Shown piece after piece: positions 1 through 64,000 of a stretch of DNA of 64,000 nt. Numbering within the stretch: position 1 is the first letter of the stretch; every line of letters starts with the position of its first letter. The stretch lies in the IMG/VR virus record IMGVR_UViG_3300042868_007959, positions 186,001 through 250,000 of that record; one strand, given 5' to 3'. The position numbers and the translations under genes are program-made. Below the pieces are notes generated by a model. The model was not told where the DNA came from. It saw only the letters and a list, made by a program, of their open reading frames with translations, and did no database searches.

Positions 1-86
1 TGAACATCTTGTATATCTTGAGTGGAAATACTTTCTATTAGAATATTTATATCTTCTATAGTTTTTAAATACTTATTTATATCCAT
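1..86 (-). CDS. 5' end of a late gene running off the left edge (MDINKYLKTIEDINILIESISTQDIQDV...)
   Basis: ATG at 86-84, frame open to the window edge, ATATTTAT motif at 102-109; not in ORF track. Confidence 0.6.
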   Translation of the reverse strand, partial: MDINKYLKTIEDINILIESISTQDIQDV

Positions 87-122
87 AACATATTTTTATA
101 TATAAATATTCTATTTTTTAGT

Positions 123-263
123 TTATTCTTTTGGTATTAGATAATCTATATAATATTTACGCATATAAGTTGGCATAATCAGAATATCTGAATATGAAAA
201 ACCTCTATTAACTAAAAATAATATCTCCCTAAGAAGATATTGTTGATGGTTAGATGTCAGGCC
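123..263 (-). CDS. T4 gp51-like / tail-chaperone C-terminal extension, probably reached by frameshift from the upstream gene
   Basis: GLTSNHQQYLLREILFLVNRGFSYSDILIMPTYMRKYYIDYL has the MPxxxR+++ motif; no convincing independent start outside the upstream ORF. Confidence 0.55.
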   Translation of the reverse strand, partial: GLTSNHQQYLLREILFLVNRGFSYSDILIMPTYMRKYYIDYLIPKE

Positions 264-1026
264 AAAATAAATTTTTATTGATTCTAAGAAAGGTATTAAC
301 GGACTCTCCCCCCTGAGTCCTAGCAATGACATTAAAATTAATTCCTGGCTCAATCTCTAACAAATACTTATTAAGATTTCTAATATCCATGATAGGTAAC
401 GCTTTTAAAATATTGGATATTTTAATCTTATCTCTTTCACCGTCTATATCCATTATCGATCTTTCTAATCTTAAAGTTGTTTTAGTAGAAATTTCATTTT
501 TAGACCTTTCCATAATTTGTTGATCTAAAATTTCTATTTCTTCCTCATCTTTACCTGTCAATAATCTAAATTTTAAATTTTTATTTGATTTAGGAAGAAT
601 GAAATCAAATAACCCATTTTCGTCTGGTTTAACAGTTAATTTTTTTTGTTCTAAAGTAGATAAATCAACCTCCCCTTCTACCACCTTTTTAGAAAAAGGA
701 TCAATAATAGGTTGTATATATTTTTCACCAAATGCAGAAACTCTTAAGAAAATAATTATTGCCATTCTATCACCTTCCAAAAGTAACTTATGATCAAATC
801 CTAAATCTTTAACTTTTCTTTCTAATAAAACATCTATAAGTTTCCCACTAGCCAATATATTTGGTGATGTCAATATGTTCTCATCAAAAGCAGTTAAGTA
901 TTCTACTTTAATTTTATCTTTTTTATTTGGGTATAATAAACCTTGTGAAGGTAATTCTATTATATCGTAAGGTACCTTATAATCTTCAGGTACAAAGTTT
1001 GGGTCATTAAAGCTATTTTTATCCAT
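250..1026 (-). CDS. Baseplate hub / tail assembly chaperone, T4 gp26-like
   Basis: N-terminal PYDIIELPSQGLLYP...YLTAFDENIL, FRLLTGKDE, C-terminal FWP; tail-gene context. Confidence 0.65.
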   Translation of the reverse strand: MDKNSFNDPNFVPEDYKVPYDIIELPSQGLLYPNKKDKIKVEYLTAFDENILTSPNILASGKLIDVLLERKVKDLGFDHKLLLEGDRMAIIIFLRVSAFGEKYIQPIIDPFSKKVVEGEVDLSTLEQKKLTVKPDENGLFDFILPKSNKNLKFRLLTGKDEEEIEILDQQIMERSKNEISTKTTLRLERSIMDIDGERDKIKISNILKALPIMDIRNLNKYLLEIEPGINFNVIARTQGGESVNTFLRINKNLFWPDI

Positions 1027-1062
1027 ATTATAAAACTATTTATTAATTATTAAAAGTAAATA

Positions 1063-3231
1063 TTATACTATTTCTATTGGTTCAACAAGAACTTCTATTT
1101 TACCAAACATTTTATCTAATTCATTTTGATCGATAACTTTATTGGTATCTACATCATCATCAAAATCGTCTGGATCTACAATTATACCACCTTCTGATCC
1201 TGCATCAACTTCTCTTTTCTTATTCCAATACTCTGAACAAGTTTGATCTAATTTATTTTCTAAATCTACTAATTTCCCAACAGATAAAGGTTTCCCATCT
1301 ACACTTGTTTTAGGTAAAAATCCCGCTATTAATTCGTCAACTGTTGGGACTTTGGGGAATGCACCACCGACCAATGGGGTATTTCTTAAAAAATCACTTA
1401 TGTCTTTGAACCATTCATTATCTCTTTCTTTACCTTTAAATTGTTCATTAGTTTCTTTTTCAAAATTTTGTAAAGATTCCTTTAAGTATTTTATACGCTC
1501 TCTTAATTTTGTAGATTTACCTTCTTTATCATTACAAAAATCTTCAATTTCTTTTTGATTCCATGAGGCAATATTTACTATATTATTATATTCTACACTA
1601 AATTCTTCTAATGCCGTCATATATTCATCTTTTTTATTAAAAAAAGCGTCTACTTTTTGGTTACATTCACTTATACAACTATTAGTATTAGCATTACCAT
1701 AACCGAATTTACTTTCACATTTTGATCTACATCTAGCGTAACCAATTTTCCTTAAATTTTCTAAATCTCTTTTAACAGATTTCAGTGGTTCTACTACTAA
1801 AAATCCTAAAGGATGATACTTCCATAGTTTACTATTACCATAATCGGCACCTGCAGTCATTATTAAGGATTCTGAATCAGGTAAACTACCTCTTTGGGTT
1901 GATACATAAATTTCATTTAAACTAATTAAAGCGACTTGTTCTACCACAATTATTCTAAGGACATCTTCTATATTTTTCATTCTTTTACCTGACCAACCTT
2001 CAGCATTTTTAGGCATGTTATAGTCAACAAAACTAAATCTTTTATTACTATATAACTTTTTTCCTGAAGTAAGAAAACGAACCACTTTTAAACTTTCAGA
2101 TATTGTTGGGAATATATATCTAAAAGTTTGTCCTAGTTTATCGTTAATTTTACCCGCAAAATTATTTTTTGGGGTATTGTCTACAATTGTTTTTTGTATT
2201 ATTGGGTTTTCACCACTAGTTGGATCTACGTCAAAGTCTTTAATAGGACTCGATGGTGGAGTAACATCTATAGGTTTTAAATTTTTCTGACTAATTAAAT
2301 TTAAATTATCATCAAATATCAATTCAAACCCCTCAACAATATTAACACTTCTATAACCACCATTTGGTAATTTTACTATTAATACTTTCCCACCGTCAAT
2401 TTCTTTTGCTAATCCTTCAGGTGTAATACTTCTCCCTTTTCCGTCACCTAAATTTTTAAGTGCTCGTTCAATAGCATCTATTATTTCACCTTTTATTACA
2501 TCAGGATTACCATTCGCATTTATTTCATCTGTTGTTGCTTTAGTTGGTCCAGCAGAAGAACCACCATCAACACCATCATAATAGTCATTTACTTCCTTAC
2601 TAGCACTATTAGGATCATATGTATCATCTTTTTTAATATTATCACCTTCTATTTTATAAGTTTCTATTTTTTCTTTACCACCCACAGTCTCTACTTTATG
2701 AACAACATTTTCACCTGTATTAGATTTAGTAACTATGGTAGTTTTAGATTTAGTTTTTGGTGGTGTATATTTACCTTTACTTTCTTTCCATAAATCAAAT
2801 ACCATACCTCTTAAATCACCTTCAGCGGGTAAATCATTTATCACCTGTAAGATTAATTTATCATCCGCAGTTTTTAAGAATCCACTATCTGACCATTTTT
2901 TAAATGATAAAATTGCGTCATTTGCGTAATCCCAGTTAATGCCCATAGATCTCCATAAAGATTTATAGTCGTTTAAATGTCTAGCTAAATCATCAAAAGT
3001 ATTAATTTCGGCATTTAAAAAATTAGTTGCAAGTTTTGGGTCAACATTTTTAATAGCTTTTGCAACTGAAGAACTAGCCGTCTCTAATGCATCAGATAAT
3101 CTTCTACCAATACCTTGTTCAGTTAATAGTTTATTTTCTTTTAAATTACCATATAATCTTTCCTCAGTAAATAAAGATTTAATTCTCTTCATTTCTTCAT
3201 TTAAATTATTATATTTTTTTTTCATATTCAT
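1063..3231 (-). CDS. Leader-bearing putative internal virion (ejected) protein, 722 aa; shares ~130-aa domain with 7636..10632
   Basis: LNEEMKRIKSLFTEERLYGNL leader, LLTE|QGIGRRL junction, Cys cluster CRSKC...CISEC. Confidence 0.6.
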   Translation of the reverse strand: MNMKKKYNNLNEEMKRIKSLFTEERLYGNLKENKLLTEQGIGRRLSDALETASSSVAKAIKNVDPKLATNFLNAEINTFDDLARHLNDYKSLWRSMGINWDYANDAILSFKKWSDSGFLKTADDKLILQVINDLPAEGDLRGMVFDLWKESKGKYTPPKTKSKTTIVTKSNTGENVVHKVETVGGKEKIETYKIEGDNIKKDDTYDPNSASKEVNDYYDGVDGGSSAGPTKATTDEINANGNPDVIKGEIIDAIERALKNLGDGKGRSITPEGLAKEIDGGKVLIVKLPNGGYRSVNIVEGFELIFDDNLNLISQKNLKPIDVTPPSSPIKDFDVDPTSGENPIIQKTIVDNTPKNNFAGKINDKLGQTFRYIFPTISESLKVVRFLTSGKKLYSNKRFSFVDYNMPKNAEGWSGKRMKNIEDVLRIIVVEQVALISLNEIYVSTQRGSLPDSESLIMTAGADYGNSKLWKYHPLGFLVVEPLKSVKRDLENLRKIGYARCRSKCESKFGYGNANTNSCISECNQKVDAFFNKKDEYMTALEEFSVEYNNIVNIASWNQKEIEDFCNDKEGKSTKLRERIKYLKESLQNFEKETNEQFKGKERDNEWFKDISDFLRNTPLVGGAFPKVPTVDELIAGFLPKTSVDGKPLSVGKLVDLENKLDQTCSEYWNKKREVDAGSEGGIIVDPDDFDDDVDTNKVIDQNELDKMFGKIEVLVEPIEIV
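2739..3120 (-). repeat. Dispersed coding repeat copy 1 (EQGIGRRL...KSK domain), paralogous to 10185..10563
   Basis: Long identical nucleotide runs, e.g. gcagtttttaagaatccactatctgaccatttttt in both copies. Confidence 0.9.
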
Positions 3232-3241
3232 ATATTTTATG

Positions 3242-3925
3242 TTAATGTTGTAATAATTTTAATATTTCTGTTTTATCCATACCCTTATTGAGAACATTAC
3301 CATTAACAATATTACTACTATTTAGATAATAAGTAAGGACATCACCAAATTTTAATACACCTGAAGGTATATTCATAGAACTAGATTCACTACTACTAAT
3401 TGTCACATCTACTAAACTACCTGAACCATCTTTCTTTTTAAATGGTGAATTTTCCCAATCAGAGCTACCTCCTTTAAAAACACCTACATATTTAAAGGTA
3501 GAGGTTCCGCCTTTTATTTTGATGTCGGTACCATCACATTCGTATTTTGATCGGTACATTAATTTTTTACTACCATTTTCTGGATTTAATAAAAAAGTTA
3601 ATATTAATTGATTATCGGAATAAAATGTTAAATGAAAAGTAGGTATACCACTTGTTTTATAATTACTTTTAGCCAATACGAAACAATCTTCTACAGTATT
3701 ACCAGCAGAAGCAACAGATATTCTACCACTTACATCTGATAAAGCTTGTTTTGTACATTTTATATTGTCGTTACTATCACATATATTTTCAGATTCAGTA
3801 GGATTAAAAACTTTATATCCATTAGATTCTAAATCTTCCTCACATTGTTCTAAATCTCCACCACATTGTTCTTTAAGCAACATTAAAGTTTTAATTCTAT
3901 TTAATTGCTCCGTTAAGTTCTTCAT
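3242..3925 (-). CDS. Leader-bearing putative internal virion protein, Cys-rich
   Basis: MKNLTEQLNRIKTLMLLKE|QCGG; six Cys. Confidence 0.6.
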   Translation of the reverse strand: MKNLTEQLNRIKTLMLLKEQCGGDLEQCEEDLESNGYKVFNPTESENICDSNDNIKCTKQALSDVSGRISVASAGNTVEDCFVLAKSNYKTSGIPTFHLTFYSDNQLILTFLLNPENGSKKLMYRSKYECDGTDIKIKGGTSTFKYVGVFKGGSSDWENSPFKKKDGSGSLVDVTISSSESSSMNIPSGVLKFGDVLTYYLNSSNIVNGNVLNKGMDKTEILKLLQH

Positions 3926-4085
3926 TAAATATTTTTTTTAATTCTTCTTTATATAATTGTATTTCTTCTTGTAAGATTTCAATACTCTCTTTATCATTTA
4001 TATTATAAATATTAAATAAATTATTAATTTCATCTAATCTATTTTTTATAATATCTATTCTTTCTTGTATTTCTAAAACTATCAT
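3897..4085 (-). CDS. Small acidic coiled-coil hypothetical protein
   Basis: ATGA overlap with the upstream stop; fills the gap in the operon. Confidence 0.5.
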   Translation of the reverse strand: MIVLEIQERIDIIKNRLDEINNLFNIYNINDKESIEILQEEIQLYKEELKKIFNEELNGAIK

Positions 4086-5920
4086 TTTTGATTTTTTAAA
4101 TAATCCTCTTGTTGTTGATTTAATAAATCTATTGCATCCGATCCTTTTTTACCGTCATCTACACCAGACACTGCATCCATCTCTTCTTTATTATCAACGT
4201 ATCTAACATTATCTTTTCTATTCTTTTCATCGGTAGGTGCCATTTCTATATTAGATACTTCTTTACCACTTATACTTTTATTCATTAAATCAGAAGTTTG
4301 TGTAGATAACCAATCCTTAAATTTTTTAGTTTGAAATTTAGGGTTATTTAGTAACCACTCTCTTGATTTTTTTATATCGTCTTCAGTTGGTATTTCTTCA
4401 CTTTTTGTCCAAGGTCTCCATCCTTTAGTATAAGCGTTATTAAGTAATGTATTATCTGTAATTGATCCATCAGAAAGAAATATTTCTTTAGTAGACTTCC
4501 AGTCATAACCATCATTTTTAATATTAGTTTGCACAGTTGGTTTAAGAGAATGTTGTACTAAATTAATTTTATCCGATAACCATTTAGCTACTTCAGGTTC
4601 ACTTAAAACCTCTGATAATATAACATACATACCTAACTCTTGTAAAGCTTCTTTTCCTGCAATAGTTTTCATATACGCATTTAATGATGTAACTACATCA
4701 CCATTATTTTGTAAAACTAAATTTTTAAAGTTTTTATTTTTTGAAACTGTAAGTAAGTTAGCCCTACCTACCCTACTTTCTATTTTTGTTAATGCGTCAC
4801 TGTAAATTTTTGCAGATTTAGGATCAATTTTAGCAAAATTATTAATTATATCGTGTCCGACTAATATCTCAGATTGATTAAGTCCGTATTTATCTGCAGT
4901 TTCTTTATAAATTTTTACTAATTTTTGATTTTTTACATCGGTTGATACATTTTTTAAAAGAGGTAATTCATTATCAACCCTTTTAATTACATCATCCGCA
5001 TACTTATAAACTTTAATATTTGCACTACCTTTAGTCAATATTCTATTAGTTTGACTAACACCTCCTCCTAAAAATCCACCAAAAAGTGTTAACCCACCAG
5101 CGAGTATAGCGGCATCTCTTTCTTCTTTTGTTTTCGCATTAAAAGCCTCGACACCATATGTAGAAGCATTCGCAAAATCTATTCCCGCACTTAACGCTAA
5201 CCCAACTCCTGGTATTGCTAGTACTGCAATAGAAGCGATATCCAAAGCACAATGATAGTCACTAAAACAATCCCCAATATACTCCCATACACTGGTAGAT
5301 TTTTCATATTGATTTAAAGTTCCCTTATTGTATGAAATATCATAACTAGCAATTTTTTGTATTCTGTTTTTTATTTGACTGTAATTATCTGACCCAAAAT
5401 ACTTAGTAAAAAAGTTCCACCAACCTTCAGGAAAATAAGACGACCTCCAAGCATTTTTATCATACTTAAAAGTTGCTTCTAATTCTTTTTGAATTTTTCC
5501 CCACTGAAAATAAATAGTATCATTATTTGCGATATCAGATGCTCTCTGTTTACCTATCATTTTATCCGATATTTGATCAGCCAAATCACTGAAATCTTTT
5601 GCAACATATAGTCCACCTCCCGCTGCCACATTACATGTACCTAATTCCGCTTTTGAAATACAAACATCATACATACCTTTGGTACCTGTAATTACTTTTT
5701 CAGCGATATAAACATTATTTAATTCCTTTATAGCATTTAATGCTGATTGAGCAAAAACATGATTGGCAGACAATGAACCACCTATTAAATAATTGGGCCA
5801 ACCATTACTTCTTAAAAAATTTTTAGTAGATTCAACCTCATTACTAATAGATGATTTAGTTTCTTCTTTTAAAAATATTCTTTTATATTGATTTTCCGTT
5901 ATGAAAATTTTTTTTTTCAT
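4082..5920 (-). CDS. Leader-bearing protein with pre-toxin-TG-like hydrophobic hairpin
   Basis: ITENQYKRIFLKE leader; ALDIASIAVLAIPGVGLALSAGIDFANASTYGVEA...AAILAGGLTLFGGFLGGG. Confidence 0.55.
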   Translation of the reverse strand: MKKKIFITENQYKRIFLKEETKSSISNEVESTKNFLRSNGWPNYLIGGSLSANHVFAQSALNAIKELNNVYIAEKVITGTKGMYDVCISKAELGTCNVAAGGGLYVAKDFSDLADQISDKMIGKQRASDIANNDTIYFQWGKIQKELEATFKYDKNAWRSSYFPEGWWNFFTKYFGSDNYSQIKNRIQKIASYDISYNKGTLNQYEKSTSVWEYIGDCFSDYHCALDIASIAVLAIPGVGLALSAGIDFANASTYGVEAFNAKTKEERDAAILAGGLTLFGGFLGGGVSQTNRILTKGSANIKVYKYADDVIKRVDNELPLLKNVSTDVKNQKLVKIYKETADKYGLNQSEILVGHDIINNFAKIDPKSAKIYSDALTKIESRVGRANLLTVSKNKNFKNLVLQNNGDVVTSLNAYMKTIAGKEALQELGMYVILSEVLSEPEVAKWLSDKINLVQHSLKPTVQTNIKNDGYDWKSTKEIFLSDGSITDNTLLNNAYTKGWRPWTKSEEIPTEDDIKKSREWLLNNPKFQTKKFKDWLSTQTSDLMNKSISGKEVSNIEMAPTDEKNRKDNVRYVDNKEEMDAVSGVDDGKKGSDAIDLLNQQQEDYLKNQK

Positions 5921-5931
5921 ATTACTATTAG

Positions 5932-6972
5932 TTATTTAACTTTTGGTTCGACTCTAAATGTACAATCATTAAGATTATTATCTGCATCTATAATTGTAAT
6001 ATTATGTTCCGATGGTTTTAAATTTAATGTAGTATATACCGCATTAAGTGAATCTGATCTAAAACTAATTTTTATTTTCCCGTTTTGAGGATTTTCTTTT
6101 TTCTGCATAAAAGTATAACCTCTTTCACCATTAAATTTATATTGGTTTCCTGTAATTTTCTTTATTTTACCAATTACCCTACCTCTAGTATCTTTGACAT
6201 CATATTTTTGACCTTCTACTCCTTTTGAAACTGAGGCTTCCCCACTTCTATAATCAGATATATATTTATTCTCCTCAAATGAAGATATCATAGTCATAAG
6301 TTTTTCATTACCCTCAAATTTATTATAGAAATTAGCCATACATCTCTCTACAGTTTTATATGCATCTGGATCAAACCCAAATTCTTCTAAATCTCCAGGA
6401 CCAGCCCCTTTAGACCAAGCTTTATACATTGCTTTAAGATGTTCTTTACAACTATCTATATTATTGCTAATATCTTTTCTATCTACTTTTACGTCAGTTT
6501 TAATATCTTTTTTGATACCTTTACCTTCTTTTTTGGACATAAACTGTAATTCCGCATCTTTTGTAATATAAATTTCTACGGGTGTACCACTATCATCATT
6601 AACTCTTTTTTTAACATAATACATATCTTTACCTGGTTTTGGTCTAGATACTGTCCCTAACTTCAATTTAATGTCAACAAATGACATTCTTTTCACATAA
6701 GTCTTTCCACCAATAACTTTTTGTTCATAGAAATCTAATGAATCACTTTCACTCCCTTCTATTTCTTTTTTCTTTTCATCTGTTAATTCAACAAATCCTT
6801 CAGGAATGTTCGGATTAGGTTTACCATCATCCTTTTTACCATCATCCTTCTTATCATCATCAACTGGTTTATCATCCTCACCTTCTACTAAATTCCCAAA
6901 CAATCTCTCTTCAGTAAATAAAGATTTCATTCTCAGTATTTGTTCATTTAAATTTAAAATATTTTTTCCCAT
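5932..6972 (-). CDS. Leader-bearing putative internal virion protein
   Basis: LNEQILRMKSLFTEERLFGNLVE leader nearly identical to that of 1063..3231, then a D/K-rich linker; late motif at 7005-7012. Confidence 0.6.
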   Translation of the reverse strand: MGKNILNLNEQILRMKSLFTEERLFGNLVEGEDDKPVDDDKKDDGKKDDGKPNPNIPEGFVELTDEKKKEIEGSESDSLDFYEQKVIGGKTYVKRMSFVDIKLKLGTVSRPKPGKDMYYVKKRVNDDSGTPVEIYITKDAELQFMSKKEGKGIKKDIKTDVKVDRKDISNNIDSCKEHLKAMYKAWSKGAGPGDLEEFGFDPDAYKTVERCMANFYNKFEGNEKLMTMISSFEENKYISDYRSGEASVSKGVEGQKYDVKDTRGRVIGKIKKITGNQYKFNGERGYTFMQKKENPQNGKIKISFRSDSLNAVYTTLNLKPSEHNITIIDADNNLNDCTFRVEPKVK

Positions 6973-7027
6973 AATTTTTCTATTATATACAATTATTCTA
7001 ATAAATAAATATTAGATAAAAATAAAA

Positions 7028-7049
7028 AATCCCACCTAAAGATGGGATT
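7028..7049 (-). terminator. Likely intrinsic terminator after tail tube gene
   Basis: aatccca-cctaaaga-tgggatt stem-loop with T-run on the minus strand. Confidence 0.55.
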
Positions 7050-7075
7050 AATTAAAATATATGTCATTCTAAAAA

Positions 7076-7564
7076 TTAGAATACACTTATTGCTCTATCA
7101 AAACGAAGTGTTGCAGTAATATCTGCCAAATCAGAAGATGAATAATCTAATGACCCAAAGTCCACATCGTTTAATTGTGTCCCTTGTAAAATCCATTTTT
7201 GAACCACTACACCTGTTGGGTCTAACATCTCTAACTCTATGTCTTTCTTATAACCTGCAGCATAACCTTGTCTACCTGTTACAGATTCAGAGTGTAAACG
7301 AACCCACTCCATTAACGCCTGAGTCGCAGAAGGACCAATAGGGTCTCTAAAAGTTACAGAGATTGATTCCCAGTTAAATCTACCAATTACATATGTAGAA
7401 GTATTTAAAAAAGGTATCTCCACCTCTTGACTCGTATATTTTGGTCGGCTAGTTGTAGATACCCACCATTCTTGAATTCCCAATTCATCTGGAAATCTCA
7501 AAATAAACCTATTCTTTCTTAGCGGTTCGTAAGGAACAGGCATTCTCATTAATAAATCAGCCAT
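7076..7564 (-). CDS. gp19: Tail tube protein (T4 gp19-like)
   Basis: EPLRKNRF, GRFNWESISVTFRD, YKKDIELEMLDPTG, W.LQG, L.FD; near sheath gene. Confidence 0.9.
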   Translation of the reverse strand: MADLLMRMPVPYEPLRKNRFILRFPDELGIQEWWVSTTSRPKYTSQEVEIPFLNTSTYVIGRFNWESISVTFRDPIGPSATQALMEWVRLHSESVTGRQGYAAGYKKDIELEMLDPTGVVVQKWILQGTQLNDVDFGSLDYSSSDLADITATLRFDRAISVF

Positions 7565-7610
7565 CTTAATTTTTTTTTAATTTTTTTTTATTAGTTGTAT
7601 TATTTATTAT

Positions 7611-7618
7611 ATAAATAT
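7611..7618 (-). promoter_or_regulatory. Putative late promoter ATATTTAT upstream of tail tube
   Basis: Same 8-mer on the sense strand upstream of many structural or leader-bearing genes. Confidence 0.65.
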
Positions 7619-7635
7619 TGAATTTTTAGAAAAAT

Positions 7636-10632
7636 TTATTTTTCAATAATAATTCTTTTCTTTTTAGGGTTATTTGGGTCAGATGTATCATACACATTAA
7701 AATGTATCTCTGGATATTTCACACTCAATTCTTTCCTTATTAAATTTTCAATAATCTCTATATTACTTAAATCGTCATCACTATAACCAACACTAATACC
7801 CTCAAAATCAGGGTTATCCTTTATTTCTTCAATTTGTTCTATAACTCTTTCCACAAAACTCCTAAACGCAATTTCTTTTCCTTTTTCGGGATTTGTACTT
7901 GATATATCTAAACCAAAACTATTTAAAAATTCTTTTGAAGATACTGGATGATAATCTTGTAATTTAAGATAATCATTTATTGATGTGTCTTTAAGGTTAC
8001 CCATCATTTTTTCTTTTTCACTATAAGAAAAGTTTTTATCTATTAATACTTTAATACCATCTATTAGTGACTGTGGTGAATTTGATCTGGCAGTAATGAT
8101 AGAGAAGTCATCTCCATTAATTAAAGCCTCTTTAAAATCATTAAAACTAGGTCCGTAACTTCTACTATCTATTGCATATTTAACATCTCTAATAAAAGAA
8201 TCGTACTCTCTAAAATCTTTAAACGCTTCTAATATGTCATTATTAATATATCTAAACTCATCACCTAATTTATGTCTAATAGATCTAAATTGTTCGGTAG
8301 AAACTGAAACAGGTACCCAATGTAATCCACCAACTTTATATTCTAAATGAATTCTTGTTGGCATTTTTAAAATATTATCATCCCAATCGAATGAATATGT
8401 TTTTTTGATTGATTCAGTTAAATAACTTTTTTTATATATAATAGATTCATTTTTGGGAGTTTCATTCTCATCATCGGTTAAACCACTAACAATAAATGGT
8501 AATAACGCTGGAAATCCAGCCTCAATCAACTTATAAGCTTGTCTATATAAATCCTTTTCAAGTTTTTTTGCTTGTTCAGGATAAATTTTTTTCCATTTAC
8601 GTTCTAATTTACCTAGTACATCAAAAAATTCTCTTGGTATATTATTAACCCAAGCATCAACATCTTTTAACTCATTTCCTAATTTAACTTGATCAGTAAC
8701 ATTTTTATTTAAAAATTTATCTATAAATGTTTTAAAATAATCTTTTATTTTTTCTACACCTGTTAGATTATTAATATTTGGTTTTTCTGCACTCAACATA
8801 GTTTTATATTTTTGTAAGTCAATATCTACTAATTTCTGAGATTTATTTGTCCCCCTTAAATAATCAACTAGAAAAGTTGCAAAACCTTTATTTTTTTCTA
8901 AAGTACCTAACTCCAACAAAGTTTTAATATTTGCAGTGAATTCCGCCTCAATTTCCTTAACATGACTCCAATAACTTAAATCACTTGCAGATTCTTTTAC
9001 AATCCTCTCAATTTCGGGTGTAGTTATATTATTCTCTATATATTTTAAAAATTGTCTATCATTTAAATTTTCTGTTTTGTTTTTTATTTTTTTATAATTA
9101 TCCCCAAACTCAGACCAACTATCAATTGATAATTTTAGAGATCTAATTTTAACATCGTTACCAAATAAATTTATATCAAACTTAGTAAGTGGGATTTTCA
9201 CTGTATCCTTACTTATATATTTTTCAGGTATAATTTTATTTTCTAAAGCCCATTTTTTGAATTCATGTACCCAACTGTAATCCTTACTAGTATCTATATT
9301 TTTTTCCACCCCAAATTGACTAACCGCCTTTTCAGCAGCGTCATTATCCTCTCTTTGCCATTGGAAAAAATCTGCGTTATCTACTTCCTCATTTTTTATG
9401 GGTGTCTTTTCTCTTTTACTTTTTAAATAATCCCAAGCCTCTTTCCCATCTACGAATTCGCTTGATTTATAAGTATTAAAACTATGATTACTTTTTTTTT
9501 GTATGACGTGTGTTAATTCATGATAAATCGTATGAAATATAGTATTTTTTAATTCTTCTAAATCTTTAGGATTTCTAGCTTTTTTTATTTCTTTTGTATT
9601 GATTATAACCCATTGACCCCAATTACCATTTATTTCATCTGCATACATTCTTACCCCTAAAGGAACATCGTATCTATAAACATACTTTTCTTTTAATTTA
9701 GGATCTTTTAATATTTTTTCATTTTTAACCCAGTCCTTTATATACGGTTTTTTATCCCAATCAGCATTTTCAAAAGTCTTATCATATTCCTCTTTATATA
9801 GATCAAATAATTTATCATCATCAATTTTTGCATTATTAAACTGCTCAGGACCTTTATCATTTAAAGAAAATTTTACGTTATCACCATTTATCTGTAATGT
9901 AACATAAATAGGTTCACCAGTATTTGTATCATACCCCCATTGATCCTCAAAACCATATTTTTTAAACGACGCATCTATAATATCCCACTCATCTTTTGGA
10001 ATATCAGATAATTTTAATCCAGATACTTGTTGTGGTATTTCTTTAGAATCTGTATCTAAATCTATTTTAGTATCGTCTATATTTGATAAATTACCTTCAT
10101 TATCTATAGTATAATTTTTTATCTCACCACCTTCAGTTTTTTGTACTATATTCTTACCACTTTTTTTATCTTTAACTACAATAGTTTGTGATTTAGGTTT
10201 CGTTGGTGAGTACGTACCTTTACTTTTTTTCCATAAATCAAAAACTATCCCCCTTAAATCTCCTTCAGTTGGTAAATCATTTATCACTTGTAAAATTAAA
10301 TTATCATCTGCAGTTTTTAAGAATCCACTATCTGACCATTTTTTGAAATTAATAACTGCCTTATTTGTGTAATCCCAGTCAATTCCTGTTGATTTCCATA
10401 AAGATTTATAGTCATTTAAATGTTTACCTAGATCATCAAAACTTTTTATTTCAGTATTTAAAAAATTAGTTGCAAGTTTTGGATCAACATTCTTAATAGC
10501 CTTAGCGACTGCGGAAGAACTATCTTCTAAAGCATCCACTAATCTTCTACCAATTCCTTGTTCAGAAATTAAATTATTATTTAAAAATTTTTTTAATTTT
10601 TTAATTTCCTTTTCTGAAAATAATTTACTCAT
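7636..10632 (-). CDS. Multidomain putative polyprotein: leader + shared N-domain + zincin metallopeptidase + C-terminal HAD-like phosphatase
   Basis: LISE|QGIGRRL; HELTH (9508-9522) with downstream EIEA; FDWDDN, ITAR, K, SDDD HAD motifs after an internal YLTE. Confidence 0.65.
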   Translation of the reverse strand: MSKLFSEKEIKKLKKFLNNNLISEQGIGRRLVDALEDSSSAVAKAIKNVDPKLATNFLNTEIKSFDDLGKHLNDYKSLWKSTGIDWDYTNKAVINFKKWSDSGFLKTADDNLILQVINDLPTEGDLRGIVFDLWKKSKGTYSPTKPKSQTIVVKDKKSGKNIVQKTEGGEIKNYTIDNEGNLSNIDDTKIDLDTDSKEIPQQVSGLKLSDIPKDEWDIIDASFKKYGFEDQWGYDTNTGEPIYVTLQINGDNVKFSLNDKGPEQFNNAKIDDDKLFDLYKEEYDKTFENADWDKKPYIKDWVKNEKILKDPKLKEKYVYRYDVPLGVRMYADEINGNWGQWVIINTKEIKKARNPKDLEELKNTIFHTIYHELTHVIQKKSNHSFNTYKSSEFVDGKEAWDYLKSKREKTPIKNEEVDNADFFQWQREDNDAAEKAVSQFGVEKNIDTSKDYSWVHEFKKWALENKIIPEKYISKDTVKIPLTKFDINLFGNDVKIRSLKLSIDSWSEFGDNYKKIKNKTENLNDRQFLKYIENNITTPEIERIVKESASDLSYWSHVKEIEAEFTANIKTLLELGTLEKNKGFATFLVDYLRGTNKSQKLVDIDLQKYKTMLSAEKPNINNLTGVEKIKDYFKTFIDKFLNKNVTDQVKLGNELKDVDAWVNNIPREFFDVLGKLERKWKKIYPEQAKKLEKDLYRQAYKLIEAGFPALLPFIVSGLTDDENETPKNESIIYKKSYLTESIKKTYSFDWDDNILKMPTRIHLEYKVGGLHWVPVSVSTEQFRSIRHKLGDEFRYINNDILEAFKDFREYDSFIRDVKYAIDSRSYGPSFNDFKEALINGDDFSIITARSNSPQSLIDGIKVLIDKNFSYSEKEKMMGNLKDTSINDYLKLQDYHPVSSKEFLNSFGLDISSTNPEKGKEIAFRSFVERVIEQIEEIKDNPDFEGISVGYSDDDLSNIEIIENLIRKELSVKYPEIHFNVYDTSDPNNPKKKRIIIEK
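10185..10563 (-). repeat. Dispersed coding repeat copy 2, paralogous to 2739..3120
   Basis: Direct nucleotide and protein comparison. Confidence 0.9.
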
Positions 10633-10656
10633 ACTAATAAATATTGTGGTTAATTA

Positions 10657-10682
10657 AAAAACCCAATCTAAGATGGGTTTTT
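10657..10682. terminator. Hairpin with A- and T-tails, possible bidirectional terminator
   Basis: aaaaaccca-atctaaga-tgggttttt. Confidence 0.6.
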
Positions 10683-10709
10683 ATTAATGAAAAATAAATA
10701 CACATAAAT

Positions 10710-10740
10710 TTTGTATATTCAAAAAATAATTATATATTTG
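10710..10740 (+). promoter_or_regulatory. Bacteroidota-type sigma-A promoter (-33 TTTG / -7 TATATTTG)
   Basis: tttg at 10710-10713 and tatatttg at 10733-10740, 15 nt before ATG 10756. Confidence 0.7.
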
Positions 10741-10755
10741 TTTAAAATAACTGAT

Positions 10756-11097
10756 ATGTGTAAAATTAAAAAAGAAGCCGAACAATATAAAGATTCGTCA
10801 ACATCTAAATTAAAAAGGGTTATTATTAATTATAAATTTCTATCCTTCTCTAATACAAAAAATTTTAATTTTGTAATTACACTACTTTTTATTTTGATAC
10901 CATTTTTTTTAATGTCAAAAATAACTGTTTTTACATTATCATTAGTTATTGTTTCACATTATTTCATTTTCTGTAAATATCTTTATGAAAAGAAAAAATG
11001 GAAAATGGTTAGTGATGAAGAAAAAAATGAAATAGATGAAATCATTATAATATTAGAATCTTACTTAGAAGATAGAAAAAACAAAAAACCCCTATAA
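10756..11097 (+). CDS. Small two-TM membrane protein (early, moron-like)
   Basis: Two hydrophobic helices FVITLLFILIPFFLM and VFTLSLVIVSHYFIFC; start moved to the ATG downstream of the promoter. Confidence 0.65.
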   Translation: MCKIKKEAEQYKDSSTSKLKRVIINYKFLSFSNTKNFNFVITLLFILIPFFLMSKITVFTLSLVIVSHYFIFCKYLYEKKKWKMVSDEEKNEIDEIIIILESYLEDRKNKKPL

Positions 11098-11109
11098 TAA
11101 GGGGTTTTT
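11084..11109. terminator. Bidirectional intrinsic terminator between convergent genes
   Basis: aaaaacccct-ataata-aggggttttt. Confidence 0.8.
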
Positions 11110-11121
11110 ATATTTTATTAA

Positions 11122-11712
11122 TTATCTTCCTGTTCTTCCGTATTGTCTTGATCTTCCTTTGAAAGCCAATGCTAATCCTGCTGCAACCATAGCCAACGAT
11201 ATTGGTCCACCATAATTTCCTGCTCCAGCCATTTCTACGAAATCATGAATTTTTGTAGTCAACTCAAATTCTGACCAACCAGTTATATTTCCAAGTGCAG
11301 TGATTGCTCCCGATAAAGCTAAACCAGCTCCACCACCCATCATTGCTTTCTCACCGAATGCAGCATTTCTACCACCCATTCTTCTTGGTGTGTCTTCATT
11401 TTCTCTAATTCTTCTTTCAGACATACGACCAGAATTTGGTTCATTTACCTTTCTTTCTAACATTCTAGATTCCTCTGGTGTTAATTCGGGTAAAATTTCT
11501 TCTTTAAAGAAGTCTGAAATTAAATCAACAACTTCACTTTTAGATAATTCACCACCTTCTAAATCATTAAGATCATCATTAGAATATTTCGATAAATTTA
11601 AATTACCGTATGTTGGGTGAACATCATCCATTCCACCCATATCCTCTTTAATAACTCTTTTGACTATTCTTCTTAAATCAGTCTCAGTTAATCTTACTAT
11701 TCTTTTTGCCAT
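11122..11712 (-). CDS. Leader-bearing protein with C-terminal Gly/Ala-rich hydrophobic hairpin
   Basis: LTETDLRRIVKRVIKE leader; GGGAGLALSGAITALG and GGPISLAMVAAGLALAF. Confidence 0.6.
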   Translation of the reverse strand: MAKRIVRLTETDLRRIVKRVIKEDMGGMDDVHPTYGNLNLSKYSNDDLNDLEGGELSKSEVVDLISDFFKEEILPELTPEESRMLERKVNEPNSGRMSERRIRENEDTPRRMGGRNAAFGEKAMMGGGAGLALSGAITALGNITGWSEFELTTKIHDFVEMAGAGNYGGPISLAMVAAGLALAFKGRSRQYGRTGR

Positions 11713-11736
11713 TTTGTAAAATATTTTTTATTTTTA

Positions 11737-12021
11737 TTAGGATTGTACTCCTGAATTTTGTTTGTCTTTAAGACAATTTAGTGCTGCAATAGCTTTCATA
11801 CCTTCACCCATAGGATCCTTAAGTATTATTCCCCCAATTTCCTTAACACATTTAGTATAATCTCCTGTTGTACAAGACATAGGTGCTTTAATACCTGCAT
11901 CCTCACAACATTTCACTAAATCTTCTTTTGGATCTGATTCTTCCTTCAAAAGTTTGTTTACGATTCTCTTCATATCTGATTCAGACAAAGTTATCGTTTT
12001 ACCGTTTTTTCTAATTTTCAT
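11737..12021 (-). CDS. Small leader-bearing Cys-rich protein
   Basis: LSESDMKRIVNKLLKE leader; five Cys in the remaining ~65 aa. Confidence 0.6.
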   Translation of the reverse strand: MKIRKNGKTITLSESDMKRIVNKLLKEESDPKEDLVKCCEDAGIKAPMSCTTGDYTKCVKEIGGIILKDPMGEGMKAIAALNCLKDKQNSGVQS

Positions 12022-12073
12022 CTTTTTTGTTTTTAAAATTGTTAAAAGGGGTTATTACACCCCATATTTATTA

Positions 12074-14923
12074 TTAAATGTTATCAAAACTAGCACCTGT
12101 GTTAGTGATATTAAATTCTATCGAAATAAATTCTAATGATCTAGTTGGTTTGATAAATATTCTTCCGTTTAATTCGTTTCTGTCAATAGATTCTGGTGTA
12201 TCATCTAATGTTACTCTAAAATCAGTTAACCCTCTTTCTTTTCTGATATTATCTAATATTGGATTAACTAAACTTAAGAACTGATTTCTTACAACATCAT
12301 CATTTTGTTCAAACAACAATCTGATAGATACTGCGGATATAAGTTTTCTAGCTTGTAGTAACAATCTTCTAACGTTAATTCTGTTAAGAGCACTTTCTCT
12401 AACTTGTAATGTTTTATTACCAAAGATAACAACCCCTACATCAGAGAATGTCGCCATAGGATTAATTCTACCTTCATATAAATTATCTCTTTCGTCTAAT
12501 TTAAGTTTAACTCTAGCTTTAATTGCGGTAGTTGTACCTCTATTTAAACCTGCTGCTGCGAACCAAGGGAATGCAACATTATCAGTCAATGCGATGTTTC
12601 TTACAACTTCTACAGTTGGTGGTAACCAAACATATCTATTATTTTCTGAATCATTCATTTGTAACCAAGGCCAATATGTAGCGGAATAATTAGAATCTAT
12701 TCCTGAATCTTCTACAACACTAACTGCCTCTTCCGCTGACAATACAACCCCATCCACATCTACGTCAGGTGTGGTAATTATATATAGTGAATCCGCTCTA
12801 TCAGTTTCAACCATATCAACTGCATTTTCAATTAAACTTGTATTATCTCTCAAATCAATACCAGGTGTTGCAAATACATTTATATTTACCGCTTCTGGAT
12901 TATTAAATGTGTAAATACCATTTAAAAATGCGTAATAATCAGAAGTTATTCCGTCATCACCTTCACTAGTGACAAATGTATTAAATATTCCTTTACTTAA
13001 ACCTAAAATTCCTTTAGTTCCGTTTTTAACGTAATTATCACCATTAGTTCTTTTAGTTCTATATTCGTCCCATCCGTCCCATCCACCGTAAGGTGCGAAA
13101 GTGAATTTTCTAGACGCTATCTTTTCATATGGTCCACCTACTAATGATAAGTCAGTTGTAAATGCTGATATACCAACTTGTAAAGTAGGTACATAACTTA
13201 CACTACCTAAATCTATTAAAGAACCAGTTGCGTTCACATCTAAATGGAAACCATCCGTTCTACCTGTATATATACCGTCATTAACTGCATTTAATCCCTT
13301 ATAATCAAAGAAATCTTGATCCACTCCAATATCACTATTTAAACCTAAGTAAGTTTTTCTTAATTTAGATGTATTGAAATCTGAGTATTTAGTTTTATAT
13401 TCTATTTTTGGTGGTAACGCAGTTCTATTAGAACCAACATATGTTCTATTTAACACACCCTCAAATCCTGATGGGAAATGGTTACCTAAATCTGGATCGT
13501 TTCCGTCCCATAATTCAACCATAACACATTTACTTCTTAATGGAAATTCACCATCAATTGTACCAATTTTTCTTCCTATAAATCCAATAGAATTACTATC
13601 CATAGATAAAGAAGAATATTTCTCTATTACATTAGGGTTAGCGTCTGTATCGTTAAAACTTCTAATTAACAAATCAAATGTTTTATTATCAGGTTGAATG
13701 TTTATAATAGAGAACTTAATATCTTGATTTGCAGCATTACCGTCAGATATTGTTACAAACCTAAATAACCTTTGTAATGTTGACCCTACACCGATACCTT
13801 TAACTTCCGAAAGAACCCAAGGAGATAATGCAGTTTTCCAACCCTCTAAATAATTATTAAGGTTATTTGTAATTGTCCCACCTATTTCTACAAATGATGT
13901 ATCTAAACCTCTAACTTTACCTGCACTAATCAAATCTTCCAATACATTAGTATAGATTTCTTCTACCCATAATTCAGTTTCCTTATCTTGTGTAGATTGA
14001 CCGAATACTCTAGGTAAGAAATTCTTTTTAGTTCTATCCATAGAAACTTCATAGTTAAAGTTTACCCCATTGAATGTGGTACCAGTAATATTAAATGAAG
14101 CCAATGAGTTTGATGGTAATAATGATGTATTAGTCATTATTGTGTCAGTGGCACCTGTTACATCATATGTTAATGTTTCTGTCCCATCATAAGATCCTCT
14201 CGATCTTAAAGTAGCAATTACACTACCATCTATATCTGTATAACAAGTTGCAGTATAACTAACAACTGTACCACTTGTAGTTCCTGTTACAAATCCTGTA
14301 GAACCACTCCCTTTTGTAAGGACTGTCATATCAAATGTTGCCCCACTGAAATTACAACCATTTTTAACATAATATGGTGTAGTTACATTAATTGTGTCAC
14401 CAGTACTTAATAAACCTACTGATGTAAATAACCCATTAATTTGTCCATCCGCATATAATGCAGTTAAATTAGGATCATTAAATGTAATAGTAACAGGTAA
14501 TCCCGCAGTAGTTGCAGAATATGTTAATAGTAATGGGTAACTTGTTGTATTTGTAATACCAGTTGTAGTTGGATCCTCTGAAGAATCTAGTGTGATAGAC
14601 CACGCATTACCAGCTTTATATCCTGATAAACCTAAAACTCTACTAACATATAATTGATTAGTTTGAGATAGGAACGATTTTGCGATGTAATTTAATTCAT
14701 ATTTGTTAAAACCATTAGCTTTATATTTTTCGGGGTTTAGTCCACCAAAATAACTAATGAATTCACCGTAATTAGAGATGAATACAGGTTCAAAAGCTGG
14801 TCCTTTAGGTGTCTCACCTAATAGTCCCAACGTAGTAACCCCAACTTGTCTAGTTACGAATGTTAAGTCTTTTTCAGATGTGAACACACCTGGACTCACA
14901 AAAATTCTGTCTGTTGATGCCAT
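12074..14923 (-). CDS. gp18: Contractile tail sheath protein (T4 gp18-like)
   Basis: FVSPGVFTSEKD, GETPKGPAFEP, PWFAAAGLNRG, LYEGRINP, FGNKTL, RINVRRLL, FEQND, IKPTRSLEFI. Confidence 0.95.
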   Translation of the reverse strand: MASTDRIFVSPGVFTSEKDLTFVTRQVGVTTLGLLGETPKGPAFEPVFISNYGEFISYFGGLNPEKYKANGFNKYELNYIAKSFLSQTNQLYVSRVLGLSGYKAGNAWSITLDSSEDPTTTGITNTTSYPLLLTYSATTAGLPVTITFNDPNLTALYADGQINGLFTSVGLLSTGDTINVTTPYYVKNGCNFSGATFDMTVLTKGSGSTGFVTGTTSGTVVSYTATCYTDIDGSVIATLRSRGSYDGTETLTYDVTGATDTIMTNTSLLPSNSLASFNITGTTFNGVNFNYEVSMDRTKKNFLPRVFGQSTQDKETELWVEEIYTNVLEDLISAGKVRGLDTSFVEIGGTITNNLNNYLEGWKTALSPWVLSEVKGIGVGSTLQRLFRFVTISDGNAANQDIKFSIINIQPDNKTFDLLIRSFNDTDANPNVIEKYSSLSMDSNSIGFIGRKIGTIDGEFPLRSKCVMVELWDGNDPDLGNHFPSGFEGVLNRTYVGSNRTALPPKIEYKTKYSDFNTSKLRKTYLGLNSDIGVDQDFFDYKGLNAVNDGIYTGRTDGFHLDVNATGSLIDLGSVSYVPTLQVGISAFTTDLSLVGGPYEKIASRKFTFAPYGGWDGWDEYRTKRTNGDNYVKNGTKGILGLSKGIFNTFVTSEGDDGITSDYYAFLNGIYTFNNPEAVNINVFATPGIDLRDNTSLIENAVDMVETDRADSLYIITTPDVDVDGVVLSAEEAVSVVEDSGIDSNYSATYWPWLQMNDSENNRYVWLPPTVEVVRNIALTDNVAFPWFAAAGLNRGTTTAIKARVKLKLDERDNLYEGRINPMATFSDVGVVIFGNKTLQVRESALNRINVRRLLLQARKLISAVSIRLLFEQNDDVVRNQFLSLVNPILDNIRKERGLTDFRVTLDDTPESIDRNELNGRIFIKPTRSLEFISIEFNITNTGASFDNI

Positions 14924-14954
14924 TTAATTTATTTTTTTTACTTATTATTAATTA

Positions 14955-15101
14955 ATTTCTTTAATTATAAATATGCGGTTTTTTATGAAAAAATATTTTT
15001 TGAGTTTGATAAAATAAATTTAGTATGAATTTTATCATACTTTTGTCATACTTATATATAAAAAGGAAATGAAGAGGGATAAAAATTTAAAAATCACGCC
15101 T
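14955..15101 (+). repeat. Direct repeat copy 1 (147 bp): late promoter, operator and first 11 codons of RHH gene
   Basis: Identical to 17278..17413 apart from an extra 11-bp tttgtcatact. Confidence 0.95.
15022..15052. promoter_or_regulatory. Putative RHH operator: AGTATGA-N6-TCATACT plus extra TCATACT half-site
   Basis: Perfect 7-bp inverted repeat and a third half-site 11 bp on, just upstream of the RHH gene. Confidence 0.55.
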
Positions 15102-15227
15102 CAAACGCATAAACTTCTAAAGGAATATTGTGAAAATAATGGACTTAAAATGTTTGCGTTTGTGGAGAAATTAATAAAAGAAAAGTGTAAACCAAAAACA
15201 GATTTATATGGTGATGAAATTAATTAA
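15069..15227 (+). CDS. Ribbon-helix-helix DNA-binding protein, copy 1 (52 aa; not in ORF track)
   Basis: MKRDKNLKITPQTHKLLKEYCENNGLKMFAFVEKLIKEKC: beta-strand, helix, G-turn, helix pattern; paralog of 17381..17530. Confidence 0.8.
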   Translation: MKRDKNLKITPQTHKLLKEYCENNGLKMFAFVEKLIKEKCKPKTDLYGDEIN

Positions 15228-15243
15228 TAATCACCTTCACCTT

Positions 15244-15570
15244 TTAAATAATAGTTTTAATCTGATTATAAACAGTTACTACGCCTTCACCATAAGAAGT
15301 ATAGGAATCCATTTCAGTTTTAGTTTTATTTAATTCATTTAATTTTGTGCCGTCAGATAAAATATAAAAATTGGCTGAATCCCATTTACCTTGAGTTGAC
15401 ACATCAATATCAATCCTATAAAGTAAATCATTAATCATAGCTTCAAAAATACCATCCATTAACTCTGTTAAATCATTTTGGTTATTTATGGTAAACGTAC
15501 TTTCAGGTAAAGAATAAGTGTTAATAATTAAATTATTATATACTAGTTCTATGTTAAGATAATCATTCAT
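15244..15570 (-). CDS. Hypothetical protein, possible fibre assembly chaperone
   Basis: Small acidic ORF directly after a fibre gene. Confidence 0.45.
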   Translation of the reverse strand: MNDYLNIELVYNNLIINTYSLPESTFTINNQNDLTELMDGIFEAMINDLLYRIDIDVSTQGKWDSANFYILSDGTKLNELNKTKTEMDSYTSYGEGVVTVYNQIKTII

Positions 15571-15575
15571 TTTAA

Positions 15576-17279
15576 TTAATTTTTAATAATCATTATATAT
15601 AATTCACCCTGTCTATTAAGGGTTAAGTCGGAAGAAATTAAACCACTCATTGATATACCAGCAGAAGTATTCCTAAAAATTGCTCTAACATCTAAAGTGT
15701 GGTTACCAACACTTAAATTTAATAGTGCCCCCATTGACCAAAGAGCACTCGTCCAACCAGCGTTTACGGTGTTTGGGTTAGTTGTTGTAATTCTTCTAAA
15801 TGATCCGTTTGATAGTGGTCCAACACCATCCACCCATAACGCTATATCTACAGTAAAACTATTGCTCGAACCATTTGAATTTTGCATACCACCTGATGTG
15901 AAAACATAAACTGAACAGTTATTAGGTACAGTTATTGTTTGTGTTAAACCAGGTATTAACTGATAACCAACAGTAGCGTTAGTCATCGTCAGTGTTGATG
16001 TACCATAAGAAGCATAAGTTGTTTGTCCTAATGTACCTACCCCAGCAACTAACTTACCTCCCGTATCGAATGATGCCACTTGAGATGGTGTCCCCGATCT
16101 ATTTGTTACAGTAACAGTAGATGCGGTAGTACTTTGTAACGAAGTATTTCCGTTAACAGTTAAATTTCCTGATACAGTTCCCCCACTTTTATCATACTTA
16201 TTTGAAATATTAGTTTGAATTGTTTGAATAATAGTACAACCACTTAAAGTATCACAAGTTAAACCTTGTTGTGTCGGTATTGTTGAAACCGCATATGAAT
16301 AATGAGTGGACCCTTCCGTAACCAATGTTATTATATGTGCTTGATTACTCGTATTAGTTGCTCTAACTTTCGCAACTATACTATCACTAACCGTTAATGG
16401 TGTTCCACTAAAATAACCATCAGTAAGTTGCATTGATGGATTAGGTGAATTAGTCGTTACAGGTGTGGGGTCGGTTGCGAATAACAACGTTTCAGTCCCA
16501 CCACTTGTTCTTTTATAAACCTCAACAAATATATTAAAAGATGCATTATTATTTTGTTTATAAGAATGTAAATAAAAACTCCAAATACCTCCTGGTAATA
16601 ATGTTCTGTTTAATGGATTTGTTTGAAAAGAGACAATTGTACCAGTTAAACCAGCATTAATTGTCACACCACTTGTTTGTTCAGACGCAGTGCTAGCAGT
16701 TGTACTCAAAAACCTATACCCATTTTTTGGTTGTGATAAGTTTAAGTAAAAAGTTTGACCTCCACCACCACCTCCCGTTGAGCCAGTAAAATTAATACCA
16801 AAATTTGGATATGTTCCATTCACACTTATATTCGTTCCACCTGTTATAGTTACCGTTTGGTCAGGTGATGTATTTACGATGGTTACAAGACCGTTAGTTG
16901 TGTTTGCAGAAATTCCTGTTCCACCTGTTACACCACTTACAGGTAAATTAAAATATGTTGTAGCCGATATTGTTGTTGCGGTTAATCCATTCGTAAATGT
17001 TGTTGGTCCTGTTACAGTTCCACCACTAAACAATGTATCGGCATAATTAGGTACATTTAAATTATTACCTATATATGTAGATGGTCCTGAAGTTCCTGAT
17101 GTGGTTAGAACTAATGATCCACCACCACCTCCTATTGCATTCGCAAGTTGTTGTACTGTTCCCTTATATGATGATCCATATGGATTTTGCGATGTATCAC
17201 CAGTATTAACTATGTGAATTAAATCATTTAAACCTATACTACTAGCAATTAATCTATCGGTTAATCTTTGTTTACTCAT
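15576..17279 (-). CDS. Tail fibre / virion fibre protein
   Basis: S/T/G-rich, TISATTYFNLP block, KYDKSGGTVSGNL fibre motif, beta-rich C-terminal domain. Confidence 0.7.
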   Translation of the reverse strand: MSKQRLTDRLIASSIGLNDLIHIVNTGDTSQNPYGSSYKGTVQQLANAIGGGGGSLVLTTSGTSGPSTYIGNNLNVPNYADTLFSGGTVTGPTTFTNGLTATTISATTYFNLPVSGVTGGTGISANTTNGLVTIVNTSPDQTVTITGGTNISVNGTYPNFGINFTGSTGGGGGGQTFYLNLSQPKNGYRFLSTTASTASEQTSGVTINAGLTGTIVSFQTNPLNRTLLPGGIWSFYLHSYKQNNNASFNIFVEVYKRTSGGTETLLFATDPTPVTTNSPNPSMQLTDGYFSGTPLTVSDSIVAKVRATNTSNQAHIITLVTEGSTHYSYAVSTIPTQQGLTCDTLSGCTIIQTIQTNISNKYDKSGGTVSGNLTVNGNTSLQSTTASTVTVTNRSGTPSQVASFDTGGKLVAGVGTLGQTTYASYGTSTLTMTNATVGYQLIPGLTQTITVPNNCSVYVFTSGGMQNSNGSSNSFTVDIALWVDGVGPLSNGSFRRITTTNPNTVNAGWTSALWSMGALLNLSVGNHTLDVRAIFRNTSAGISMSGLISSDLTLNRQGELYIMIIKN

Positions 17280-17413
17280 TTCTTTAATTATAAATATGCG
17301 GTTTTTTATGAAAAAATATTTTTTGAGTTTGATAAAATAAATTTAGTATGAATTTTATCATACTTATATATAAAAAGGAAATGAAGAGGGATAAAAATTT
17401 AAAAATCACGCCT
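17278..17413 (+). repeat. Direct repeat copy 2 (136 bp)
   Basis: Matches 14955..15101; contains ATAAATAT (17290-17297) and AGTATGA-N6-TCATACT (17345-17364). Confidence 0.95.
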
Positions 17414-17530
17414 AACACTCACAAATTACTTAAAGATTATTGTGAGGAAAATGGACTTAAGATGTTCTCTTTTGTTGAGAAATTAATAAAGGAAAAGTGT
17501 ATTAAACCTAAAGATATTTATGGTGAATGA
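17381..17530 (+). CDS. Ribbon-helix-helix DNA-binding protein, copy 2 (49 aa)
   Basis: MKRDKNLKITPNTHKLLKDYCEENGLKMFSFVEKLIKEKC; start set by alignment with copy 1. Confidence 0.8.
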   Translation: MKRDKNLKITPNTHKLLKDYCEENGLKMFSFVEKLIKEKCIKPKDIYGE

Positions 17531-17536
17531 AAATCC

Positions 17537-18796
17537 CTAATATAGAGTCCAACCCTGTAAACTACTAATAGACATCTCCACTGAAGATGCAGTGGCACCA
17601 TTAGTTCTTCCTGCCCAAAATGAAAGTAGTGTAGTATTTGATGGTAGGTTTGTTGTTATAGTTCCACTTTCTTGACCCAATTGAGTTGTACCGCTAATAG
17701 AAGTTATTCTCCATTGTACTGTTGATCCACCAAATGCATTATATAATTCCAAAGAATAGAATTTTGTATTGGCAGCACCTGCAGTTCTATTAGATGGGAA
17801 ATTAGTCGCATTTAATGGTATTTTAGTTGCGACACCACTTCCGTCATTATGGAAAATACTCATAAAAGAATCTGCTGGTGCGGAACCGACACCAATAATA
17901 TTTAATAATGAACTTACTGCACTTGCACCTATAAGTGTATCATTTAAAGTACCTGATAAACCTGCAAAAAGAAATGAGTTTGAATTATAAGTAGATTCTG
18001 TACCAAAAGTGAAATTTAAAATTGTATAAAAACCTGTTCCCAAACAAAAATCGGTTGGTGATGCCCCTGCCGAATTTGCACCTCTATATCCACAAGTTGA
18101 GTTTGACGATACGTTACTATTAAAACGACAACGTGGTATTTTTATGGTGCTTGATCCTGCTAAAAAAACAGTTGTTGGTGTACCCATTGCTACACCTGTT
18201 GCTAATCCTGAAACATATACAGTTGTTGTATTAAAACCAAAAGTATAATATCTATCAATATTATAAGCTTGTGGTGTTGTAAGTGAACCATAAGATGAAT
18301 TAAAAGAAGTAGGTAAATTTACATATGTAGTTGCAGATATTGTAGAAAAACCACCATAACCATCTGCCCTAATAAAAGCCGTTTCAGATGATGTGTTATT
18401 TTCAACTATTATATTTTTATCCGTATTACTTCCAGTCCCCCCTTTAAATTGGACACCCCCTAATGTTGAGTTAGTGACAATTTCTGGGTTTACTGAATTA
18501 TTATATGCTTGTTGTAATGTTGTTGTTGATAATGGTAAATTTAAATAAGTTGTTGCGGATATTGTATTAGCCGTTAGACCACCATTAATTACAAAATTAC
18601 CAGTTACTGTATCACCTGTTCTATGTACTCTATCCCAACCAATAGGGATGATATCATTAGCGGTTGTACCTGACGTATATAAAATAACATCTGAGGTATT
18701 TAATGCAATTTCACCTAATTTTATATCACCAGGTAATGGAATTTTACCTGGTACATTAGATCTTTTTAAAAGAAATGTACTCTGTCTTTTAGCCAT
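17537..18796 (-). CDS. Distal tail fibre protein with T4 gp37-like N-terminus
   Basis: LLKRSNVPGKIP...LGEIALNTSD resembles KRS...GELAIN; RVHRTGDTVTG; two TISATTYxNLP blocks. Confidence 0.7.
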   Translation of the reverse strand: MAKRQSTFLLKRSNVPGKIPLPGDIKLGEIALNTSDVILYTSGTTANDIIPIGWDRVHRTGDTVTGNFVINGGLTANTISATTYLNLPLSTTTLQQAYNNSVNPEIVTNSTLGGVQFKGGTGSNTDKNIIVENNTSSETAFIRADGYGGFSTISATTYVNLPTSFNSSYGSLTTPQAYNIDRYYTFGFNTTTVYVSGLATGVAMGTPTTVFLAGSSTIKIPRCRFNSNVSSNSTCGYRGANSAGASPTDFCLGTGFYTILNFTFGTESTYNSNSFLFAGLSGTLNDTLIGASAVSSLLNIIGVGSAPADSFMSIFHNDGSGVATKIPLNATNFPSNRTAGAANTKFYSLELYNAFGGSTVQWRITSISGTTQLGQESGTITTNLPSNTTLLSFWAGRTNGATASSVEMSISSLQGWTLY

Positions 18797-18876
18797 ATTT
18801 ATGACAATTTTTATAAATCCTAATTAAAGGTAATTAAAGCATATGTATGCTATTTTAATAAATATCATAAAAAATA

Positions 18877-18902
18877 AAAAAGGAAAGATTAACTTTCCTT
18901 TT
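18877..18902. terminator. Intrinsic terminator hairpin
   Basis: aaaaggaaag-attaa-ctttcctttt. Confidence 0.7.
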
Positions 18903-18923
18903 ATCTTAATAAAGTATATATGA

Positions 18924-20141
18924 TTAATAAGAACCACCATCTAAAGTGTCAAATTCGGTAAGAACTCTAACACCTTTTATACTACCTGCGGAACCGTTAT
19001 CAGTAACACCCGTACTTCTTATAATTATATCATTTAATTGTGTAATCCACCCTCTATTAGAATATCCTGTTAAAGATGTATATTCTGAAATATTAGGAAC
19101 TTGTGTTGAGGTTAACCCAGTAAGATTTTGTAACCTAACAATATCAAAATTAACATCTCCATTAGAAACACCATTACCATCTTGTATAGCAAAACCTGAA
19201 TTAACAGATGTTAGTGTAGTACTACCAGTTGGGTTATAATTTAATGTTATATTAGGATCCTCAACATATAATTCACTTGTAAAAGCAGATATTGAAGGTC
19301 CAAATACTTTTAAACTACCTTGTATTGTAACATCACCTGAAGCCTCTATATTACCAACACCTAAAGTATTTGTACCATCTTCATATGTAAATTCACTTTC
19401 ATCAACTAACAACCCACCACTACCAACATAAACAACTCTTCCTGATGTTAAATTACTAAATGATAATCCTGAAACAGTATTAATTGATTCGGATAATGGT
19501 AATACACCACCATTTTGTTCAATACTTAATGTATTGGTTGCGGGATTATAAGTAAATCCTGTGACATATGTATCAGTAAAAGTGAGAGAAGATAAACTAA
19601 CTGAATATGGTAAACCCCCATCATTTTTATAAAAATCAATTGAAGTAGTGCCACTATTATATGTACCACCCGTAGTAAAAGTATTTTCTGTAACTAAAAT
19701 AAAAGGACCCCCAGACGGTGATATATTATATTCTAATTGTAGTGTTTGGTTATTGGAGTTATTTGTAGCCCCACTAGTTAAAGTTCCACCAGTAACATAC
19801 GTACCTATTCCTTGAATCGATGATATATCTGCCAATACAAAACCATTTGTTGTACCTGAAAGAAATTTACCTATTAAACCACTACCTGATTGATTTTCAT
19901 ATTTAGTTATTCTATTCCTAATTTTTAACTCATAAAGATTTGATCCTACTTCGAAGAAAGTTGCATTACCTCCCGTACCCGCTGGAGTCCATTCAGATGT
20001 GGATGATGTTACACCTGAGAACATCATTATACCATCCGCAGTGTTTACTATAGGTTCTCCTTTAAGTAATGTTGCCCCCGAAAAAGGTGCATTAGGGACA
20101 GTATTATTTTTTATTACTAATTTAGTCTGTCTATTTGCCAT
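18924..20141 (-). CDS. Tail fibre connector-like protein
   Basis: N-terminal KGEPIVNTADG, C-terminal LDGGSY, S/T/G-rich. Confidence 0.65.
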   Translation of the reverse strand: MANRQTKLVIKNNTVPNAPFSGATLLKGEPIVNTADGIMMFSGVTSSTSEWTPAGTGGNATFFEVGSNLYELKIRNRITKYENQSGSGLIGKFLSGTTNGFVLADISSIQGIGTYVTGGTLTSGATNNSNNQTLQLEYNISPSGGPFILVTENTFTTGGTYNSGTTSIDFYKNDGGLPYSVSLSSLTFTDTYVTGFTYNPATNTLSIEQNGGVLPLSESINTVSGLSFSNLTSGRVVYVGSGGLLVDESEFTYEDGTNTLGVGNIEASGDVTIQGSLKVFGPSISAFTSELYVEDPNITLNYNPTGSTTLTSVNSGFAIQDGNGVSNGDVNFDIVRLQNLTGLTSTQVPNISEYTSLTGYSNRGWITQLNDIIIRSTGVTDNGSAGSIKGVRVLTEFDTLDGGSY

Positions 20142-20172
20142 TTTTTATTTTTTTTATAAATATTTTATTTTT

Positions 20173-20793
20173 TTAATAAGTACCACCCATTAAAGTATCA
20201 TTTTGTATTATAGAACTATCTGCAGTTATAATTCTTAATTCACTATTACTGTCTAAACCTAAATTTAATGTAGGTGTAGTTACACTAATAGATGAAGTCC
20301 AAACCGTAGAATTACCACTAACAGTATTTATTTCTCTAAATCTTTTTAAATGTGTACCGACATCAGATGTTCCGTCATTAGTAGGTGTTATATTCCCACC
20401 CACTTCAGTATTACCCGTCACCAATAAATCACCATTTATAGTAAAACCAGTAACTTTATTTATTGTTGCGGAAAATTCTGCATTATCACCTCTAGTGATA
20501 ATAAAAGTATTTTTATCATCGTATTCAAAATCTATGACACCCGAAGCTCCAGAAATGATAGTATTTATATTCCTATATTGGACTAATCCCGTCAAATTAT
20601 CAATAACTAATATACGATTAAGTGTGTTGTTATTAGATACGGAATTTAATTTTAATTGATCTTGAACAGTTACGGGGGAACAACCATATATATTACTTGT
20701 CCATATACCTGTACACGCAGTAAGTGTCTCAAACTCATTTGTGTTTGTTACAATATAATTTTGTTTTATATTTGAATTATCACAACTACTCAT
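20173..20793 (-). CDS. Virion fibre-associated protein
   Basis: C-terminal LMGGTY; SNIYGCSP block shared with 1714-aa fibre; coupled to upstream gene. Confidence 0.55.
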   Translation of the reverse strand: MSSCDNSNIKQNYIVTNTNEFETLTACTGIWTSNIYGCSPVTVQDQLKLNSVSNNNTLNRILVIDNLTGLVQYRNINTIISGASGVIDFEYDDKNTFIITRGDNAEFSATINKVTGFTINGDLLVTGNTEVGGNITPTNDGTSDVGTHLKRFREINTVSGNSTVWTSSISVTTPTLNLGLDSNSELRIITADSSIIQNDTLMGGTY

Positions 20794-21821
20794 AGTATTA
20801 TTCCACTTATTTCTACTTCTGAAGATTTACTAACATCAGTTTTATTAACCTTAATGTATAATTGATCTCCGTTATTTACGGTAAATGGTAAAGTTACTAT
20901 ACTACCATTTTTCTTAAATAAAACTGAATTTGCATTTGTCACTGTTAAATCATTATACGTTGCAGATATATCTATTGGTATTGTGACATTGTTTGTCCCT
21001 GATTTAAAAATAACATTTAAACATATCCCATTATTTTTAGTATCTAAATTAACTTGATACGATGCCCTATATAATTCTTCACTAATTTCGAAAAAATTTA
21101 TTGCTCTACTTATTGCTGGTGTTACTATAAAATCATCTTCGTCTAATAAGTAACCTAACATTTTTATGGTAAATAGTTGAACATAATATTTCCTCTCATC
21201 TAAGTTTGATATCACACTCTCATCACCAATACTATCCATTATTAATGGTATTGGGTGACCGTTAACTTTAATATATTTTTCTAAAGATGAAAAAGAAGTT
21301 AACATTTTTCTATTCATAAAATTTAAATCCCTCATCCTATTACAAAATAATCTAACTTCATACAGAATATCAACTGATACTGGTTGTGGAATTTTATAAA
21401 TATCGAAACCATTTCTATTACCATCCCATGTCGGTATCTTCATATAAGTGAAGGTAGGTCTACCAGGTATATTAAATTTTCCCGCATAATTAGTACCTTG
21501 TTGTGCATCAGGTTTTCTTACTATGGTAATAAATGGTAGTTTTATATTTTTATCTATATCGGTAAATTGCCAAGTTTTAGAGAATTCCGCCCATCTTTGT
21601 GCACTTAAAAATAAAACAGGAACTTTTTCTCCCGCCAAACTTAAATCTATATCATTATTTACATAGTTAATCATTTCACTATCCATATCTTCATGTAAAA
21701 TACCTTTAGGGAGATAAGTTCCTTTATCGGCAATTTCATCAAGTATACTTTGTCTCTGCTCAAAACCTTGTTTATGAGGAGTTATGTTAACATATTTTTT
21801 ATAATTTTTTGGTAAACCCAT
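20790..21821 (-). CDS. Tail terminator / sheath stabiliser (T4 gp15-like)
   Basis: KVPVLF...RW, KLPFITI, IPQPVSVDILYEV; adjacent to neck gene. Confidence 0.55.
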   Translation of the reverse strand: MGLPKNYKKYVNITPHKQGFEQRQSILDEIADKGTYLPKGILHEDMDSEMINYVNNDIDLSLAGEKVPVLFLSAQRWAEFSKTWQFTDIDKNIKLPFITIVRKPDAQQGTNYAGKFNIPGRPTFTYMKIPTWDGNRNGFDIYKIPQPVSVDILYEVRLFCNRMRDLNFMNRKMLTSFSSLEKYIKVNGHPIPLIMDSIGDESVISNLDERKYYVQLFTIKMLGYLLDEDDFIVTPAISRAINFFEISEELYRASYQVNLDTKNNGICLNVIFKSGTNNVTIPIDISATYNDLTVTNANSVLFKKNGSIVTLPFTVNNGDQLYIKVNKTDVSKSSEVEISGIIL

Positions 21822-21822
21822 A

Positions 21823-22335
21823 TTACATTCCGTTAAATTCGTCTAAGTCAGTTGGTACACAAGTTATTGATCGATAAAACCCTTTATACCCACCAATAGT
21901 ATGTGTGTTATCTGAGAATAATTTACCGTCATTTGAAACTGTAAAATATTTAATTTTTGTTTCTGTTTCAGGATACGCAATATAATCACCATAATTAATA
22001 TCTATACCTAATTCATCCAATTGATCTTGATATACACCTAAAGTAATATTACCCCTTTCAAGTAATCTTAATGAACCATCACTGTTATAACTTTTATTGG
22101 TAGGTGTTGCGTAACTAAAACTAACAGGTATTTCTATTGGTGGTTTGAACCTTATTTCGTTCTTACCTGCCTCACCATAAATATCATCATTGGTGGTATC
22201 AACTCTATCGACACGATAAAGAATTACCTTAATATTGATATCTCCTTCTAACCACTCTCTTCCAAAGTCAATTTCTAATTCAAAATCGTCTTGTGAAAAA
22301 AATTTGTTTAATCTTTCTATTGGTACTTTACGCAT
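21823..22335 (-). CDS. Neck / head-closure protein (T4 gp14-like)
   Basis: LYRVD...DDIYGEA...F.PPIEI, GDYI; context. Confidence 0.55.
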   Translation of the reverse strand: MRKVPIERLNKFFSQDDFELEIDFGREWLEGDINIKVILYRVDRVDTTNDDIYGEAGKNEIRFKPPIEIPVSFSYATPTNKSYNSDGSLRLLERGNITLGVYQDQLDELGIDINYGDYIAYPETETKIKYFTVSNDGKLFSDNTHTIGGYKGFYRSITCVPTDLDEFNGM

Positions 22336-22400
22336 AATTATTAAATCTTATTTATAGATAAATATTTATTTTTAAGAAAAAATTCCCTATAATTATAAAT

Positions 22401-24194
22401 ATGTTAGATATTAACGATATTAACAATTTGGATTGCGAAAGTTTATTGTCATCATATGAGGGTAAAAACCCTTATATACGTTATATGCGTAAAAAATTAA
22501 CCACTGAAAAGAATTATTTTTTAACCAATAGTCAGTCTAATTATATAAAAAATTACTATTATTGTGAACCTAAAATCATAAATAGGGTTGTTGAGTTAAC
22601 TAACTATTTTTCTGATCAACTTAAAGAAGAACATAAATTAAAAATTACACCTAAAAGAATTTTTATTGACACTCTTTTAGCGGAATCTGATAAGGCAATT
22701 CATGTTCTCTGTAAATTTCATAAGAATCAAGAGGATTTTAAACTGATATGGATACCTGTAACTCAACTTTTAGATGACATTCATTATGAAGAATTAACTA
22801 TCGATGTTGATTTTGAAAAATATAAAGATTTAGATAAAAGAGGTTGGAAGGCATTTAAACATCAAGAAGATGGAATTAAATTTTTAATTAATAATAAAAA
22901 GTGTATTCTTGCTGACGATATGGGATTAGGTAAAACTTATCAGTCAATAGTTGCGGCATTAGAAAGTAATTCTGAAAGAGTTTTAATTATATGTCCTTCA
23001 TCACTTAAAATAAATTGGAAAAGGGAAATTGAAAATTTTTGTGAAGATGTATCTATTATTAATGGTAATCAGTGGAATCCTGAACGTTTTACTATAATTA
23101 ACTACGACATTTTAAAAAATTTCCATACCGTAAAGGAAAGGGGAAAAGAGTATGAAGATTGGGAACTTAGAAAAGAATTACTAGATTTTAATCCTGACTT
23201 AATAATTTTAGATGAGGCTCACTACATAAAAAATCATAAAAGTATAAGGGGGAAAATCATTAAGGATATATCTAAAAGTTTTAACAATGCTAGAGTTTGG
23301 TTATTAACGGGAACACCTATCGCAAATAGACCTATGGATTATTATAATTTATTATCTATAATTGATTCTCCTGTCGCAAACAATTGGGTTCATTTTGCAA
23401 AAACATATTGTGAAGGGATGAGGTTTAAAAAAGGTGGTAAATTTGTATGGGTTACTAAGGGTGCGTCTAATTTAGATGAATTATCTTCTAAAACTAGAAG
23501 AACAATACTTAGAAGAAAAAAGGATGAAGTTTTAGATTTACCTGAAAAATTAATTACACCTGTTTATTTAGAATTACAAAATGTTAATGGATATCGAAAT
23601 GTTTGGGAAGACTATTTAAAAAATAGGAAAATTGATGGTAAGAAGGGTAACCCTGCTAAGGATCTTGTTGAGATGACTCTATTAAGAAGTTTTATCGCAA
23701 TGGAAACTGTACCATACTCAATTGAAAAAGCGGAGGAAGCTTTAGAATTAAATAAAAAGGTTATTATCTTTTGTAATTTCAATGAAGAGATGGATACTTT
23801 TATACGACATTTTGGTAATAAATGTGTTTCAGTAAGAGGTGGGATGACAGATAAACAAAAACAACAGTCAGTAGATAGATTTCAAGAGGACGATAATTGT
23901 ATGGTATTTATAGGACAAATAAAAGCTGCGGGTGTTGGGTTAACTTTAACTAAGGCAGAAATTGTAATTATGAATTCTTTAGATTGGGTACCAGGTAATC
24001 ATGAGCAGGCAGAGGATAGAGCATATAGAATTGGACAAAAAGAAACTGTGAATATTTATTATATGTTGATAGATGAAACTATTGATACTTTAATATGGCA
24101 CATATTAAATGAAAAAAGAAAAATTATCGGAACTATAATGGGTGAAGATGAAATAATAAATGAATTTTTAAAAAATATTGAAAATGGAAAATGA
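22401..24194 (+). CDS. SNF2/SWI2-family helicase/translocase (HARP-like)
   Basis: LADDMGLGKT, ILDEAH, LTGTP, GVGLTL, QAEDRAYRIGQ. Confidence 0.95.
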   Translation: MLDINDINNLDCESLLSSYEGKNPYIRYMRKKLTTEKNYFLTNSQSNYIKNYYYCEPKIINRVVELTNYFSDQLKEEHKLKITPKRIFIDTLLAESDKAIHVLCKFHKNQEDFKLIWIPVTQLLDDIHYEELTIDVDFEKYKDLDKRGWKAFKHQEDGIKFLINNKKCILADDMGLGKTYQSIVAALESNSERVLIICPSSLKINWKREIENFCEDVSIINGNQWNPERFTIINYDILKNFHTVKERGKEYEDWELRKELLDFNPDLIILDEAHYIKNHKSIRGKIIKDISKSFNNARVWLLTGTPIANRPMDYYNLLSIIDSPVANNWVHFAKTYCEGMRFKKGGKFVWVTKGASNLDELSSKTRRTILRRKKDEVLDLPEKLITPVYLELQNVNGYRNVWEDYLKNRKIDGKKGNPAKDLVEMTLLRSFIAMETVPYSIEKAEEALELNKKVIIFCNFNEEMDTFIRHFGNKCVSVRGGMTDKQKQQSVDRFQEDDNCMVFIGQIKAAGVGLTLTKAEIVIMNSLDWVPGNHEQAEDRAYRIGQKETVNIYYMLIDETIDTLIWHILNEKRKIIGTIMGEDEIINEFLKNIENGK

Positions 24195-24453
24195 TGTTAG
24201 AGTAAAAGTATTTTCGATGAAAGGTTGCCCTCATTGTGAAAATCTGAAAAATAAATTAAATGAAAACAATATAGATTATATTGAAATCGATATTGATGAG
24301 AATGAAAAGTTATATGAAACCTTTTCTAAAAAGGTTGACAATGAATTTTTACCCGCAATACTAATTGATAGAACCGCATTTGTTCCAGAAAAATCTTTTA
24401 ATACGATTGATGAGGCAGTAGAATTAGTTAAGAACCACTTTCTTCTGGATTAA
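24184..24453 (+). CDS. Glutaredoxin-like protein (CPHC)
   Basis: VFSMKGCPHC...YIEIDID...LPAI thioredoxin fold. Confidence 0.85.
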   Translation: MENDVRVKVFSMKGCPHCENLKNKLNENNIDYIEIDIDENEKLYETFSKKVDNEFLPAILIDRTAFVPEKSFNTIDEAVELVKNHFLLD

Positions 24454-24796
24454 TTTCATCATGTATATTTGAGTCCCAATTTTTGGGTGTATGTTTGTCG
24501 ATAAATTTTGCGATTCTATTGATTAAGTTATTCTCATTCTCATTGTCTTCGACATGACCAAAACCCTCACCGTCATTGTGACCTAAATCATGTACCAAAT
24601 CTTTTTTAAATTCAATGATTTCCTTTCTTTTTTCCTCATCATCGCATTCCTGATAAGCGTTTTCAATTAACCTTAAAGCGTCTATCAGTAATTGTTGTGC
24701 CTTATGTAGTGATGACATACAAGCATTATCTCTACCATTAAGGGGATCACCTAATTCATTTGTATAAGATTCCTTTATGATGTCACCAAATTTCAT
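24428..24796 (-). CDS. Hypothetical acidic protein, possible short IIKE leader
   Basis: ORF coupled to the ferritin-like gene. Confidence 0.55.
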   Translation of the reverse strand: MKFGDIIKESYTNELGDPLNGRDNACMSSLHKAQQLLIDALRLIENAYQECDDEEKRKEIIEFKKDLVHDLGHNDGEGFGHVEDNENENNLINRIAKFIDKHTPKNWDSNIHDEINPEESGS

Positions 24797-25167
24797 TATT
24801 TTAGTGACAACAAGTATCTTAATTTATTTAATTCAGCCATAACTTCATCTCTTATATTTAAAAGGTCACTATCGTTTTCAGAATTAAGTTTTTCGTTTAA
24901 ACTTTTTAACCAAGAAATATTTTCTTTTATAAATGAATTTAAATCTAATGTTTCAGTATTTTTTAAGATAATACTACCCTCACCACTTTCAAAAGTTACT
25001 CTACCATATTTTCCCATATAAGTTTCAATAAACCCATCGATTAAGTCATCTAATGAATCATAAATCCCTCCATAGGCACTATGTTTTGCAAATGATTTAG
25101 TTTGCCAATGCAATACTCTGAATTGTTGTTGCATTCCAACAAATTTTATTACTAGTTCCTCTTTCAT
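24796..25167 (-). CDS. Ferritin/Dps-like protein (DUF5856-like)
   Basis: HWQT..FAKHSAYGGIYD.LDDLIDGFIETYMGKYGR, NIRDE, YLL.L. Confidence 0.8.
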   Translation of the reverse strand: MKEELVIKFVGMQQQFRVLHWQTKSFAKHSAYGGIYDSLDDLIDGFIETYMGKYGRVTFESGEGSIILKNTETLDLNSFIKENISWLKSLNEKLNSENDSDLLNIRDEVMAELNKLRYLLSLK

Positions 25168-25197
25168 ATTTTTTACTATACATTTATCAATTATTAG

Positions 25198-25215
25198 ATA
25201 TTTATTAATAAATAT
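25198..25215. promoter_or_regulatory. Perfect 18-bp palindrome made of two late motifs serving divergent genes
   Basis: ATATTTATTAATAAATAT between 25167(-) and 25223(+). Confidence 0.65.
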
Positions 25216-25222
25216 ATCAGTT

Positions 25223-26365
25223 ATGCCAAATTATTTAAATGATGACTTAAAAAATGAATTATTTACACAAATAAAACATAGATTAGGTGCACCAATTCGA
25301 AAAATTGAGTTAGATTGGGATCAGATGAATTCCCTTTTAGAGACCGCAATTGAGGATTATGCTCAAAGAGTACAAGATTGGTTGATAGAAAACCAATGGT
25401 CTTCAGTATTAGGGAAACAAGCGGATAAAATTGATATTGCATTTGCGTTAACAACAAGATCATTGGATTTTGAAAGTAATTTTTCTTATGCGTATTCTAA
25501 ACAAGTTGGATTACAACAAAGAGGTCCTTGGGAATTAAAGAAAGATTATGTAACTATCATAAGAAATCAACAAGTATATCAGATACCTGCTGGTAGAGAA
25601 ATAAATGAAATATTATGGTTAACACCGAACTCTACTAATCACGCATTATATTCATTTGCGGGATTTGGTGATTATGGTTTTGGTGGTGGTTTTGGTCAAG
25701 TACCTTACGCTGGTTGGGGACAAGGTGGTGGATTAGGTAATGGTGGATTTTATGTAGCACCCGCTTTTGATGTATTACTTAGGGCAGCTGATTTTAGTTT
25801 AAAATCTAAATTATTAAGAAGTGAGTTATCTTATAAAGTTACTGCAGGACCTAATGGTACTAGATTATTACATCTTATGCCGATACCTGGTAGTAGAATA
25901 TCTTTTGCATCCGCAGGTTTACAAGGTGGACAATTAGGGATATCGGGTACAAAAGTTTGGTACCACTACTATGAATCGGGAGATGATAGAGATAAATGTT
26001 TAGCAGAAAACTCTGACATTATAAAATTACCTAATGATGTACCATTATCTAAATTAAGATACTCTGATTTAAATGAACCTACAAAGATTTGGGTTAGAAG
26101 ATATTTAACTGCATTATTTAAAGAATCTTTAGGTAGAGTAAGAGGTAAATTTAGTGGGGCATTAAAAGTACCAGACGCTGAGTTAACTATGGATTTTGAT
26201 AGTTTACTTAATGAAGGTAAAGAAGAACAATTAAAGTTATTAGAACAATTGGATTTAAGATTAGAAAGATTATCTAACGTAAAACAATTGGAGAATAAAG
26301 CTTTAGAGGCAGAAAATTTAAACAAATCATTGACTTATCGACCTTTGGGTCTTTACGTCATATGA
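25223..26365 (+). CDS. Neck / head-tail adaptor protein (T4 gp13-like)
   Basis: RLGAPIRKIEL, WVRRYLTALFKESLGRVRGKF, C-terminal PLGLY. Confidence 0.75.
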   Translation: MPNYLNDDLKNELFTQIKHRLGAPIRKIELDWDQMNSLLETAIEDYAQRVQDWLIENQWSSVLGKQADKIDIAFALTTRSLDFESNFSYAYSKQVGLQQRGPWELKKDYVTIIRNQQVYQIPAGREINEILWLTPNSTNHALYSFAGFGDYGFGGGFGQVPYAGWGQGGGLGNGGFYVAPAFDVLLRAADFSLKSKLLRSELSYKVTAGPNGTRLLHLMPIPGSRISFASAGLQGGQLGISGTKVWYHYYESGDDRDKCLAENSDIIKLPNDVPLSKLRYSDLNEPTKIWVRRYLTALFKESLGRVRGKFSGALKVPDAELTMDFDSLLNEGKEEQLKLLEQLDLRLERLSNVKQLENKALEAENLNKSLTYRPLGLYVI

Positions 26366-29194
26366 GAATTCATCTGCAATTCCATAATCCTCAAACATAT
26401 ATGTAGGAGATACACCTATACGGTTCCAGAATTCTAATTCTTCATCAGTTATAGTTAATAAATCTATTAATTTATCTTGATCACTTTCGTTAAATGGTTT
26501 ACCTGATGTTAAAGTTAATTCTTGTGCAGTAAAATACTTTCTTTCTAATGGTGATGTTATCATTATATCTTCCCTAACAGAAGGATCGAAACATACTAAT
26601 AATGGTTTTACTCTTTTATTGAAGGCATCTAAATATCTTTCTACATTGTATTCACCTGTCGCATTTGGATCATTTTCTAAAAGATTATTTGGTATGTATC
26701 TACAATTTACAACAATATCTACCTTTGAGGTGTCAGGCATCTTACCATTACTAATATAATAAAGTTCAGTTTCTTTTTTGGTAAATTTACTATGTGCCTT
26801 TGTCTGAACATCTCCATGTGATTTTTTACTACCTGTATTTACATAATAAATTGTATCACCTAAATTAACATTTAAATTTTCATTAATAATTAATTCCATA
26901 TGAGCTTGTCTAGCCATTGACCCACCAGATTTATTTGTAGTTTTCATTTTCTTTTTGTACTCATCTAAAGATATCCTTACTCTAGATTTATTGGCAATTT
27001 TAGAAAGTGGTATTTCTTGATTATAAATCATTTCTATTGTTTCATAATATTCAGTCACAAATTCTAATCCGTTACCATCTAAAAGAAGTCTGATACCTTT
27101 ATCGATAAATTCAGAAATATAAACTGGCATTTTTTTAGACTTAATAGAGTTACCCACTAATTTAACTTTACCATCTATTAAATCTGCGTAATTTTTTCTC
27201 GCTAAGTTAATAGTTGCGGAACATATTTCATCTACATCTAATCCCATCACACCTTTCATATACTTATCATTATATTCAGAAACTACTGCAGACATTCCTT
27301 TATATGTTTTACCTAATTTATTGAAGTGATGATTACCATTTGACGTATAAACATATCTATCTACATCGTTTGGTACAGAGAAGTTGAATCCATCTGTATC
27401 TCCCACTAATGGTTTAAATCCTTTTGATGCGAAAAATCTAATCATATGTCTTAGATATTGTCTACCTGTACATGTAATTTTTTCACCCATATCTGAATCA
27501 CCCCAAGGATAAACGTTTGGTGCGGAAATAGAGCCAAACATTCCATTATTAAGAATTTTAAGTGGTAATTGTTTTTTATCATAATATGAAGATTTTTCTG
27601 AATCACCCTCAACCTCATATTTCTTCTTTAATTCTTTATAAAGATTTCTATAGTCATAGTTGTATTGTAATAACCCTCTCATTGCACCCATAACATCACA
27701 ATCAGTAAATACATTATGTGTCAACTGAATAGATGGGTATAGGGAAGCAAAGTCAAATTTAACTACATTTTGACTAAAACCTACTTCTAATAATCTAGAT
27801 AAACCACCTATAAACCCTTTAGATGGCATAGTATGTGGGATTGCAATACCACTTCTATAATACCACCCTAACATAAGTAATTTCCATGTTGCGGCAGTAC
27901 CCATTGTGGATGATCTCATAAATGATGTTGGTAAAACTTTAGATAAAAGAAAAGTTGCTTGATTAAAAATATTATCTACCTTTTCTGTTTCCCATAAGTC
28001 ATCTATTAGATATCGTTCTACAATATCGCAACCTTTTAGTTTAATTAATCCACCATTATTTAATAATTGTTCTACAGTTTCATCAGATAGGTTAACCTCA
28101 CCAGCGATATCCTTTATCTTACCCCAGTTACCATTTTCTTCGTTTAACCAATAATCATTTTCAGTATCTCCATATATTTTACCTAACTTATCACCTTGTA
28201 TATAAACTCGATTTGATTTTGCAACATTGGAGTATTTTGTTATATATTTTAATCCTGCCTCTTTAATAGAAGAATTAATCGCTTGTGCCCTTCTAACTGC
28301 ATGATATACATCCATAATATTATACCCCCACATATGTGTCTGTTCATAATTTTCCATTTCAGGACCCATTTTAAGTGTTTGAGTCTTTCTATAAAATGGG
28401 ATACTTCCTAATGTCTTGGCAATTTTTGTAATATCAATACCTAAAATCCTGCATCTCTCAACTATAAAATACCAGTCAAAGTTCTCTGAATTATATCCTG
28501 ATATAATTGCTGGTTTAAGATGGTTAATAACTTTAAAAAATGTTGTTATTGCTTCTGACTCTCTATCGTTTATTTCTTCTTCTGTATCACCGTTTATAGA
28601 AAGTACATGTTGGAAATCTCTATTATCCTTCATACCAACCTGAAATATCCTACAAGTTTTAGGATCTAATCCAGTTGTTTCTAAGTCAAATGAAAATCTA
28701 TGGACATCATCATATTCGTCCATCCCTTTAAAAAGTCTTTTACCTGATTGTATTAAAAATTGTTCAGTAGGACTGATAGATAAAAAGTTACTTCTATTTT
28801 CTTCTAAGAATATATCCATCTTTCCCTTTTTGAAAAAATTTAATAAATCCCCATAAGTACCTCTCGATCTAACTAAAAATTTATAACCATTTTCTAAACG
28901 TGATACCGTATCATCATTTTCATCTTTTATCGATAATGGTATAAACTTAATTTTATATTCTTTGATTTTGTTTCTAATTTCTCTTCTATCTCCACCATAT
29001 AACTTACTTAAGTCAATACTCTTCATCCATAAAAAGGGAGTAAACTTATGTTTTTCTATACGTTTCCCATTTTCTGGGTCGTGTATGATAAGATAAACTT
29101 TGTTTTCGTAGTATGAGGATTCTACCCCAACTATATATTTTTGTTCATCGTATCCCTCTAAATACTCTTTAATGTCATCTACTGAAGCAAGCAT
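26327..29194 (-). CDS. Family B DNA polymerase with 3'-5' exonuclease
   Basis: FDLETTG, YNSENFDW, DFASLYPS, KILNNGMFG, GDTDG. Confidence 0.95.
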   Translation of the reverse strand: MLASVDDIKEYLEGYDEQKYIVGVESSYYENKVYLIIHDPENGKRIEKHKFTPFLWMKSIDLSKLYGGDRREIRNKIKEYKIKFIPLSIKDENDDTVSRLENGYKFLVRSRGTYGDLLNFFKKGKMDIFLEENRSNFLSISPTEQFLIQSGKRLFKGMDEYDDVHRFSFDLETTGLDPKTCRIFQVGMKDNRDFQHVLSINGDTEEEINDRESEAITTFFKVINHLKPAIISGYNSENFDWYFIVERCRILGIDITKIAKTLGSIPFYRKTQTLKMGPEMENYEQTHMWGYNIMDVYHAVRRAQAINSSIKEAGLKYITKYSNVAKSNRVYIQGDKLGKIYGDTENDYWLNEENGNWGKIKDIAGEVNLSDETVEQLLNNGGLIKLKGCDIVERYLIDDLWETEKVDNIFNQATFLLSKVLPTSFMRSSTMGTAATWKLLMLGWYYRSGIAIPHTMPSKGFIGGLSRLLEVGFSQNVVKFDFASLYPSIQLTHNVFTDCDVMGAMRGLLQYNYDYRNLYKELKKKYEVEGDSEKSSYYDKKQLPLKILNNGMFGSISAPNVYPWGDSDMGEKITCTGRQYLRHMIRFFASKGFKPLVGDTDGFNFSVPNDVDRYVYTSNGNHHFNKLGKTYKGMSAVVSEYNDKYMKGVMGLDVDEICSATINLARKNYADLIDGKVKLVGNSIKSKKMPVYISEFIDKGIRLLLDGNGLEFVTEYYETIEMIYNQEIPLSKIANKSRVRISLDEYKKKMKTTNKSGGSMARQAHMELIINENLNVNLGDTIYYVNTGSKKSHGDVQTKAHSKFTKKETELYYISNGKMPDTSKVDIVVNCRYIPNNLLENDPNATGEYNVERYLDAFNKRVKPLLVCFDPSVREDIMITSPLERKYFTAQELTLTSGKPFNESDQDKLIDLLTITDEELEFWNRIGVSPTYMFEDYGIADEFSYDVKTQRSISQ

Positions 29195-29222
29195 ATTTTA
29201 TTTATTAAAAACTTTTTAAGTA

Positions 29223-29230
29223 CAAATATA
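29223..29230 (-). promoter_or_regulatory. Bacteroidota-type -7 element TATATTTG upstream of DNA polymerase
   Basis: caaatata on the + strand, with TTG about 21 nt further upstream. Confidence 0.6.
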
Positions 29231-29249
29231 CTAAATTATTTTTAATATA

Positions 29250-29618
29250 TCAATTATCTAAAACATTTATAAATAATTCGTCTCTAATAGGTGCGATTAA
29301 TTTACCTGTACCATCTAGAAAATTAATTGTAAAGTACCCATTATATCTTCCAGACTTATTTGTTTGTTGTTCTGTAAACTTATATGTTATAAAATATGTT
29401 GGGGTTTCACTATTTTCACAATCATTGGCAACCGACATTTCTATGTATGATGGTGAACATGAAATTTTTTTGACTTTTGTTTCTACATCGTACATAGTAA
29501 ATGTTATAGTAGCGTTTTGTATTTTCTCATAAAACTTACGAAAATCATTTCTACCGTCATTAACTAATTCCATTTTTAGTTTTGGTAGTGTACTATCTTT
29601 GTTGATAAAAAATTCCAT
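29250..29618 (-). CDS. Small Ig-like virion protein (BppU-like)
   Basis: FFINKDSTLP.L, Y.F...T...GRY.G.F.I.F; late motif 29624-29631. Confidence 0.5.
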   Translation of the reverse strand: MEFFINKDSTLPKLKMELVNDGRNDFRKFYEKIQNATITFTMYDVETKVKKISCSPSYIEMSVANDCENSETPTYFITYKFTEQQTNKSGRYNGYFTINFLDGTGKLIAPIRDELFINVLDN

Positions 29619-29630
29619 ATTATATAAATA

Positions 29631-31295
29631 TTAACCATTATTAATTTCTTCCCTTATTGTTGTAATATCTAAACTACAACCAAATAATTTAAATTTACTA
29701 ATCCCACCTTCAAAAGTACCAGCAAAATTTTCTTGTAGTACTAAGTTTTCGTCCTTAATATCAGGACCATTAACCGTATTAGATTCTATTAATCCTTGAG
29801 TACCTCCACCTAAACTGTAATTAAATGGAACACCTTGTTGTTTTTCTCTATATTCATCTAATTCCCTAAAAATAAACTCATCAAAATCCTCTAAAGTCCA
29901 TTTTAAATATCCATTAACATAAACTGTTAATACACCTTTTCTTCTAGGTTTATTCACTAATTCACATTGGGTATATTGTTCATAAGGTTTAAACCTTATT
30001 GCAACATTTGTCCACACATCTTCTGATATAATACCAGGAGAACTATAACATTCATAAATACTAGTTCCTGTAACATATTTTGTGGTTACCGAAGTTGCCG
30101 TAGTAGTTCCTGTACACCCACATCCACATTGTTCATGACAATCTACTATTGTCGTTGCCGTAACTGCCGAACAAACTCCTGTCAATATTATAGTTCTAAA
30201 CCCTATACTTCCATCATCCTTAATTCTAAACCCTAATGCGTTATCTATAATGTCCGCATTTTTATCTTTTTCTTGTGTTATTTCTGTAGTTATACCACTA
30301 AAACAACAACAACTTGATGGTTGATATACTAAAAAAGGATTATTATTTAACACTTCTTCTGAAATCACAGGTGGGGGTAAAGGATATCCTGATGAGGTAG
30401 TATACCCAGTTTCACCACTAAATAAATCCCAAAACTTATTTTCTGCCCTAGTACCCATATAAAAGAAAAATCCTTTATTATTAGGGTATGTATTATTAAG
30501 TGTATTACCTACACAAGATTCGGAACTTTTATTTAATAAGAACGTTGCCGTCCACCCATCTAAACATTCGACATCTAAACCACCTAATCTTTCAGGTAAT
30601 ATTTGATAATTGTATGGAATTGGTTTTGTATCTAAATAACATTGATACGCCTTATTCGGATCGACAGTACAAGTTTGTCCTGTTGTATCACCCGTACCAC
30701 AACAATCAGTTACGGTGTCTCCACTACAAATAGTAGGACATCTAAACCAATCTAACGGCCAAATAAATTTATTATCACTTATTTCATTGAAATAGGTGAT
30801 ATCAGATAATTTAAAGAATCCTTGATAAAACCCACCACATAATTGAGAATATCTACCTACCTCTAAGTCCGTAAGAACATCTATTGGGTAATCGTATGTA
30901 CAACCAGTAACTCTAGTCATAGAGAACCTTGTATCTGCTGATGTTAATGTTAAAGATGATCCTGTAAACGATGATAAAAAAGTTGCCCCACTGGTTGGTG
31001 TATTACAATCGTATATTATAAAACCATTATCAATACCCGTCAAACCAATATCATTTAATGTGATTCCACTACCATTGATTGTTGCACCTGTCCAAGTAGT
31101 TAAACTATAAAGAGTATTTCCTGAGTAACACGCATCATTATCAATATCAATGTCAACTAAAATACAATCCTCTAATATTTGATCATTATCTTGTTCGTCT
31201 GTACAATCATAACATAAAAATAAGTCCCAGTAGTCACTGTTACTTAATCTCATTTTTAAACAATTGTCAAAATTATGTTGGTATATATTACTCAT
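29631..31295 (-). CDS. Cys-rich virion protein with LamG/concanavalin-like fold
   Basis: WTNVAIRF...LTVYVNG...FEGGISKFKLF; about 27 Cys. Confidence 0.55.
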   Translation of the reverse strand: MSNIYQHNFDNCLKMRLSNSDYWDLFLCYDCTDEQDNDQILEDCILVDIDIDNDACYSGNTLYSLTTWTGATINGSGITLNDIGLTGIDNGFIIYDCNTPTSGATFLSSFTGSSLTLTSADTRFSMTRVTGCTYDYPIDVLTDLEVGRYSQLCGGFYQGFFKLSDITYFNEISDNKFIWPLDWFRCPTICSGDTVTDCCGTGDTTGQTCTVDPNKAYQCYLDTKPIPYNYQILPERLGGLDVECLDGWTATFLLNKSSESCVGNTLNNTYPNNKGFFFYMGTRAENKFWDLFSGETGYTTSSGYPLPPPVISEEVLNNNPFLVYQPSSCCCFSGITTEITQEKDKNADIIDNALGFRIKDDGSIGFRTIILTGVCSAVTATTIVDCHEQCGCGCTGTTTATSVTTKYVTGTSIYECYSSPGIISEDVWTNVAIRFKPYEQYTQCELVNKPRRKGVLTVYVNGYLKWTLEDFDEFIFRELDEYREKQQGVPFNYSLGGGTQGLIESNTVNGPDIKDENLVLQENFAGTFEGGISKFKLFGCSLDITTIREEINNG

Positions 31296-34200
31296 CTAAT
31301 TAAATATAGGGCGATATCATTATTTATATCTTTCATTTTTATCCACCTACTTGGTATCTGTTGATTTTTCAGTACCCTTACTTGACCGACTAACCCAACA
31401 ACATTCCATTCAGGTCTTTCAGATCTAGGGATATATAACATATTAGGATCAAAATTTTGACTTAATTTTGGTGTTTGTTCCGTTATTGTTTTGTAAATGG
31501 TTTCACCACTTTCAGTTATATAATCTATCATATCATATGAATAGTCTTCCATAATATATCTACCCCATTCATCTTTTTCATATTTTCCTACCCATTCATC
31601 TGCGGTACCTCCTTCATTGTTACCGATAAGTGTAGGGTTAGAAGAAATAACACCCATAGCGTTATTTGCGTCAACACATACTTTTATTTTATCATCTACT
31701 AATTCGACTACTGTACCGTAAGGTATTGAATCTCCTGATAAAGATTCAAAGTATTCAGCGTAATCCGCACCAGAGTTATATGTTGCACCAGCACCATAAA
31801 CATTACCAGCCGAATCGACTCTAAATGCATTTGATCTAGAGGCGTTACTGGTACCTTTACCGATAATGAAGTATTGGTTAGCGTTTGTTATATTATTATA
31901 TTTACCAGATACGTGTTGTCCTGCTTCATAAGCAATAGTACCCAAACCCTCTGAGTGAGAATATTGAGTAGTTGCAGATGTTTGGTAACCCTCTGAGTGC
32001 GAATAATCTCCAGTAGATTCTGTGGAATACCCTTCAGCGTGAGAATATTGACCAATAGATTCTGACCTAAAACCTTCAGAATGTGAATATGCCCCAATAG
32101 AATCAGTATCATATCCTTCAGAATGTGAAGCAGTACCTTGAGCTATTGTAAATCTACCTTCAGAATGTGAATATGACCCAATAGAATCTGATCTATCACC
32201 TTCAGCGTGTGAACTAATTCCTGATGCCAAAGTCTGAAACCCTTCTGAGTGTGAATAGGAAGTTGTTGCAGATGTTTGGAATCCTTCAGCGTGTGAAGCA
32301 ATTCCTGATGATAAAGTTTCTCTACCTTCAGCGTGTGAATGTGAATTAGTTGCACTTGTTTGAAGTCCTTCAGCGTGTGAACTTAGTCCTGATGCCAAAG
32401 TTTGTTGACCTTCAGCGTGTGAATAGAAAGTTGTTGCACTTGTTTGATTGCCTTCAGCGTGTGAACTAGTTCCTGTAGCCAAAGTCTCTGCCCCTTCAGC
32501 GTGTGAATAGGAAGTTGTTGCACTTGTTTGATCACCTTCAGCGTGTGAATATACCCCCAATGCTAAAGTAAAGCTACCTTCAGCGTGTGAACCAGTTCCT
32601 GATGCCAAAGTTTGGTTCCCTTCAGCGTGTGAATAGGCAGTTGTTGCAGACGTACTTATACCCTCTGCGTGAGAAGCAGTTCCTGACGCTAAAGTACCTA
32701 TACCTTCAGCGTGTGAAGAGTAAGTTGTTGCACTTGTCGGATTAGGAACTAACCCAGATTTACCGAAAAATACCCCACCTTCTGCGTGTGAAGCAGTTCC
32801 TGAAGCAATATTACCGACACCTTCAGAGTGTGAATATTGTCCTGATGCAGTTGTTCCCGATCCTTCAGCGTGTGAAGCAGTTCCTGATGCAATAGTTGTA
32901 CCTCCTTCAGCATGAGAAACATCTCCAGATGCTAAAGTACTTACACCTTCAGAGTGTGAATTAATACCACTAGCAGTTGTAGTATCCCCTTCAGCGTGTG
33001 AATTTTGTCCTGATGCCAAAGTCACACGTCCTTCTGCGTGTGACCCAAATCCTGATGCAATAGTTGATTGACCTTCAGCGTGTGAATGTCGTCCTGACGC
33101 TAAAGTACCTATACCTTCAGCGTGTGAAGAGTAAGTTGTTGCACTTGTTGGTATACCTACTAACCCTAACTTACCTAAAAATGCCCCACCCTCAGCGTGT
33201 GAAGCAATACCTGAGGCAATATTAAAATAACCTTCAGCGTGTGAATAATCACCACTTGCGGTTGTAATCCAACCCTCAGAGTGAGAACTAGTACCACTAG
33301 CAGTTGTCTGATAACCTTCAGAGTGTGAATAATCCCCACTCGCAATTGTTTGAAATCCTTCCGCATGTGATGTAGCCCCACTTGCGGTTGATAAATTACC
33401 TTCAGCATGTGAATAATCACCGATAGCACTTGTTTGAACTCCTTCAGAGTGCGACATAATCCCAATTGCAAATGTATCCGCCCCTTCAGCGTGTGAAAAA
33501 TCACCACTAGCAGTTGTTTGGAATCCTTCAGCGTGTGAACCAAAGTTTCCACCTGCAATTGTTTGATAACCTTCCGCATGTGATGTATCACCACTTGCGG
33601 TTGTCTGATAACCCTGAGCCAATGATAATAAACCACTAGCGACTGATCCACTATTTTTAACCACTATTGCGTCTACACCTGTTGATGCCGTCCAAAATGT
33701 TACTCCTGATGTGGCACCCGATGCAGATAACCAAGTGGCGTTACCAACAGAGTCGGAAACTAAAACATAACCATTTGTTGCTCCTGATGTAACTTGTAAA
33801 GTTGTTGTTTTTGTCTTACCACTAACATCTAGTTTTTCAGATGGTGTCGTAGTTCCAATACCTAAATAACCTGCAATATAATTATATCCCTCATCTTTTA
33901 TATATATACCCCATCTATTTGTTGGTGGGGGGATATTTCCAGATCTTGTGGATTGATCATCCATATAAAACCCATATATATTATTTGTTGATCCATTATG
34001 GGTTAAAGTTATATCAAAACCATTCATCCAAAAACCAACATACTCATTTATAGTACCACCTGCAGTCAAATTCCTTAATACAGATGACGAACTTTTAACT
34101 ATATCATTGTAAGTTCCTGTGTTTGTTTGAATTTGTACTACATTAATTTCGGATGTTAAAGCTTCATTACTATTTAATAATGATAAATCACCTGTATATA

Positions 34201-36436
34201 ATATTAGATTTGCCTTTGAATAAAATTCCCCATTTGTTGGTGATGTTATGTTTGGATATAATAGTGTACCGTCACCAACAACATTAGATGATGATGTGGT
34301 TGTTGGTCTAAATTCTTTGTATATAGATTTTATAGTAGATGTGTCCGTAGGTGTTGAAACTCCGTCTAAATAATAAAAAGATGGTGATGTACCTGTTGTT
34401 AATGAAGACGTTTTAAAAAACGATGTACCACTAACTGTTAATCTTTCCGTAGGTGAAGACGTACCGATACCAACGTACCCTCTTGTTACACCACTACCTT
34501 GTATATGTATATCGGGTGTATTTCCTGAAGACGCATCTTGACCAGCATAAAATCTTATATAATCTGCACTAGTAGCACCGTATTCACTTATAATATTTAA
34601 ACCGTAAGCGTTTACACCTGCATATAAGTGAACATCTCCCGGATTACCATAGTCTGGATATAGTAAATCATCCCAAGACCTAATACCTAAACTGACAGAT
34701 GCTTGTGGTTTTGTTAAATATGGTGGAATCTCCACGCTAAATCTAGGAACATTTGTTTTTCCACTTATTGCAAATCTACCCCCTACGGATGTTGGATCAT
34801 AAAAAAGTCTAGAATTTGTGTTAACGACATCTAATAAATATTGTGGGTTAGATGTATTAATACCAACGTACCCTCTTGTTACACCACTACCTTGTATATG
34901 TATATCAGGAGTTGTACCATTTGCAGTTTGTCCCGCATAGAATCTAATATAGTCTTCAGTACCCGTACCAGGTGAATTAATTAAGTTTAACCCATTTGAC
35001 GCATTACCCGCATATGTAAACATATCCCCTACTTTACCATACACAGGAGTAAGTGTATCATCCCAAGCCCTCATACCTAATTGACCTCCCGCAACTGGTT
35101 TAGTCAAATATGGTGCAATTGTTATACCTAATCTTGGTAGATTTGTATTTCCACTTATTACAACCAATCCACCAAACGATGTGGGATCATAATAAAGTCT
35201 AGAATTTGTGTTAACAACATCTAAAGAATATTGTGGAGTCTCTGTACCGATACCTAATCTACTATTGGTAACATCAATTGTAACTCCACTAGTGGAACCA
35301 AAATAAACATTTCCTTCATCCAAAGGATTAACATTTAAAGGAGAACAAGAATGTATGTTCGATACATATAAATCATTGACACAATCTCCTGACGAACCTA
35401 TTGTATCTGCAGAAAAATTAATTATTGTCCCTGAATTCGCACTTAATGATGGATCAAATAACCAAACACCGTTTGAGTCCGAATATATTCTAGAATCTAC
35501 ACCATTACTGACACCATCTTCTAGTGTAAAACCACCACCGATTGCGGTTAAATGTGTTCCACTATAATTTAAAATAATATTATTATCTTTAGATCTAATA
35601 ATTTCTGTGTTTATTGTAGTGGCAGAACCATTTACAATTACATCACCATTTATAGTAACATCCGAATTGAATGTAATACCTGAAGAACAATCATTTATTG
35701 TTTCTAAATTAACTATTGGTAAACATGATCCTGAAAGTAATGAAGATAAGGAATTCCAACCCCCTTTACCCGTATCATCTATTTGAGTCAATACATAATT
35801 AGTTGTCGCTGAACTAGCACCATTACTTATAGTAATTTTATTTGTAATTAATCTACCATCTACTGATATATTTTCTTTAGATGATAAATAATCTAACGGT
35901 CCTTTATAATCTAAGGTACCCGCAGAAAAGTTTTCTTGGGAAGCACTTGTGACACCACTAAATACATTGGGATTAAATTGAGATACATTGATAAAACTAT
36001 ATGTTACACTATAACCAGTATATTCTGTACCTATTATATAGTCACCAGTATACCCTGTTTGTGTTAATGTCCAAAACGGACCAACCACTTGTGTGTCCGC
36101 ACTCAGTATTGTAATGGGTAATGTTAACCCCGAAGTCGTAGCCGAAAATAAAGGATTAGTCCAAGTGGTTGCGGTATACCCACTAAAAAGTGGATTGTAA
36201 TAAGGTGATAATGGGTTTGAGACATCGAAAACGGTAGTTCCTGTGTTCCCACTAAACACTGCGTTTTCTGTCGAAACAACCCCTAATGAAACAGTTGTTG
36301 CGGTATTGACACCTGTTGGGTAACTACTAAATGGTATTCCTGATAGTATTTTACCGTCAAAAGTTGCAGTTTCACCAGTTATTATCTTAGCTTGTCTTGA
36401 AAGATCTAATAATGTTGTAAATTTATTTATAGGCAT
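31292..36436 (-). CDS. Large tail fibre/spike with YadA-head-like 14-aa repeats and C-terminal intramolecular chaperone (Peptidase G2-like)
   Basis: GIGTxxP fibre motifs, ~40 SH[AS]EG repeats, GADYAEYFE...YIPRSERPEWNVVGLVGQVRV. Confidence 0.85.
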   Translation of the reverse strand: MPINKFTTLLDLSRQAKIITGETATFDGKILSGIPFSSYPTGVNTATTVSLGVVSTENAVFSGNTGTTVFDVSNPLSPYYNPLFSGYTATTWTNPLFSATTSGLTLPITILSADTQVVGPFWTLTQTGYTGDYIIGTEYTGYSVTYSFINVSQFNPNVFSGVTSASQENFSAGTLDYKGPLDYLSSKENISVDGRLITNKITISNGASSATTNYVLTQIDDTGKGGWNSLSSLLSGSCLPIVNLETINDCSSGITFNSDVTINGDVIVNGSATTINTEIIRSKDNNIILNYSGTHLTAIGGGFTLEDGVSNGVDSRIYSDSNGVWLFDPSLSANSGTIINFSADTIGSSGDCVNDLYVSNIHSCSPLNVNPLDEGNVYFGSTSGVTIDVTNSRLGIGTETPQYSLDVVNTNSRLYYDPTSFGGLVVISGNTNLPRLGITIAPYLTKPVAGGQLGMRAWDDTLTPVYGKVGDMFTYAGNASNGLNLINSPGTGTEDYIRFYAGQTANGTTPDIHIQGSGVTRGYVGINTSNPQYLLDVVNTNSRLFYDPTSVGGRFAISGKTNVPRFSVEIPPYLTKPQASVSLGIRSWDDLLYPDYGNPGDVHLYAGVNAYGLNIISEYGATSADYIRFYAGQDASSGNTPDIHIQGSGVTRGYVGIGTSSPTERLTVSGTSFFKTSSLTTGTSPSFYYLDGVSTPTDTSTIKSIYKEFRPTTTSSSNVVGDGTLLYPNITSPTNGEFYSKANLILYTGDLSLLNSNEALTSEINVVQIQTNTGTYNDIVKSSSSVLRNLTAGGTINEYVGFWMNGFDITLTHNGSTNNIYGFYMDDQSTRSGNIPPPTNRWGIYIKDEGYNYIAGYLGIGTTTPSEKLDVSGKTKTTTLQVTSGATNGYVLVSDSVGNATWLSASGATSGVTFWTASTGVDAIVVKNSGSVASGLLSLAQGYQTTASGDTSHAEGYQTIAGGNFGSHAEGFQTTASGDFSHAEGADTFAIGIMSHSEGVQTSAIGDYSHAEGNLSTASGATSHAEGFQTIASGDYSHSEGYQTTASGTSSHSEGWITTASGDYSHAEGYFNIASGIASHAEGGAFLGKLGLVGIPTSATTYSSHAEGIGTLASGRHSHAEGQSTIASGFGSHAEGRVTLASGQNSHAEGDTTTASGINSHSEGVSTLASGDVSHAEGGTTIASGTASHAEGSGTTASGQYSHSEGVGNIASGTASHAEGGVFFGKSGLVPNPTSATTYSSHAEGIGTLASGTASHAEGISTSATTAYSHAEGNQTLASGTGSHAEGSFTLALGVYSHAEGDQTSATTSYSHAEGAETLATGTSSHAEGNQTSATTFYSHAEGQQTLASGLSSHAEGLQTSATNSHSHAEGRETLSSGIASHAEGFQTSATTSYSHSEGFQTLASGISSHAEGDRSDSIGSYSHSEGRFTIAQGTASHSEGYDTDSIGAYSHSEGFRSESIGQYSHAEGYSTESTGDYSHSEGYQTSATTQYSHSEGLGTIAYEAGQHVSGKYNNITNANQYFIIGKGTSNASRSNAFRVDSAGNVYGAGATYNSGADYAEYFESLSGDSIPYGTVVELVDDKIKVCVDANNAMGVISSNPTLIGNNEGGTADEWVGKYEKDEWGRYIMEDYSYDMIDYITESGETIYKTITEQTPKLSQNFDPNMLYIPRSERPEWNVVGLVGQVRVLKNQQIPSRWIKMKDINNDIALYLIR
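31945..33620 (-). repeat. Coding tandem array of 42-bp units (xASGxxSHAEGxxT)
   Basis: ccttcagcgtgtga core recurring with 42-bp period, in frame. Confidence 0.95.
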
Positions 36437-36495
36437 AACTTTATTTTTAAATAAATATTTAGAATTGTGTTATATTTATATAAAAAAGATTTATT

Positions 36496-37335
36496 ATGAA
36501 TAAAACATTTAAAAAGTCCGATATTAATACGTATTTAGGTAAAAAAAATGTTCTGAGGGAGAATGAGTTAAATGAATTAATAGGTACCAATGGGGCATTA
36601 ATTAATCCTAGTAATAGCTACAAACAAAATAGAAATTTTATAAAATCTAAAAAAACTACTGATGATTATGTTAGAAGTTCTACTCAAGGACCTGAGGCAT
36701 ACTTTATATATGGTGGACCATATTATGGTATCAATTACGCATATATTGTTAATGAAGAAGAAAATATTTTAGATAGTGATACTGAAGAAATCTATGATGA
36801 GTTGGATGTTGTACCATCTAAAAAATATAGTAGAGACGATAAAGAAAGAAAGTATAGGGAAGCCAAAAAAATGGCGGATAAAGATATAAGTTCACATTAT
36901 TTCAGACAATCTGATCCTGTATATGATCATTTACCATCAGATGAGTGGAGAAATTATAAATTACCTAATGACACTAAATTTGATTTTGATATTACAGAAA
37001 ATGAAGATTCTATGAAATCATTGGTTGATGAGATAATTAGAAACAAAAAAGATACTACTAGAGATTTTGTTAAAAAAATGAAAGAGTCTGATATTATAGT
37101 AGGGATGGATAAAATAGCAGACATTAGCGAATTAAAAGATGTACATGAAAAACCAATGGTTATAAGAAAAATAAATAGTCTATTGGATTTAATACATAAA
37201 GAAAATCTAAAAGGTGATGAGTTGGGAATATTATTGAACCACTTAATTGATAATTTAGATATTTATAGTATGAAAGAAGAACATAGAGAAATAATTGGTG
37301 ATAAAATAAAGTATGGCGAGCAGGAAGGAAAATAA
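36496..37335 (+). CDS. Hypothetical late protein, possibly head-associated
   Basis: Late motif 36472-36479; several [ILV]xE sites. Confidence 0.5.
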   Translation: MNKTFKKSDINTYLGKKNVLRENELNELIGTNGALINPSNSYKQNRNFIKSKKTTDDYVRSSTQGPEAYFIYGGPYYGINYAYIVNEEENILDSDTEEIYDELDVVPSKKYSRDDKERKYREAKKMADKDISSHYFRQSDPVYDHLPSDEWRNYKLPNDTKFDFDITENEDSMKSLVDEIIRNKKDTTRDFVKKMKESDIIVGMDKIADISELKDVHEKPMVIRKINSLLDLIHKENLKGDELGILLNHLIDNLDIYSMKEEHREIIGDKIKYGEQEGK

Positions 37336-37861
37336 AGGTGGTAATAGTAAGTTACATGGGAAATATTATAATTGCCCAAATTATGTACTTAATGCAGTTA
37401 CCAATGCCGTAAAAACTTATGAAACTTTAAAAAAGGAAGATATCAGTAATAATAAAGCTACTGAAGGATATAAAAGAGCTAAAGGTATTCTAGAAAATAA
37501 AAAAATAGAATATAAACAAATGAAAAGGATAAAAAACTGGTTCGATAATTATGATGGTAAACATGAGGATATCGAATATAGACTTAATGGTGGTAAAACA
37601 ATGCACAATTGGGTAGACTCAACTCTTAATAAAGAAACACAGTCTATTAAAGCACCTAAAAAAATAAAAAGTGAAACAGGTTTGTCAAATCAATTTATTA
37701 AACAACACGAAAAAGATACTACTAAAGTTAATAGACAAACATTGAAGATAAAATTACCTAAACTTAGTAAAGATATAAGTGGACAATTATCGAGAGGAAA
37801 ACCTGTTTATGAAGAAATTTTAAGAATACAAAAATTAATAATATATGAATCTAAAATATAA
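37313..37861 (+). CDS. Hypothetical basic late protein with leader-like motif at C-terminus
   Basis: Ends VYEEILRIQKLIIYESKI. Confidence 0.55.
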   Translation: MASRKENKGGNSKLHGKYYNCPNYVLNAVTNAVKTYETLKKEDISNNKATEGYKRAKGILENKKIEYKQMKRIKNWFDNYDGKHEDIEYRLNGGKTMHNWVDSTLNKETQSIKAPKKIKSETGLSNQFIKQHEKDTTKVNRQTLKIKLPKLSKDISGQLSRGKPVYEEILRIQKLIIYESKI

Positions 37862-37866
37862 AAACT

Positions 37867-38211
37867 ATGGCAAAGACTAAATTAATGGAATTAGGTGATC
37901 AATTTAGAGTTGATAACGTAATTAAAAACGTATACTTAGATAGTGATGGTAAAAAGTACGGACCTACTCACCCAAACGCATTATCAGATGGTGATAATAA
38001 AGGTAGAGGTACTAGTGGTAATAGTGATCAATTAAATACTATTAATGGTGGAAACGATATAGACATCAATGGTAACCCTACTTATCCAGGTAGTGGTAGA
38101 AAACAATTAATCGCTAGAAATGAATCAAAATATGGTAACCCTACAGGACCTAATGGTTACGGTCCAAGTAAACCTTACTATCCTAACTATATATTTAATA
38201 ATAATCAATAA
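37867..38211 (+). CDS. Gly/Asn/Pro-rich hypothetical virion protein
   Basis: HPNALSDGDNKGRGT; late operon. Confidence 0.5.
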   Translation: MAKTKLMELGDQFRVDNVIKNVYLDSDGKKYGPTHPNALSDGDNKGRGTSGNSDQLNTINGGNDIDINGNPTYPGSGRKQLIARNESKYGNPTGPNGYGPSKPYYPNYIFNNNQ

Positions 38212-38219
38212 TATATAAA

Positions 38220-38588
38220 ATGAAGCTTTACTATTTAGCCGAAGGACTTATACTTGAATTAGCAAATAAAGAAACTGTTAAAAAAATAATGGACGGAAAA
38301 CGTTTAGCTTCTGTTTATTATGACGATGGTGAAGATCCAGGTGGTAAGAATAAAAGATGGATTGAAATATATTGTTATGGAATCTCAAAAAGAAATAATG
38401 ATATGGTTCGAGTTTATCAGATAGGTGGAGATACTAAAACAATCCAACCTGGATGGAAAACGTTTAGGGTTGATAGAATGGATAATTTAGAAATGTTAGG
38501 TGGTACATTTGAAGAACCTAGACCACTATTTAATCCTAGTGGAGACAAGGATATGATACAGATTTATAAAATTTTAAATTTTGATTAA
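38220..38588 (+). CDS. Stand-alone WYL-like domain protein
   Basis: RWIEIYCYG...VRVYQ...WKTFRVDRM matches the WYL R-x-F-R-x-D-R pattern. Confidence 0.7.
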   Translation: MKLYYLAEGLILELANKETVKKIMDGKRLASVYYDDGEDPGGKNKRWIEIYCYGISKRNNDMVRVYQIGGDTKTIQPGWKTFRVDRMDNLEMLGGTFEEPRPLFNPSGDKDMIQIYKILNFD

Positions 38589-38590
38589 AA

Positions 38591-39169
38591 ATGAGTAATG
38601 CAGAAAGATTAAAAGAAATTTTAAGTAGATCAAAAGCGGTTATGCAAATTACGGAGCAAAACCACGGATCAACTTCTAATGGAAGTCAAAGTAATGAATA
38701 TAGTAGTGAAGAAAAAGAAATACCTAATTTAACTGAAAATTTTATTAGGGAAAACCAAAGAACCTCTTCTTCCTCAGTAGCCCCAGTAAATGGTAAATAT
38801 AGAAACATAAATAAATCTAAAATGCCTGAAGCAATTAAAAGGGCGATGATAGATAATCCAATAGATATTCCAGAATCACCATACCATACATTTGAGTTAG
38901 AAGATGTTCCTGAGTTATTGGTGAATGAACAAAGAACTAATAACCAACCTAAAAAAACTAACAAAGTTTCTAATGTAAATGAAACTGTTAAAAGTACTAT
39001 TAACGAAAGTACAATAAGAAAAATAGTTAGAGAAGAAATAGAGAGTGTAGTTAGAACAGTGGTAGAAGAATATTTTGATAAATCACTAGTTACTGAAGAT
39101 ATACAAATCAAAGTAGGACAAACTATATTTTCAGGTAAATTAAAACCGTTACCATCTAAAAGAAAATAA
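38591..39169 (+). CDS. Possible prohead core/scaffold-like protein
   Basis: Many [ILV]xE sites and internal INESTIRKIVREE helix. Confidence 0.4.
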   Translation: MSNAERLKEILSRSKAVMQITEQNHGSTSNGSQSNEYSSEEKEIPNLTENFIRENQRTSSSSVAPVNGKYRNINKSKMPEAIKRAMIDNPIDIPESPYHTFELEDVPELLVNEQRTNNQPKKTNKVSNVNETVKSTINESTIRKIVREEIESVVRTVVEEYFDKSLVTEDIQIKVGQTIFSGKLKPLPSKRK

Positions 39170-39170
39170 T

Positions 39171-39192
39171 AAAACCCTCATTAGAGGGTTTT
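39171..39192. terminator. Bidirectional intrinsic terminator
   Basis: aaaaccctc-atta-gagggtttt between convergent genes. Confidence 0.8.
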
Positions 39193-39201
39193 ATTTTATA
39201 T

Positions 39202-39771
39202 TCACAATTGTGAAACTAATTCATTAAGTCCCTCATCAATCTGAGACTTAGGTAACCAAAAAGTTAAATCTCCGATAGAATCGATTTTTAATCTAAGCAT
39301 TTTTTTAAATACCTCAACATCCTCTTGTTTTTTAACATATGGGATATTTAATGCTTTTGAACATACTGGACCAACACCTGTCGCTTGTGATCTCCAATCA
39401 GTCAAATCTTTACCACAACATCTACAAGAAGATACATCTGAAGTATTCATTCTACCCGTAACTTGATACGCTTTAGTTGTTTCGTTAAGAACTTTAGTGA
39501 TAGTAACTAAAAACGGATTAAATTCTAATTCATTGTCAACGGCAATTCTTTTGGCAATAAATTTAGTGACTTTCAGATTAACATTAACTTCTTTAAAATT
39601 TGGTTCTGTTTTAACCACTACTGTCTTAGAGAAAAATTTTGATGCTGCGTCTAATTGTTTAGGTGTTAGTGAACCATATTTAATAAGACCACCTTTTAAA
39701 GAAAGAATAAAAACATTTGTCCCTACATATTCCTTAACATTTTTTGTAATTACTGAATTTTCCATAGTCAT
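39202..39771 (-). CDS. DUF6011-like zinc-finger protein (early)
   Basis: CRCCGKDLTDWRSQATGVGPVC; host-type promoter TATCTTTA 39787-39794 and TTTG 39814-39817. Confidence 0.7.
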   Translation of the reverse strand: MTMENSVITKNVKEYVGTNVFILSLKGGLIKYGSLTPKQLDAASKFFSKTVVVKTEPNFKEVNVNLKVTKFIAKRIAVDNELEFNPFLVTITKVLNETTKAYQVTGRMNTSDVSSCRCCGKDLTDWRSQATGVGPVCSKALNIPYVKKQEDVEVFKKMLRLKIDSIGDLTFWLPKSQIDEGLNELVSQL

Positions 39772-39859
39772 TTAGTTTTGATATTGTAAAGATACAATAA
39801 TTATTTTAATATACAAATTTTTTATCATTTTTTTATATTTATAGGAAAACTAATTTTTT

Positions 39860-41653
39860 ATGTCAAAAACTAATTTAACTGAAGAACTAAGAAGAATGAA
39901 AAACTTAATGGTGTATAATAATGGACAATATAATAATCCATTAAGGGAGGCAGTTGATACAACTACCCTACCATCGTTTAGTGAAAAGGTGGATTTCGGA
40001 GGAGGATGGTATACATTAGATGGAGAATATAAAGGGACAACTTGGAACATTCCTGATGATTTGAAGGATGAGTTGTCGTCAGTTAAAGAATTTTTATTAA
40101 AAAATCCATCTGGGTATATTGTTGACGTAAGAATAGATTCGGGTGAATCAAAAATACCTAATGTGGATGCGACAGGTAAAAAAGGAACTTATCCTAGTAA
40201 CAAAGTACCACCTAAATATCTATCTAATGAACGAATGAAAACAATTAAAGATTATGTTACAAGCGTTTTTGATACTTGGGTTGAAGAAGGTGTTATAAAA
40301 GATAAATTAAATATTGTTACAACAGAACCAGTTATTGGGGGAACTAAATGGGTTGGTCAGGAATTTTGTCCAGAAGATAAAAGAGCTGGTGATCCTGAGG
40401 GATATAAATGTACAACCGCATTTAATGATGGATTGGCTAAGGGTAAATATGCCGATTTTAAGAAAGCGTATATTGAGGAGCAGTATGTTGAGGTAGTAAT
40501 TAAAGTTAATAAAATTGAGGGTGAAGAAGAGACGCCAAAAGAGGTAACAGGTAAAGATCCATTAGAATGTGCAACAAATTTAAAAATACGAATTTGGGTT
40601 GCGTCACACGACTGTCAAAATGCCGAATTTTTTGTTTATGCAAATAATACCCCATTAAAAAATACAGTGGGGGGAATGACTGCAAATTTAAATAATAGTA
40701 GTGTTGATAGAGGGGTACCTAGAACAAACTCACAACCAACATTTCAGTCGGAATTCTTAAATCCAGGATATGGATATTTACCAAATGGAGATGGTACGTA
40801 TGGTTATAAATACGGTTCAATAAATAAAGAAGGAAATTTAAGGGGGGGTAGATCCGATACATTTATTTTAAGCGAACAACAAGTTAAAGATATAATCAAT
40901 GAAAATCAAAATAAAAATAGTAAATCAATAATCTCTTTATGGATGATAGCCACTACAAGTAATGCACATAAGGATATCCCTCAAGTGACAATAACTTTGG
41001 GTGACGAAGTTATTTACGACAAAGCCCCTAAAATTACTAAAGGAAAACTATTATCTTTTGATGTTTGTACAAAGAAAGTAACTGAAAGTAGTGATACTCA
41101 AGAACCTGATTTAGGGGCACAAATTAATAAAATAGTTAGGGAAAAAAGAGAATTACAGGAAAAAAATATTACATCTGGTAAAGTCACAAAGAAAAAACAA
41201 ATGAAATTAGATCAAAAAGGTGTAGTCTTAGAAAGATCCGAAATTCTAGTAGATAAAATTACATCTTTATTATCTTTTCTATCTAAAAATATAACATCTA
41301 CAACAGAGGTAAGTGATGACGTTAAAAAAAGACTATCAGATGATTTTATTGAGATGCAGAAAGAATTAAAAGGAGATATAGAATCGGGAATACCATCATT
41401 AGAGGCAACTTGGGATGGTGAAAAATTAACATTTGTAGATAAAACTATTAGAAATAGTGATTTATATGGTGATATAAGAATGGATATTACTAAATTTTAT
41501 AAAGGATTTATCTTAGCGTATTATAGATTTAAAAAATTCAACCCAAAAGGGATACCGACTGAATCGGATTGGGCGGGTAATGTAGATGGTAAAAAACTTT
41601 TAGAAAGAATGAAAGTACCTAAAATATCACAAGAATTTGGATTAACGGTATAA
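39860..41653 (+). CDS. Leader-bearing protein with OmpA-C-like domain
   Basis: NLTEELRRMKNLM leader; FLLKNP...I.SGES...LSNERMKTIKDYV...EQYVEV; late motif 39835-39842. Confidence 0.6.
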   Translation: MSKTNLTEELRRMKNLMVYNNGQYNNPLREAVDTTTLPSFSEKVDFGGGWYTLDGEYKGTTWNIPDDLKDELSSVKEFLLKNPSGYIVDVRIDSGESKIPNVDATGKKGTYPSNKVPPKYLSNERMKTIKDYVTSVFDTWVEEGVIKDKLNIVTTEPVIGGTKWVGQEFCPEDKRAGDPEGYKCTTAFNDGLAKGKYADFKKAYIEEQYVEVVIKVNKIEGEEETPKEVTGKDPLECATNLKIRIWVASHDCQNAEFFVYANNTPLKNTVGGMTANLNNSSVDRGVPRTNSQPTFQSEFLNPGYGYLPNGDGTYGYKYGSINKEGNLRGGRSDTFILSEQQVKDIINENQNKNSKSIISLWMIATTSNAHKDIPQVTITLGDEVIYDKAPKITKGKLLSFDVCTKKVTESSDTQEPDLGAQINKIVREKRELQEKNITSGKVTKKKQMKLDQKGVVLERSEILVDKITSLLSFLSKNITSTTEVSDDVKKRLSDDFIEMQKELKGDIESGIPSLEATWDGEKLTFVDKTIRNSDLYGDIRMDITKFYKGFILAYYRFKKFNPKGIPTESDWAGNVDGKKLLERMKVPKISQEFGLTV

Positions 41654-41667
41654 TAAATTAATAAATT

Positions 41668-43725
41668 ATGAAAAAAAACAATTTAACAGAAGAATTAAAT
41701 AGGATAAAGAATCTAATGGTTTACAATAATGGAGACTATAGAAATCCTATATATGAATTTGAGTTATTAAATGAAGCCCCTACTGATGAAGTAAAAGAAG
41801 TTTCTTTACAAGCCAATTTTAAATCAGGTAGATGGAAAGATACATCGTTACCAAAAACAGAAATTTTGGCTGAACTTAAAGAAGCAATAGATTGGCTAAA
41901 ACAAAAATCTAAAGAAATAAAAGATAGTGGTGGTATAATAGGTGGACAAGCAAAAATTTTAACAGTTCAAATAGAAGCTGGAGAATCACAAGTAACCAAT
42001 TACGATGCTGAAGTAGATCCTAAAGTCAAATTAGAAGAAAAAGTTTTATCTGAAAGAAGGGCTAAGACTATACAAACTTTCTTAACTAATTACTTTAAAA
42101 AATTACAAAAAGATAAGACTATTGATGCAATACCTGTATTTGAGGCACCTGTAGTTAAAATTGGTCCAACACCTTGGAATCCTAAAGGAGGTGATGAAGC
42201 GACAGATAAAAAATTTACTAAAGAACAATATATAAAAGTTAATTTTAAATTAACTCCACCTTCAGCTTGTTTGGAGGGATTAGTTATTGAGGTTATGTAT
42301 GTAAAAGAACCGAATCCTTCATTTCCATGTAGAGGAGGACACCAATGTGACGACGCATTATTTGATGTTTATTTGAATGAGACTAAATTAGATGGGGTAG
42401 CTAACTTAAATAATGCCGAAGATGGTGGAAGTAGAAGTTCTAAATTTGTAGTTTCACCACAACAAGCGTTATCGATATTAGGTAATAAACCAGGAAACAT
42501 TATGATATCTTTTGTATGTAAAAACAAAGATAAAAGATGTCACTCAAGTACACCTGAGATTAGATTAAGTAAAGGTGGTACAGTTGTATATCACGAATGT
42601 ACACCCTCAATCAGTGAAACTAATGATTATTCTAAAATAGATGTGATGGAATTAGATGCGTGTGGTAATTTAATTAAAAAGGGTCAAGAAAAGAAAACTG
42701 CACAAAAAGATGAATCTTTAATGAAACCACCTGCAGGTATCAAAAAAGGGTGGGTGGTTTACGACATTGCAACTAAATTACCTGTTTTTAAAGATACTTC
42801 GGCTTCTACAGATTTACAAGAAAATATTTACAAAAAATACTTACCATTATACGGTTATAATTTTGGTGGTTACGAACCTGAGATTTATAAAGGTAATTGT
42901 AATGAAGCAAAAATTTACGGTGGATGGTGTTTGTGGTCAGGTATAAAAATTAATTATGTAAATGATCAATTTTGTGGTGGAGCTGAATCGGGTTCGTCAT
43001 ATAAATTAGGTTCAGAAAGTACGGTTAATACTAATTTAGGTAAAAGTATAACTAATAGTATGAGGAATTATATGTTAGATAATTGTGATAGTTCTACTAT
43101 GGGAGTAGAATTGGGTGACATAATAACAGTTAAAAAAGATGATATACCAAAACAATTTAATTTTAAAAGATTATATTCTCCATTAGGAGTTTATTCTAAC
43201 CCAAAAATTGTCGGTAATGCATCTACACCATTTAAATTAGTTCCAAATGAAAAACCTAATGGTATAAATTTCACACCTAAATTATTTACAGATTTTGTTA
43301 ATAATATATATGGCACAGAACAAACCACAATAAAAACTCAAAACCTAATCAATTTAATCACAACCACTACTGTTTCTGATTTAAGTGATTCGACAAATGC
43401 AATATCATTCTTCATCACCACTACAGATGAAACTTTTGGATCTACAACATTTCCTAATTCAACAAAAATCGATTCGTATGTTAGTAAATATAATACATTT
43501 AAAAATGAAAAATTAACGGGAAGTGTTGTAGTTGGTGGATTTAAAGAAATACAAAATACATTTCTTAGTTTAAGTGTTATCAGAAAATATGAAAAGGGTA
43601 TTTTTAAAAACAATACTTTACGTGTTATGTTATATGGAAATCAACCATATTCATCAGTTGCGCAAAAATTGATATCTTTAGGATTGATTAAAGAAAAAAG
43701 TGGTAAATTAGTTTTATCTAAATAA
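41668..43725 (+). CDS. Leader-bearing paralog with OmpA-C-like domain
   Basis: NLTEELNRIKNLM leader; I.AGES...LSERRAKTIQTFL...EQYIKV; second domain shared with 39860..41653. Confidence 0.6.
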   Translation: MKKNNLTEELNRIKNLMVYNNGDYRNPIYEFELLNEAPTDEVKEVSLQANFKSGRWKDTSLPKTEILAELKEAIDWLKQKSKEIKDSGGIIGGQAKILTVQIEAGESQVTNYDAEVDPKVKLEEKVLSERRAKTIQTFLTNYFKKLQKDKTIDAIPVFEAPVVKIGPTPWNPKGGDEATDKKFTKEQYIKVNFKLTPPSACLEGLVIEVMYVKEPNPSFPCRGGHQCDDALFDVYLNETKLDGVANLNNAEDGGSRSSKFVVSPQQALSILGNKPGNIMISFVCKNKDKRCHSSTPEIRLSKGGTVVYHECTPSISETNDYSKIDVMELDACGNLIKKGQEKKTAQKDESLMKPPAGIKKGWVVYDIATKLPVFKDTSASTDLQENIYKKYLPLYGYNFGGYEPEIYKGNCNEAKIYGGWCLWSGIKINYVNDQFCGGAESGSSYKLGSESTVNTNLGKSITNSMRNYMLDNCDSSTMGVELGDIITVKKDDIPKQFNFKRLYSPLGVYSNPKIVGNASTPFKLVPNEKPNGINFTPKLFTDFVNNIYGTEQTTIKTQNLINLITTTTVSDLSDSTNAISFFITTTDETFGSTTFPNSTKIDSYVSKYNTFKNEKLTGSVVVGGFKEIQNTFLSLSVIRKYEKGIFKNNTLRVMLYGNQPYSSVAQKLISLGLIKEKSGKLVLSK

Positions 43726-43944
43726 TTATTCAGATTCCACACTAAAACGAGTGGATTTAATAATTTTTTTATCTTCTTTAGACATTTCTCTAATAGTCTC
43801 TTTGTATGCACGTTTTAGGATTCTATCGTATTGACGTTCAGTTATACATGTGCCATCCGTCAACTCAATCGATTTTTCAGTCGCACAAGACGTAAGTGAA
43901 AAAATACTTACAAAGAATACTGTTTTAAAAATTAAATTTTTCAT
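43726..43944 (-). CDS. Small lipoprotein (early)
   Basis: Signal peptide with lipobox LTS-C; TACATTTG at 43965-43972 and TTTG at 43993-43996. Confidence 0.75.
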   Translation of the reverse strand: MKNLIFKTVFFVSIFSLTSCATEKSIELTDGTCITERQYDRILKRAYKETIREMSKEDKKIIKSTRFSVESE

Positions 43945-44066
43945 AGTGTTTGATTTTATATAAACAAATGTATATAAAACATTTTAAACTGCCAAATTTT
44001 TAATTAATTTTTTTTTAATATTTAAAAATAAAACTTTAATATCTATACTTAGATAAAAAGTTTATT

Positions 44067-45323
44067 ATGAGTAAAATTAAAGTATTAGTTGTCCCAAGTG
44101 ACAGAACAGGAGTTTCGTATTATAGATCTACAATACCCCATATTAAATTAGAAGAATATTTTCCGAATGACTTTCATGTTGATATTGATTATGAACCTGA
44201 ATTATTAAATGATAATTTTTTAAAACAGTATGACTTAATACATTATCATAGAACTTTAGGTGACTATAACGATATAAAAGGAATATTAGATAGATGTGAT
44301 AGATTAGGTATCGCAACAATTATGGATATAGATGATCATTGGGCACCAGGATCAGATCACCCAGCTTGGGAAATTATTAAGTCTAATGAGTTAGATAAGA
44401 AAATCCTTAACAATATAAAGGTATCTAAAAATGTCACTACTACAACAAAAATATTTGCTGATGAGATAAGTAAACATAATAAAAATGTATTTGTAATACC
44501 AAATGCAATCGATCCTTTAGAAAAACAATATCAAAATAACTCTGAAAAAAGTGAAAGGATAAGAATTGGATGGTTAGGTGGTTCATCTCATTTAAAGGAT
44601 TTGGAAATATTAAAAGGTTTAATGACTAAATTGAGACATGATGGTTTAATCGATAAAGTACAATTTGTCTTATGTGGATTTGATTTAAGAGGTACTATGA
44701 CTTTAATCGATCAAAAGACTGGACAACAAACACAAAGACCGATAAAACCAAAAGAATCTGTTTGGTATTTATATGAAAAAATATTTACTGATGATTATAA
44801 AATTGTTAGTGAAGAGTATAGAGATTTTTTACTTTCTTTTGAAAATAAAGAATATGAAAATGTTATGAATGAGCCATATAGAAGAGTATGGACAAAACCT
44901 ATTACTTCTTATGCCTCAAATTATAATCTATTTGATATATCATTGGCACCATTAAAAGAGAGTAACTTCAATAAAGTTAAATCACAATTAAAAATAATTG
45001 AGTCTGGATTCCATAAAAAAGCGGTAATCGCACAAGATTTTGGACCTTATCAAATAGATGTCATTGATTCATATGAAAAAGGTGGTACTATAAATCAAAA
45101 CGGTAACGGGTTTTTAGTCCCTACATCAAAAAACCATAAATTATGGTATTCGCATTTAAAAAGATTAATAGAAAATCCTGAATTAATTACTAGTATGGGT
45201 GAAAATCTATATAATACTGTTAATGGTAGATACGATATGAAAACAGTTTGTGGACAAAGAAGTGAATTATATAAAAAATTAGTTTCAGAAAAAAAATATG
45301 TCGATGTTGATTTAGTCAATTAA
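44067..45323 (+). CDS. Glycosyltransferase, GT-B fold (GT4-like)
   Basis: YYR...P, DIDD, PNAID, IGWLGGSSH..DL, DISLAPL...FN..KS.LK..E. Confidence 0.85.
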   Translation: MSKIKVLVVPSDRTGVSYYRSTIPHIKLEEYFPNDFHVDIDYEPELLNDNFLKQYDLIHYHRTLGDYNDIKGILDRCDRLGIATIMDIDDHWAPGSDHPAWEIIKSNELDKKILNNIKVSKNVTTTTKIFADEISKHNKNVFVIPNAIDPLEKQYQNNSEKSERIRIGWLGGSSHLKDLEILKGLMTKLRHDGLIDKVQFVLCGFDLRGTMTLIDQKTGQQTQRPIKPKESVWYLYEKIFTDDYKIVSEEYRDFLLSFENKEYENVMNEPYRRVWTKPITSYASNYNLFDISLAPLKESNFNKVKSQLKIIESGFHKKAVIAQDFGPYQIDVIDSYEKGGTINQNGNGFLVPTSKNHKLWYSHLKRLIENPELITSMGENLYNTVNGRYDMKTVCGQRSELYKKLVSEKKYVDVDLVN

Positions 45324-45352
45324 AATCTTTATTCTTATATAAAAATATTAAT

Positions 45353-45919
45353 ATGGAATTAAAAGAAAAAATTATTAAAAACAGAGAAAAGTTCGACAAG
45401 ACTTCAAAGACTAATGATATATTTAGTGAATCTTTAGTGAATTTTTTAGGTGAAGATTTATTCACTGCACCTGCATCTAATATGGAAAGTATGTACAATG
45501 CATTTCCAGGAGGTTTAATCGATCACATTTTAAAAGTCACCAAATATGCAGTTTATTTAAATGATAGTTTACCTGAAAATATAAGGGTAGATAAAAAATC
45601 TATCATTAAGGTATGTTTCTTACACCAGATAGGTAAGACATTTTTATATAAATTTTGTGAATCTGAATGGCATAGAAATAATTTAGGTAAAATGTATGAT
45701 TTTAATGAGGATTTAATCTCTATGAAAATAGGTGAAAGATCCGCATACTACGCCTTATCTAATGGAGTTGAGTTAACAGAAGAGGAATACCAATCGATTA
45801 TTAATTATGATAAATCGGAAGATGATAAACAATCTAAATGGTATGGATCAACATTATCCACTCTACTAAGACAGGCAAATGAATTATCAATAATAGAATG
45901 TAAAAAAATAAATAAATGA
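45353..45919 (+). CDS. HD-domain-like protein with degenerate HD motif
   Basis: APAS...PGGLIDHILKV and LHQIGK (HD changed to HQ). Confidence 0.7.
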   Translation: MELKEKIIKNREKFDKTSKTNDIFSESLVNFLGEDLFTAPASNMESMYNAFPGGLIDHILKVTKYAVYLNDSLPENIRVDKKSIIKVCFLHQIGKTFLYKFCESEWHRNNLGKMYDFNEDLISMKIGERSAYYALSNGVELTEEEYQSIINYDKSEDDKQSKWYGSTLSTLLRQANELSIIECKKINK

Positions 45920-46494
45920 TAGATAACGATGATTTTGACTCTTCTTTTGCGAAAGACCTTAGAGAGTTAGACGAATTAAATGCGTTGATGTCTCAAATAG
46001 AGACATTAGATAACAAAAATTTATTTGATCTTGATATCAATGATTTTAAAATAAGAACAAAATTTACAAATAATTCTAATAATCCAGATCCTGAATACGC
46101 AAAGATTGGTGATAGTGGATTCGATTTAAGGGCATTTATTTCAGAACCGATTACTTTGAAACCTTTGGAAAGAAAGTTAATACCTACTGGTTTACGTTTT
46201 GAATTAACCCCAAATACTGAATTACAAGTTAGACCTAGAAGTGGTATGGCACTTAAATATGGTATTTCTGTTTTAAACACTCCTGGTACAGTGGACGAGG
46301 GTTACAGAGGTGATGTAGGTATTATCGCAGTTAACTTAAGTAACGATGACTATACGATACAACCAGGGGAAAGAATCGCACAAGGAGTTATTGTCAATGT
46401 AATAGGGCAAGGAATTAGTGATCTTTCCAAAGTAAATAATTTATCTGAAACTGAAAGAGGTGAAGGTGGATTTGGATCAAGTGGTAAATATTAA
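45916..46494 (+). CDS. dut: Trimeric dUTPase
   Basis: GFDLRA, RPRSG, GTVDEGYRG, RIAQ, RGEGGFGSSG. Confidence 0.97.
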   Translation: MIDNDDFDSSFAKDLRELDELNALMSQIETLDNKNLFDLDINDFKIRTKFTNNSNNPDPEYAKIGDSGFDLRAFISEPITLKPLERKLIPTGLRFELTPNTELQVRPRSGMALKYGISVLNTPGTVDEGYRGDVGIIAVNLSNDDYTIQPGERIAQGVIVNVIGQGISDLSKVNNLSETERGEGGFGSSGKY

Positions 46495-46500
46495 TGTTAT

Positions 46501-48075
46501 ATGATTAGTGTAGTATTCTCAACAAGAACTGATAACCAAAAACATATTAACCATTTAAAGCATTCATCAGGATTATCTAAAAATATAGAAATTTTACAAT
46601 ATGTTAATAATGGAGAATATTCGTTAACTGAAATATATAATAGAGGCTTAAAAGATTCTAAATATGACATTGTAATTTTCTGTCATGATGATATTCTATT
46701 TAATAAGGATGGTTGGGGTAAAAAAATAATTAATCACTTTAATCGCAGTGACTTTTCTATCTTAGGTATTGCAGGAACTACTGATATACCTTTATCAGGT
46801 AAATGGTGGGAAGATAGCACCAAAATGGTAGGTATTGTAAAACACTCTAATGGTGGTAGAACTTGGGAATCCAAGTATTCATCGAATTTCGGTGATGATA
46901 TTTTAGAAGTGGTAACTACTGATGGATTATTTTTTGCGTGTCACAAACAAAGAATAAAAACAGATTTCGATGAGAATTTAAAAGGTTTTCACTTCTACGA
47001 CATAGATTTTACTTATAACAATCATCTACTAGGTTCAAAAGTGGGGGTAATCTTTGATGTTAAAGTTACACATATGTCTATAGGTGAGACTAATTCTCAA
47101 TGGGAAAGTAATCGTCTACAGTTTGTTGAGAAATATAAAGATAGTTTACCTCATAAAATTGAACCTGAAATAAGGGTAGAACACAAAGAAATCAATTTAA
47201 AAGAAACCCCAAAATTATCGATAATTATACCAACTAAAGGTAATGTTGATTTTTTAAAACAATGTATTGACTCTATATATGATAATGATGGGTATACTAT
47301 GTTTAAAATTTATATTGCAGATACAGGATCAACTGAAGAAGAAATTAATATCATTAAAGAATATATTTCTAAAATGGGTGATCAGATAAAATTAATTGAG
47401 TACGATTATTATAATTTTGCCAAAATAAATAATGATGTAGTCAATAATCATATAGAAAAAGATACTGAAGTTTTATTATTTTGTAATAATGATATTAAGT
47501 TAGTAAATAATGCAATCACTAAAATGATTGATACCTATAATAAAAATAAAAACACTGTGGGTACTATTGGTGCCAGATTACATTATGGTAACAACACCAT
47601 ACAACACTCAGGAATTATAATGTATATATCACAAAATGGTAGAGTTAATGGACAAAAACGTTTAGTAAATATACATTTATCTCATTATGGGTTGCGTTCA
47701 TACTATAACTACCATGTAGACACTAAAAAAGATGTATTTGGTAATACTGCTGCATTTATGATGATATCTAAAAATCTTTTTTTGGATATTGGTGGCTTTA
47801 ATACTTCATACAATGAATGTTTCGAAGATGTCCAATTAAATGTTGAATGCATTAGTAGAAATAAAGTAAATATATTTGTTGGTGAATCTGTATGTTATCA
47901 CTATGAAAGTATAACTAGAAATAAAAGTGAGGAAAAATTAAAAAGAGAGTCAGAAGACTACACAAAAAGAATAATACCTTTTATTCTTAATAATAAAAAA
48001 ACATTTGACTACTTCACTAATATAAAAAGAAAAGATTTTGAAAATTTAATCGGAAATGGAAACACCCCTAATTAA
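46501..48075 (+). CDS. Two-domain GT-A glycosyltransferase (GT2-like)
   Basis: FCHDDI, FHFYDID; SIIIPTK, ADTGS, FCNNDI, FEDV. Confidence 0.9.
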   Translation: MISVVFSTRTDNQKHINHLKHSSGLSKNIEILQYVNNGEYSLTEIYNRGLKDSKYDIVIFCHDDILFNKDGWGKKIINHFNRSDFSILGIAGTTDIPLSGKWWEDSTKMVGIVKHSNGGRTWESKYSSNFGDDILEVVTTDGLFFACHKQRIKTDFDENLKGFHFYDIDFTYNNHLLGSKVGVIFDVKVTHMSIGETNSQWESNRLQFVEKYKDSLPHKIEPEIRVEHKEINLKETPKLSIIIPTKGNVDFLKQCIDSIYDNDGYTMFKIYIADTGSTEEEINIIKEYISKMGDQIKLIEYDYYNFAKINNDVVNNHIEKDTEVLLFCNNDIKLVNNAITKMIDTYNKNKNTVGTIGARLHYGNNTIQHSGIIMYISQNGRVNGQKRLVNIHLSHYGLRSYYNYHVDTKKDVFGNTAAFMMISKNLFLDIGGFNTSYNECFEDVQLNVECISRNKVNIFVGESVCYHYESITRNKSEEKLKRESEDYTKRIIPFILNNKKTFDYFTNIKRKDFENLIGNGNTPN

Positions 48076-48703
48076 CATATTAACTAGAACATCTAATAGA
48101 CCTAAAGGGTTTAAAATTAATGTTGAAAATATAAAAAATCAGACATACAAAAATATTAACCATATTGTCTGTACTGATAATAAAGATTCTATAAACTATA
48201 TTAAAGAAAATGGTATAGAAAATTTTATTTTTATAGATAGAGAGGAGATTATTAAAAATGATAAATCCCCAAACCCGCACACTGGAGTATATTCACCACA
48301 TAACCTTTATTTTAATGAAATGATAAAATTGGTTAATGAGGGATGGGTAATTTATTTAGATGATGACGATAGATTTACTTCATTAGATACAGTAGAAAAA
48401 ATAGTTAATATTATTAATGAATGTAATGAAGATTTTTTAATCTATTGGAGAATGATTTATTCGAATGGTGTAGTGTTACCAGTGGATATGTCAAATGGTA
48501 GATATCCATTCATAGGTGGTATTGGTGGATCGTGTTTTACTTTTAATAGTAAATATCGAAATTTATCTATATGGGATGGATGGAAATGTGGTGATTTTAG
48601 AGTAATCAAAAAATTACATGATAATATACCAAATAAAGTATGGGTACCTGAAAATTTTATTTTTGTACCATCACAGGGTTTTGGATTAAAAGAAGATTTA
48701 TAA
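48056..48703 (+). CDS. GT-A glycosyltransferase
   Basis: NILTRTSNRP, NQTYKN, YLDDDD, GDF. Confidence 0.8.
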   Translation: METPLINILTRTSNRPKGFKINVENIKNQTYKNINHIVCTDNKDSINYIKENGIENFIFIDREEIIKNDKSPNPHTGVYSPHNLYFNEMIKLVNEGWVIYLDDDDRFTSLDTVEKIVNIINECNEDFLIYWRMIYSNGVVLPVDMSNGRYPFIGGIGGSCFTFNSKYRNLSIWDGWKCGDFRVIKKLHDNIPNKVWVPENFIFVPSQGFGLKEDL

Positions 48704-49344
48704 TGGATTTTTTTAACGATAATAACACAGAAATTTTAATAGTAAATTATAATACACCAGATTATATTATAAGATTACATAGTCAAATAAGAGAATATAT
48801 TTCTTCGGAAATAACAATTAATATTATTGACGGTAGTGATGAAAAATTAAAAATTAGGGGTGATGAGTTCCCTCAATTGAATAAAAGAATGGAACTTATT
48901 TTAAAAGAAGATAAGTTTACTAACCACCATTTAATAGGATACAATATCCATCATGGTCCAGGTATGGATTATGGATTAAAAAAAATACAGAAAAAATATG
49001 TCTTAATTTTAGATTCAGATGTTGAAGTTTGTAACAAAGGTTTATTAAATATTTTTTCTAAAAATATCACAAAAGAATTTTATACTATAGGTAGAATAGT
49101 GACAGTTGATGATGGTGGAAATAATACCCATAAAAATGGGTATAAATATGTTCACCCTAGTACAATGATGTTGGATAGGGAATTTTATATGGGATTTGAT
49201 ATACCTTTTATAAAACACGGTGCACCATGTTTGAATTTTATGAAAAAAATAAACCCTAAATTTTTAATAGATATTAAGAATATTGATGATTATGTGAAAT
49301 ACGTTGGTCGAGGTACTAGAAAATTTTTTGGTATGAATTTATAA
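48703..49344 (+). CDS. GT-A glycosyltransferase
   Basis: IVNYNT, IIDGS, HGPGMD, ILDSD. Confidence 0.8.
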   Translation: MDFFNDNNTEILIVNYNTPDYIIRLHSQIREYISSEITINIIDGSDEKLKIRGDEFPQLNKRMELILKEDKFTNHHLIGYNIHHGPGMDYGLKKIQKKYVLILDSDVEVCNKGLLNIFSKNITKEFYTIGRIVTVDDGGNNTHKNGYKYVHPSTMMLDREFYMGFDIPFIKHGAPCLNFMKKINPKFLIDIKNIDDYVKYVGRGTRKFFGMNL

Positions 49345-49360
49345 AAATATTGAATAAGTT

Positions 49361-50053
49361 ATGAAGATAAGTTTTAATATGGCAACTATGCCTGAAAGGT
49401 TGAGTGGGGCAATAAAAACAATAGAATCTATTTATGATCAGGCAGACATAATAAGGTTGTATTTAAATAAATTTGATGAGGTACCTAATGAATTTAAAAG
49501 AGATAAAATTGTTACTCACATAGGAGATGATTTGAGATCGACAGGTAAATTGTTTTGGGCGTTAAATAAAGATGAGTATTATTTTTGTATTGATGACGAC
49601 TTAATTTATCCACCAACGTATTCTAATGATATGATTAGTAAATTAAATGAGTATAATGATGAAATAATTGTATCGTTACATGGTAAAATTTTAAAAGATG
49701 GTATAAAAAATAGTTATTTTAGGGATTTAAAATTAGGTCTACATTGTTTACATGATGTGAATGTAGATACTTGGGTACATGTAATTGGTAACGGTGTTAG
49801 TACATTTAATACTAATAAAATTGTAATTGATTATAAAAAATTTAAATATAACTATATGGACGATATTATGGTATCATTAGAAGTACAAAAACAAAATAAA
49901 GGTGCTTTAGTGATGGCACATAAATCAAACTATCTATTATATAATGCACCAAAAGGGGGTACATTACATGGTGAATATGCCAATAACGATTCGACTCAAA
50001 CAGAAATGGTTAATAGTATTGAGTGGGAAATATTACAAAAACCTAAAATTTAA
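49361..50053 (+). CDS. GT-A glycosyltransferase
   Basis: MATMPER, CIDDDLIYP, MDDI. Confidence 0.75.
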   Translation: MKISFNMATMPERLSGAIKTIESIYDQADIIRLYLNKFDEVPNEFKRDKIVTHIGDDLRSTGKLFWALNKDEYYFCIDDDLIYPPTYSNDMISKLNEYNDEIIVSLHGKILKDGIKNSYFRDLKLGLHCLHDVNVDTWVHVIGNGVSTFNTNKIVIDYKKFKYNYMDDIMVSLEVQKQNKGALVMAHKSNYLLYNAPKGGTLHGEYANNDSTQTEMVNSIEWEILQKPKI

Positions 50054-50056
50054 AAT

Positions 50057-50764
50057 ATGGAAAAATATATTATAGGAACTGGATGGTGGTGTGATGGTAG
50101 CGGCACCCACACACACAGTAAACACCAACCTTATGTAGATAAAAAAACTAGACAAGTAGAATTTTTTGATTTATGGTATAAATCTGTTATGAAATTTACT
50201 AACCCACATAATATTGTTGTTATTGATTCGAATAGTCCAATAAAACCCAATATTATAGATAAAGAAAATGTTAAATTATTTTCTTTAAATCAAAATTATG
50301 GTGCTGCGGTAGATGGTACCAGTAAAGGTATTTTATCGGGTTGGGATAGAAGTGTTTTACTTTCCGCAAGTATTTCTTTTTTGGAAGATGTAGATTATTT
50401 TGTTTACGTAGAACAAGATTGTGTTTTATGGGGTACAAATATAATTGAGGATATAATTCGTAGTATGGGTGATAAAAAAATTGCGTTAGGTAGTGGAATT
50501 GGTACACCTCAGCCAATACAACAGTCTTTAATTGTAGTAAAAAGAGAATATATTCCTACATTTTTAAAACTAGAGTTTGATAATGATAAAGAAAATTTAA
50601 AAATATCGCCAGAAAATAGATATTATAAACATTTTACAAACGATATAAAATTTTTAGAAATAGATTATGGTAGAAAAAGACCCATAGATTTCAATAAAAA
50701 ACAATTCTATATACAACATTTAAACACTAGTGAATTAGAGCAATATAAAAATAAATTGTTATGA
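50057..50764 (+). CDS. Putative GT-A glycosyltransferase
   Basis: VVIDSNS, YVEQD DxD-like motif; inside GT cluster. Confidence 0.55.
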   Translation: MEKYIIGTGWWCDGSGTHTHSKHQPYVDKKTRQVEFFDLWYKSVMKFTNPHNIVVIDSNSPIKPNIIDKENVKLFSLNQNYGAAVDGTSKGILSGWDRSVLLSASISFLEDVDYFVYVEQDCVLWGTNIIEDIIRSMGDKKIALGSGIGTPQPIQQSLIVVKREYIPTFLKLEFDNDKENLKISPENRYYKHFTNDIKFLEIDYGRKRPIDFNKKQFYIQHLNTSELEQYKNKLL

Positions 50765-51330
50765 GTAAATTTAAGATAAATACGAAGGGTTATTGGGAAA
50801 GTGATACATCATATGGGCATCATTTTGACGGTGGTATATATAATGGTATTGTTTCTTTAATTGAAAAATTTGGGGTGACAAATGTAGTTGATTTTGGATG
50901 TGGGATGGGGGATTATATAAAACGTATTATGGATTTGGGATATAAATGTGAGGCGTATGATGGTAACCCTAACACACCTTTATTAACAAATGGAATAGGT
51001 AAAGTTTTAGATTTTTCCGAAAAGTTTAATCTTAACAGAAAATTTGATTTAGTTATCAGTTTAGAGGTTGGTGAACACATTCCGAAAGAGTATGAAAATA
51101 TTTATATCAATAACATATGTAATCATAGTAATAATTATATACTCATTAGTTGGGCAATTATTGGTCAAAGTGGTGATGGGCACGTAAATTGCCAAAACAA
51201 TGATTATGTCATAAAAGAAATGGATAAAAACGGTTTTGAGTATGACGAATTAAACAGTACCAACTTAAGGAACTTAACCACAAATGCGTGGTGGTTTAAA
51301 AATACAATAATGTTTTTTAAAAAAAAATGA
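50761..51330 (+). CDS. Class I SAM-dependent methyltransferase
   Basis: VVDFGCGMG, FDLVISLEVGEHI, GQ.G.GHVN. Confidence 0.9.
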   Translation: MSKFKINTKGYWESDTSYGHHFDGGIYNGIVSLIEKFGVTNVVDFGCGMGDYIKRIMDLGYKCEAYDGNPNTPLLTNGIGKVLDFSEKFNLNRKFDLVISLEVGEHIPKEYENIYINNICNHSNNYILISWAIIGQSGDGHVNCQNNDYVIKEMDKNGFEYDELNSTNLRNLTTNAWWFKNTIMFFKKK

Positions 51331-51483
51331 GAATAAGTTGATACCCCTTATACTATTCATTTGTGGTATGAAAGAGTGAGTAAAAACATAACTCAAAACA
51401 GAAATCAAATTTATAATAACTTAATATTTAAATTAAAATGAATTTATAGTTTATAAATTGAAAAAATATATTAATATTTAAAT

Positions 51484-52239
51484 ATGAGTAGAAATAGAAG
51501 AAAAAATAAACAACTTTCAGAGGAAGAAATCTTAGAAATGGAAGCGTTTCTTAATAGAAACAATATTGAGGAGGAAAAAGTTTTTAAAACTATAACCATC
51601 AATGTAAAATGTAAGACAGAAAATCAAAAAAAATTAGTAGACTCTATAAAAAATAATGAAATTACTATATGTAGTGGTTTACCTGGATCAGGTAAGACTT
51701 TTTTATCTTGTGCAGAGGCATTAAAACTGGTTACTCTCGAAGAAAGGTATAAAAGAATTGTACTAATAAAATCAATAACCCCATTAAAGAATGAGGAGAT
51801 TGGGCATTTACCTGGAGATTTAAAAGAAAAAATGGCACCGATAATGGAATCTTTTACTGATAATATTAGAAAATTAATTGGTAAAAGTAGAATGGATAAA
51901 TTAATTGAGTTAGGTGTGATAGAAATTGTACCAATCGCATTTGCTAGAGGTAGAAGTATCGATAACTCAGTAATATTAATCGATGAGGCTCAAAATATTA
52001 CATTAGATAATATACGCACACTTATGACTAGAATTGGAGATAATTCTAAAATGGTTATTATGGGTGACGTTAAACAAAAAGATTTAAGAAATAAAAAAGA
52101 TAGTTCTTTAGGTGTAGTATTAGAAAAATTTAAAGATGTTAAAGATTTTGGTTGTGTTGAATTAAGAAATCCAGAGGATGTTATTAGAAATCCTATAATA
52201 AAATTAATCGAAGAGATTTTTGAAACGTTAGAACCTTAA
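51484..52239 (+). CDS. phoH: PhoH-like ATPase
   Basis: GLPGSGKT, GHLPG, RGRS, IDEAQN, TRIG, GD..Q.D, RNP. Confidence 0.95.
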   Translation: MSRNRRKNKQLSEEEILEMEAFLNRNNIEEEKVFKTITINVKCKTENQKKLVDSIKNNEITICSGLPGSGKTFLSCAEALKLVTLEERYKRIVLIKSITPLKNEEIGHLPGDLKEKMAPIMESFTDNIRKLIGKSRMDKLIELGVIEIVPIAFARGRSIDNSVILIDEAQNITLDNIRTLMTRIGDNSKMVIMGDVKQKDLRNKKDSSLGVVLEKFKDVKDFGCVELRNPEDVIRNPIIKLIEEIFETLEP

Positions 52240-52240
52240 T

Positions 52241-52621
52241 ATGATTTTTATAAGTAATAAAATTGAAGTTAGGGATTCGTTAACACACGGTAGAGGTGTT
52301 TTCGCTAAAGAAGATATTAATGAAGGTGAAATCATAGAAAATTGTCATTTTACTATTTTAGAACAACCTTTCATTTCTATCGATAAAAAATTGCAAGAAT
52401 ATGTGTTTGCTTGGCCAAAAACTTCTTTTGCATCAAAATCTGTTGTAGTTTGGGGTTTTGGGTCAATCTATAATCACTCTAAAAATAATAATGCTGATTG
52501 GGTGACTAGTGAAGAAAATAATTTATTTACATTTTTTGCGATAAAGAATATTAAATCGGGTGAAGAGATTTATACTAATTATGGTGAGGGATATGAAAAA
52601 GTAGTAAAAACTGTACAGTAA
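52241..52621 (+). CDS. SET-domain lysine methyltransferase
   Basis: GRGVFAKEDI..GEII, YNHS...NA, IKSGEEIYTNYG..Y. Confidence 0.9.
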   Translation: MIFISNKIEVRDSLTHGRGVFAKEDINEGEIIENCHFTILEQPFISIDKKLQEYVFAWPKTSFASKSVVVWGFGSIYNHSKNNNADWVTSEENNLFTFFAIKNIKSGEEIYTNYGEGYEKVVKTVQ

Positions 52622-52788
52622 TGGGTAAGTATCTATTAAAAACAAAAAAAGACGAAGTGATAAATAATACCACACAAGAAAATTTAGAAGTGGCATTAGA
52701 ATTTTTTTCGTCATTAAAAAAAATAACCGTTAAAGAGTTATTAAAGATATATAAAGTAGAAAAATATGAAAGTAGGAATAACAATTAA
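52621..52788 (+). CDS. Small hypothetical protein, 55 aa (not in ORF track)
   Basis: TAATG coupling to the SET gene; MGKYLLKTKK...LLKIYKVEKYESRNNN fills the gap. Confidence 0.6.
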   Translation: MGKYLLKTKKDEVINNTTQENLEVALEFFSSLKKITVKELLKIYKVEKYESRNNN

Positions 52789-53377
52789 TGGGGTAGTAAG
52801 AGATTTTATGACTAAGTTTGAATCTGTCTACGATAAATACTATCCTTCTGAGTTAGATGAGGAACCAATCAAAAGAGAAATAACTACATCTAACCTGTTA
52901 GATCATTTTAATTTTACTGGTGGAACTGAGGAGTTAAATAAATTTCTTTATGTCGATTCATCGTTAGAGATATTTGGTCACGCTGGTGAAACTAAATTAA
53001 ATTCTGTAGAACATTTAAATCAGTTACATAACCTAATAGAGGATATGGGACATACACCTATTGTAGTTAGTAGGGAATTAAATAATAGTAAACCTGCAAC
53101 TTTATTTTTCTTATCTAAATTATCTGCAAAAATTAATAAAATTATTTTTATTAAAGACTATGATAAAGTTTGGGATTATGTGGATGTAATAATAACTGCA
53201 GATCCTGAAATTTTAGACAATAAACCAAATAGTAAAATAACTATAAAAGTTATTAATCACTATAATAAAGATAGTGAATCAGACTATACTATTTTGGATC
53301 TAAAAGAAATTTTAGACGATAAAAAATTATTAGAAAAAATATTAAATACTAAAACAATCGAATTTGAAGATGTTTAA
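52766..53377 (+). CDS. HAD / 5'(3')-nucleotidase-like protein with degenerate motif I
   Basis: VGITINGVVRD where IGIDxDGV is expected; VVSRE; KPATLFFL. Confidence 0.6.
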   Translation: MKVGITINGVVRDFMTKFESVYDKYYPSELDEEPIKREITTSNLLDHFNFTGGTEELNKFLYVDSSLEIFGHAGETKLNSVEHLNQLHNLIEDMGHTPIVVSRELNNSKPATLFFLSKLSAKINKIIFIKDYDKVWDYVDVIITADPEILDNKPNSKITIKVINHYNKDSESDYTILDLKEILDDKKLLEKILNTKTIEFEDV

Positions 53378-53421
53378 TATTTACTTATCTAAATTTTATA
53401 ATAAAATAATAATAAAAACTT

Positions 53422-53760
53422 ATGGAAAACGATAATTTACTTTTAGAGATTGGCGGAAAAGAACTTTATTTCGATATTGACAAACTTTCAGATGTTGTTA
53501 AAATAGAAAATAAAGTAGTAGACAATGTTATAATAAAAAAAGAATCCATCGATAATGGTGATGATGATATTATGGATGAAAGTGCAATCCAGATAGACAT
53601 CACTAAATATGAATTATATAGAGAGATGATTGCAACTATATTAGGATATATGGACGAAATCGATGATAAAATGGGTTCAGTCGCACTTAATAAAACAAAT
53701 ATCCCATTTAAAATGGCGTATAATACTTTACTAATGAAGGGTATTATAAAAGAATTATAA
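53422..53760 (+). CDS. Hypothetical protein
   Basis: Intact ORF in operon. Confidence 0.6.
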   Translation: MENDNLLLEIGGKELYFDIDKLSDVVKIENKVVDNVIIKKESIDNGDDDIMDESAIQIDITKYELYREMIATILGYMDEIDDKMGSVALNKTNIPFKMAYNTLLMKGIIKEL

Positions 53761-53782
53761 TAACAAAAAAAAATAAACTATT

Positions 53783-54907
53783 ATGAGTGAACAATTAGAA
53801 AAAATTAAAGAATCGATCGAAAAAATAAATAATAAGGATTTTGGTATTTATTTTTTCACTATCGACACAAAAGGTAACCCAACTGCGGGAGTTGCAACAA
53901 TTTACGAACACGTAAAAAAATTAAGAGATTTAGGTTACAACGCACAAATCTTACATGATAAGGATGACTATAAACTTAGGGAAGATGAAAATGGTATTGG
54001 TATTGCGGACTGGTTAGGTGAAGAATACGCTAACTTACCACACATATCTATAGAATCCCAAAAATTACAAGTTGGGACTTCTGATTTTGTTGTTATACCT
54101 GAAGCGTTTGCTAGTATTATGAAACAAACAGTCAACTTCCCATGTAAGAGAATCGTATTTTTACAATCATATGAATATATTTTTGAAATGTTAGAGATCG
54201 GTGAGGGTTGGGAACAGTTTGGTATTAAAGATGTAATTACAACTAACGAAAATTTAAGTAAGTATGTAAATTCATTATTTAGAGGAATGACAACTGATAT
54301 TATTCCATTAGGTATCCCTTCTTATTTTGAGAATGATGGTAAACCTAAAGTACCTACCGTTGCAATGGTTGCGAGAGATAAAAGAGAATTACTGAAAATA
54401 GTAAAAATATTTTATCAAAAATATCCACACTATAGATTTCTTACCTTTAGAGATATGTCAGGGTTACCTAGAAAGACTTTTGCTAATGAATTATCCAAAT
54501 CCTTTTTAAGTGTGTGGATTGATGAGTTATCAAGTTTTGGCACATTCCCATTAGAATCGATAAAAACTAACACACCTGTTATCGGTAAAATACCTAGAAT
54601 GGTTCCTGAGTGGATGGGGACAATCGATGAAGCAGGTAATCTTAATTTAAATGATAATGGTATATGGACGGCAAATCTTAATTCTATACCAGATATCATT
54701 GCTACTATGGTAGGACTTTATTTGGAGGACGCTTTACCACAAAATATTATGAATGGTATGGTTGAATGGTCAGATAAATATTCTACAGAGGACTCAGATA
54801 AAATTTTGGGTGAAGTTTATGACAAAATTTTTAAGAGAAGAATTGTTGAATTGGAATTTAGTTATCAACAAATTTCTAATACAGAAGAAAACGTAGAGGT
54901 TAAGTAA
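53783..54907 (+). CDS. Glycosyltransferase, GT-B fold
   Basis: G...IYEH, VVIPE, SFGTFPLE. Confidence 0.7.
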   Translation: MSEQLEKIKESIEKINNKDFGIYFFTIDTKGNPTAGVATIYEHVKKLRDLGYNAQILHDKDDYKLREDENGIGIADWLGEEYANLPHISIESQKLQVGTSDFVVIPEAFASIMKQTVNFPCKRIVFLQSYEYIFEMLEIGEGWEQFGIKDVITTNENLSKYVNSLFRGMTTDIIPLGIPSYFENDGKPKVPTVAMVARDKRELLKIVKIFYQKYPHYRFLTFRDMSGLPRKTFANELSKSFLSVWIDELSSFGTFPLESIKTNTPVIGKIPRMVPEWMGTIDEAGNLNLNDNGIWTANLNSIPDIIATMVGLYLEDALPQNIMNGMVEWSDKYSTEDSDKILGEVYDKIFKRRIVELEFSYQQISNTEENVEVK

Positions 54908-54937
54908 AATAATAACATAAAATTAAAGTAAAAAAAT

Positions 54938-55714
54938 ATGAATAGTATTTCATTAATAGTACCAGTACATAAATTAGAAAAAACATATTTAGATTCTTGT
55001 ATAACAAGTATTAAAAATCAAAAAGAAAAACCTGATGAAGTTTTATTTGTCACATCAAATGATACAGAATTAAAAGAATATCTTAATAGTTATGATTTCG
55101 ATCAAATTAAAGATATTGTTAGAATTGTAGAAAATGAAAGTGGAGATTACGGATTCCAATCACAAATGAATTACGGTGTAAAAGAAAGTAAATCAGAATA
55201 TTTTACTTTTGTAGAATATGATGATGAAATATCCCCAATATGGATTAAAAATGGTAAAGAGTATTCTGAACATTATCCTGAGGTAGGAGTATTTTTACCT
55301 ATAATATATGAAACAGATGAAAATGGTAGATTTATCTCATTCACTAATGAGAGTGTTTGGGCAAAAGATTTTTCTGAAGTAAGTGGATACTTAGATAACA
55401 ACGCACTACAAAGAGTTCAAAACTTTAATTTTGACGGTATGGTTGTTAAAAAAAGTATTTATGAAGATAATGGTGGGTTAAAATCAAATATGAAATTAAC
55501 ATTCACATATGAATTTTTATTAAGAATGACATATTTTTCTGTTCCAGTTATGGTAATCCCTAAATTAGGTTATAAACACACAAACAATAGAGAAGGTTCA
55601 CTTTTTGTGGAATATAAATCAACTATAGATGTATTAGAAAGTAAATTTTGGGTTAACAAAGCTAAAAAAGAATATTTTTACACACAAGATAGGGGAATAA
55701 CATACGAAGTATAA
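54938..55714 (+). CDS. GT-A glycosyltransferase (GT2-like)
   Basis: SLIVPVH, MNYG, VEYDD, EFLLR, GYKH. Confidence 0.8.
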   Translation: MNSISLIVPVHKLEKTYLDSCITSIKNQKEKPDEVLFVTSNDTELKEYLNSYDFDQIKDIVRIVENESGDYGFQSQMNYGVKESKSEYFTFVEYDDEISPIWIKNGKEYSEHYPEVGVFLPIIYETDENGRFISFTNESVWAKDFSEVSGYLDNNALQRVQNFNFDGMVVKKSIYEDNGGLKSNMKLTFTYEFLLRMTYFSVPVMVIPKLGYKHTNNREGSLFVEYKSTIDVLESKFWVNKAKKEYFYTQDRGITYEV

Positions 55715-55721
55715 ATTTTTT

Positions 55722-56456
55722 ATGTTAGAAGAACCTAAGAAAAGAGGTAGAAAGAGAACAAACAATTTATATTTTGGTCCTGAACAGGAAGAAGCAGTAG
55801 TTAAATTTTTAACATGTGAGTCATATAACGAAAGAAATAAAATTTATAATGAATATCTAAAAGCCCCAATAGATAAGATGGTAGAATCCATCATAAGACG
55901 ATATAAATTATATAGGAAAGAGTATGAGTATGAAGATGTTCATTCAGACACTCTTTCTTTTTTAATAACTAAAATGCACAATTTTAAACCAGATAAGAAT
56001 AAAAAAGCTTATTCCTATTTTGGTACGATATGTAAACATTATCTTTTAGGTCAACTTATAAAAGACGATAAGAAGTTAAAATCTGATGTATCCTATGAAG
56101 ATGTATATCGGACTGTAGAAACTATGGAAGAATTTACTTATACCATAGATGATGACAAAATACAATTAGATACTTTTATAGATGAAATTTCTGCAAGTAT
56201 TAAAGGTGAAATGAAATATAATAAATTATCTGAAATAGAACTTAAAGTTGGTTTAGCATTGACTACTATTTTAGATAACTGGGAAACTATATTTGAACAA
56301 ATTGAAAGTGGTAACAAATATAACAAAAATTTAATTTTATCTTATATAAGAGAAATATCTGATCTATCTACTAAAGATATAAGAGTAGGTATGAGAAGAT
56401 TTAAGAAGATTTATGGTTTATTGAAAAACGATAAATTAGAAGACGATTCTTTGTAA
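55722..56456 (+). CDS. Late-transcription sigma factor (T4 gp55-like)
   Basis: FKPDKNKKAYSYFGTICKHY resembles gp55 region 2 FDP..S.NPFAYFT.I. Confidence 0.7.
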   Translation: MLEEPKKRGRKRTNNLYFGPEQEEAVVKFLTCESYNERNKIYNEYLKAPIDKMVESIIRRYKLYRKEYEYEDVHSDTLSFLITKMHNFKPDKNKKAYSYFGTICKHYLLGQLIKDDKKLKSDVSYEDVYRTVETMEEFTYTIDDDKIQLDTFIDEISASIKGEMKYNKLSEIELKVGLALTTILDNWETIFEQIESGNKYNKNLILSYIREISDLSTKDIRVGMRRFKKIYGLLKNDKLEDDSL

Positions 56457-56493
56457 AAATTTATTATTAGATATTTATAGTTAAACAATAGAC

Positions 56494-56877
56494 ATGAGTA
56501 GACCTAAAAAAACTAAAATCAATTTAGATAAAAATAGTTTACAGGAATTAATGCAAGAAATTTATAATGATTGTAGTAATATAATGAATAGTGCTAGAAG
56601 AGAAATAAATGAAAGAAAAGTTAGAGTTAATATAGAAGACGTTAATGACGAATACCAAATTGGTAAAGTTAATAATGAAACTCTTAAAATTTTAGAAACC
56701 ACTATTGATAAAAAAATAGCTTTAGCAAAATTACAATCTCAGATACTTGGTAATAAAAGTAATGAAGATGATGGCAATAATGTAGGTAATGGTATTACAG
56801 AAGAAGATAAAAATATTCTAAGAGAATTATTTAAAGAAAAGGCTGGTAATAAAAATACTAAATACGATATAGATTAA
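56494..56877 (+). CDS. Hypothetical coiled-coil late protein
   Basis: Late motif 56471-56478. Confidence 0.55.
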   Translation: MSRPKKTKINLDKNSLQELMQEIYNDCSNIMNSARREINERKVRVNIEDVNDEYQIGKVNNETLKILETTIDKKIALAKLQSQILGNKSNEDDGNNVGNGITEEDKNILRELFKEKAGNKNTKYDID

Positions 56878-56878
56878 A

Positions 56879-58585
56879 ATGAACGAAAAATTTAAGAATG
56901 TTGTTTGTGAACCTAAAGATGCTATTGGAGATGTTAAGAGAAATATTCTAGAGTTAATATCACTGAATCAGACTATATGTAATAATTTACCTAATTTATC
57001 TATACCTACTGCAATTCCAGATGTACCCGATTTAAATTTTAGTCAGAGAGTTGTTGACTTATTAAATGATATTTTAGCAACTGTTTCAGGTATTAATATT
57101 GATGAGATGAGGATGCAGTTGATAAATTGGCTAGTTGAACAATTACAACCACTTTCTGAGGATTTATCCATTACAATGATAGATACTATAAAATGTTGTT
57201 ACGCTTGTAAGATTAATCCTCAGATACCAAATTGGTTATTTGTGACTGACCCATCAACTATAACATTTGATGCAACTGGAACCCCTATACCAAATAGTGG
57301 ATCACCTGGGTTAGGTATAAATATTGAGTTAAATAAATTAGATTTAACTTGTTTATTTTCGGTTGACCCTAATTCTACAGTAGGTAAACTATTTTATGAT
57401 GGTACTGCAATAGATGATATAAATGTGTTCCTATGGGAAGTGATACAAGAAAATGGTAACCCTTTAATATGGAAAGATCCTACATCTGGTAAAGAGATTA
57501 TGGAAGTTAGATATATTGAGGATAGTCCTACCTCATTTGTTGAAAATAATGGATCTAGTGAATTTCAAAATATAGAATCTAGACCTAGAGTTTTTAATAT
57601 TAGAATTGTTAATCAGACATACCAAAGTAAAACACTTATAACTTTTTTAGTGGATTATTTTAATAGTCAAAATCCATTATTCAATCCTGATAAAGTTATA
57701 CCAAATGTAATAGATTTAATTTATGGTAGTTTAACTAATAAAGTTAATTTACCTGATGAATGTTTAAACAAAGTAGTTGAAACCGAAAAGGCAATAGAAG
57801 ATTATATAGATAAAGGTATCGATAATCCAGATGTTGAATTTGATGAAAGTTTCTATACTTTTACAACTGCACAAATTGTTAATATAAAACAAACTGTAAA
57901 TGAAAAAAAATTAGGTGTTAAACAATTTAAAAAATGTTGTGCAAAACAAATTAGTAGTATTTCGTTTGAAACTTTAAAAGAGATAGATGATAACATTAAA
58001 GCAACTTCCACTCTTCAAGAAAAAATTCAAGTATATACAAAATCTCTTAATAATTTAATTTCTGAATCTTCAGAAGGTGTAAAAAATTTAGATAAAAATA
58101 GTGCGAATGGCGAATTTTTAGCCAATTTTATAAGTGCATTACAAGTTGCATTAACTAAAATTGTATTGTCACCAAAAAATCTATTAATGTTAAATACGTT
58201 CTATTATTTGGTTAATTCTGAACCCGTTAAAAAAGTAAAAATAAAAGAATTACTTAAGGAATTTGAATGTATTATTGCGGTGATAATTGGGAATTTATTA
58301 AAAAAGATAATTTATGAATTTCTTTTACCTATGATATTAAAAGCTCTGAAACAAATTGTATTATGTGCGATTAGAAAAAAAATAAAAGAAATAAATGAAA
58401 ATTTCTTAAAAACAAAAAGAAGTTTATTACCTCCTTTTGTTAATGATACTTTAAATGCGATAGAAGGTTTATTAGGTAAAGCTGAAAATGTTGTAGATAA
58501 AGCTAGAGGTTTTACGGATAAAGTTAATTTAGATTCATTGAGTAATGTGAGTCTATTCAATAAGAAAAATAGATTTTGTGATTAA
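56879..58585 (+). CDS. Hypothetical protein, probably baseplate-associated
   Basis: Late operon upstream of the spike gene. Confidence 0.5.
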   Translation: MNEKFKNVVCEPKDAIGDVKRNILELISLNQTICNNLPNLSIPTAIPDVPDLNFSQRVVDLLNDILATVSGINIDEMRMQLINWLVEQLQPLSEDLSITMIDTIKCCYACKINPQIPNWLFVTDPSTITFDATGTPIPNSGSPGLGINIELNKLDLTCLFSVDPNSTVGKLFYDGTAIDDINVFLWEVIQENGNPLIWKDPTSGKEIMEVRYIEDSPTSFVENNGSSEFQNIESRPRVFNIRIVNQTYQSKTLITFLVDYFNSQNPLFNPDKVIPNVIDLIYGSLTNKVNLPDECLNKVVETEKAIEDYIDKGIDNPDVEFDESFYTFTTAQIVNIKQTVNEKKLGVKQFKKCCAKQISSISFETLKEIDDNIKATSTLQEKIQVYTKSLNNLISESSEGVKNLDKNSANGEFLANFISALQVALTKIVLSPKNLLMLNTFYYLVNSEPVKKVKIKELLKEFECIIAVIIGNLLKKIIYEFLLPMILKALKQIVLCAIRKKIKEINENFLKTKRSLLPPFVNDTLNAIEGLLGKAENVVDKARGFTDKVNLDSLSNVSLFNKKNRFCD

Positions 58586-58587
58586 TT

Positions 58588-59037
58588 ATGGCAGCAAGTG
58601 ACGGATGTAATAGTAATAAAGGTGATATTTACAAAAATATTGGCATTGCGGGTGCATTAGTAACTATCGCATTACTCCTTAAAAAGGCATTTAAAACACC
58701 TAAGAAATTACCACCTATATCTAAAGAAGAAATTCTAATAGGTGTTAAATTTAGAGAGGGAATGAGTTCTATTGAAATCGCCTCTAGAATTATAGAAAGA
58801 AAAAAGGAGATCGGTATTGGTATCGGTCCATTACCTAGCGGTGCGGAGAATCTCGAATTAAAGATGGAAGTAATACGAGTAGAAGAAATTGTTAATGCGA
58901 TACAAACAAAAATGAAAATAGAGGGTGCATTTCCCGCAGGTGTCGCAATAACTGCAACAGGTGGAAATGCTGGAGGACCAATTGTTGTACAAGGTGCAAC
59001 AACACAATCAGTTAAAGTAGAAGGTATTGCAAGATAA
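58588..59037 (+). CDS. Hypothetical baseplate-region protein
   Basis: GGNAGGPIVVQG; operon context. Confidence 0.5.
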   Translation: MAASDGCNSNKGDIYKNIGIAGALVTIALLLKKAFKTPKKLPPISKEEILIGVKFREGMSSIEIASRIIERKKEIGIGIGPLPSGAENLELKMEVIRVEEIVNAIQTKMKIEGAFPAGVAITATGGNAGGPIVVQGATTQSVKVEGIAR

Positions 59038-59041
59038 AATT

Positions 59042-59233
59042 ATGGAAAATAGTGTAATCAATTGGGAAAATATAGGTAATTCTTCTATTAAAATGAAATT
59101 AGAAGAATTATTACATGAACAAACGGCATTAAAGGATAGGATAATAAAACTTTCTGAAAAGTTAGAATCTGTAGAAAAGGAATATTACTATGGGAATAAA
59201 GTTTTAGTAAAAAGATATAAAGGAGAAGAGTAA
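59042..59233 (+). CDS. Small coiled-coil hypothetical protein
   Basis: ATG at 59042; TAATG-coupled to the spike gene. Confidence 0.55.
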   Translation: MENSVINWENIGNSSIKMKLEELLHEQTALKDRIIKLSEKLESVEKEYYYGNKVLVKRYKGEE

Positions 59234-60537
59234 TGAATAATTATTATACAGACAGTACTAATACTAACGTAATACCAATTATAAGGGTTGGTGAAGTTAT
59301 TTCTGTGGTAGACACAACTAAATCGGGAAGAATAAAAGTTAGAATTACAGGCGTTGATGACACAGAAAGTGATAAAAATTTAATAGATTGTGTACCATTA
59401 TTACCAAAATATTTAATAACATTACCTAAAGCTGGAGAATGTGTTTTCGTATTCCAATATGAATATAATGACTCATCCCCAACTGCCTCATTTAAAAACA
59501 AAAGATTTTGGATTGGACCACTAATAACTCAACCAAATAGGTTACCTGAAGAAACATATAATTCAGCACTTTCGATATTACCCGATGGATATACCAAATT
59601 AAAGGACCCAAATTTAGAAATTGGTGCCTATGGGGAAGATGAGGATATTATTTTACAAGGTAGATATAATACTGATATCTTACAAAAAGATAGACAAATT
59701 TGGTTAAGAGTTGGGAAGAATATTGAGGGTGAACTTAATAAATTTAATAACAAAACTTTAGGGTATGTACAGTTAAAGTTTGGTGGTGAAAAATTAAAAA
59801 GAAATTTAGTAGATAAAGAAATAGTTACGTATGTGGAACAACAACCTGATAAAATTATTAGTGTAATTTTAAATACTATTACAAATAATGGTAATATTTT
59901 ATCTGGTGATTTACCTGCAGACACTTATAGAAAGGATGATATTAATAGAACTGAAATAAGTGTAGTCATAAATGATGCAAAAAGTGGTGCGGAGATCGCT
60001 AGTTTCTCCAATAGTAATTCCTTTTTAGGTAGTTCCTCTAGGGATTCCTCATTGGAGGCGGCTAAGTCATTTATAGACGTAAATAAAGGTGAACGATGGA
60101 GAATAAAATCAAAATCGAATGATATAATTGCAATATATAAAGGGGATAATGGTATCGCAACATTTACAAGTAAACCTATTGAGGTTAGAAAGAAAATAAA
60201 AGAAGTTAAATTAGAAACTAATAAAAGTGATAAAACTAGTGTTGTTAACATTGTAGCAAATAAAATTAATTTTATTAGTCATGACGGTGAACACACATTT
60301 AATTTAACTGATCCTAAACAGTTGATAACTGATGATGAACAACAGAAGATAAATAATGAGGCTCATCCAGTAGTTTATGGAGATATTCTAGTAGAATTTT
60401 TACAATTAGTTAAAAAATATGTAGAGTTACACGTACACCCTTATCATGGATTAACTGCGGACCCAAGTACTGTTACAACAAACGTATTAAGTTTTGATTT
60501 AAATAAATTATTAAATAAGAATATTAATACTAATTAA
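59233..60537 (+). CDS. Baseplate central spike (gp5/gpV/VgrG-like)
   Basis: OB-fold GEVISVVD...GRIKVRI...PKAGECV...WIGP; C-terminal HVHPYHG metal-binding tip. Confidence 0.75.
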   Translation: MNNYYTDSTNTNVIPIIRVGEVISVVDTTKSGRIKVRITGVDDTESDKNLIDCVPLLPKYLITLPKAGECVFVFQYEYNDSSPTASFKNKRFWIGPLITQPNRLPEETYNSALSILPDGYTKLKDPNLEIGAYGEDEDIILQGRYNTDILQKDRQIWLRVGKNIEGELNKFNNKTLGYVQLKFGGEKLKRNLVDKEIVTYVEQQPDKIISVILNTITNNGNILSGDLPADTYRKDDINRTEISVVINDAKSGAEIASFSNSNSFLGSSSRDSSLEAAKSFIDVNKGERWRIKSKSNDIIAIYKGDNGIATFTSKPIEVRKKIKEVKLETNKSDKTSVVNIVANKINFISHDGEHTFNLTDPKQLITDDEQQKINNEAHPVVYGDILVEFLQLVKKYVELHVHPYHGLTADPSTVTTNVLSFDLNKLLNKNINTN

Positions 60538-60558
60538 GATATTTATTTATAAAAAGAA

Positions 60559-61965
60559 ATGGTATACAGAACTTATATAGATAAAAATAATACAATTATT
60601 TTTGGGACAAGTATTAACACAGGAAGAAATCCCATCGTAGAGTTGTATTATGGTGGTAAAGAAACACAAACTGATTACACAAGACATTTATTATATTTTG
60701 ATGTTTCCGATTTACAGGAAAAATATAATAATGGTGAATTAGGTGATTTATCTGAAGTAACTCACATATTAAGAATGACAAATAGTTCATTTTTTGATAA
60801 AGATTTGCAGGCACAAAAATTATTAGATGGTAAACAAAGAACATCTTCTTTTGATTTAGTACTATTTAAAATAAATCAATTTTGGGATGAGGGTTGTGGT
60901 TATGACTATAGAGAAACAAAATATGAAAATTATAATAGTGATATTACCTTTGTTGAATCCGCAAGTAATTGGTTAAATGCAACAACAGTAAATAGTTGGT
61001 TACAACCAGGTGTATATTCAGGATCACCCACATCAATTACAATTAATACACAACATTTTGATAAGGGAAATGAGAACATCGAAATGGACATCACTAATGA
61101 AGTTAATAAACTTATAACTGGTGGTAGTATAAATTATGGGTATGGGTTATCATTTGAAAGACCATTAGAGTTAAAAGAAATTGTACCCTCACAGTATGTA
61201 GGATTTTTTAGTAGACACACTCAAACTTATTATGAACCATTTTTAGAAACTATATGTGATAATACTATTAGAGATGATAGAAAAAATTTCTATAGGGGTA
61301 AATTAAATAGATTATATTTTTACACTAATTTAGGTAGTGAACCTACAAATTTAGATACTAAACCTACTGTAACCGTTAATGATAGTAATGGTACTATTAT
61401 ATCCGCATATACTAGTAGTGATGTTAAACAATCAGATAAGGGGGTTTATTATATTGAACTATTCGTACCTATATCAAACACCCAATGTGGATTATTTACC
61501 GATGTATGGTCAGATATAGTAATAGATGGTAATATACGTCCAGATGTTACATTAGAATTTGAGGTAAAAGACGATACTGAATATTATAACTTCGGAGATA
61601 GCGAATCTCTACCTATAGAATATATGGTTAATTTAAGTGGTATTATGAGGGATGAAAAAATAAAAAGAGGAGATAAAAGAAAAGTATTTGTCAATGCTAG
61701 ATTACCCTATACAGTTAATGAAAGTAGTGTAATCGATGGTTTACAATATAGATTGTGGGTTAAAGAAGGTAATGCAGAAGTTAATGTAATAGATTGGTCA
61801 GATGTTAATAGAGCCTATTTAAGGAATTATTTTATTTTAGATACTTCTTGGATGATACCTAATGAATATTTTATCGATATTAAATTAAAATCTAATCAAT
61901 TGGTAAAAACCTATACTAATACTCTCAAATTTAACATTATCAATCAAGTAGATTATTCACATTAA
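60559..61965 (+). CDS. Virion structural protein
   Basis: Late motif 60539-60546; beta-rich, W.EG.G and NYGYGL.F motifs. Confidence 0.55.
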   Translation: MVYRTYIDKNNTIIFGTSINTGRNPIVELYYGGKETQTDYTRHLLYFDVSDLQEKYNNGELGDLSEVTHILRMTNSSFFDKDLQAQKLLDGKQRTSSFDLVLFKINQFWDEGCGYDYRETKYENYNSDITFVESASNWLNATTVNSWLQPGVYSGSPTSITINTQHFDKGNENIEMDITNEVNKLITGGSINYGYGLSFERPLELKEIVPSQYVGFFSRHTQTYYEPFLETICDNTIRDDRKNFYRGKLNRLYFYTNLGSEPTNLDTKPTVTVNDSNGTIISAYTSSDVKQSDKGVYYIELFVPISNTQCGLFTDVWSDIVIDGNIRPDVTLEFEVKDDTEYYNFGDSESLPIEYMVNLSGIMRDEKIKRGDKRKVFVNARLPYTVNESSVIDGLQYRLWVKEGNAEVNVIDWSDVNRAYLRNYFILDTSWMIPNEYFIDIKLKSNQLVKTYTNTLKFNIINQVDYSH

Positions 61966-62798
61966 TCAGTAATATTGATAGGTTCAATTCCTTCTGGTAA
62001 TTTAAAATTAGTTTCGGACAGTTTATTTAAAACATCTTTTATAGTTAAATCAAATGTCTTAAATATATTTTCCTTTGTCATAGGTGTAGGATATGGGACA
62101 TTAAATGACATTAAATCTATTTTATCTCTGTCATTAATTTCTCCCAATACGTTAGAATATGTACTAATAACCTTAAATTCATTTTGATTTATATTTTGAT
62201 ATCCATTCCTATCAAATTCCCAAGGTAACCGTTCTATCTTATTACCATCCCCATCAATAGAGTAAAAATCTATTGACACTGATAATGTTCTACTACTAAT
62301 TGCGTCCATAGTAAGATAATGTCTTCTATAAGTCCCATCTATTTGATAATTTGGTAAGGATATGTACATATAAAAACCTCTAAATCCGCTACTAAGACTA
62401 ACTACCCTACCTTCAATCGATTCTGCTCCCACATCTCCATCAAAATGTAAATTAACTTCGTAATTATTTTCATTTAATTTAGAAAATTCACTTGATAAAG
62501 AAGATAAATTTTCGTGAAATAATCTATAAATTGGTTCTTTTTTACGTATCGATTGATGTGGTGCAAATAATTCTCTAGCTGACCATGAAAATGTTTTGGT
62601 TAACGAATAAGCACTTTCATAATCTAAATTAAAATCCTCTATCAATTCTGCCGCAACATCCCACTGGTTAAAGTTGGTATTACTATCCCCGTATTTTTTA
62701 TACAACATCTCTAAAATTCTTTTTTCTTGTGGACTGAATTCAGATGACACATCAATTAACCTAGATTCTAAAATTACGTATTTCTTTTTTATTCTCAT
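61962..62798 (-). CDS. Hypothetical protein after major capsid gene, possible short VILE leader
   Basis: Both TATATTTG (62804-62811) and ATATTTAT (62815-62822) upstream. Confidence 0.6.
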   Translation of the reverse strand: MRIKKKYVILESRLIDVSSEFSPQEKRILEMLYKKYGDSNTNFNQWDVAAELIEDFNLDYESAYSLTKTFSWSARELFAPHQSIRKKEPIYRLFHENLSSLSSEFSKLNENNYEVNLHFDGDVGAESIEGRVVSLSSGFRGFYMYISLPNYQIDGTYRRHYLTMDAISSRTLSVSIDFYSIDGDGNKIERLPWEFDRNGYQNINQNEFKVISTYSNVLGEINDRDKIDLMSFNVPYPTPMTKENIFKTFDLTIKDVLNKLSETNFKLPEGIEPINITD

Positions 62799-62835
62799 AA
62801 TTACAAATATACTAATAAATATTTTAAAAAATAAA

Positions 62836-62860
62836 AAAGGGTAGAAAAAATCTACCCTTT
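62836..62860 (-). terminator. Intrinsic terminator after major capsid gene
   Basis: aaagggtaga-aaaaa-tctacccttt with T-run on the minus strand. Confidence 0.8.
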
Positions 62861-62883
62861 AATAACTTTATTTTAAATTAAGA

Positions 62884-64000
62884 TTATCTTAATTCGTTAA
62901 GATCAAAAGTTTGAACTCCATCAACAGTTACAGTTCCGTAGAATCTGTTGTTCACCATTTTCTTAGCGTATCTCGTCATGATACCTTTAGTTGGTGCAAA
63001 GTTAAACGGATTTTGTAATGTAGGTGTCAATTGTAGAGGTACATACGGTGCGTAAATGTATCCTGTATCTAACAATGATTTACCTTTGTGTCCAATAATG
63101 ATTGAGTTAGCTGGTGCATAAGGGTCTCTAAATACAGTATATCTACCACCTAATGAACCGATTTTCTCAATACCCATATTGTATTGGTCTTGCTCTGGAG
63201 AAGCGTTTGATACGTGGAAGTATTCTAAATCGTCAAAAATTGCTGATACCTCAGAAGATACAACGATAAAGTTAGCTCCACCTCTCAAAGTAGACTTATG
63301 AATTTGAGCAGATACTTGATTTACTTTTGTAATCAATGTCTGATTCCACTCTTTTTGAGTGTATGCGTTGAAACCACCACCGTTGTTAGCTCTCTTCCAA
63401 CCGTTGTAATCCCATCTCAATTGCCATGCTGCTCCTTTTCTTAAATCTCTTAAGATCTCTCTATCAATCTCAGCAGCTACCTGCTCAGACAATAAAGCCG
63501 TAAGTTCAGCTTCAGCATCGATGTTATGGAATGCACTAACGTCTTGTGCTAATTCAGGTGACCAAGTAGCTCTTAGTTTTCTTTCTGTAACCGATACAAC
63601 TACTTCATCCAATTCAAAAGATACTTCACCCATTTCTGTAGCGAATTCTAATGTTGCATATTGTGCCCAAGATACAGATAAATTTCCCCACTGTTCTGCC
63701 GTTGTAGCTGAAGTAGCACCTACATAACCATCGAAGTTTGAAGATGTACAATTGATACAAGCTGGGTGAGTTAAATCTAATTCGATTAATAAACATCCGT
63801 CAGGTTGACAAATATTAGTATAATCAACAATACCTCTACCATATTTTTGAGATACTAATCTGAATGGTACTACACCACCTGCAGCGATAATAGTTTTACC
63901 ATCTTTATCTAAGATAGCGTCATCACTAGTTACTGTTAAAGAAGCTAAGAAAGACTCAGTATCCATTTCGTTTCCGTCTGGTCCTGTCAATCTACCTGCA
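62884..64000 (-). CDS. gp23: Major capsid protein (T4 gp23-like), 5' part outside window
   Basis: RKLRATWSPELAQD..AFHNIDAEAEL...EIDREI, RGGANFIV.S, YAPYVPL, GIMTRYA. Confidence 0.97.
   Translation of the reverse strand, partial: AGRLTGPDGNEMDTESFLASLTVTSDDAILDKDGKTIIAAGGVVPFRLVSQKYGRGIVDYTNICQPDGCLLIELDLTHPACINCTSSNFDGYVGATSATTAEQWGNLSVSWAQYATLEFATEMGEVSFELDEVVVSVTERKLRATWSPELAQDVSAFHNIDAEAELTALLSEQVAAEIDREILRDLRKGAAWQLRWDYNGWKRANNGGGFNAYTQKEWNQTLITKVNQVSAQIHKSTLRGGANFIVVSSEVSAIFDDLEYFHVSNASPEQDQYNMGIEKIGSLGGRYTVFRDPYAPANSIIIGHKGKSLLDTGYIYAPYVPLQLTPTLQNPFNFAPTKGIMTRYAKKMVNNRFYGTVTVDGVQTFDLNELR

What the first reader, a model, noticed from the sequence alone, without database searches (positions are those of the whole stretch)
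2739..10632. Leader and cargo are recombined exactly at the predicted cleavage Glu
Seen: the 722-aa and 998-aa proteins have different leaders but become highly similar exactly at E|QGIGRRL (nt 3120 and 10563). They stay similar for ~130 aa, then diverge into unrelated C-terminal regions. The 722-aa and 346-aa proteins share only the leader (LNE..R.KSLFTEERL[YF]GNL.E) and nothing after it. Inference: a three-tier architecture (leader / conserved delivery domain / variable payload) like that of polymorphic toxins. This independently marks the Glu as a functional boundary.
Basis: partly seen in the sequence, partly recalled or inferred. Interest (0 to 1): 0.8.

Follow-up and report, generated by a model that had tools for sequence, protein, structure and literature searches.

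The report
Swappable leader, adaptor and payload modules
A large uncultured T4-like phage of Bacteroidota builds a family of probable injected virion proteins from three exchangeable parts (a short leader ending in a conserved Glu, a phage-lineage-matched adaptor domain, and a variable enzyme payload), and natural recombinants break within a few codons of that Glu.

Summary
The 722-aa and 998-aa proteins share 67% identity over about 180 aa, starting at N-x-L-[LI]-[TS]-E|QGIGRRL. The 722-aa and 346-aa proteins share only the 30-aa leader.

The window belongs to a ~282-kb low-GC myovirus. Its head module, just beyond the window end, encodes a T4 gp23-type capsid protein, a gp20-type portal and a gp21-type (Peptidase_S77) prohead protease. 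Nine convincing window genes carry the same kind of N-terminal leader, each ending in [LIV]-x-E.

In relatives the post-Glu domain is joined to six different C-terminal classes and at least four leader types.

The clearest case is one payload gene found in two phages. Leader and payload are 96-100% identical in DNA, but the middle domain is only 33% identical in protein. It instead matches the co-resident core gene, and the crossover lies in the Glu-Gln-Arg codons.

Best reading: capsid-targeting propeptides like the T4 CTS, a lineage-matched docking domain, and pre-packaged enzymes. Cleavage and packaging are inferred, not shown.

Separately, Bacteroidota chromosomes hold at least nine lipoprotein genes (eight placed on a tree) built from this phage domain. 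Each is closest to a different phage lineage.

The parts
1063..3231 (-). 722-aa core protein: leader, adaptor domain and a long, largely helical C-terminal region with four invariant Cys
   Evidence: About 40 orthologues of 700-730 aa. Conserved position just upstream of the baseplate hub gene in L001, L002 and L012-L019.
3118..3231 (-). Leader of the 722-aa protein (aa 1-38). Type A core LNEE.KRIKSLFTEERLYGNLKE (first [LIV]xE site at E32) followed by spacer NKLLTE (second site at E38).
   Evidence: E12, R16, K18, S19, L20, F21, G28, N29, E38 and Q39 are invariant in 26 homologues. The model shows a helix at aa 10-20 and pLDDT below 50 for aa 21-41.
2566..3117 (-). Post-Glu adaptor ('delivery') domain of the 722-aa protein, aa 39-222
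   Evidence: AlphaFold2 on 36 sequences: pLDDT 87.5, pTM 0.84. No PDB or BFVD fold match. No Pfam or PHROG hit.
7636..10632 (-). 998-aa accessory protein: leader B, adaptor domain, HExxH-bearing middle region and HAD-like C-terminal domain
   Evidence: Present in some relatives (L001, L012, L013) and absent in others (L002, L003, L014-L019).
10561..10632 (-). Leader B of the 998-aa protein (aa 1-24, ends NLISE)
10015..10560 (-). Adaptor domain copy in the 998-aa protein (aa 25-206)
8410..10014 (-). Middle region of the 998-aa protein (aa 207-741), with HELTH at aa 371-375 (nt 9508-9522). It ends at an internal leader-like site, YLTE740 followed by S.
   Evidence: This internal site aligns with the leader site LKE15|T of the stand-alone 273-aa gene on L002. 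Function not identified.
7636..8409 (-). HAD-superfamily-like C-terminal payload of the 998-aa protein (aa 742-998, plus the stop codon)
   Evidence: 70% identical to the stand-alone L002 4056-4877 gene, which has its own leader. Atlas neighbours are DUF2608 / Acid_phosphat_B / HAD_SAK_1.
5932..6972 (-). 346-aa protein: leader A (aa 1-30, nt 6883-6972, ends GNLVE) on an unrelated cargo
4082..5920 (-). 612-aa protein with a short leader similar to the T4 CTS (aa 1-19, nt 5864-5920, ITENQYKRIFLKE)
   Evidence: The L002 orthologue (797 aa) has about 190 extra residues inserted directly after the leader.
3242..3925 (-). 227-aa protein with a leader (aa 1-19, nt 3869-3925, ends LLKE)
11122..11712 (-). 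196-aa protein with a leader (aa 1-23, nt 11644-11712, ends VIKE)
   Evidence: On L001 the same leader sits on a different cargo (158 aa).
11737..12021 (-). 94-aa protein with a leader (aa 1-27, nt 11941-12021, ends LLKE)
39860..43725 (+). Two paralogous leader-bearing genes (597 aa at 39860-41653, 685 aa at 41668-43725) that lie outside the tail module
62884..64000 (-). 3' part of the T4 gp23-type major capsid gene. The rest of the head module lies just beyond the window end: scaffold-like gene, Peptidase_S77 protease, gp20-type portal and terminase.
   Evidence: PF07068, E 3e-61. on L007, which is the same genome.

Best explanation
These genes most likely encode virion proteins that are packed into the prohead and injected with the DNA. 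They are built from three modules.

(1) Leader. A 15-38 aa N-terminal leader contains an amphipathic helix of the form h-[STN]-E-x(1-2)-h-x-[RK]-h-[KV]-x-h, followed by a flexible stretch ending in h-[LIV]-x-E. It would work like the T4 capsid targeting sequence: it docks the protein to the scaffolding core, and the phage's gp21-type (S77) prohead protease then removes it by cutting after the Glu. This step is inferred.

(2) Adaptor domain. The mature protein then starts with a ~185-aa domain of unmatched fold. This domain is shared by a conserved ~720-aa core protein and by accessory proteins. Accessory copies are repeatedly overwritten by the co-resident core copy through gene conversion, which is shown here. 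The domain therefore probably binds the core protein itself or a partner specific to that phage lineage, so that accessory payloads travel with the core protein. This role is inferred.

(3) Payload. The C-terminal payload varies: an HExxH region plus a HAD-like domain, a NUDIX fold, a beta-propeller, and others. These would be enzymes delivered ready-made at the start of infection. This is also inferred.

All leaders must keep the same cleavage motif. The few conserved codons around the Glu (GAA CAA ...) are therefore both the functional boundary and the patch of microhomology at which modules are exchanged.
For: Module boundaries and exchange (shown):
- BLAST and DNA boundaries inside the window.
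- Six C-terminal classes and four leader types on one domain.
- N-domains of the 998-like proteins are not one clade (AU p 2e-6).
- The two paralogues on L001 group together (SH-aLRT 99) and are about 94% identical in DNA, but only from ACT GAA CAA GG to the end of the helical part.
- The L021 438-aa gene and the P0064 gene are 96-100% identical in DNA in leader and payload (payload 99.1% aa) but only 33% aa identical in the domain. That domain is 75% aa identical to the co-resident 530-aa gene, and the crossover lies in GAA CAR AGA.
- Further junctions fall at [LI]xE sites: the HAD domain occurs both alone and fused, and the 612/797-aa pair differs by an insertion right after the leader.

Support for processing:
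- The genome encodes Peptidase_S77 (E 4e-23), Gp23 (2e-71) and Portal_T4 (4e-78).
- P4 and P3 are aliphatic and P1 is Glu in 49 of 49 distinct N-termini.
- The short leaders have the pattern Y-x-x-h-h-x-E, as in the T4 CTS MKTYQEFIAE (bioRxiv 10.1101/2021.01.19.427310). In that CTS residues 4 and 7 direct targeting and residues 8 and 10 direct processing (PMC9026906).
- The leader motif is found at the N-terminus of 10 of 64 window genes (9 convincing), against 2 internal matches in 19,351 residues.
- The residues around the Glu are modelled as disordered.
- Leader genes also occur next to the terminase gene (L007 8-859) and at 39860-43725, not only among tail genes.
Against: - There is no proteomic or biochemical evidence for packaging or cleavage.
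- [LIV]xE is common by chance in this proteome: 14 sites in the 722-aa protein against 12 expected. Only its conserved position carries information.
- Most leader genes lie between the tail sheath, tail tube and baseplate hub genes, which would also fit a tail-associated role.
- No sequence or fold homology to T4 internal proteins or to any characterised protein was found.
- The leader regular expression was written after the leaders had been seen.
Confidence: 0.58

Rival explanations
1. The leader is a loading signal for the tail lumen, as in extracellular contractile injection systems (PVC/Afp). It would direct cargo into the tail tube rather than the head, and it would not be cleaved.
For: Seven of the nine convincing leader genes in the window lie between the sheath (12074-14923), tube (7076-7564) and baseplate hub (250-1026) genes. 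The leader has the length of known eCIS N-terminal packaging signals (own knowledge). The model shows a short helix followed by disorder.
Against: A strictly conserved h-[LIV]-x-E at the end of every leader type would have no role if nothing is cut. An internal leader-like site sits at a domain junction in the 998-aa protein. The phage has a T4-type head with an S77 protease and a separate candidate tape-measure gene on L001 and L002 (coiled-coil-like N-terminus read by eye). Leader genes also occur beside the terminase gene and elsewhere in the genome.
Confidence: 0.14
2. This is ordinary paralogy and domain shuffling. The N-terminal helix is a structural or oligomerisation element of non-virion or uncleaved proteins, and the Glu merely marks a domain linker.
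For: Domain boundaries are common recombination points. [LIV]xE is frequent by chance. No function could be assigned to the domain.
Against: This does not explain why unrelated proteins share near-identical leaders under purifying selection. It does not explain why four unrelated leader types converge on the same four residues before the Glu. It also does not explain why the motif is restricted to N-termini.
Confidence: 0.15
3. It is a true polymorphic toxin system. The C-terminal domains are toxins aimed at competing bacteria or the host, and immunity genes accompany them.
For: The architecture is a conserved N-terminal module with variable C-termini. Phage MuF polymorphic toxins provide a precedent (PMC5576092).
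Against: The payloads that could be recognised are a NUDIX fold, a HAD-like domain and a propeller, not known toxin folds. The downstream genes are conserved structural genes, not variable small immunity genes. No MuF domain was detected. No integrase was seen in the 64-kb window or in the roughly 40 kb of flanking sequence inspected for this genome and its relatives.
Confidence: 0.05

Closest known systems
T4 capsid targeting sequence (CTS) on internal proteins IPI/IPII/IPIII and Alt, removed by the gp21 prohead protease
   Same: A short N-terminal propeptide is shared by unrelated cargo proteins and ends in h-[IL]-x-E. The same protease family (S77) and the same gp23/gp20 head genes are present. 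Cargo sets differ between related phages (PMC9026906, PMC3012670).
   Different: The leaders here are longer (15-38 aa, some with two sites in tandem) and come in several sequence types. A conserved adaptor domain lies between the leader and the payload and is kept matched to the resident phage by gene conversion. Many of the cargoes are large (94-998 aa) rather than the small basic proteins of T4. No sequence homology to the T4 IPs was detected.
Propeptides of giant phages phiKZ, 201phi2-1 and SPN3US
   Same: Many head or ejection proteins are cut after Glu by a gp21-related protease. Propeptides hold multiple sites. Diverged paralogues keep identical N-termini, for example SPN3US gp53 and gp54 (PMC5694885).
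   Different: The motif in those phages is (S/A/G)-x-E and many of their propeptides exceed 100 aa. Here the motif is [LIV]-x-E with short leaders, and the head genes are of the T4 type.
MuF polymorphic toxins of temperate phages
   Same: A conserved N-terminal domain associated with the phage head is fused to variable C-terminal domains (PMC5576092).
   Different: There is no MuF domain here. There is no toxin/immunity pairing. A cleavable leader is present, and no integrase was found in the sequence inspected.
Polyvalent proteins of phages and conjugative elements (Iyer et al. 2017)
   Same: These are multidomain proteins thought to enter the host with the DNA and act early in the conflict with the host (PMC5512222). 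The 998-aa protein has at least three modules.
   Different: No curated LPD domain was detected. There is only a weak atlas lead to LPD23 (score 0.86). The modular leader/adaptor logic is not part of that concept.
Superinfection-exclusion lipoproteins such as T5 Llp and Cor of lambdoid phages (own knowledge). This entry concerns the side finding only.
   Same: They are small envelope lipoproteins encoded by mobile elements that could block incoming phage.
   Different: Those proteins mask the receptor and are not copies of a phage virion protein. Here the lipoproteins are truncated copies of the phage's own adaptor domain.

Membership tests
T4-type CTS-directed, gp21-processed head proteins | The phage encodes a gp21-family (Peptidase_S77) prohead protease together with a gp23-type capsid protein and a gp20-type portal | tested here: met
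   L007 (same genome as the window): PF03420 E 3.9e-23, PF07068 E 1.8e-71, PF07230 E 4e-78. The capsid gene's 3' end lies in the window at 62884-64000.
T4-type CTS-directed, gp21-processed head proteins | A short N-terminal propeptide ending in aliphatic-x-Glu | tested here: met
   49 of 49 distinct N-termini of the domain family have aliphatic P4 and P3 and Glu at P1. All nine convincing window leaders end in [LIV]-x-E.
T4-type CTS-directed, gp21-processed head proteins | The same leader occurs on unrelated cargo proteins | tested here: met
   722 vs 346 aa. L001 158 aa vs window 196 aa, and other pairs.
T4-type CTS-directed, gp21-processed head proteins | Sequence homology of the leader or cargo to the T4 CTS or internal proteins | tested here: inconclusive
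   There is only a pattern resemblance: Y-x-x-h-h-x-E in the ITENQY-type leaders versus MKTYQEFIAE. There were no PHROG or Pfam hits.
T4-type CTS-directed, gp21-processed head proteins | The leader is physically removed and the mature protein is present in capsids | not testable with these tools
   This needs virion proteomics or biochemistry.
Polymorphic toxins (including the MuF family) | A conserved N-terminal trafficking module with variable C-terminal domains | tested here: met
   Six C-terminal classes on one domain.
Polymorphic toxins (including the MuF family) | The C-terminal domain is a toxin and is followed by a cognate immunity gene | tested here: not met
   The payloads are NUDIX, HAD-like, propeller or unknown. 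The downstream genes are the tail tube, the baseplate hub or other conserved genes.
Polymorphic toxins (including the MuF family) | A MuF (PF04233) head-morphogenesis domain | tested here: not met
   No Pfam family was detected in the 722-aa protein, and only two sub-threshold hits to unrelated families in the 998-aa protein.
eCIS-type cargo with an N-terminal packaging signal | A headless contractile particle that loads cargo into the tube | tested here: not met
   A complete T4-type head module is present.
Polyvalent proteins | Presence of the curated LPD or associated domains in a multidomain virion protein | tested here: inconclusive
   No Pfam hit. The atlas lead to LPD23 scores only 0.86.

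The most novel reading that the evidence does not exclude
Bacteroidota hosts, through small chromosomal islands or mobile elements, have repeatedly captured the C-terminal two thirds of this phage adaptor domain and fused it to a lipoprotein signal peptide. The resulting envelope-anchored copy would act as a dominant-negative decoy. It would intercept the ejected core protein or its partner in the periplasm and block infection by the matching phage lineage. This would be a bacterial counterpart of immunity derived from endogenous viral elements. It would also imply that the adaptor domain works in the host envelope after ejection.
Probability: 0.3. Interest if true: 0.85.

Novelty: new variant of a known kind. 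Interest (0 to 1): 0.68.

Why it matters
If the reading is right, the T4 'capsid targeting sequence' principle is not a peculiarity of T-even coliphages. It would be a general, evolvable system for packing chosen proteins into capsids, here in distant, uncultured jumbo phages of Bacteroidota.

The system has an extra layer, an adaptor domain that must match the resident phage. The natural recombinants show directly which pieces are interchangeable and where the joints are. That makes a testable blueprint for protein delivery by phage in a major environmental and gut-related phylum.

The payloads (NUDIX, HAD-like, HExxH) are candidates for pre-packaged counter-defence enzymes.

The lipoprotein copies in host genomes point to a possible defence principle that is not in current defence catalogues. 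They also give an independent handle on where the domain acts.

Tried and rejected
Searches that found nothing:
- PHROGs and Pfam on the 722, 998, 346, 612, 227, 196 and 94-aa proteins gave no informative family.
- GenBank phages: megablast of nt 1-12000, tblastn of the 722-aa protein and tblastn of the leader peptide all gave no match.
- PDB sequence searches with the payloads of P0037, P0064 and the 998-aa protein gave nothing.
- Foldseek with the high-confidence domain model against PDB and BFVD gave nothing below E 0.04, with TM at most 0.30.
- The full-length 722-aa model was too weak to use outside aa 41-220 (pLDDT 58).
- The atlas search with the 998-aa middle region was uninformative.
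- Two scans of GTDB species genomes for the lipoprotein homologues found nothing, so the hosts are named only to phylum from the neighbouring genes.
- PADLOC on the lipoproteins and their neighbours found no known defence family.
- The word-based homologue search with the lipoprotein profile added only one informative new member, P0081, plus a 74-aa fragment, P0082.

Ideas considered and dropped:
- The leader as a Sec or T9SS signal. It is hydrophilic and amphipathic, not hydrophobic or C-terminal.
- The conserved leader DNA as an RNA or regulatory element. The changes are mostly synonymous, so selection acts on the peptide.
Full report
**What the window is**

The window has 28% G+C. It encodes a contractile-tail phage. 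The tail sheath gene is at 12074-14923, a gp19-like tail tube gene at 7076-7564 and a baseplate-hub-like gene at 250-1026, all on the minus strand. Replication genes and a glycosyltransferase cluster are also present.

The last gene in the window (62884-64000, minus strand) is the 3' part of a T4 gp23-type major capsid gene. A contig of 281,944 bp carries the same sequence. On it, the genes just beyond the window end are an acidic scaffold-like gene, a Peptidase_S77 (T4 gp21 family) prohead protease, two small genes, a gp20-type portal and the large terminase.

No GenBank phage is close. The nearest capsid and sheath proteins are 30-43% identical. They belong to an uncultured 484-kb phage, Flavobacterium phage immuto, Microcystis phage Mel-JY01 and Rhodothermus phage RM378.

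**The observation**

The 722-aa and 998-aa proteins align at 67% identity over aa 33-214 and 19-199 (E 4e-71), and nowhere else. In DNA, identity of about 85% begins at the Thr/Ser-Glu-Gln-Gly codons and fades after about 370 nt.

The 722-aa and 346-aa proteins share only the first 30 residues (E 7e-08). There the DNA differences are mostly synonymous.

Two corrections are needed. The shared block begins about five residues before the Glu. And the shared module is about 185 aa rather than 130.

**The leaders are a genome-wide signal class**

A motif of the form h-[STN]-E-x(1-2)-h-x-[RK]-h-[KV] lies within the first 20 residues of 10 of 64 window genes. Nine of these are convincing. The same motif occurs only twice in 19,351 internal residues. 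The pattern was written after the leaders had been seen.

Every leader is followed by [LIV]-x-E. The same holds in orthologues on related contigs, even where the flanking residues differ.

Leader genes are concentrated between the sheath, tube and hub genes. They also occur at 39860-43725 and next to the terminase gene (L007 8-859).

The shortest leaders, of the ITENQY type, have the spacing Y-x-x-h-h-x-E. This is the spacing of the T4 capsid targeting sequence MKTYQEFIAE (bioRxiv 10.1101/2021.01.19.427310). In that sequence residues 4 and 7 direct targeting and residues 8 and 10 direct processing (PMC9026906).

**The post-Glu domain is a module with many partners**

An exhaustive profile-free search found 37 representative proteins. 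In the 28 representatives (of 37) that carry a phage leader the domain starts 17-45 residues from the N-terminus.

BLAST clustering of the C-terminal regions gives six classes:
- 722-like (39 sequences);
- a ~590-aa class (13 sequences);
- 998-like (8 sequences);
- a NUDIX-fold payload, P0037 (atlas feature score 0.97, TM 0.92-0.98);
- a DUF5122 propeller, P0056;
- an unknown payload, P0064.

At least four unrelated leader types precede the domain. Even so, in 49 distinct N-termini P4 and P3 are always aliphatic, P1 is Glu and P1' is Gln or Ala. E38 and Q39 are invariant in the 722 family.

AlphaFold2 on a 36-sequence alignment gives a confident model (pLDDT 87.5, pTM 0.84). It shows a helical bundle, then a four-stranded sheet, then a helix. 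No similar structure was found in PDB or BFVD. In the full-length model the leader forms a helix at aa 10-20, and residues 21-41, which include the Glu, are disordered.

**Recombination at the Glu is directly visible**

- On contig L001 the 1007-aa and 706-aa paralogues are about 94% identical in DNA. The identical tract runs from ACT GAA CAA GG to the end of the helical part, and the genes are unrelated outside it. In the domain tree these two group together (SH-aLRT 99).
- The N-domains of the 998-like proteins as a whole are not one clade (AU p 2e-6).
- The clearest case is a payload gene present in two phages (L021 4119-5435 and L024 521-1765). Leader and payload are 96-100% identical in DNA, and the payload is 99.1% identical in protein. 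The domain between them is only 33% identical. The L021 copy of the domain is instead 75% identical in protein, and about 90% in DNA, to the core gene on the same contig.
- A three-way DNA alignment places the crossover inside GAA CAR AGA, the Glu-Gln-Arg codons.
- Other junctions also fall at [LI]-x-E. The HAD-like C-terminal domain of the 998-aa protein exists as a stand-alone 273-aa gene with its own leader in phages that lack the 998-aa gene. Its leader site LKE|T aligns with an internal YLTE740|S site in the 998-aa protein.
- The 797-aa orthologue of the 612-aa protein has about 190 residues inserted directly after the leader.

**Interpretation**

Module exchange and its breakpoints are shown directly. 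Cleavage, packaging into the head, and a docking role for the middle domain are inferred.

I favour head packaging through leaders like the T4 CTS, with removal by the S77 protease. The reasons are:
- the protease family is present in the genome;
- all leader types converge on its expected site;
- long leaders carry two sites in tandem, as known propeptides do (PMC5694885);
- an internal leader-like site at a domain junction makes sense only if it is cut.

Accessory copies of the domain are repeatedly overwritten by the resident core copy. This indicates that the domain must match something specific to the phage lineage, most simply the core protein itself.

Three points count against the reading. 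[LIV]-x-E is frequent by chance (14 observed against 12 expected in the 722-aa protein). Most of these genes lie in the tail module. And there are no proteomic data. An uncleaved signal for loading the tail lumen, of the eCIS type, remains a real rival.

**Comparison with known systems**

The closest known system is the T4 CTS with its internal proteins, whose cargo differs between T-even phages (PMC9026906, PMC3012670). Giant-phage propeptides (PMC5694885), MuF polymorphic toxins (PMC5576092) and polyvalent proteins (PMC5512222) share single aspects.

The defining features of toxin systems were tested and not met. There is no MuF domain, no recognisable toxin fold and no immunity gene.

**Side finding**

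At least nine short proteins (105-179 aa) carry a lipoprotein-type signal peptide. One of them, P0042, lacks the lipobox Cys and looks like an ordinary signal peptide instead. Most hold only the C-terminal two thirds of the domain.

Five of these genes were looked up, on six contigs. Four contigs carry genes typical of Bacteroidota chromosomes, such as SusC-like receptors, T9SS sorting domains, BamH, ribosomal proteins and glmS (L005, L006, L010, L025). L009 carries only mobile-element-type genes and L004 is too short to tell. On three contigs (L005, L009, L025) the gene directly follows a small membrane-protein gene. L005 has a resolvase and an integrase nearby, and L009 a resolvase.

Each of the eight placed on the tree is closest to a different phage lineage, at 47-79% identity. 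Together they need eight separate placements on the domain tree. A single origin is rejected (AU p 7e-47). No known defence family matches them.

Repeated capture of a phage domain as an envelope lipoprotein suggests a decoy or exclusion function. It would also fit a role for the domain in the host envelope after ejection. This is a hypothesis only.

Noticed in passing
L005 10001-10402; L006 126-563; L009 6504-6893; L010 10001-10402; L025 10001-10417 (proteins P0080, P0065, P0077, P0045, P0081): Bacteroidota chromosomal contigs encode small lipoproteins that are truncated copies of the phage adaptor domain. Each is closest to a different phage lineage. On L005, L009 and L025 the gene follows a small multi-pass membrane protein gene; L005 has a resolvase and an integrase nearby and L009 a resolvase. 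They may be decoy or exclusion proteins.
   Followed up: partly
window 8413-8415 (E740 of the 998-aa protein); protein P0038; L002 4056-4877: The 998-aa protein has an internal leader-like site at the junction with its HAD-like domain. In one relative (P0038, 772 aa) the protein ends just after a leader-B-like segment at this point. In others the HAD-like domain is a separate gene with its own leader. The 998-aa protein may be a polyprotein.
   Followed up: partly
L001 1229-1969 (minus strand); window 10756-11097 (+): In one relative a rhomboid-family protease gene lies on the opposite strand among the leader genes. At the matching place the window has a small opposite-strand ORF with hydrophobic segments.
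   Followed up: no
window 31292-36436 (-): A 1714-aa protein has a Peptidase_G2 intramolecular-chaperone autoproteolytic domain and YadA-like repeats. It sits in the only G+C-rich stretch of the window (42% against 28%). It is probably a fibre or spike protein, possibly acquired from elsewhere.
   Followed up: no
window 52241-52621, 51484-52239, 45916-46494, 55722-56456, 44067-51330: A SET-domain protein, PhoH, dUTPase, a sigma-70 region-2-like protein and a cluster of glycosyltransferase-like genes (only 46501-48075 was confirmed by Pfam; the others were read by eye or not scanned).
   Followed up: no
protein P0036 (912 aa): This is a 998-like variant in which the first five leader residues are joined directly to the middle of the adaptor domain. 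It is either a natural deletion or an assembly artefact.
   Followed up: no
L011 (Flavobacterium phage vB_FspM_immuto_2-6A, NC_055915.1) 4705-5169, 6218-6976, 16385-16606: This cultured relative has leader-like N-termini (for example MKKQILSEQFRRMQKLAGIITE and MKKSQLRQIIKEAL) and an annotated prohead serine protease. It could serve as an experimental model.
   Followed up: partly
window 1063-2565 (C-terminal region of the 722-aa protein): Four Cys residues (C501, C523, C566, C665) are invariant across 26 homologues that are as little as 24% identical to the window protein overall. They could form disulfides or bind a metal.
   Followed up: no
window 39860-43725 (+): Two adjacent paralogues (597 and 685 aa, 25% identical overall) keep a nearly identical 27-aa N-terminus that contains NLMVYNNG.Y.NP. 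This is a further leader subtype.
   Followed up: partly

What the first reader, a model, noticed from the sequence alone, without database searches (positions are those of the whole stretch)
7636..10632. Putative polyprotein: zincin protease plus HAD phosphatase separated by an internal protease site
Seen: HELTH (9508-9522) with a distal EIEA (8944-8955) forms a zincin signature. A hydrophobic end GFPALLPFIVSGL follows, then a linker KNESIIYKKSYLTE|S (LTE at 8413-8421), directly before a complete HAD domain (DWDDN, ITAR, K, SDDD). Inference: head maturation would release two enzymes from one packaged precursor, perhaps for host takeover or anti-defence. The gene lies between the sheath and tube genes, which are adjacent in T4.
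Basis: partly seen in the sequence, partly recalled or inferred. Interest (0 to 1): 0.7.

Follow-up and report, generated by a model that had tools for sequence, protein, structure and literature searches.

The report
Leader-tagged phage enzyme fusion, probably cleaved
A 998-residue gene between the tail sheath and tube genes of a large marine T4-like phage joins an HExxH (probably zinc-hydrolase) module to a HAD-type phosphatase through a conserved leader-like linker that ends in the T4 head-protease motif, so one precursor is probably cut into two enzymes, though no cleavage has been observed.

Summary
The ORF at 7636-10632(-) is intact and every motif is at the stated coordinates.

- **C-terminus (746-998).** It has a HAD fold with all four catalytic motifs invariant. 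The best structural matches are the T4 Pnkp 3'-phosphatase and many other HAD phosphatases. No Pfam model hits it.
- **Central module (~201-720).** This is a rare family with 17 representatives in 1.8 billion proteins. HExxHxxQ is invariant and E-x-E-A nearly so. The predicted three strands followed by a helix, and weak fold hits to M1, M48 and YbeY, suggest a zincin. That is not proven.
- **Linker.** More than 1,100 clusters of standalone HAD homologues carry a 15-residue N-terminal leader ending L-x-E. In the fusion that element sits in frame at the same distance from DWDDN.
- **Conservation of sites.** Of the 11 [LI]xE sites in the protein, only ISE24 (end of the N-terminal leader) and LTE740 are kept in all nine fusion orthologues.
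- **Genome context.** The genome encodes a T4 gp21-type head protease, and at least 20 other ORFs carry the same leader.
- **Evolution.** Fusion arose at least twice.

Cleavage and virion packaging are inferred, not shown. I class this as a new variant of T4-style capsid-targeting and processing. Interest 0.6.

The parts
7636..10632 (-). Whole ORF, 998 aa plus stop (P0001)
   Evidence: Full-length orthologues at 51-93% identity are P0002-P0011.
10561..10632 (-). N-terminal leader, residues 1-24, ending L-I-S-E24 before Q25
   Evidence: The ISE/LNE/ITE/LLE site is conserved in 9 of 9 fusion orthologues. The 67%-identical module shared with the paralogue begins around this site; the alignment starts at residue 19. 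P0175 has a canonical leader at the same place.
10033..10560 (-). N-module, residues about 25-200. Function unknown. It is swappable.
   Evidence: 67% identical to residues 33-214 of the ORF at 1063..3231(-). About 29 clusters of roughly 720-aa proteins share it. P0012 and P0014 carry an unrelated module instead.
8473..10032 (-). Central module, residues about 201-720: HExxH family, probably a zincin-like metallohydrolase
   Evidence: Only 17 representatives in 1.84 billion proteins. Alignments A2 and A3. AF2 model with pLDDT 79 and pTM 0.71.
9508..9522 (-). HELTH, residues 371-375, followed by invariant Q378
   Evidence: Invariant in A2. It lies at the end of the predicted helix 358-377, which follows three strands at 318-344. 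It gives a 12.9-bit match to positions 63-77 of PF13699 eCIS_core.
8941..8955 (-). EIEAE, residues 560-564: candidate third metal ligand
   Evidence: E560 and E562 are at least 90% conserved. They lie at the start of the predicted helix 558-575. Their proximity to the His pair could not be measured.
8479..8517 (-). Conserved hydrophobic segment GFPALLPFIVSGL, residues 706-718
   Evidence: The YPALLPF core is conserved across the family, including members that lack the HAD domain. Low pLDDT.
8413..8451 (-). Internal leader-like element, residues 728-740 (N-E-S-I-I-Y-K-K-S-Y-L-T-E). The predicted scissile bond is E740|S741.
   Evidence: It aligns with the N-terminal leaders of standalone HAD proteins, and the Glu is invariant in 37 of 37. 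It is kept in 9 of 9 fusion orthologues. It lies in a stretch with pLDDT below 50 in both models. P0175 has a complete canonical leader here.
8400..8406 (-). Run of seven A just after the predicted cut site (codons K743, K744 and T745)
   Evidence: In relative L007 the homologous run is one base short of the in-frame length, which splits the gene into P0012 and P0046.
7639..8397 (-). HAD-fold phosphatase domain, residues 746-998
8374..8388 (-). HAD motif I, DWDDN (D749 nucleophile, D751)
   Evidence: Invariant in 37 sequences.
8086..8097 (-). HAD motif II, ITAR (T847)
   Evidence: Invariant.
7876..7878 (-). HAD motif III, K919
   Evidence: Invariant.
7771..7782 (-). HAD motif IV, SDDD (residues 951-954)
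   Evidence: Invariant.
12074..14923 (-). Tail sheath gene, upstream border of the variable slot
   Evidence: phrog_23, E 9e-61.
7076..7564 (-). Tail tube gene, downstream border of the slot
   Evidence: phrog_4542, E 3e-26.
11122..12021 (-). Two further leader-bearing genes in the same slot (196 aa and 94 aa)
1063..6972 (-). Four leader-bearing genes downstream of the tube gene (346, 612, 227 and 722 aa)
62884..64000 (-). Major capsid protein gene. Its 5' end lies beyond the window. The N-terminal region contains L-L-N-E followed by S.
   Evidence: phrog_138, E 2.5e-51. N-terminus read from L016.

Best explanation
P0001 is a modular virion-cargo precursor of a large (over 254 kb) marine T4-like myophage. 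Its order is:
- a 24-residue N-terminal leader;
- a swappable N-module;
- a rare HExxH module that is probably a zincin-like metallohydrolase;
- a disordered acidic linker carrying a leader-like element;
- a catalytically complete HAD-fold phosphatase.

The leader is an amphipathic helix of the form h-h-T/S-E-x-Q/D-h-x-K/R-h-h-x-E. It works like the T4 capsid-targeting sequence. It brings the protein into the prohead, and the gp21-type head protease removes it after L/I-x-E.

The fusion kept this element in frame between the two enzymes, so the same protease would also cut at LTE740|S741. That would give a product of about 83 kDa (residues 25-740) and a phosphatase of about 30 kDa (residues 741-998). 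Both would be stored in the virion and delivered at infection.

Shown here: the anatomy, the conservation, the HAD fold, the presence of the protease gene, the genome-wide leader family, and recurrent fusion. Inferred: head targeting, cleavage at both sites, zinc-peptidase activity, and delivery into the host.
For: 1. More than 1,100 clusters of standalone HAD homologues of about 272 aa each start with a 15-residue leader ending L/I-x-E, six residues before YSFDWDD.
2. In alignment A1 the fusion linker aligns with these leaders without shifting the Glu. E740 is invariant in 37 of 37 sequences and P3 is Leu in at least 90%.
3. Of the 11 [LI]xE sites, only 22-24 and 738-740 are kept in 9 of 9 fusion orthologues that diverge to 51% identity. 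Residues 738-740 lie in a stretch with pLDDT below 50.
4. P0175 is a fusion whose HAD domain nests in a different standalone clade. It carries a complete canonical leader internally (17.3 bits, i-E 6.5e-5) as well as one at its N-terminus.
5. The genome encodes a T4-type head protease: Peptidase_S77 at 82 bits and phrog_207 at E 2e-39. It lies next to a scaffold-like gene and the capsid gene. The capsid protein's N-terminal region has L-N-E followed by S.
6. T4 gp21 cuts after L/I-X-E. A 10-residue CTS targets internal proteins and foreign fusions into heads. Alt is processed at its C-terminus as well (PMC9026906; PMC3012670).
7. At least 20 ORFs in this genome carry the leader, always at residues 1-11. 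They include an M23 peptidase and two PG_binding_1 proteins. The sheath, tube and fibre proteins lack it.
8. The leader is conserved on the neighbouring genes in relatives.
9. The first Met after the junction is M757, downstream of the nucleophile D749. An internal translation start would therefore give a dead enzyme.
Against: - No proteomic or biochemical data exist for this phage or any close relative.
- L/I-x-E is a three-residue motif, and in T4 many such sites are not cut.
- The P0001 linker is too diverged to score with the leader HMM, so its derivation rests on the MAFFT alignment and on spacing.
- Members of the family that lack the HAD domain already end in a similar N-E-S...h-x-E tail. 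The element may therefore be an old C-terminal feature whose role is unknown.
- The genes lie in the tail module rather than the head module, so loading into another compartment is not excluded.
- The zincin assignment lacks any significant sequence or fold match.
Confidence: 0.5

Rival explanations
1. P0001 is an uncleaved multidomain ('polyvalent') virion protein. Only the N-terminal leader is removed, if anything is. The internal L-T-E element is a fossil of the gene fusion or a flexible tether, and the two enzymes act as one chain.
For: The motif is very short and is not enriched in the protein. Multidomain HExxH-plus-effector proteins with long linkers are common in contractile injection systems (PMC8213781). 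The P0001 linker no longer scores with the leader HMM.
Against: The N-E-S-I-x-Y-K-K-x-Y-[LI]-T-E core is more conserved than the acidic stretch before it, in orthologues down to 51% identity. The Glu is invariant in 37 of 37. An independent fusion kept an intact leader. The segment is predicted to be disordered and accessible.
Confidence: 0.22
2. The protein processes itself. The HExxH module cuts the linker in cis or in trans to release the phosphatase, as has been proposed for DUF4157-toxin proteins of extracellular contractile injection systems. The head protease is not involved.
For: The HExxHxxQ helix matches the hallmark of PF13699 eCIS_core. DUF4157 sits N-terminal to effector domains, and its suggested roles include toxin maturation.
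Against: The match covers only 15 residues and scores 12.9 bits against a cut-off of 22. The template set was chosen by the motif itself. Standalone HAD proteins with no HExxH partner in their own chain keep the same leader and the same Glu. Relatives that lack the HAD domain keep the HExxH module.
Confidence: 0.1
3. The leader is not a capsid-targeting signal. It directs proteins to another virion compartment, such as the tail tube lumen or baseplate as in eCIS cargo loading, or it binds an assembly chaperone. P0001 would then be tail cargo.
For: The leader-bearing genes cluster between the sheath and tube genes and just downstream of the tube gene, in this genome and in relatives. eCIS payloads use N-terminal signals for loading into the tube (abstracts listed).
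Against: Every leader ends in the T4 protease motif at a fixed distance, and a gp21 homologue is encoded. About 13 other leader-bearing genes lie far from the tail genes, at 3-5, 15-16, 24, 55-56, 63-65 and 111-115 kb. No eCIS-type loading ATPase was looked for.
Confidence: 0.15

Closest known systems
T4 internal proteins IPI, IPII and IPIII, and Alt (capsid-targeting sequence plus gp21 processing)
   Same: Both have a short N-terminal targeting propeptide ending in L/I-x-E. Both phages encode a gp21-family protease. In both, diverse unrelated mature domains, including enzymes, share only the leader. The cargo is presumed to be injected with the DNA.
   Different: The leader here is 15-24 residues rather than 10, with its own consensus. 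It tags at least 20 proteins of up to 998 aa. The genes sit in the tail module. One element lies internally between two enzyme domains. None of this has been verified experimentally.
Multi-site head-protein processing in giant phages (phiKZ, 201phi2-1, SPN3US)
   Same: Many head or ejection proteins are cut after Glu at a minimal motif, sometimes at several sites per protein.
   Different: Those phages use S/A-x-E. No case is known to me of a retained leader joining two enzymes that also occur as separate genes. That last statement rests on my own knowledge and was not searched exhaustively.
DUF4157 / eCIS_core (PF13699) N-terminal HExxH domain of eCIS toxins
   Same: Both have the H-E-L-T-H-V-x-Q helix. 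In both the HExxH domain lies N-terminal to an effector-type enzyme with a long linker, in a locus of a contractile tail machine.
   Different: Only the motif helix aligns with confidence and the score is below the family cut-off. The module here is about 520 residues rather than 80. It is in a lytic-phage genome, not an eCIS.
T4 polynucleotide kinase-phosphatase, 3'-phosphatase domain (HAD DxDxT family)
   Different: Identity is 14-16%. There is no kinase domain. A cap of about 90 residues is inserted after motif I. Motif I reads DWDDN, with Asn in place of Thr/Val. The substrate is unknown.
Gluzincin metallopeptidases (M1 aminopeptidases, thermolysin-like)
   Different: The candidate Glu lies 185 residues after the second His, not 18-70. 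No significant sequence or fold match was found. Metal binding is untested.

Membership tests
HAD superfamily phosphatases | Motif I, DxDx(T/V), at the end of strand 1 (Asp nucleophile and Asp+2) | tested here: met
   D749-W-D751-D-N753 is invariant in 37 sequences and lies at the end of predicted strand 745-749. Asn replaces the usual Thr/Val.
HAD superfamily phosphatases | Motif II Ser/Thr, motif III Lys, and motif IV acidic pair | tested here: met
   T847, K919 and D952/D953/D954 are invariant and lie at the ends of the predicted strands or on the expected helix.
HAD superfamily phosphatases | Rossmannoid HAD fold | tested here: met
HAD superfamily phosphatases | Match to a curated HAD sequence model | tested here: not met
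   No HAD family was found in Pfam, NCBIfam or PHROGs, and none with the PDB profile search.
HAD superfamily phosphatases | Mg-dependent phosphatase activity | not testable with these tools
   Needs an enzyme assay.
Zincin (HExxH) metallopeptidases | HExxH on an active-site helix that follows a beta-sheet | tested here: met
   H371, E372 and H375 are invariant. They lie in predicted helix 358-377, after strands 318-322, 326-333 and 338-344.
Zincin (HExxH) metallopeptidases | Third metal ligand positioned next to the His pair | tested here: inconclusive
   E560 and E562 are conserved on a later helix.
Zincin (HExxH) metallopeptidases | Recognisable zincin fold or sequence family | tested here: inconclusive
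eCIS_core / DUF4157 (PF13699) | Score above the family's gathering threshold over the domain | tested here: not met
   12.9 bits against a cut-off of 22, covering profile positions 63-77 only. hhalign aligns 15 residues with confidence.
eCIS_core / DUF4157 (PF13699) | H-E-x-x-H-V-x-Q hallmark helix | tested here: met
   HELTHVIQ compared with HELTHVVQQ in 130 domains pulled from genomes.
T4-type CTS / gp21-processed head proteins | N-terminal propeptide ending in L/I-x-E | tested here: met
   L-I-S-E24 in P0001. The leader HMM hits occur only at residues 1-11 of 17-19 ORFs. L-x-E is invariant in the HAD leaders.
T4-type CTS / gp21-processed head proteins | gp21-family prohead protease encoded by the phage | tested here: met
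   PF03420 at 82 bits, above the cut-off. phrog_207 at E 1.7e-39.
T4-type CTS / gp21-processed head proteins | Protein present in heads and cut at the predicted bonds | not testable with these tools
   Needs virion proteomics or co-expression with the protease.

The most novel reading that the evidence does not exclude
The 15-24-residue leader is a portable virion-targeting and cleavage tag. It defines a whole 'injectome' of about 20 proteins per genome in an abundant clade of marine T4-like phages. Those proteins include peptidoglycan hydrolases, membrane-active proteins, HExxH enzymes and a phosphatase. Each cargo carries its own cleavable tag, so neighbouring cargo genes can fuse and split freely. 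Internal tags are still cut, which gives a true phage polyprotein strategy driven by the head protease.
Probability: 0.35. Interest if true: 0.75.

Novelty: new variant of a known kind. Interest (0 to 1): 0.6.

Why it matters
If correct, a simple sequence tag would identify the proteins that an abundant and largely uncultured group of marine myophages packages and delivers into its hosts. That set is otherwise invisible to annotation. It would extend the T4 capsid-targeting and gp21 paradigm from a few small internal proteins to large enzymes and to polyprotein-like precursors. It would also explain why the interval between the sheath and tube genes is a variable cargo slot. Finally, it would supply a natural targeting and cleavage tag, and two enzyme families with no characterised members, for study.

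Tried and rejected
- **Sequence models.** Pfam, NCBIfam and PHROGs on the whole protein and on each part gave nothing meaningful. The PHL domain (PF20474) hit one of 37 HAD homologues and is treated as spurious. The PDB profile search with A1 gave only a chance hit to GtgE.
- **Fold searches.** Foldseek against the PDB, Swiss-Prot, the AlphaFold DB clusters and BFVD gave no significant hit for either model.
- **LPD23 lead.** This polyvalent-protein domain came up in the ESM Atlas feature search. It has no match in the genome, so I dropped it.
- **P0012 plus P0046 as a natural split gene.** Rejected. The split is a one-base shortfall in a poly-A run of an otherwise identical fusion.
- **Leader-bearing 612-aa protein as the tape measure.** If it were, leaders would mean tail-lumen loading. 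This is unlikely, because close relatives with near-identical sheath and tube genes have 645-1186 aa at that position.
- **Internal translation start for the HAD domain.** Rejected. The first Met is M757, after the nucleophile.
- **Relation to the second leader-bearing HExxH protein.** hhalign between the central family and the 303-aa protein found only the motif.
- **Literature search for the leader sequence.** Searching for the leader as text returned only noise.
- **The genome search 'relatives'.** This is not available for virus records.
- **Not done.** No complex prediction was run.
Full report
**Observation.** The ORF at 7636-10632 on the minus strand is intact and encodes 998 residues.
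- HELTH is residues 371-375.
- EIEA is residues 560-563.
- GFPALLPFIVSGL is residues 706-718.
- LTE is residues 738-740.
- DWDDN is residues 749-753.
- ITAR is residues 846-849.
- K919 and SDDD (residues 951-954) are present.

The flanking genes are a tail sheath (12074-14923) and a tail tube (7076-7564).

**Host element.** The window is bases 186001-250000 of a 253,879-bp viral contig estimated to be 78% complete. GC content is about 28%. The contig encodes a T4 gp21-type head maturation protease, matched by PF03420 at 82 bits and phrog_207 at E 2e-39. Next to it lie an acidic scaffold-like gene and a T4-type major capsid protein. The sheath protein is only about 30-38% identical to those of cultured T4-like phages of cyanobacteria, Pelagibacter, Methylophilales and Flavobacterium. 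Homologues come from marine and other metagenomes, including Tara samples.

**Anatomy of the protein.** P0001 is modular.
- **N-module.** Residues 19-199 are 67% identical to the N-terminal part of another window ORF, 1063-3231(-), which is 722 aa. About 29 clusters of roughly 720-aa proteins share this module. In other orthologues (P0005, P0006, P0011, P0012, P0014) it is replaced by an unrelated module, while the rest stays 58-78% identical.
- **Central module.** Residues about 201-720 belong to a very small family. A full phmmer scan of 1.84 billion representatives found 17 proteins.
- **C-terminal domain.** Residues 746-998 occur mostly as a free-standing protein of about 272 aa. More than 1,100 clusters at 90% identity were found.

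**The central module is probably, but not demonstrably, a zincin.**
- H371, E372, H375 and Q378 are invariant in sequences that diverge to 27% identity.
- The AF2 model (pLDDT 79, pTM 0.71) places HExxH at the end of a helix that follows three beta-strands, which is the zincin arrangement. EIEA lies at the start of a later helix.
- No search gave a significant match.
- The helix H-E-L-T-H-V-I-Q resembles the hallmark of PF13699 (eCIS_core, DUF4157), which is the HExxH domain found N-terminal to toxins of extracellular contractile injection systems (PMC8213781).
- The family model scores only 12.9 bits, over 15 residues, against a cut-off of 22. hhalign against 130 DUF4157 domains aligns only that helix with confidence. 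The template set was selected by the motif itself, so this is a resemblance, not membership.
- I could not measure whether E560 and E562 lie next to the His pair.

**The linker is the key result.**
- Every free-standing HAD homologue begins with a 15-residue leader of the form M-K-h-K-h-T-E-x-Q-x-x-L-L-x-E. Six residues further on comes Y-S-F-D-W-D-D.
- In alignment A1 the fusion's N-E-S-I-I-Y-K-K-S-Y-L-T-E lines up with these leaders. The final Glu (E740) is invariant in 37 of 37 sequences, and the residue two before it is Leu in at least 90%.
- This is the T4 gp21 recognition motif, L/I-X-E with the cut after Glu. The leaders resemble the 10-residue capsid-targeting sequence of the T4 internal proteins (PMC9026906; PMC3012670).
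- P0001 contains 11 [LI]xE tripeptides, against 13 expected from its composition. Only two are conserved in all nine fusion orthologues: ISE24 at the end of the N-terminal leader, and LTE740.
- Residues 738-740 lie in a stretch with pLDDT below 50 in both models. The module shared with the paralogue begins around the first site; the BLASTP alignment starts at residue 19.
- P0175 is a distant fusion whose central module is about 29% identical. It has a full canonical leader both at its N-terminus and internally, directly before the HAD domain.
- In a quick ML tree of the HAD domains, P0175 nests in a different free-standing clade from the P0001-type fusions. Free-standing genes (P0045, P0047) also nest among the P0001-type fusions (support values were not printed). 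Fusion or fission therefore happened more than once.
- Family members that lack the HAD domain already end in a similar N-E-S...h-x-E tail followed by 2-27 residues. This suggests an ancestral C-terminal pro-piece, and a possible site for recombination with the HAD gene's leader.

**The leader is a genome-wide feature.**
- At least 20 ORFs in the contig carry it. A leader HMM matched only at residues 1-11.
- In the window these ORFs are 1063-3231, 3242-3925, 4082-5920, 5932-6972, 11122-11712 and 11737-12021.
- Elsewhere they include a 751-aa protein with a Peptidase_M23 domain (E 2e-33), two proteins with PG_binding_1 domains, and a 303-aa protein with its own HExxH motif.
- The sheath, tube, fibre-like and capsid proteins do not carry the leader.
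- In relatives the interval between sheath and tube is a variable slot that is always filled with leader-bearing genes. L005 and L006 hold a free HAD plus two small genes. L004 holds the central-module protein without a HAD. L139 holds a HAD-only gene in an otherwise syntenic locus.

**Apparent split in one relative.** One relative appears to split the gene into P0012 and P0046. This is a one-base shortfall in the poly-A run immediately after the LTE-S-I codons. It is not an independent gene pair.

**Mechanism proposed.** The leader targets the precursor to the prohead, and the gp21 homologue removes it. The same enzyme cuts the retained internal element, releasing the HExxH protein and the phosphatase as separate virion cargo. 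Each cargo carries its own cleavable tag, so fused and separate gene arrangements would be functionally equivalent. That would explain the recurrent fusion. An internal translation start cannot replace cleavage, because the first Met (M757) lies after the catalytic Asp.

**Rivals.**
- The protein stays in one piece and the linker is a fossil.
- The HExxH module processes the precursor itself, as has been suggested for DUF4157.
- The leader loads another compartment, such as the tail.

None of these is excluded. The first is the most serious.

**Verdict.** The HAD call is right. The zincin call is plausible. The polyprotein idea gains substantial comparative support, but it remains untested. 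The closest known system is T4 CTS and gp21 processing of internal proteins and Alt. This is a new variant of that system.

Noticed in passing
window 1063-3231, 3242-3925, 4082-5920, 5932-6972, 11122-11712, 11737-12021 (all -). Also G000:C1 at 3.4-5.2, 15-16, 23.8, 54.9-56.1, 63-64.8 and 111.6-114.8 kb.: At least 20 ORFs share an N-terminal amphipathic leader in two sub-types. One reads roughly h-h-T/S-E-x-Q/D-h-x-K/R-h-h-x-E. The other reads roughly N-x-N-E-E-h-x-R-h-K-S-L-F-x-E-E followed by R-L-Y-G-N-L. The leader is always at the extreme N-terminus and is absent from the sheath, tube, fibre and capsid proteins.
   Followed up: partly
window 4082-5920(-) and 11122-11712(-): Two leader-bearing proteins (612 aa and 196 aa) contain Gly/Ala-rich hydrophobic stretches that look membrane-active. 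The equivalent gene in close relatives is 645-1186 aa, so it is unlikely to be a tape measure.
   Followed up: partly
G000:C1:111654-113909(-) and 113906-114817(-): A leader-bearing 751-aa protein has a C-terminal Peptidase_M23 domain (E 2e-33). The adjacent leader-bearing 303-aa protein has its own HExxH motif (H-E-F-M-H) and no family match.
   Followed up: partly
G000:C1:3469-4170(-) and 4413-5195(-): Two Cys-rich leader-bearing proteins carry PG_binding_1 domains (E about 6e-12). This suggests they act in the host cell envelope.
   Followed up: partly
L007:5255-5300, homologous to window 8398-8411: In one relative the fusion is interrupted by a one-base shortfall in a run of A directly after the predicted cleavage site. 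This could be a sequencing error, a real frameshift or a slippage-prone site. I could not tell which.
   Followed up: partly
window 10711-11097(+): A 128-aa ORF with hydrophobic segments lies on the opposite strand between two leader-bearing genes. A 127-aa gene occupies the same place and orientation in relative L139, so it is probably a real gene.
   Followed up: partly
L138 (LR745206.1:124617-125672): A 635-kb uncultured phage encodes a 351-aa HAD homologue (38% identical). It has a 10-residue N-terminal extension ending F-L-E, which recalls the T4 CTS, and a C-terminal extension of about 90 residues.
   Followed up: no
window 32001-34000, inside the 1714-aa ORF at 31292-36436(-): GC content rises to 0.42 against about 0.28 for the rest of the window.
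   Followed up: no
L016:3-641(-), continuing into window 62884-64000(-): The N-terminal region of the major capsid protein contains L-L-N-E followed by S about 60 residues in. As I recall, the T4 gp23 propeptide is cut at about that position. This is consistent with a T4-like protease specificity.
   Followed up: partly

What the first reader, a model, noticed from the sequence alone, without database searches (positions are those of the whole stretch)
39860..43725. Tandem paralogs with OmpA-like peptidoglycan-binding domains but a capsid-type leader instead of a signal peptide
Seen: both have leader + OmpA-C-like region (LSNERMKTIKDYV / LSERRAKTIQTFL) + a shared Cys/His domain (H.C..A.F.VY.N.T.L...ANLNN) + unrelated C-termini. 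Neither has a Sec or lipoprotein signal. Known: OmpA-C domains bind peptidoglycan in the periplasm. Inference: they could reach the periplasm by ejection from the virion, to anchor the injection channel or block superinfection.
Basis: partly seen in the sequence, partly recalled or inferred. Interest (0 to 1): 0.65.

Follow-up and report, generated by a model that had tools for sequence, protein, structure and literature searches.

The report
Leader-tagged OmpA-like phage protein pair
Two neighbouring genes of an uncultured 254-kb phage encode proteins with a cell-wall-anchor (OmpA-type) fold and no export signal; instead they carry a short N-terminal tag, shared by many proteins of this phage, that ends in a site typical of head-maturation proteases, so they may be delivered by the virus particle, which is still untested.

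Summary
ORF-A (39860-41653, 597 aa) and ORF-B (41668-43725, 685 aa) are real tandem paralogs (BLASTP E 1e-21). They share a leader, a first domain (D1) and a Cys/His beta-sandwich (D2), and have unrelated C-termini. Neither has a hydrophobic signal or membrane segment.

The leader is not special to this pair. At least 13 ORFs of the genome, and perhaps about 40, carry it, including two PG_binding_1 proteins and an M23 peptidase. It ends in (L/I)-x-E. The genome has a T4 gp21-type prohead protease.

In near-identical relatives ORF-A is replaced by a 36%-identical allele or is missing, with breakpoints at the leader's end. This resembles T4 internal-protein cassettes.

Virion packaging, cleavage and peptidoglycan binding remain untested.

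The parts
39835..39843 (+). ATATTTATA promoter-like motif 25 nt upstream of ORF-A. ORF-B has no motif of its own and is probably co-transcribed with ORF-A.
   Evidence: The motif ATATTTAT[AT] lies within 70 nt upstream of 65 of 326 ORFs (4.4 expected from genome density), including sheath, tube, scaffold, prohead protease and fibre genes.
39860..39949 (+). ORF-A leader, aa 1-30: an amphipathic helix (LTEELRRMKNLM) ending in L28-R29-E30.
   Evidence: AF2 gives low confidence with a helix at 6-16. DNA identity to relatives L004 and L011 stays at 98.3% up to 39943, then collapses.
39965..40525 (+). ORF-A domain D1, aa 36-222: OmpA-like fold with an inserted loop containing C170 and C184. Invariant residues are E96, S97, N101, D103, L121, R125 and Q208.
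40553..41095 (+). ORF-A domain D2, aa 232-412: the most conserved part, a beta-sandwich with invariant H250, C252, N262, N276, R331, H370 and C403.
41096..41653 (+). ORF-A C-terminal helical domain, aa 413-597, plus the stop codon. It is variable among homologues.
41668..41775 (+). ORF-B leader, aa 1-36, with I28-Y29-E30 and L34-N35-E36.
41788..42258 (+). ORF-B domain D1, aa 41-197, containing GESQVTNYD ... LSERRA. It gives a sub-threshold Pfam OmpA hit at about aa 99-147.
   Evidence: E 0.025, 12.9 bits, model positions 33-70; D1 HMM E 4.6e-28.
42259..42693 (+). ORF-B domain D2, aa 198-342: a shortened version that keeps the invariant H, C, N, R, H and C positions.
   Evidence: (D2 HMM E 1.5e-26).
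42694..43725 (+). ORF-B C-terminal region, aa 343-685, plus the stop codon. It is unrelated to the ORF-A C-terminus and matches no Pfam family.

Best explanation
ORF-A and ORF-B belong to a large, uncharacterised family of phage proteins built as leader + divergent OmpA-like domain + conserved Cys/His beta-sandwich (+ a variable tail). The host phage is an uncultured 254-kb myovirus with a T4-type head: gp23-like capsid protein, acidic scaffold and gp21-type prohead protease. What is shown: the OmpA-like fold; conservation of the N-x-D ... L-S-x-x-R motif; the lack of any export signal; the leader as a modular tag shared by many otherwise unrelated ORFs of the genome and ending in (L/I)-x-E; and cargo swapped or deleted exactly at the leader boundary in near-identical genomes. 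What is inferred: (1) the leader works like the T4 capsid-targeting sequence, docking the protein into the prohead core, and the gp21-like protease removes it after E30 (ORF-A) or after E30 and/or E36 (ORF-B); (2) the mature proteins travel in the virion and are released into the host envelope at infection; (3) there D1 binds peptidoglycan through the invariant acid (D103 or E96) and Arg (R125) pair, while D2 and the variable C-terminus supply a host-specific activity. This would explain why the ORF-A slot is hypervariable.
Against: There is no direct evidence that the proteins are in virions, are cleaved, or bind peptidoglycan. The family fails Pfam OmpA at the curated threshold, and the profile-profile match is marginal (E 0.048, probability 1%). 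Up to about 40 ORFs carry leader-like N-termini, many of them small proteins in a non-structural-looking region, which is many for capsid cargo. Several leader genes sit in the tail module between sheath, tube and hub, and a head protease would not act on tail proteins. (L/I)-x-E is a common tripeptide in this AT-rich proteome. T4-type internal proteins are thought to enter the cytoplasm with the DNA, not to stay in the periplasm. The protease-leader co-fold gave no verdict. The co-occurrence with S77 may only reflect that the family is restricted to one phage clade.
Confidence: 0.4

Rival explanations
1. Lysis-stage proteins. ORF-A and ORF-B accumulate in the cytoplasm late in infection and reach peptidoglycan only when holins open the inner membrane, as canonical endolysins do. 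They would act as wall-binding accessory or lytic factors. The leader would then be an intracellular regulatory or assembly tag unrelated to the capsid.
For: Canonical endolysins have peptidoglycan-binding domains and no signal peptide (established knowledge). ORF-A has the late-type upstream motif. Other leader-tagged ORFs carry PG_binding_1 and M23 domains, which also occur in endolysins.
Against: No catalytic domain is recognisable in either protein. The obvious endolysin of this genome (PG_binding_1 + GH19) lacks the leader. Allelic replacement and loss of ORF-A among 97-100% identical genomes is unusual for lysis genes. In the phage collection the M23 domain of the leader-tagged 751-aa protein matches mostly tape-measure and virion proteins.
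Confidence: 0.2
2. External virion component (fibre, baseplate or head decoration, or adhesin). The OmpA-like domain and beta-sandwich would bind a host surface glycan, or peptidoglycan exposed during tail penetration. The leader would be an assembly or chaperone-docking tag.
For: The pair lies a few genes from a variable 1714-aa fibre gene with a Peptidase_G2 autocleavage domain (81% identity against 97-100% for the flanks). Hypervariability is typical of receptor-binding proteins. D2 weakly resembles Ca-binding, carbohydrate-binding and PLAT beta-sandwiches. Conserved cysteines suggest an oxidising environment. Many leader genes lie in the tail module.
Confidence: 0.15
3. The OmpA-like fold is a structural scaffold with another ligand and no peptidoglycan binding, and the shared N-terminus merely reflects common descent or recombination among paralogous gene families rather than a targeting signal.
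Against: All top 40 structural rows are OmpA-like and cover the whole target domain. The residues invariant across 339 clusters are the ones that align with the ligand-binding motif. Leaders of several distinct sequence classes all end in a hydrophobic-x-E site, which argues for selection on the peptide.
Confidence: 0.15

Closest known systems
OmpA-like (OmpA_C, PF00691) peptidoglycan-binding domains: OmpA, Pal, MotB, RmpM, TagL, ZorB
   Different: The family is not detected by the Pfam model. It has about 65 extra residues, including a Cys-flanked insertion. It has no signal peptide, lipobox or membrane anchor. It is fused to a novel Cys/His beta-sandwich. It is encoded by phages behind a cleavable-looking leader.
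T4 internal proteins (IPI-III, Alt) with the capsid-targeting sequence, and processed ejection proteins of phiKZ and SPN3US
   Same: A short N-terminal sequence is shared by otherwise unrelated proteins. It ends at a Glu-type prohead-protease site. A gp21-type protease, scaffold and gp23-type capsid protein are present. The cargo is hypervariable and is exchanged at the leader boundary (PMC3012670, PMC5694885).
   Different: The leader is longer (23-36 aa against about 10), and its similarity to the T4 CTS was not tested. Many more ORFs carry it. Some lie in the tail module. The cargo domains point to the cell wall rather than to cytoplasmic targets. Packaging is unproven.
Virion-associated peptidoglycan-active proteins (T7 gp16, T4 gp5, M23 domains in tape-measure proteins)
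   Same: These are phage particle proteins that act on peptidoglycan during entry without Sec export. The same genome has a leader-tagged M23 protein whose domain matches tape-measure proteins.
   Different: ORF-A and ORF-B have a binding-type fold and no recognisable hydrolase.

Membership tests
OmpA-like peptidoglycan-binding domain (PF00691 / OmpA_C) | Alpha/beta fold superposable on solved OmpA-like domains | tested here: met
OmpA-like peptidoglycan-binding domain (PF00691 / OmpA_C) | Sequence match to the Pfam model at its curated cut-off (27.2 bits) | tested here: not met
   No hit for either protein. Six-frame scan: ORF-B scores 12.9 bits, E 0.025. Only 3 of 94 distant family members give weak hits, best E 0.005. 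The D1 profile finds no OmpA chain in PDB sequences.
OmpA-like peptidoglycan-binding domain (PF00691 / OmpA_C) | Conserved Asp and Arg that hold the diaminopimelate of the peptide stem (E. coli OmpA D241/R256; residue numbers from my own knowledge) | tested here: inconclusive
   D103 and R125 are invariant. Across 94 distant members R is invariant and D nearly so. hhalign aligns them to the TD Asp and the LSxxRA Arg, but only at E 0.048 and probability 1%.
OmpA-like peptidoglycan-binding domain (PF00691 / OmpA_C) | Access to the periplasm through a Sec signal, a lipobox or a membrane anchor | tested here: not met
   Hydropathy scan. Only 1 of 121 family representatives has a hydrophobic N-terminus.
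OmpA-like peptidoglycan-binding domain (PF00691 / OmpA_C) | Binding to peptidoglycan | not testable with these tools
   Needs a sacculus pull-down.
T4-type CTS-tagged, protease-matured internal head proteins | The same short N-terminal sequence on otherwise unrelated proteins of one genome | tested here: met
   At least 13 ORFs score 14-23 bits with the leader HMM and about 25 more are weaker. The cargo domains differ: D1/D2, PG_binding_1, M23 and unknown.
T4-type CTS-tagged, protease-matured internal head proteins | The leader ends at a prohead-protease site (hydrophobic-x-Glu) | tested here: met
   ORF-A has L-R-E30; ORF-B has I-Y-E30 and L-N-E36. All but one of the 67 full-length homologues have (L/I)-x-E at the leader end. 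114 of 121 family representatives have it. Only the sequence motif was tested, not cleavage.
T4-type CTS-tagged, protease-matured internal head proteins | A gp21-type protease and a gp23-type capsid protein in the same genome | tested here: met
   PF03420 E 4.4e-24. PF07068 E 4.2e-62. An acidic 435-aa scaffold-like ORF lies between them. S77 is present in 5 of the 5 longest family-bearing contigs and in none of 5 short fragments.
T4-type CTS-tagged, protease-matured internal head proteins | Hypervariable cargo behind a conserved leader | tested here: met
   In L004 the ORF-A slot is 36% identical while the flanks are 97-100%. In L011/L012 ORF-A is absent. DNA identity breaks at window 39943 and resumes at 41655.
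T4-type CTS-tagged, protease-matured internal head proteins | Physical presence in proheads or virions, and removal of the leader | not testable with these tools
   The phage is uncultured. The protease-leader co-fold gave no verdict.
Endolysin or other lysis protein | A recognisable peptidoglycan-hydrolase domain | tested here: not met
   No Pfam or PHROGs catalytic family. D2 matches no enzyme fold. The genome's PG_binding_1 + GH19 protein is a separate, leaderless gene.

The most novel reading that the evidence does not exclude
T4-head-type jumbo phages of low-GC aquatic hosts may carry a large, modular arsenal of envelope effectors. In this reading, dozens of proteins are tagged with one N-terminal capsid-targeting propeptide, matured by the prohead protease, and delivered from the particle into the periplasm. 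The OmpA-like/Cys-His family (339 clusters), PG_binding_1 proteins and an M23 peptidase would be examples. The leader-coding DNA would serve as the recombination handle that lets cargo cassettes be exchanged in an arms race.
Probability: 0.25. Interest if true: 0.75.

Novelty: new variant of a known kind. Interest (0 to 1): 0.55.

Why it matters
If the leader is a capsid-targeting propeptide, this genome shows that T4-style cargo tagging extends to a large and diverse set of proteins, many of them aimed at the cell wall rather than at cytoplasmic targets. It would then be possible to predict packaged, ejected proteins of uncultured jumbo phages from sequence alone. It would also define a new, widespread and unannotated domain family: a divergent OmpA-like domain joined to a conserved Cys/His beta-sandwich. 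The leader would be a candidate tag for loading foreign proteins into large capsids. If the lysis or adhesin reading is right instead, the finding is an ordinary new family of phage wall-binding proteins.

Tried and rejected
- Pfam and PHROGs scans of both proteins and of their halves found nothing usable.
- tblastn of both proteins against 50,697 deposited phage genomes found no match, so there is no cultured relative with proteomics.
- The D1 profile against PDB sequences gave only chance hits.
- I first took the 633-aa protein at G000:161747-163648 for a third paralog, because it has the same leader and a sub-threshold Pfam OmpA hit. The D1 and D2 HMMs do not detect it, and BLASTP matches only the leader. 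An hhalign hit to it was an artefact of a Cys-rich insertion in one alignment row. It is kept only as another leader-bearing protein.
- The co-fold of the gp21-like protease with ORF-A residues 1-45 gave no answer, neither support nor evidence against.
- A protein-language-model look-up listed an OmpA-family cluster, mostly phage members, at rank 3 with score 0.88. This is a lead only.
- The consensus sigma-70 promoter scan of the region found no more sites than chance.
- Two of three full-text literature searches looked for an OmpA-like domain in a phage internal, ejection or exclusion protein. The listed top hits showed none; the hits were not read in full. The third search concerned capsid-targeting sequences.
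- The contig of L010 could not be searched for the protease because it is not held.
Full report
**Setting.** The window is bases 186001-250000 of a 253,879-bp linear IMG/VR virus record estimated 78% complete. GC is about 29%. The window encodes a tail sheath and tube. It also holds the start of a T4-type head module: a Gp23-type major capsid protein (PF07068, E 4e-62), an acidic 435-aa scaffold-like ORF, and, just past the window end, a gp21-type prohead protease (Peptidase_S77, E 4e-24). The closest deposited phages share only about 33% identity in the sheath, so there is no cultured close relative.

**The observation.** ORF-A (39860-41653, 597 aa) and ORF-B (41668-43725, 685 aa) are 14 nt apart on the + strand.
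- They align at E 1e-21 and 25% identity over the first ~430 residues.
- The C-terminal parts are unrelated.
- Neither protein has a hydrophobic stretch. The highest 19-residue hydropathy is 0.93 (ORF-A) and 1.13 (ORF-B), and the N-terminal 10-residue maximum is at most 0.5.
- The same genome does encode many proteins with classic Sec or lipoprotein signals, including the 72-aa lipoprotein gene that abuts ORF-B on the other strand.

**What the proteins are.**
- Pfam and PHROGs give nothing, and deposited phage genomes give no match.
- The word search found 72 metagenomic homologues, none with a Pfam domain.
- Their alignment (A1) shows four parts: a leader; a first domain D1 with invariant E96, S97, N101, D103, L121, R125 and Q208; a very conserved second domain D2 with invariant H250, C252, F257, N262, N276, R331, F335, H370 and C403; and a variable helical tail.
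- A profile of D1 searched against 1.84 billion representatives found 339 clusters at E up to 1e-3 and 195 at 1e-10. Many are about 370-420 aa long and consist of leader + D1 + D2 only.

**The fold.**
- AlphaFold2 with A1 gave mean pLDDT 81.8. The leader is of low confidence (helix at 6-16), followed by D1 at 39-218, D2 at 235-410 and a helical domain at 419-597.
- The best Foldseek hits in the PDB are all OmpA-like peptidoglycan-binding domains: A. baumannii OmpA 3TD3/3TD4/3TD5, OprF, MotB, RmpM, PorE, TagL and ZorB. E is about 6e-3 and probability reaches 0.99-1.0.
- A profile-profile comparison of D1 with E. coli OmpA, Pal and MotB is only marginal (E 0.048, probability 1%). Its register puts D103 on the Asp of the (H/Y)-T-D motif and L121-S122-x-x-R125 on L-S-x-x-R-A.
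- The Pfam OmpA model gives a sub-threshold hit on exactly this stretch of ORF-B (12.9 bits against a cut-off of 27.2). Only 3 of 94 distant family members give even weak OmpA hits.
- I conclude that D1 has an OmpA-like fold and probably keeps the ligand-binding acid/Arg pair, but it forms a separate, very divergent family.

**The leader is a genome-wide tag.**
- In the window alone, seven further ORFs begin with a related N-terminus: 1063-3231, 3242-3925, 4082-5920, 5932-6972, 7636-10632, 11122-11712 and 11737-12021, all on the - strand between sheath, tube and a baseplate-hub-like gene.
- An HMM of the core motif ((I/L)-(T/S/N)-E-x-(Q/E/D)-(L/Y/M)-(K/R)-(R/K)-(I/M/L)) finds at least 13 strong ORFs and about 25 weaker ones among 326 ORFs.
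- Almost all leaders end in (L/I)-x-E. Examples are L-R-E30 in ORF-A, I-Y-E30 and L-N-E36 in ORF-B, and endings such as RILKE-E elsewhere.
- All but one of the 67 full-length ORF-A homologues end the leader this way; the exception has V-T-E.
- Among 121 full-length representatives of the wider family, 114 have (L/I/V)-x-E at residues 15-50 and only one has a hydrophobic N-terminus. This holds although the leaders fall into several distinct sequence classes.
- Prohead proteases of T4, phiKZ and SPN3US all cleave after Glu. In T4 a short capsid-targeting sequence brings otherwise unrelated, hypervariable internal proteins into the scaffolding core (PMC5694885, PMC3012670). The T4 preference for Leu/Ile-x-Glu is from my own knowledge.
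- The capsid protein of this phage does not share the leader.

**Cargo of other leader-tagged ORFs.** Two carry PG_binding_1 (E 5.8e-12 and 7.8e-12) and one 751-aa protein carries Peptidase_M23 (E 2.4e-33). In deposited phages that M23 domain matches mostly tape-measure and other virion proteins. The likely true endolysin, PG_binding_1 + GH19 at G000:16006-16830, has no leader. Leader-tagged wall-directed proteins therefore form a class apart from the ordinary lysis enzyme.

**Cassette behaviour.**
- In the IMG/VR relative L004, the genes on both sides are 97-100% identical in protein and ORF-B is 97% identical. The ORF-A slot, however, holds a 642-aa protein that is only 36% identical.
- In two metagenome contigs (L011, L012) the flanks are 94-100% identical, ORF-A is absent, and a single ORF-B orthologue (88%) carries an ORF-A-type leader.
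- At the DNA level, identity of 98.3% runs up to window 39943, which is codon 28 of ORF-A at the end of the leader. It then collapses and resumes at 41655, 13 nt before ORF-B.
- The leader-coding DNA is thus the recombination boundary and ORF-A is an exchangeable, dispensable cassette. This is the pattern known for T4-type internal-protein loci.

**Expression context.**
- A 9-mer, ATATTTAT[AT], lies within 70 nt upstream of 65 of 326 ORFs, against 4.4 expected from its genome density. The expectation is too low because intergenic DNA is more AT-rich. In the window the motif occurs 30 times against 18.7 in shuffles.
- It precedes the sheath, tube, scaffold, protease and fibre genes, and ORF-A at -25 (39835-39843).
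- ORF-B has no motif and is probably co-transcribed with ORF-A.
- A bidirectional terminator lies at 39168-39195.

**Association with the protease.** All five of the longest IMG/VR contigs that carry a D2 homologue (89-304 kb, one rated complete) encode an S77 protease. Five shorter fragments (51-86 kb, 18-29% complete) do not. This is a necessary condition met, not independent proof, because the family may simply be confined to one phage clade.

**Interpretation.** The best-supported model is that these are leader-tagged cargo proteins: targeted to the prohead, trimmed after the leader's Glu, carried in the particle, released into the envelope at infection, and held there on peptidoglycan by D1. 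D2 and the variable tail would provide a host-specific activity that is under diversifying pressure. I put this at about 0.4. Within it, the fold is fairly secure, the modular leader is secure, and cleavage, packaging and peptidoglycan binding are inferred.

The rivals are:
- a lysis-stage wall-binding protein that reaches the wall through holin lesions (0.2);
- an external virion adhesin or decoration (0.15);
- an OmpA-like scaffold with another ligand behind a leader that only marks recombination (0.15).

The main arguments against the preferred model are the large number of leader-like ORFs, the position of several in the tail module, and the fact that T4 internal proteins are thought to follow the DNA into the cytoplasm.

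**Novelty.** I found no report of an OmpA-like domain in a phage internal, ejection or exclusion protein in two full-text searches. The family is absent from Pfam and PHROGs. I rate it a new variant of known kinds: an OmpA-like wall-binding domain combined with T4-type tagged cargo.

Noticed in passing
window 1063-12021 (- strand): ORFs 1063-3231, 3242-3925, 4082-5920, 5932-6972, 7636-10632, 11122-11712, 11737-12021: Seven ORFs around the tail tube gene, between the sheath gene and a baseplate-hub-like gene, begin with the same kind of leader ending in (L/I)-x-E. None matches Pfam or PHROGs. The 998-aa and 722-aa proteins both continue right after the Glu with QGIGRRL.DALE..SS.VAKAI, which suggests a shared mature N-terminus.
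   Followed up: partly
G000:C1:111654-113909, 3469-4170 and 4413-5195 (outside the window; loci L022, L014, L015): Leader-tagged proteins without signal peptides carry Peptidase_M23 (E 2.4e-33) and PG_binding_1 (E about 6-8e-12). The PG_binding_1 + GH19 endolysin candidate at G000:16006-16830 (L061) has no leader.
   Followed up: partly
G000:C1:161747-163648 (- strand; L030, and L005 211-2112): A 633-aa protein has a leader almost identical to that of ORF-A/B, a sub-threshold Pfam OmpA motif hit (16.5 bits) and about 30 cysteines in repeated C.CP.GM..NEETK.C.CP modules. The D1 and D2 HMMs do not detect it. A similar Cys-rich module is inserted in one ORF-A homologue (P0005).
   Followed up: partly
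whole genome; in the window for example 39835-39843, 36472-36480, 14966-14974 (-), 7610-7618 (-): The promoter-like 9-mer ATATTTAT[AT] lies within 70 nt upstream of 65 of 326 ORFs (4.4 expected from genome density), including most recognisable structural genes. It is probably the late promoter of this phage.
   Followed up: partly
window 31292-36436 (- strand): A 1714-aa fibre-like protein has long S-H-A-E-G-type (YadA-head-like) repeats and a C-terminal Peptidase_G2 autocleavage domain (E 2e-35). It is only 81% identical to its counterpart in L004, while neighbouring genes are 97-100% identical.
   Followed up: partly
window 43726-43944 (- strand): A 72-aa lipoprotein gene (lipobox L-T-S-C) abuts the stop codon of ORF-B on the opposite strand. 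It is 97% identical in L004 and L012 but 75% in L011. Its function is unknown.
   Followed up: no
window 39168-39195 and 39202-39771 (- strand): A perfect 12-bp-stem bidirectional terminator lies between convergent genes. The gene just upstream of ORF-A, on the opposite strand, is a DUF6011 protein (E 1.8e-8).
   Followed up: no
many ORFs at G000:1-65000 (outside the window): Numerous small ORFs (about 90-300 aa) start with short variants of the leader, such as M-K-x-x-I-K/R-R/K-I-L-K-E-E. It is unclear whether they belong to the same tag class as ORF-A/B.
   Followed up: no
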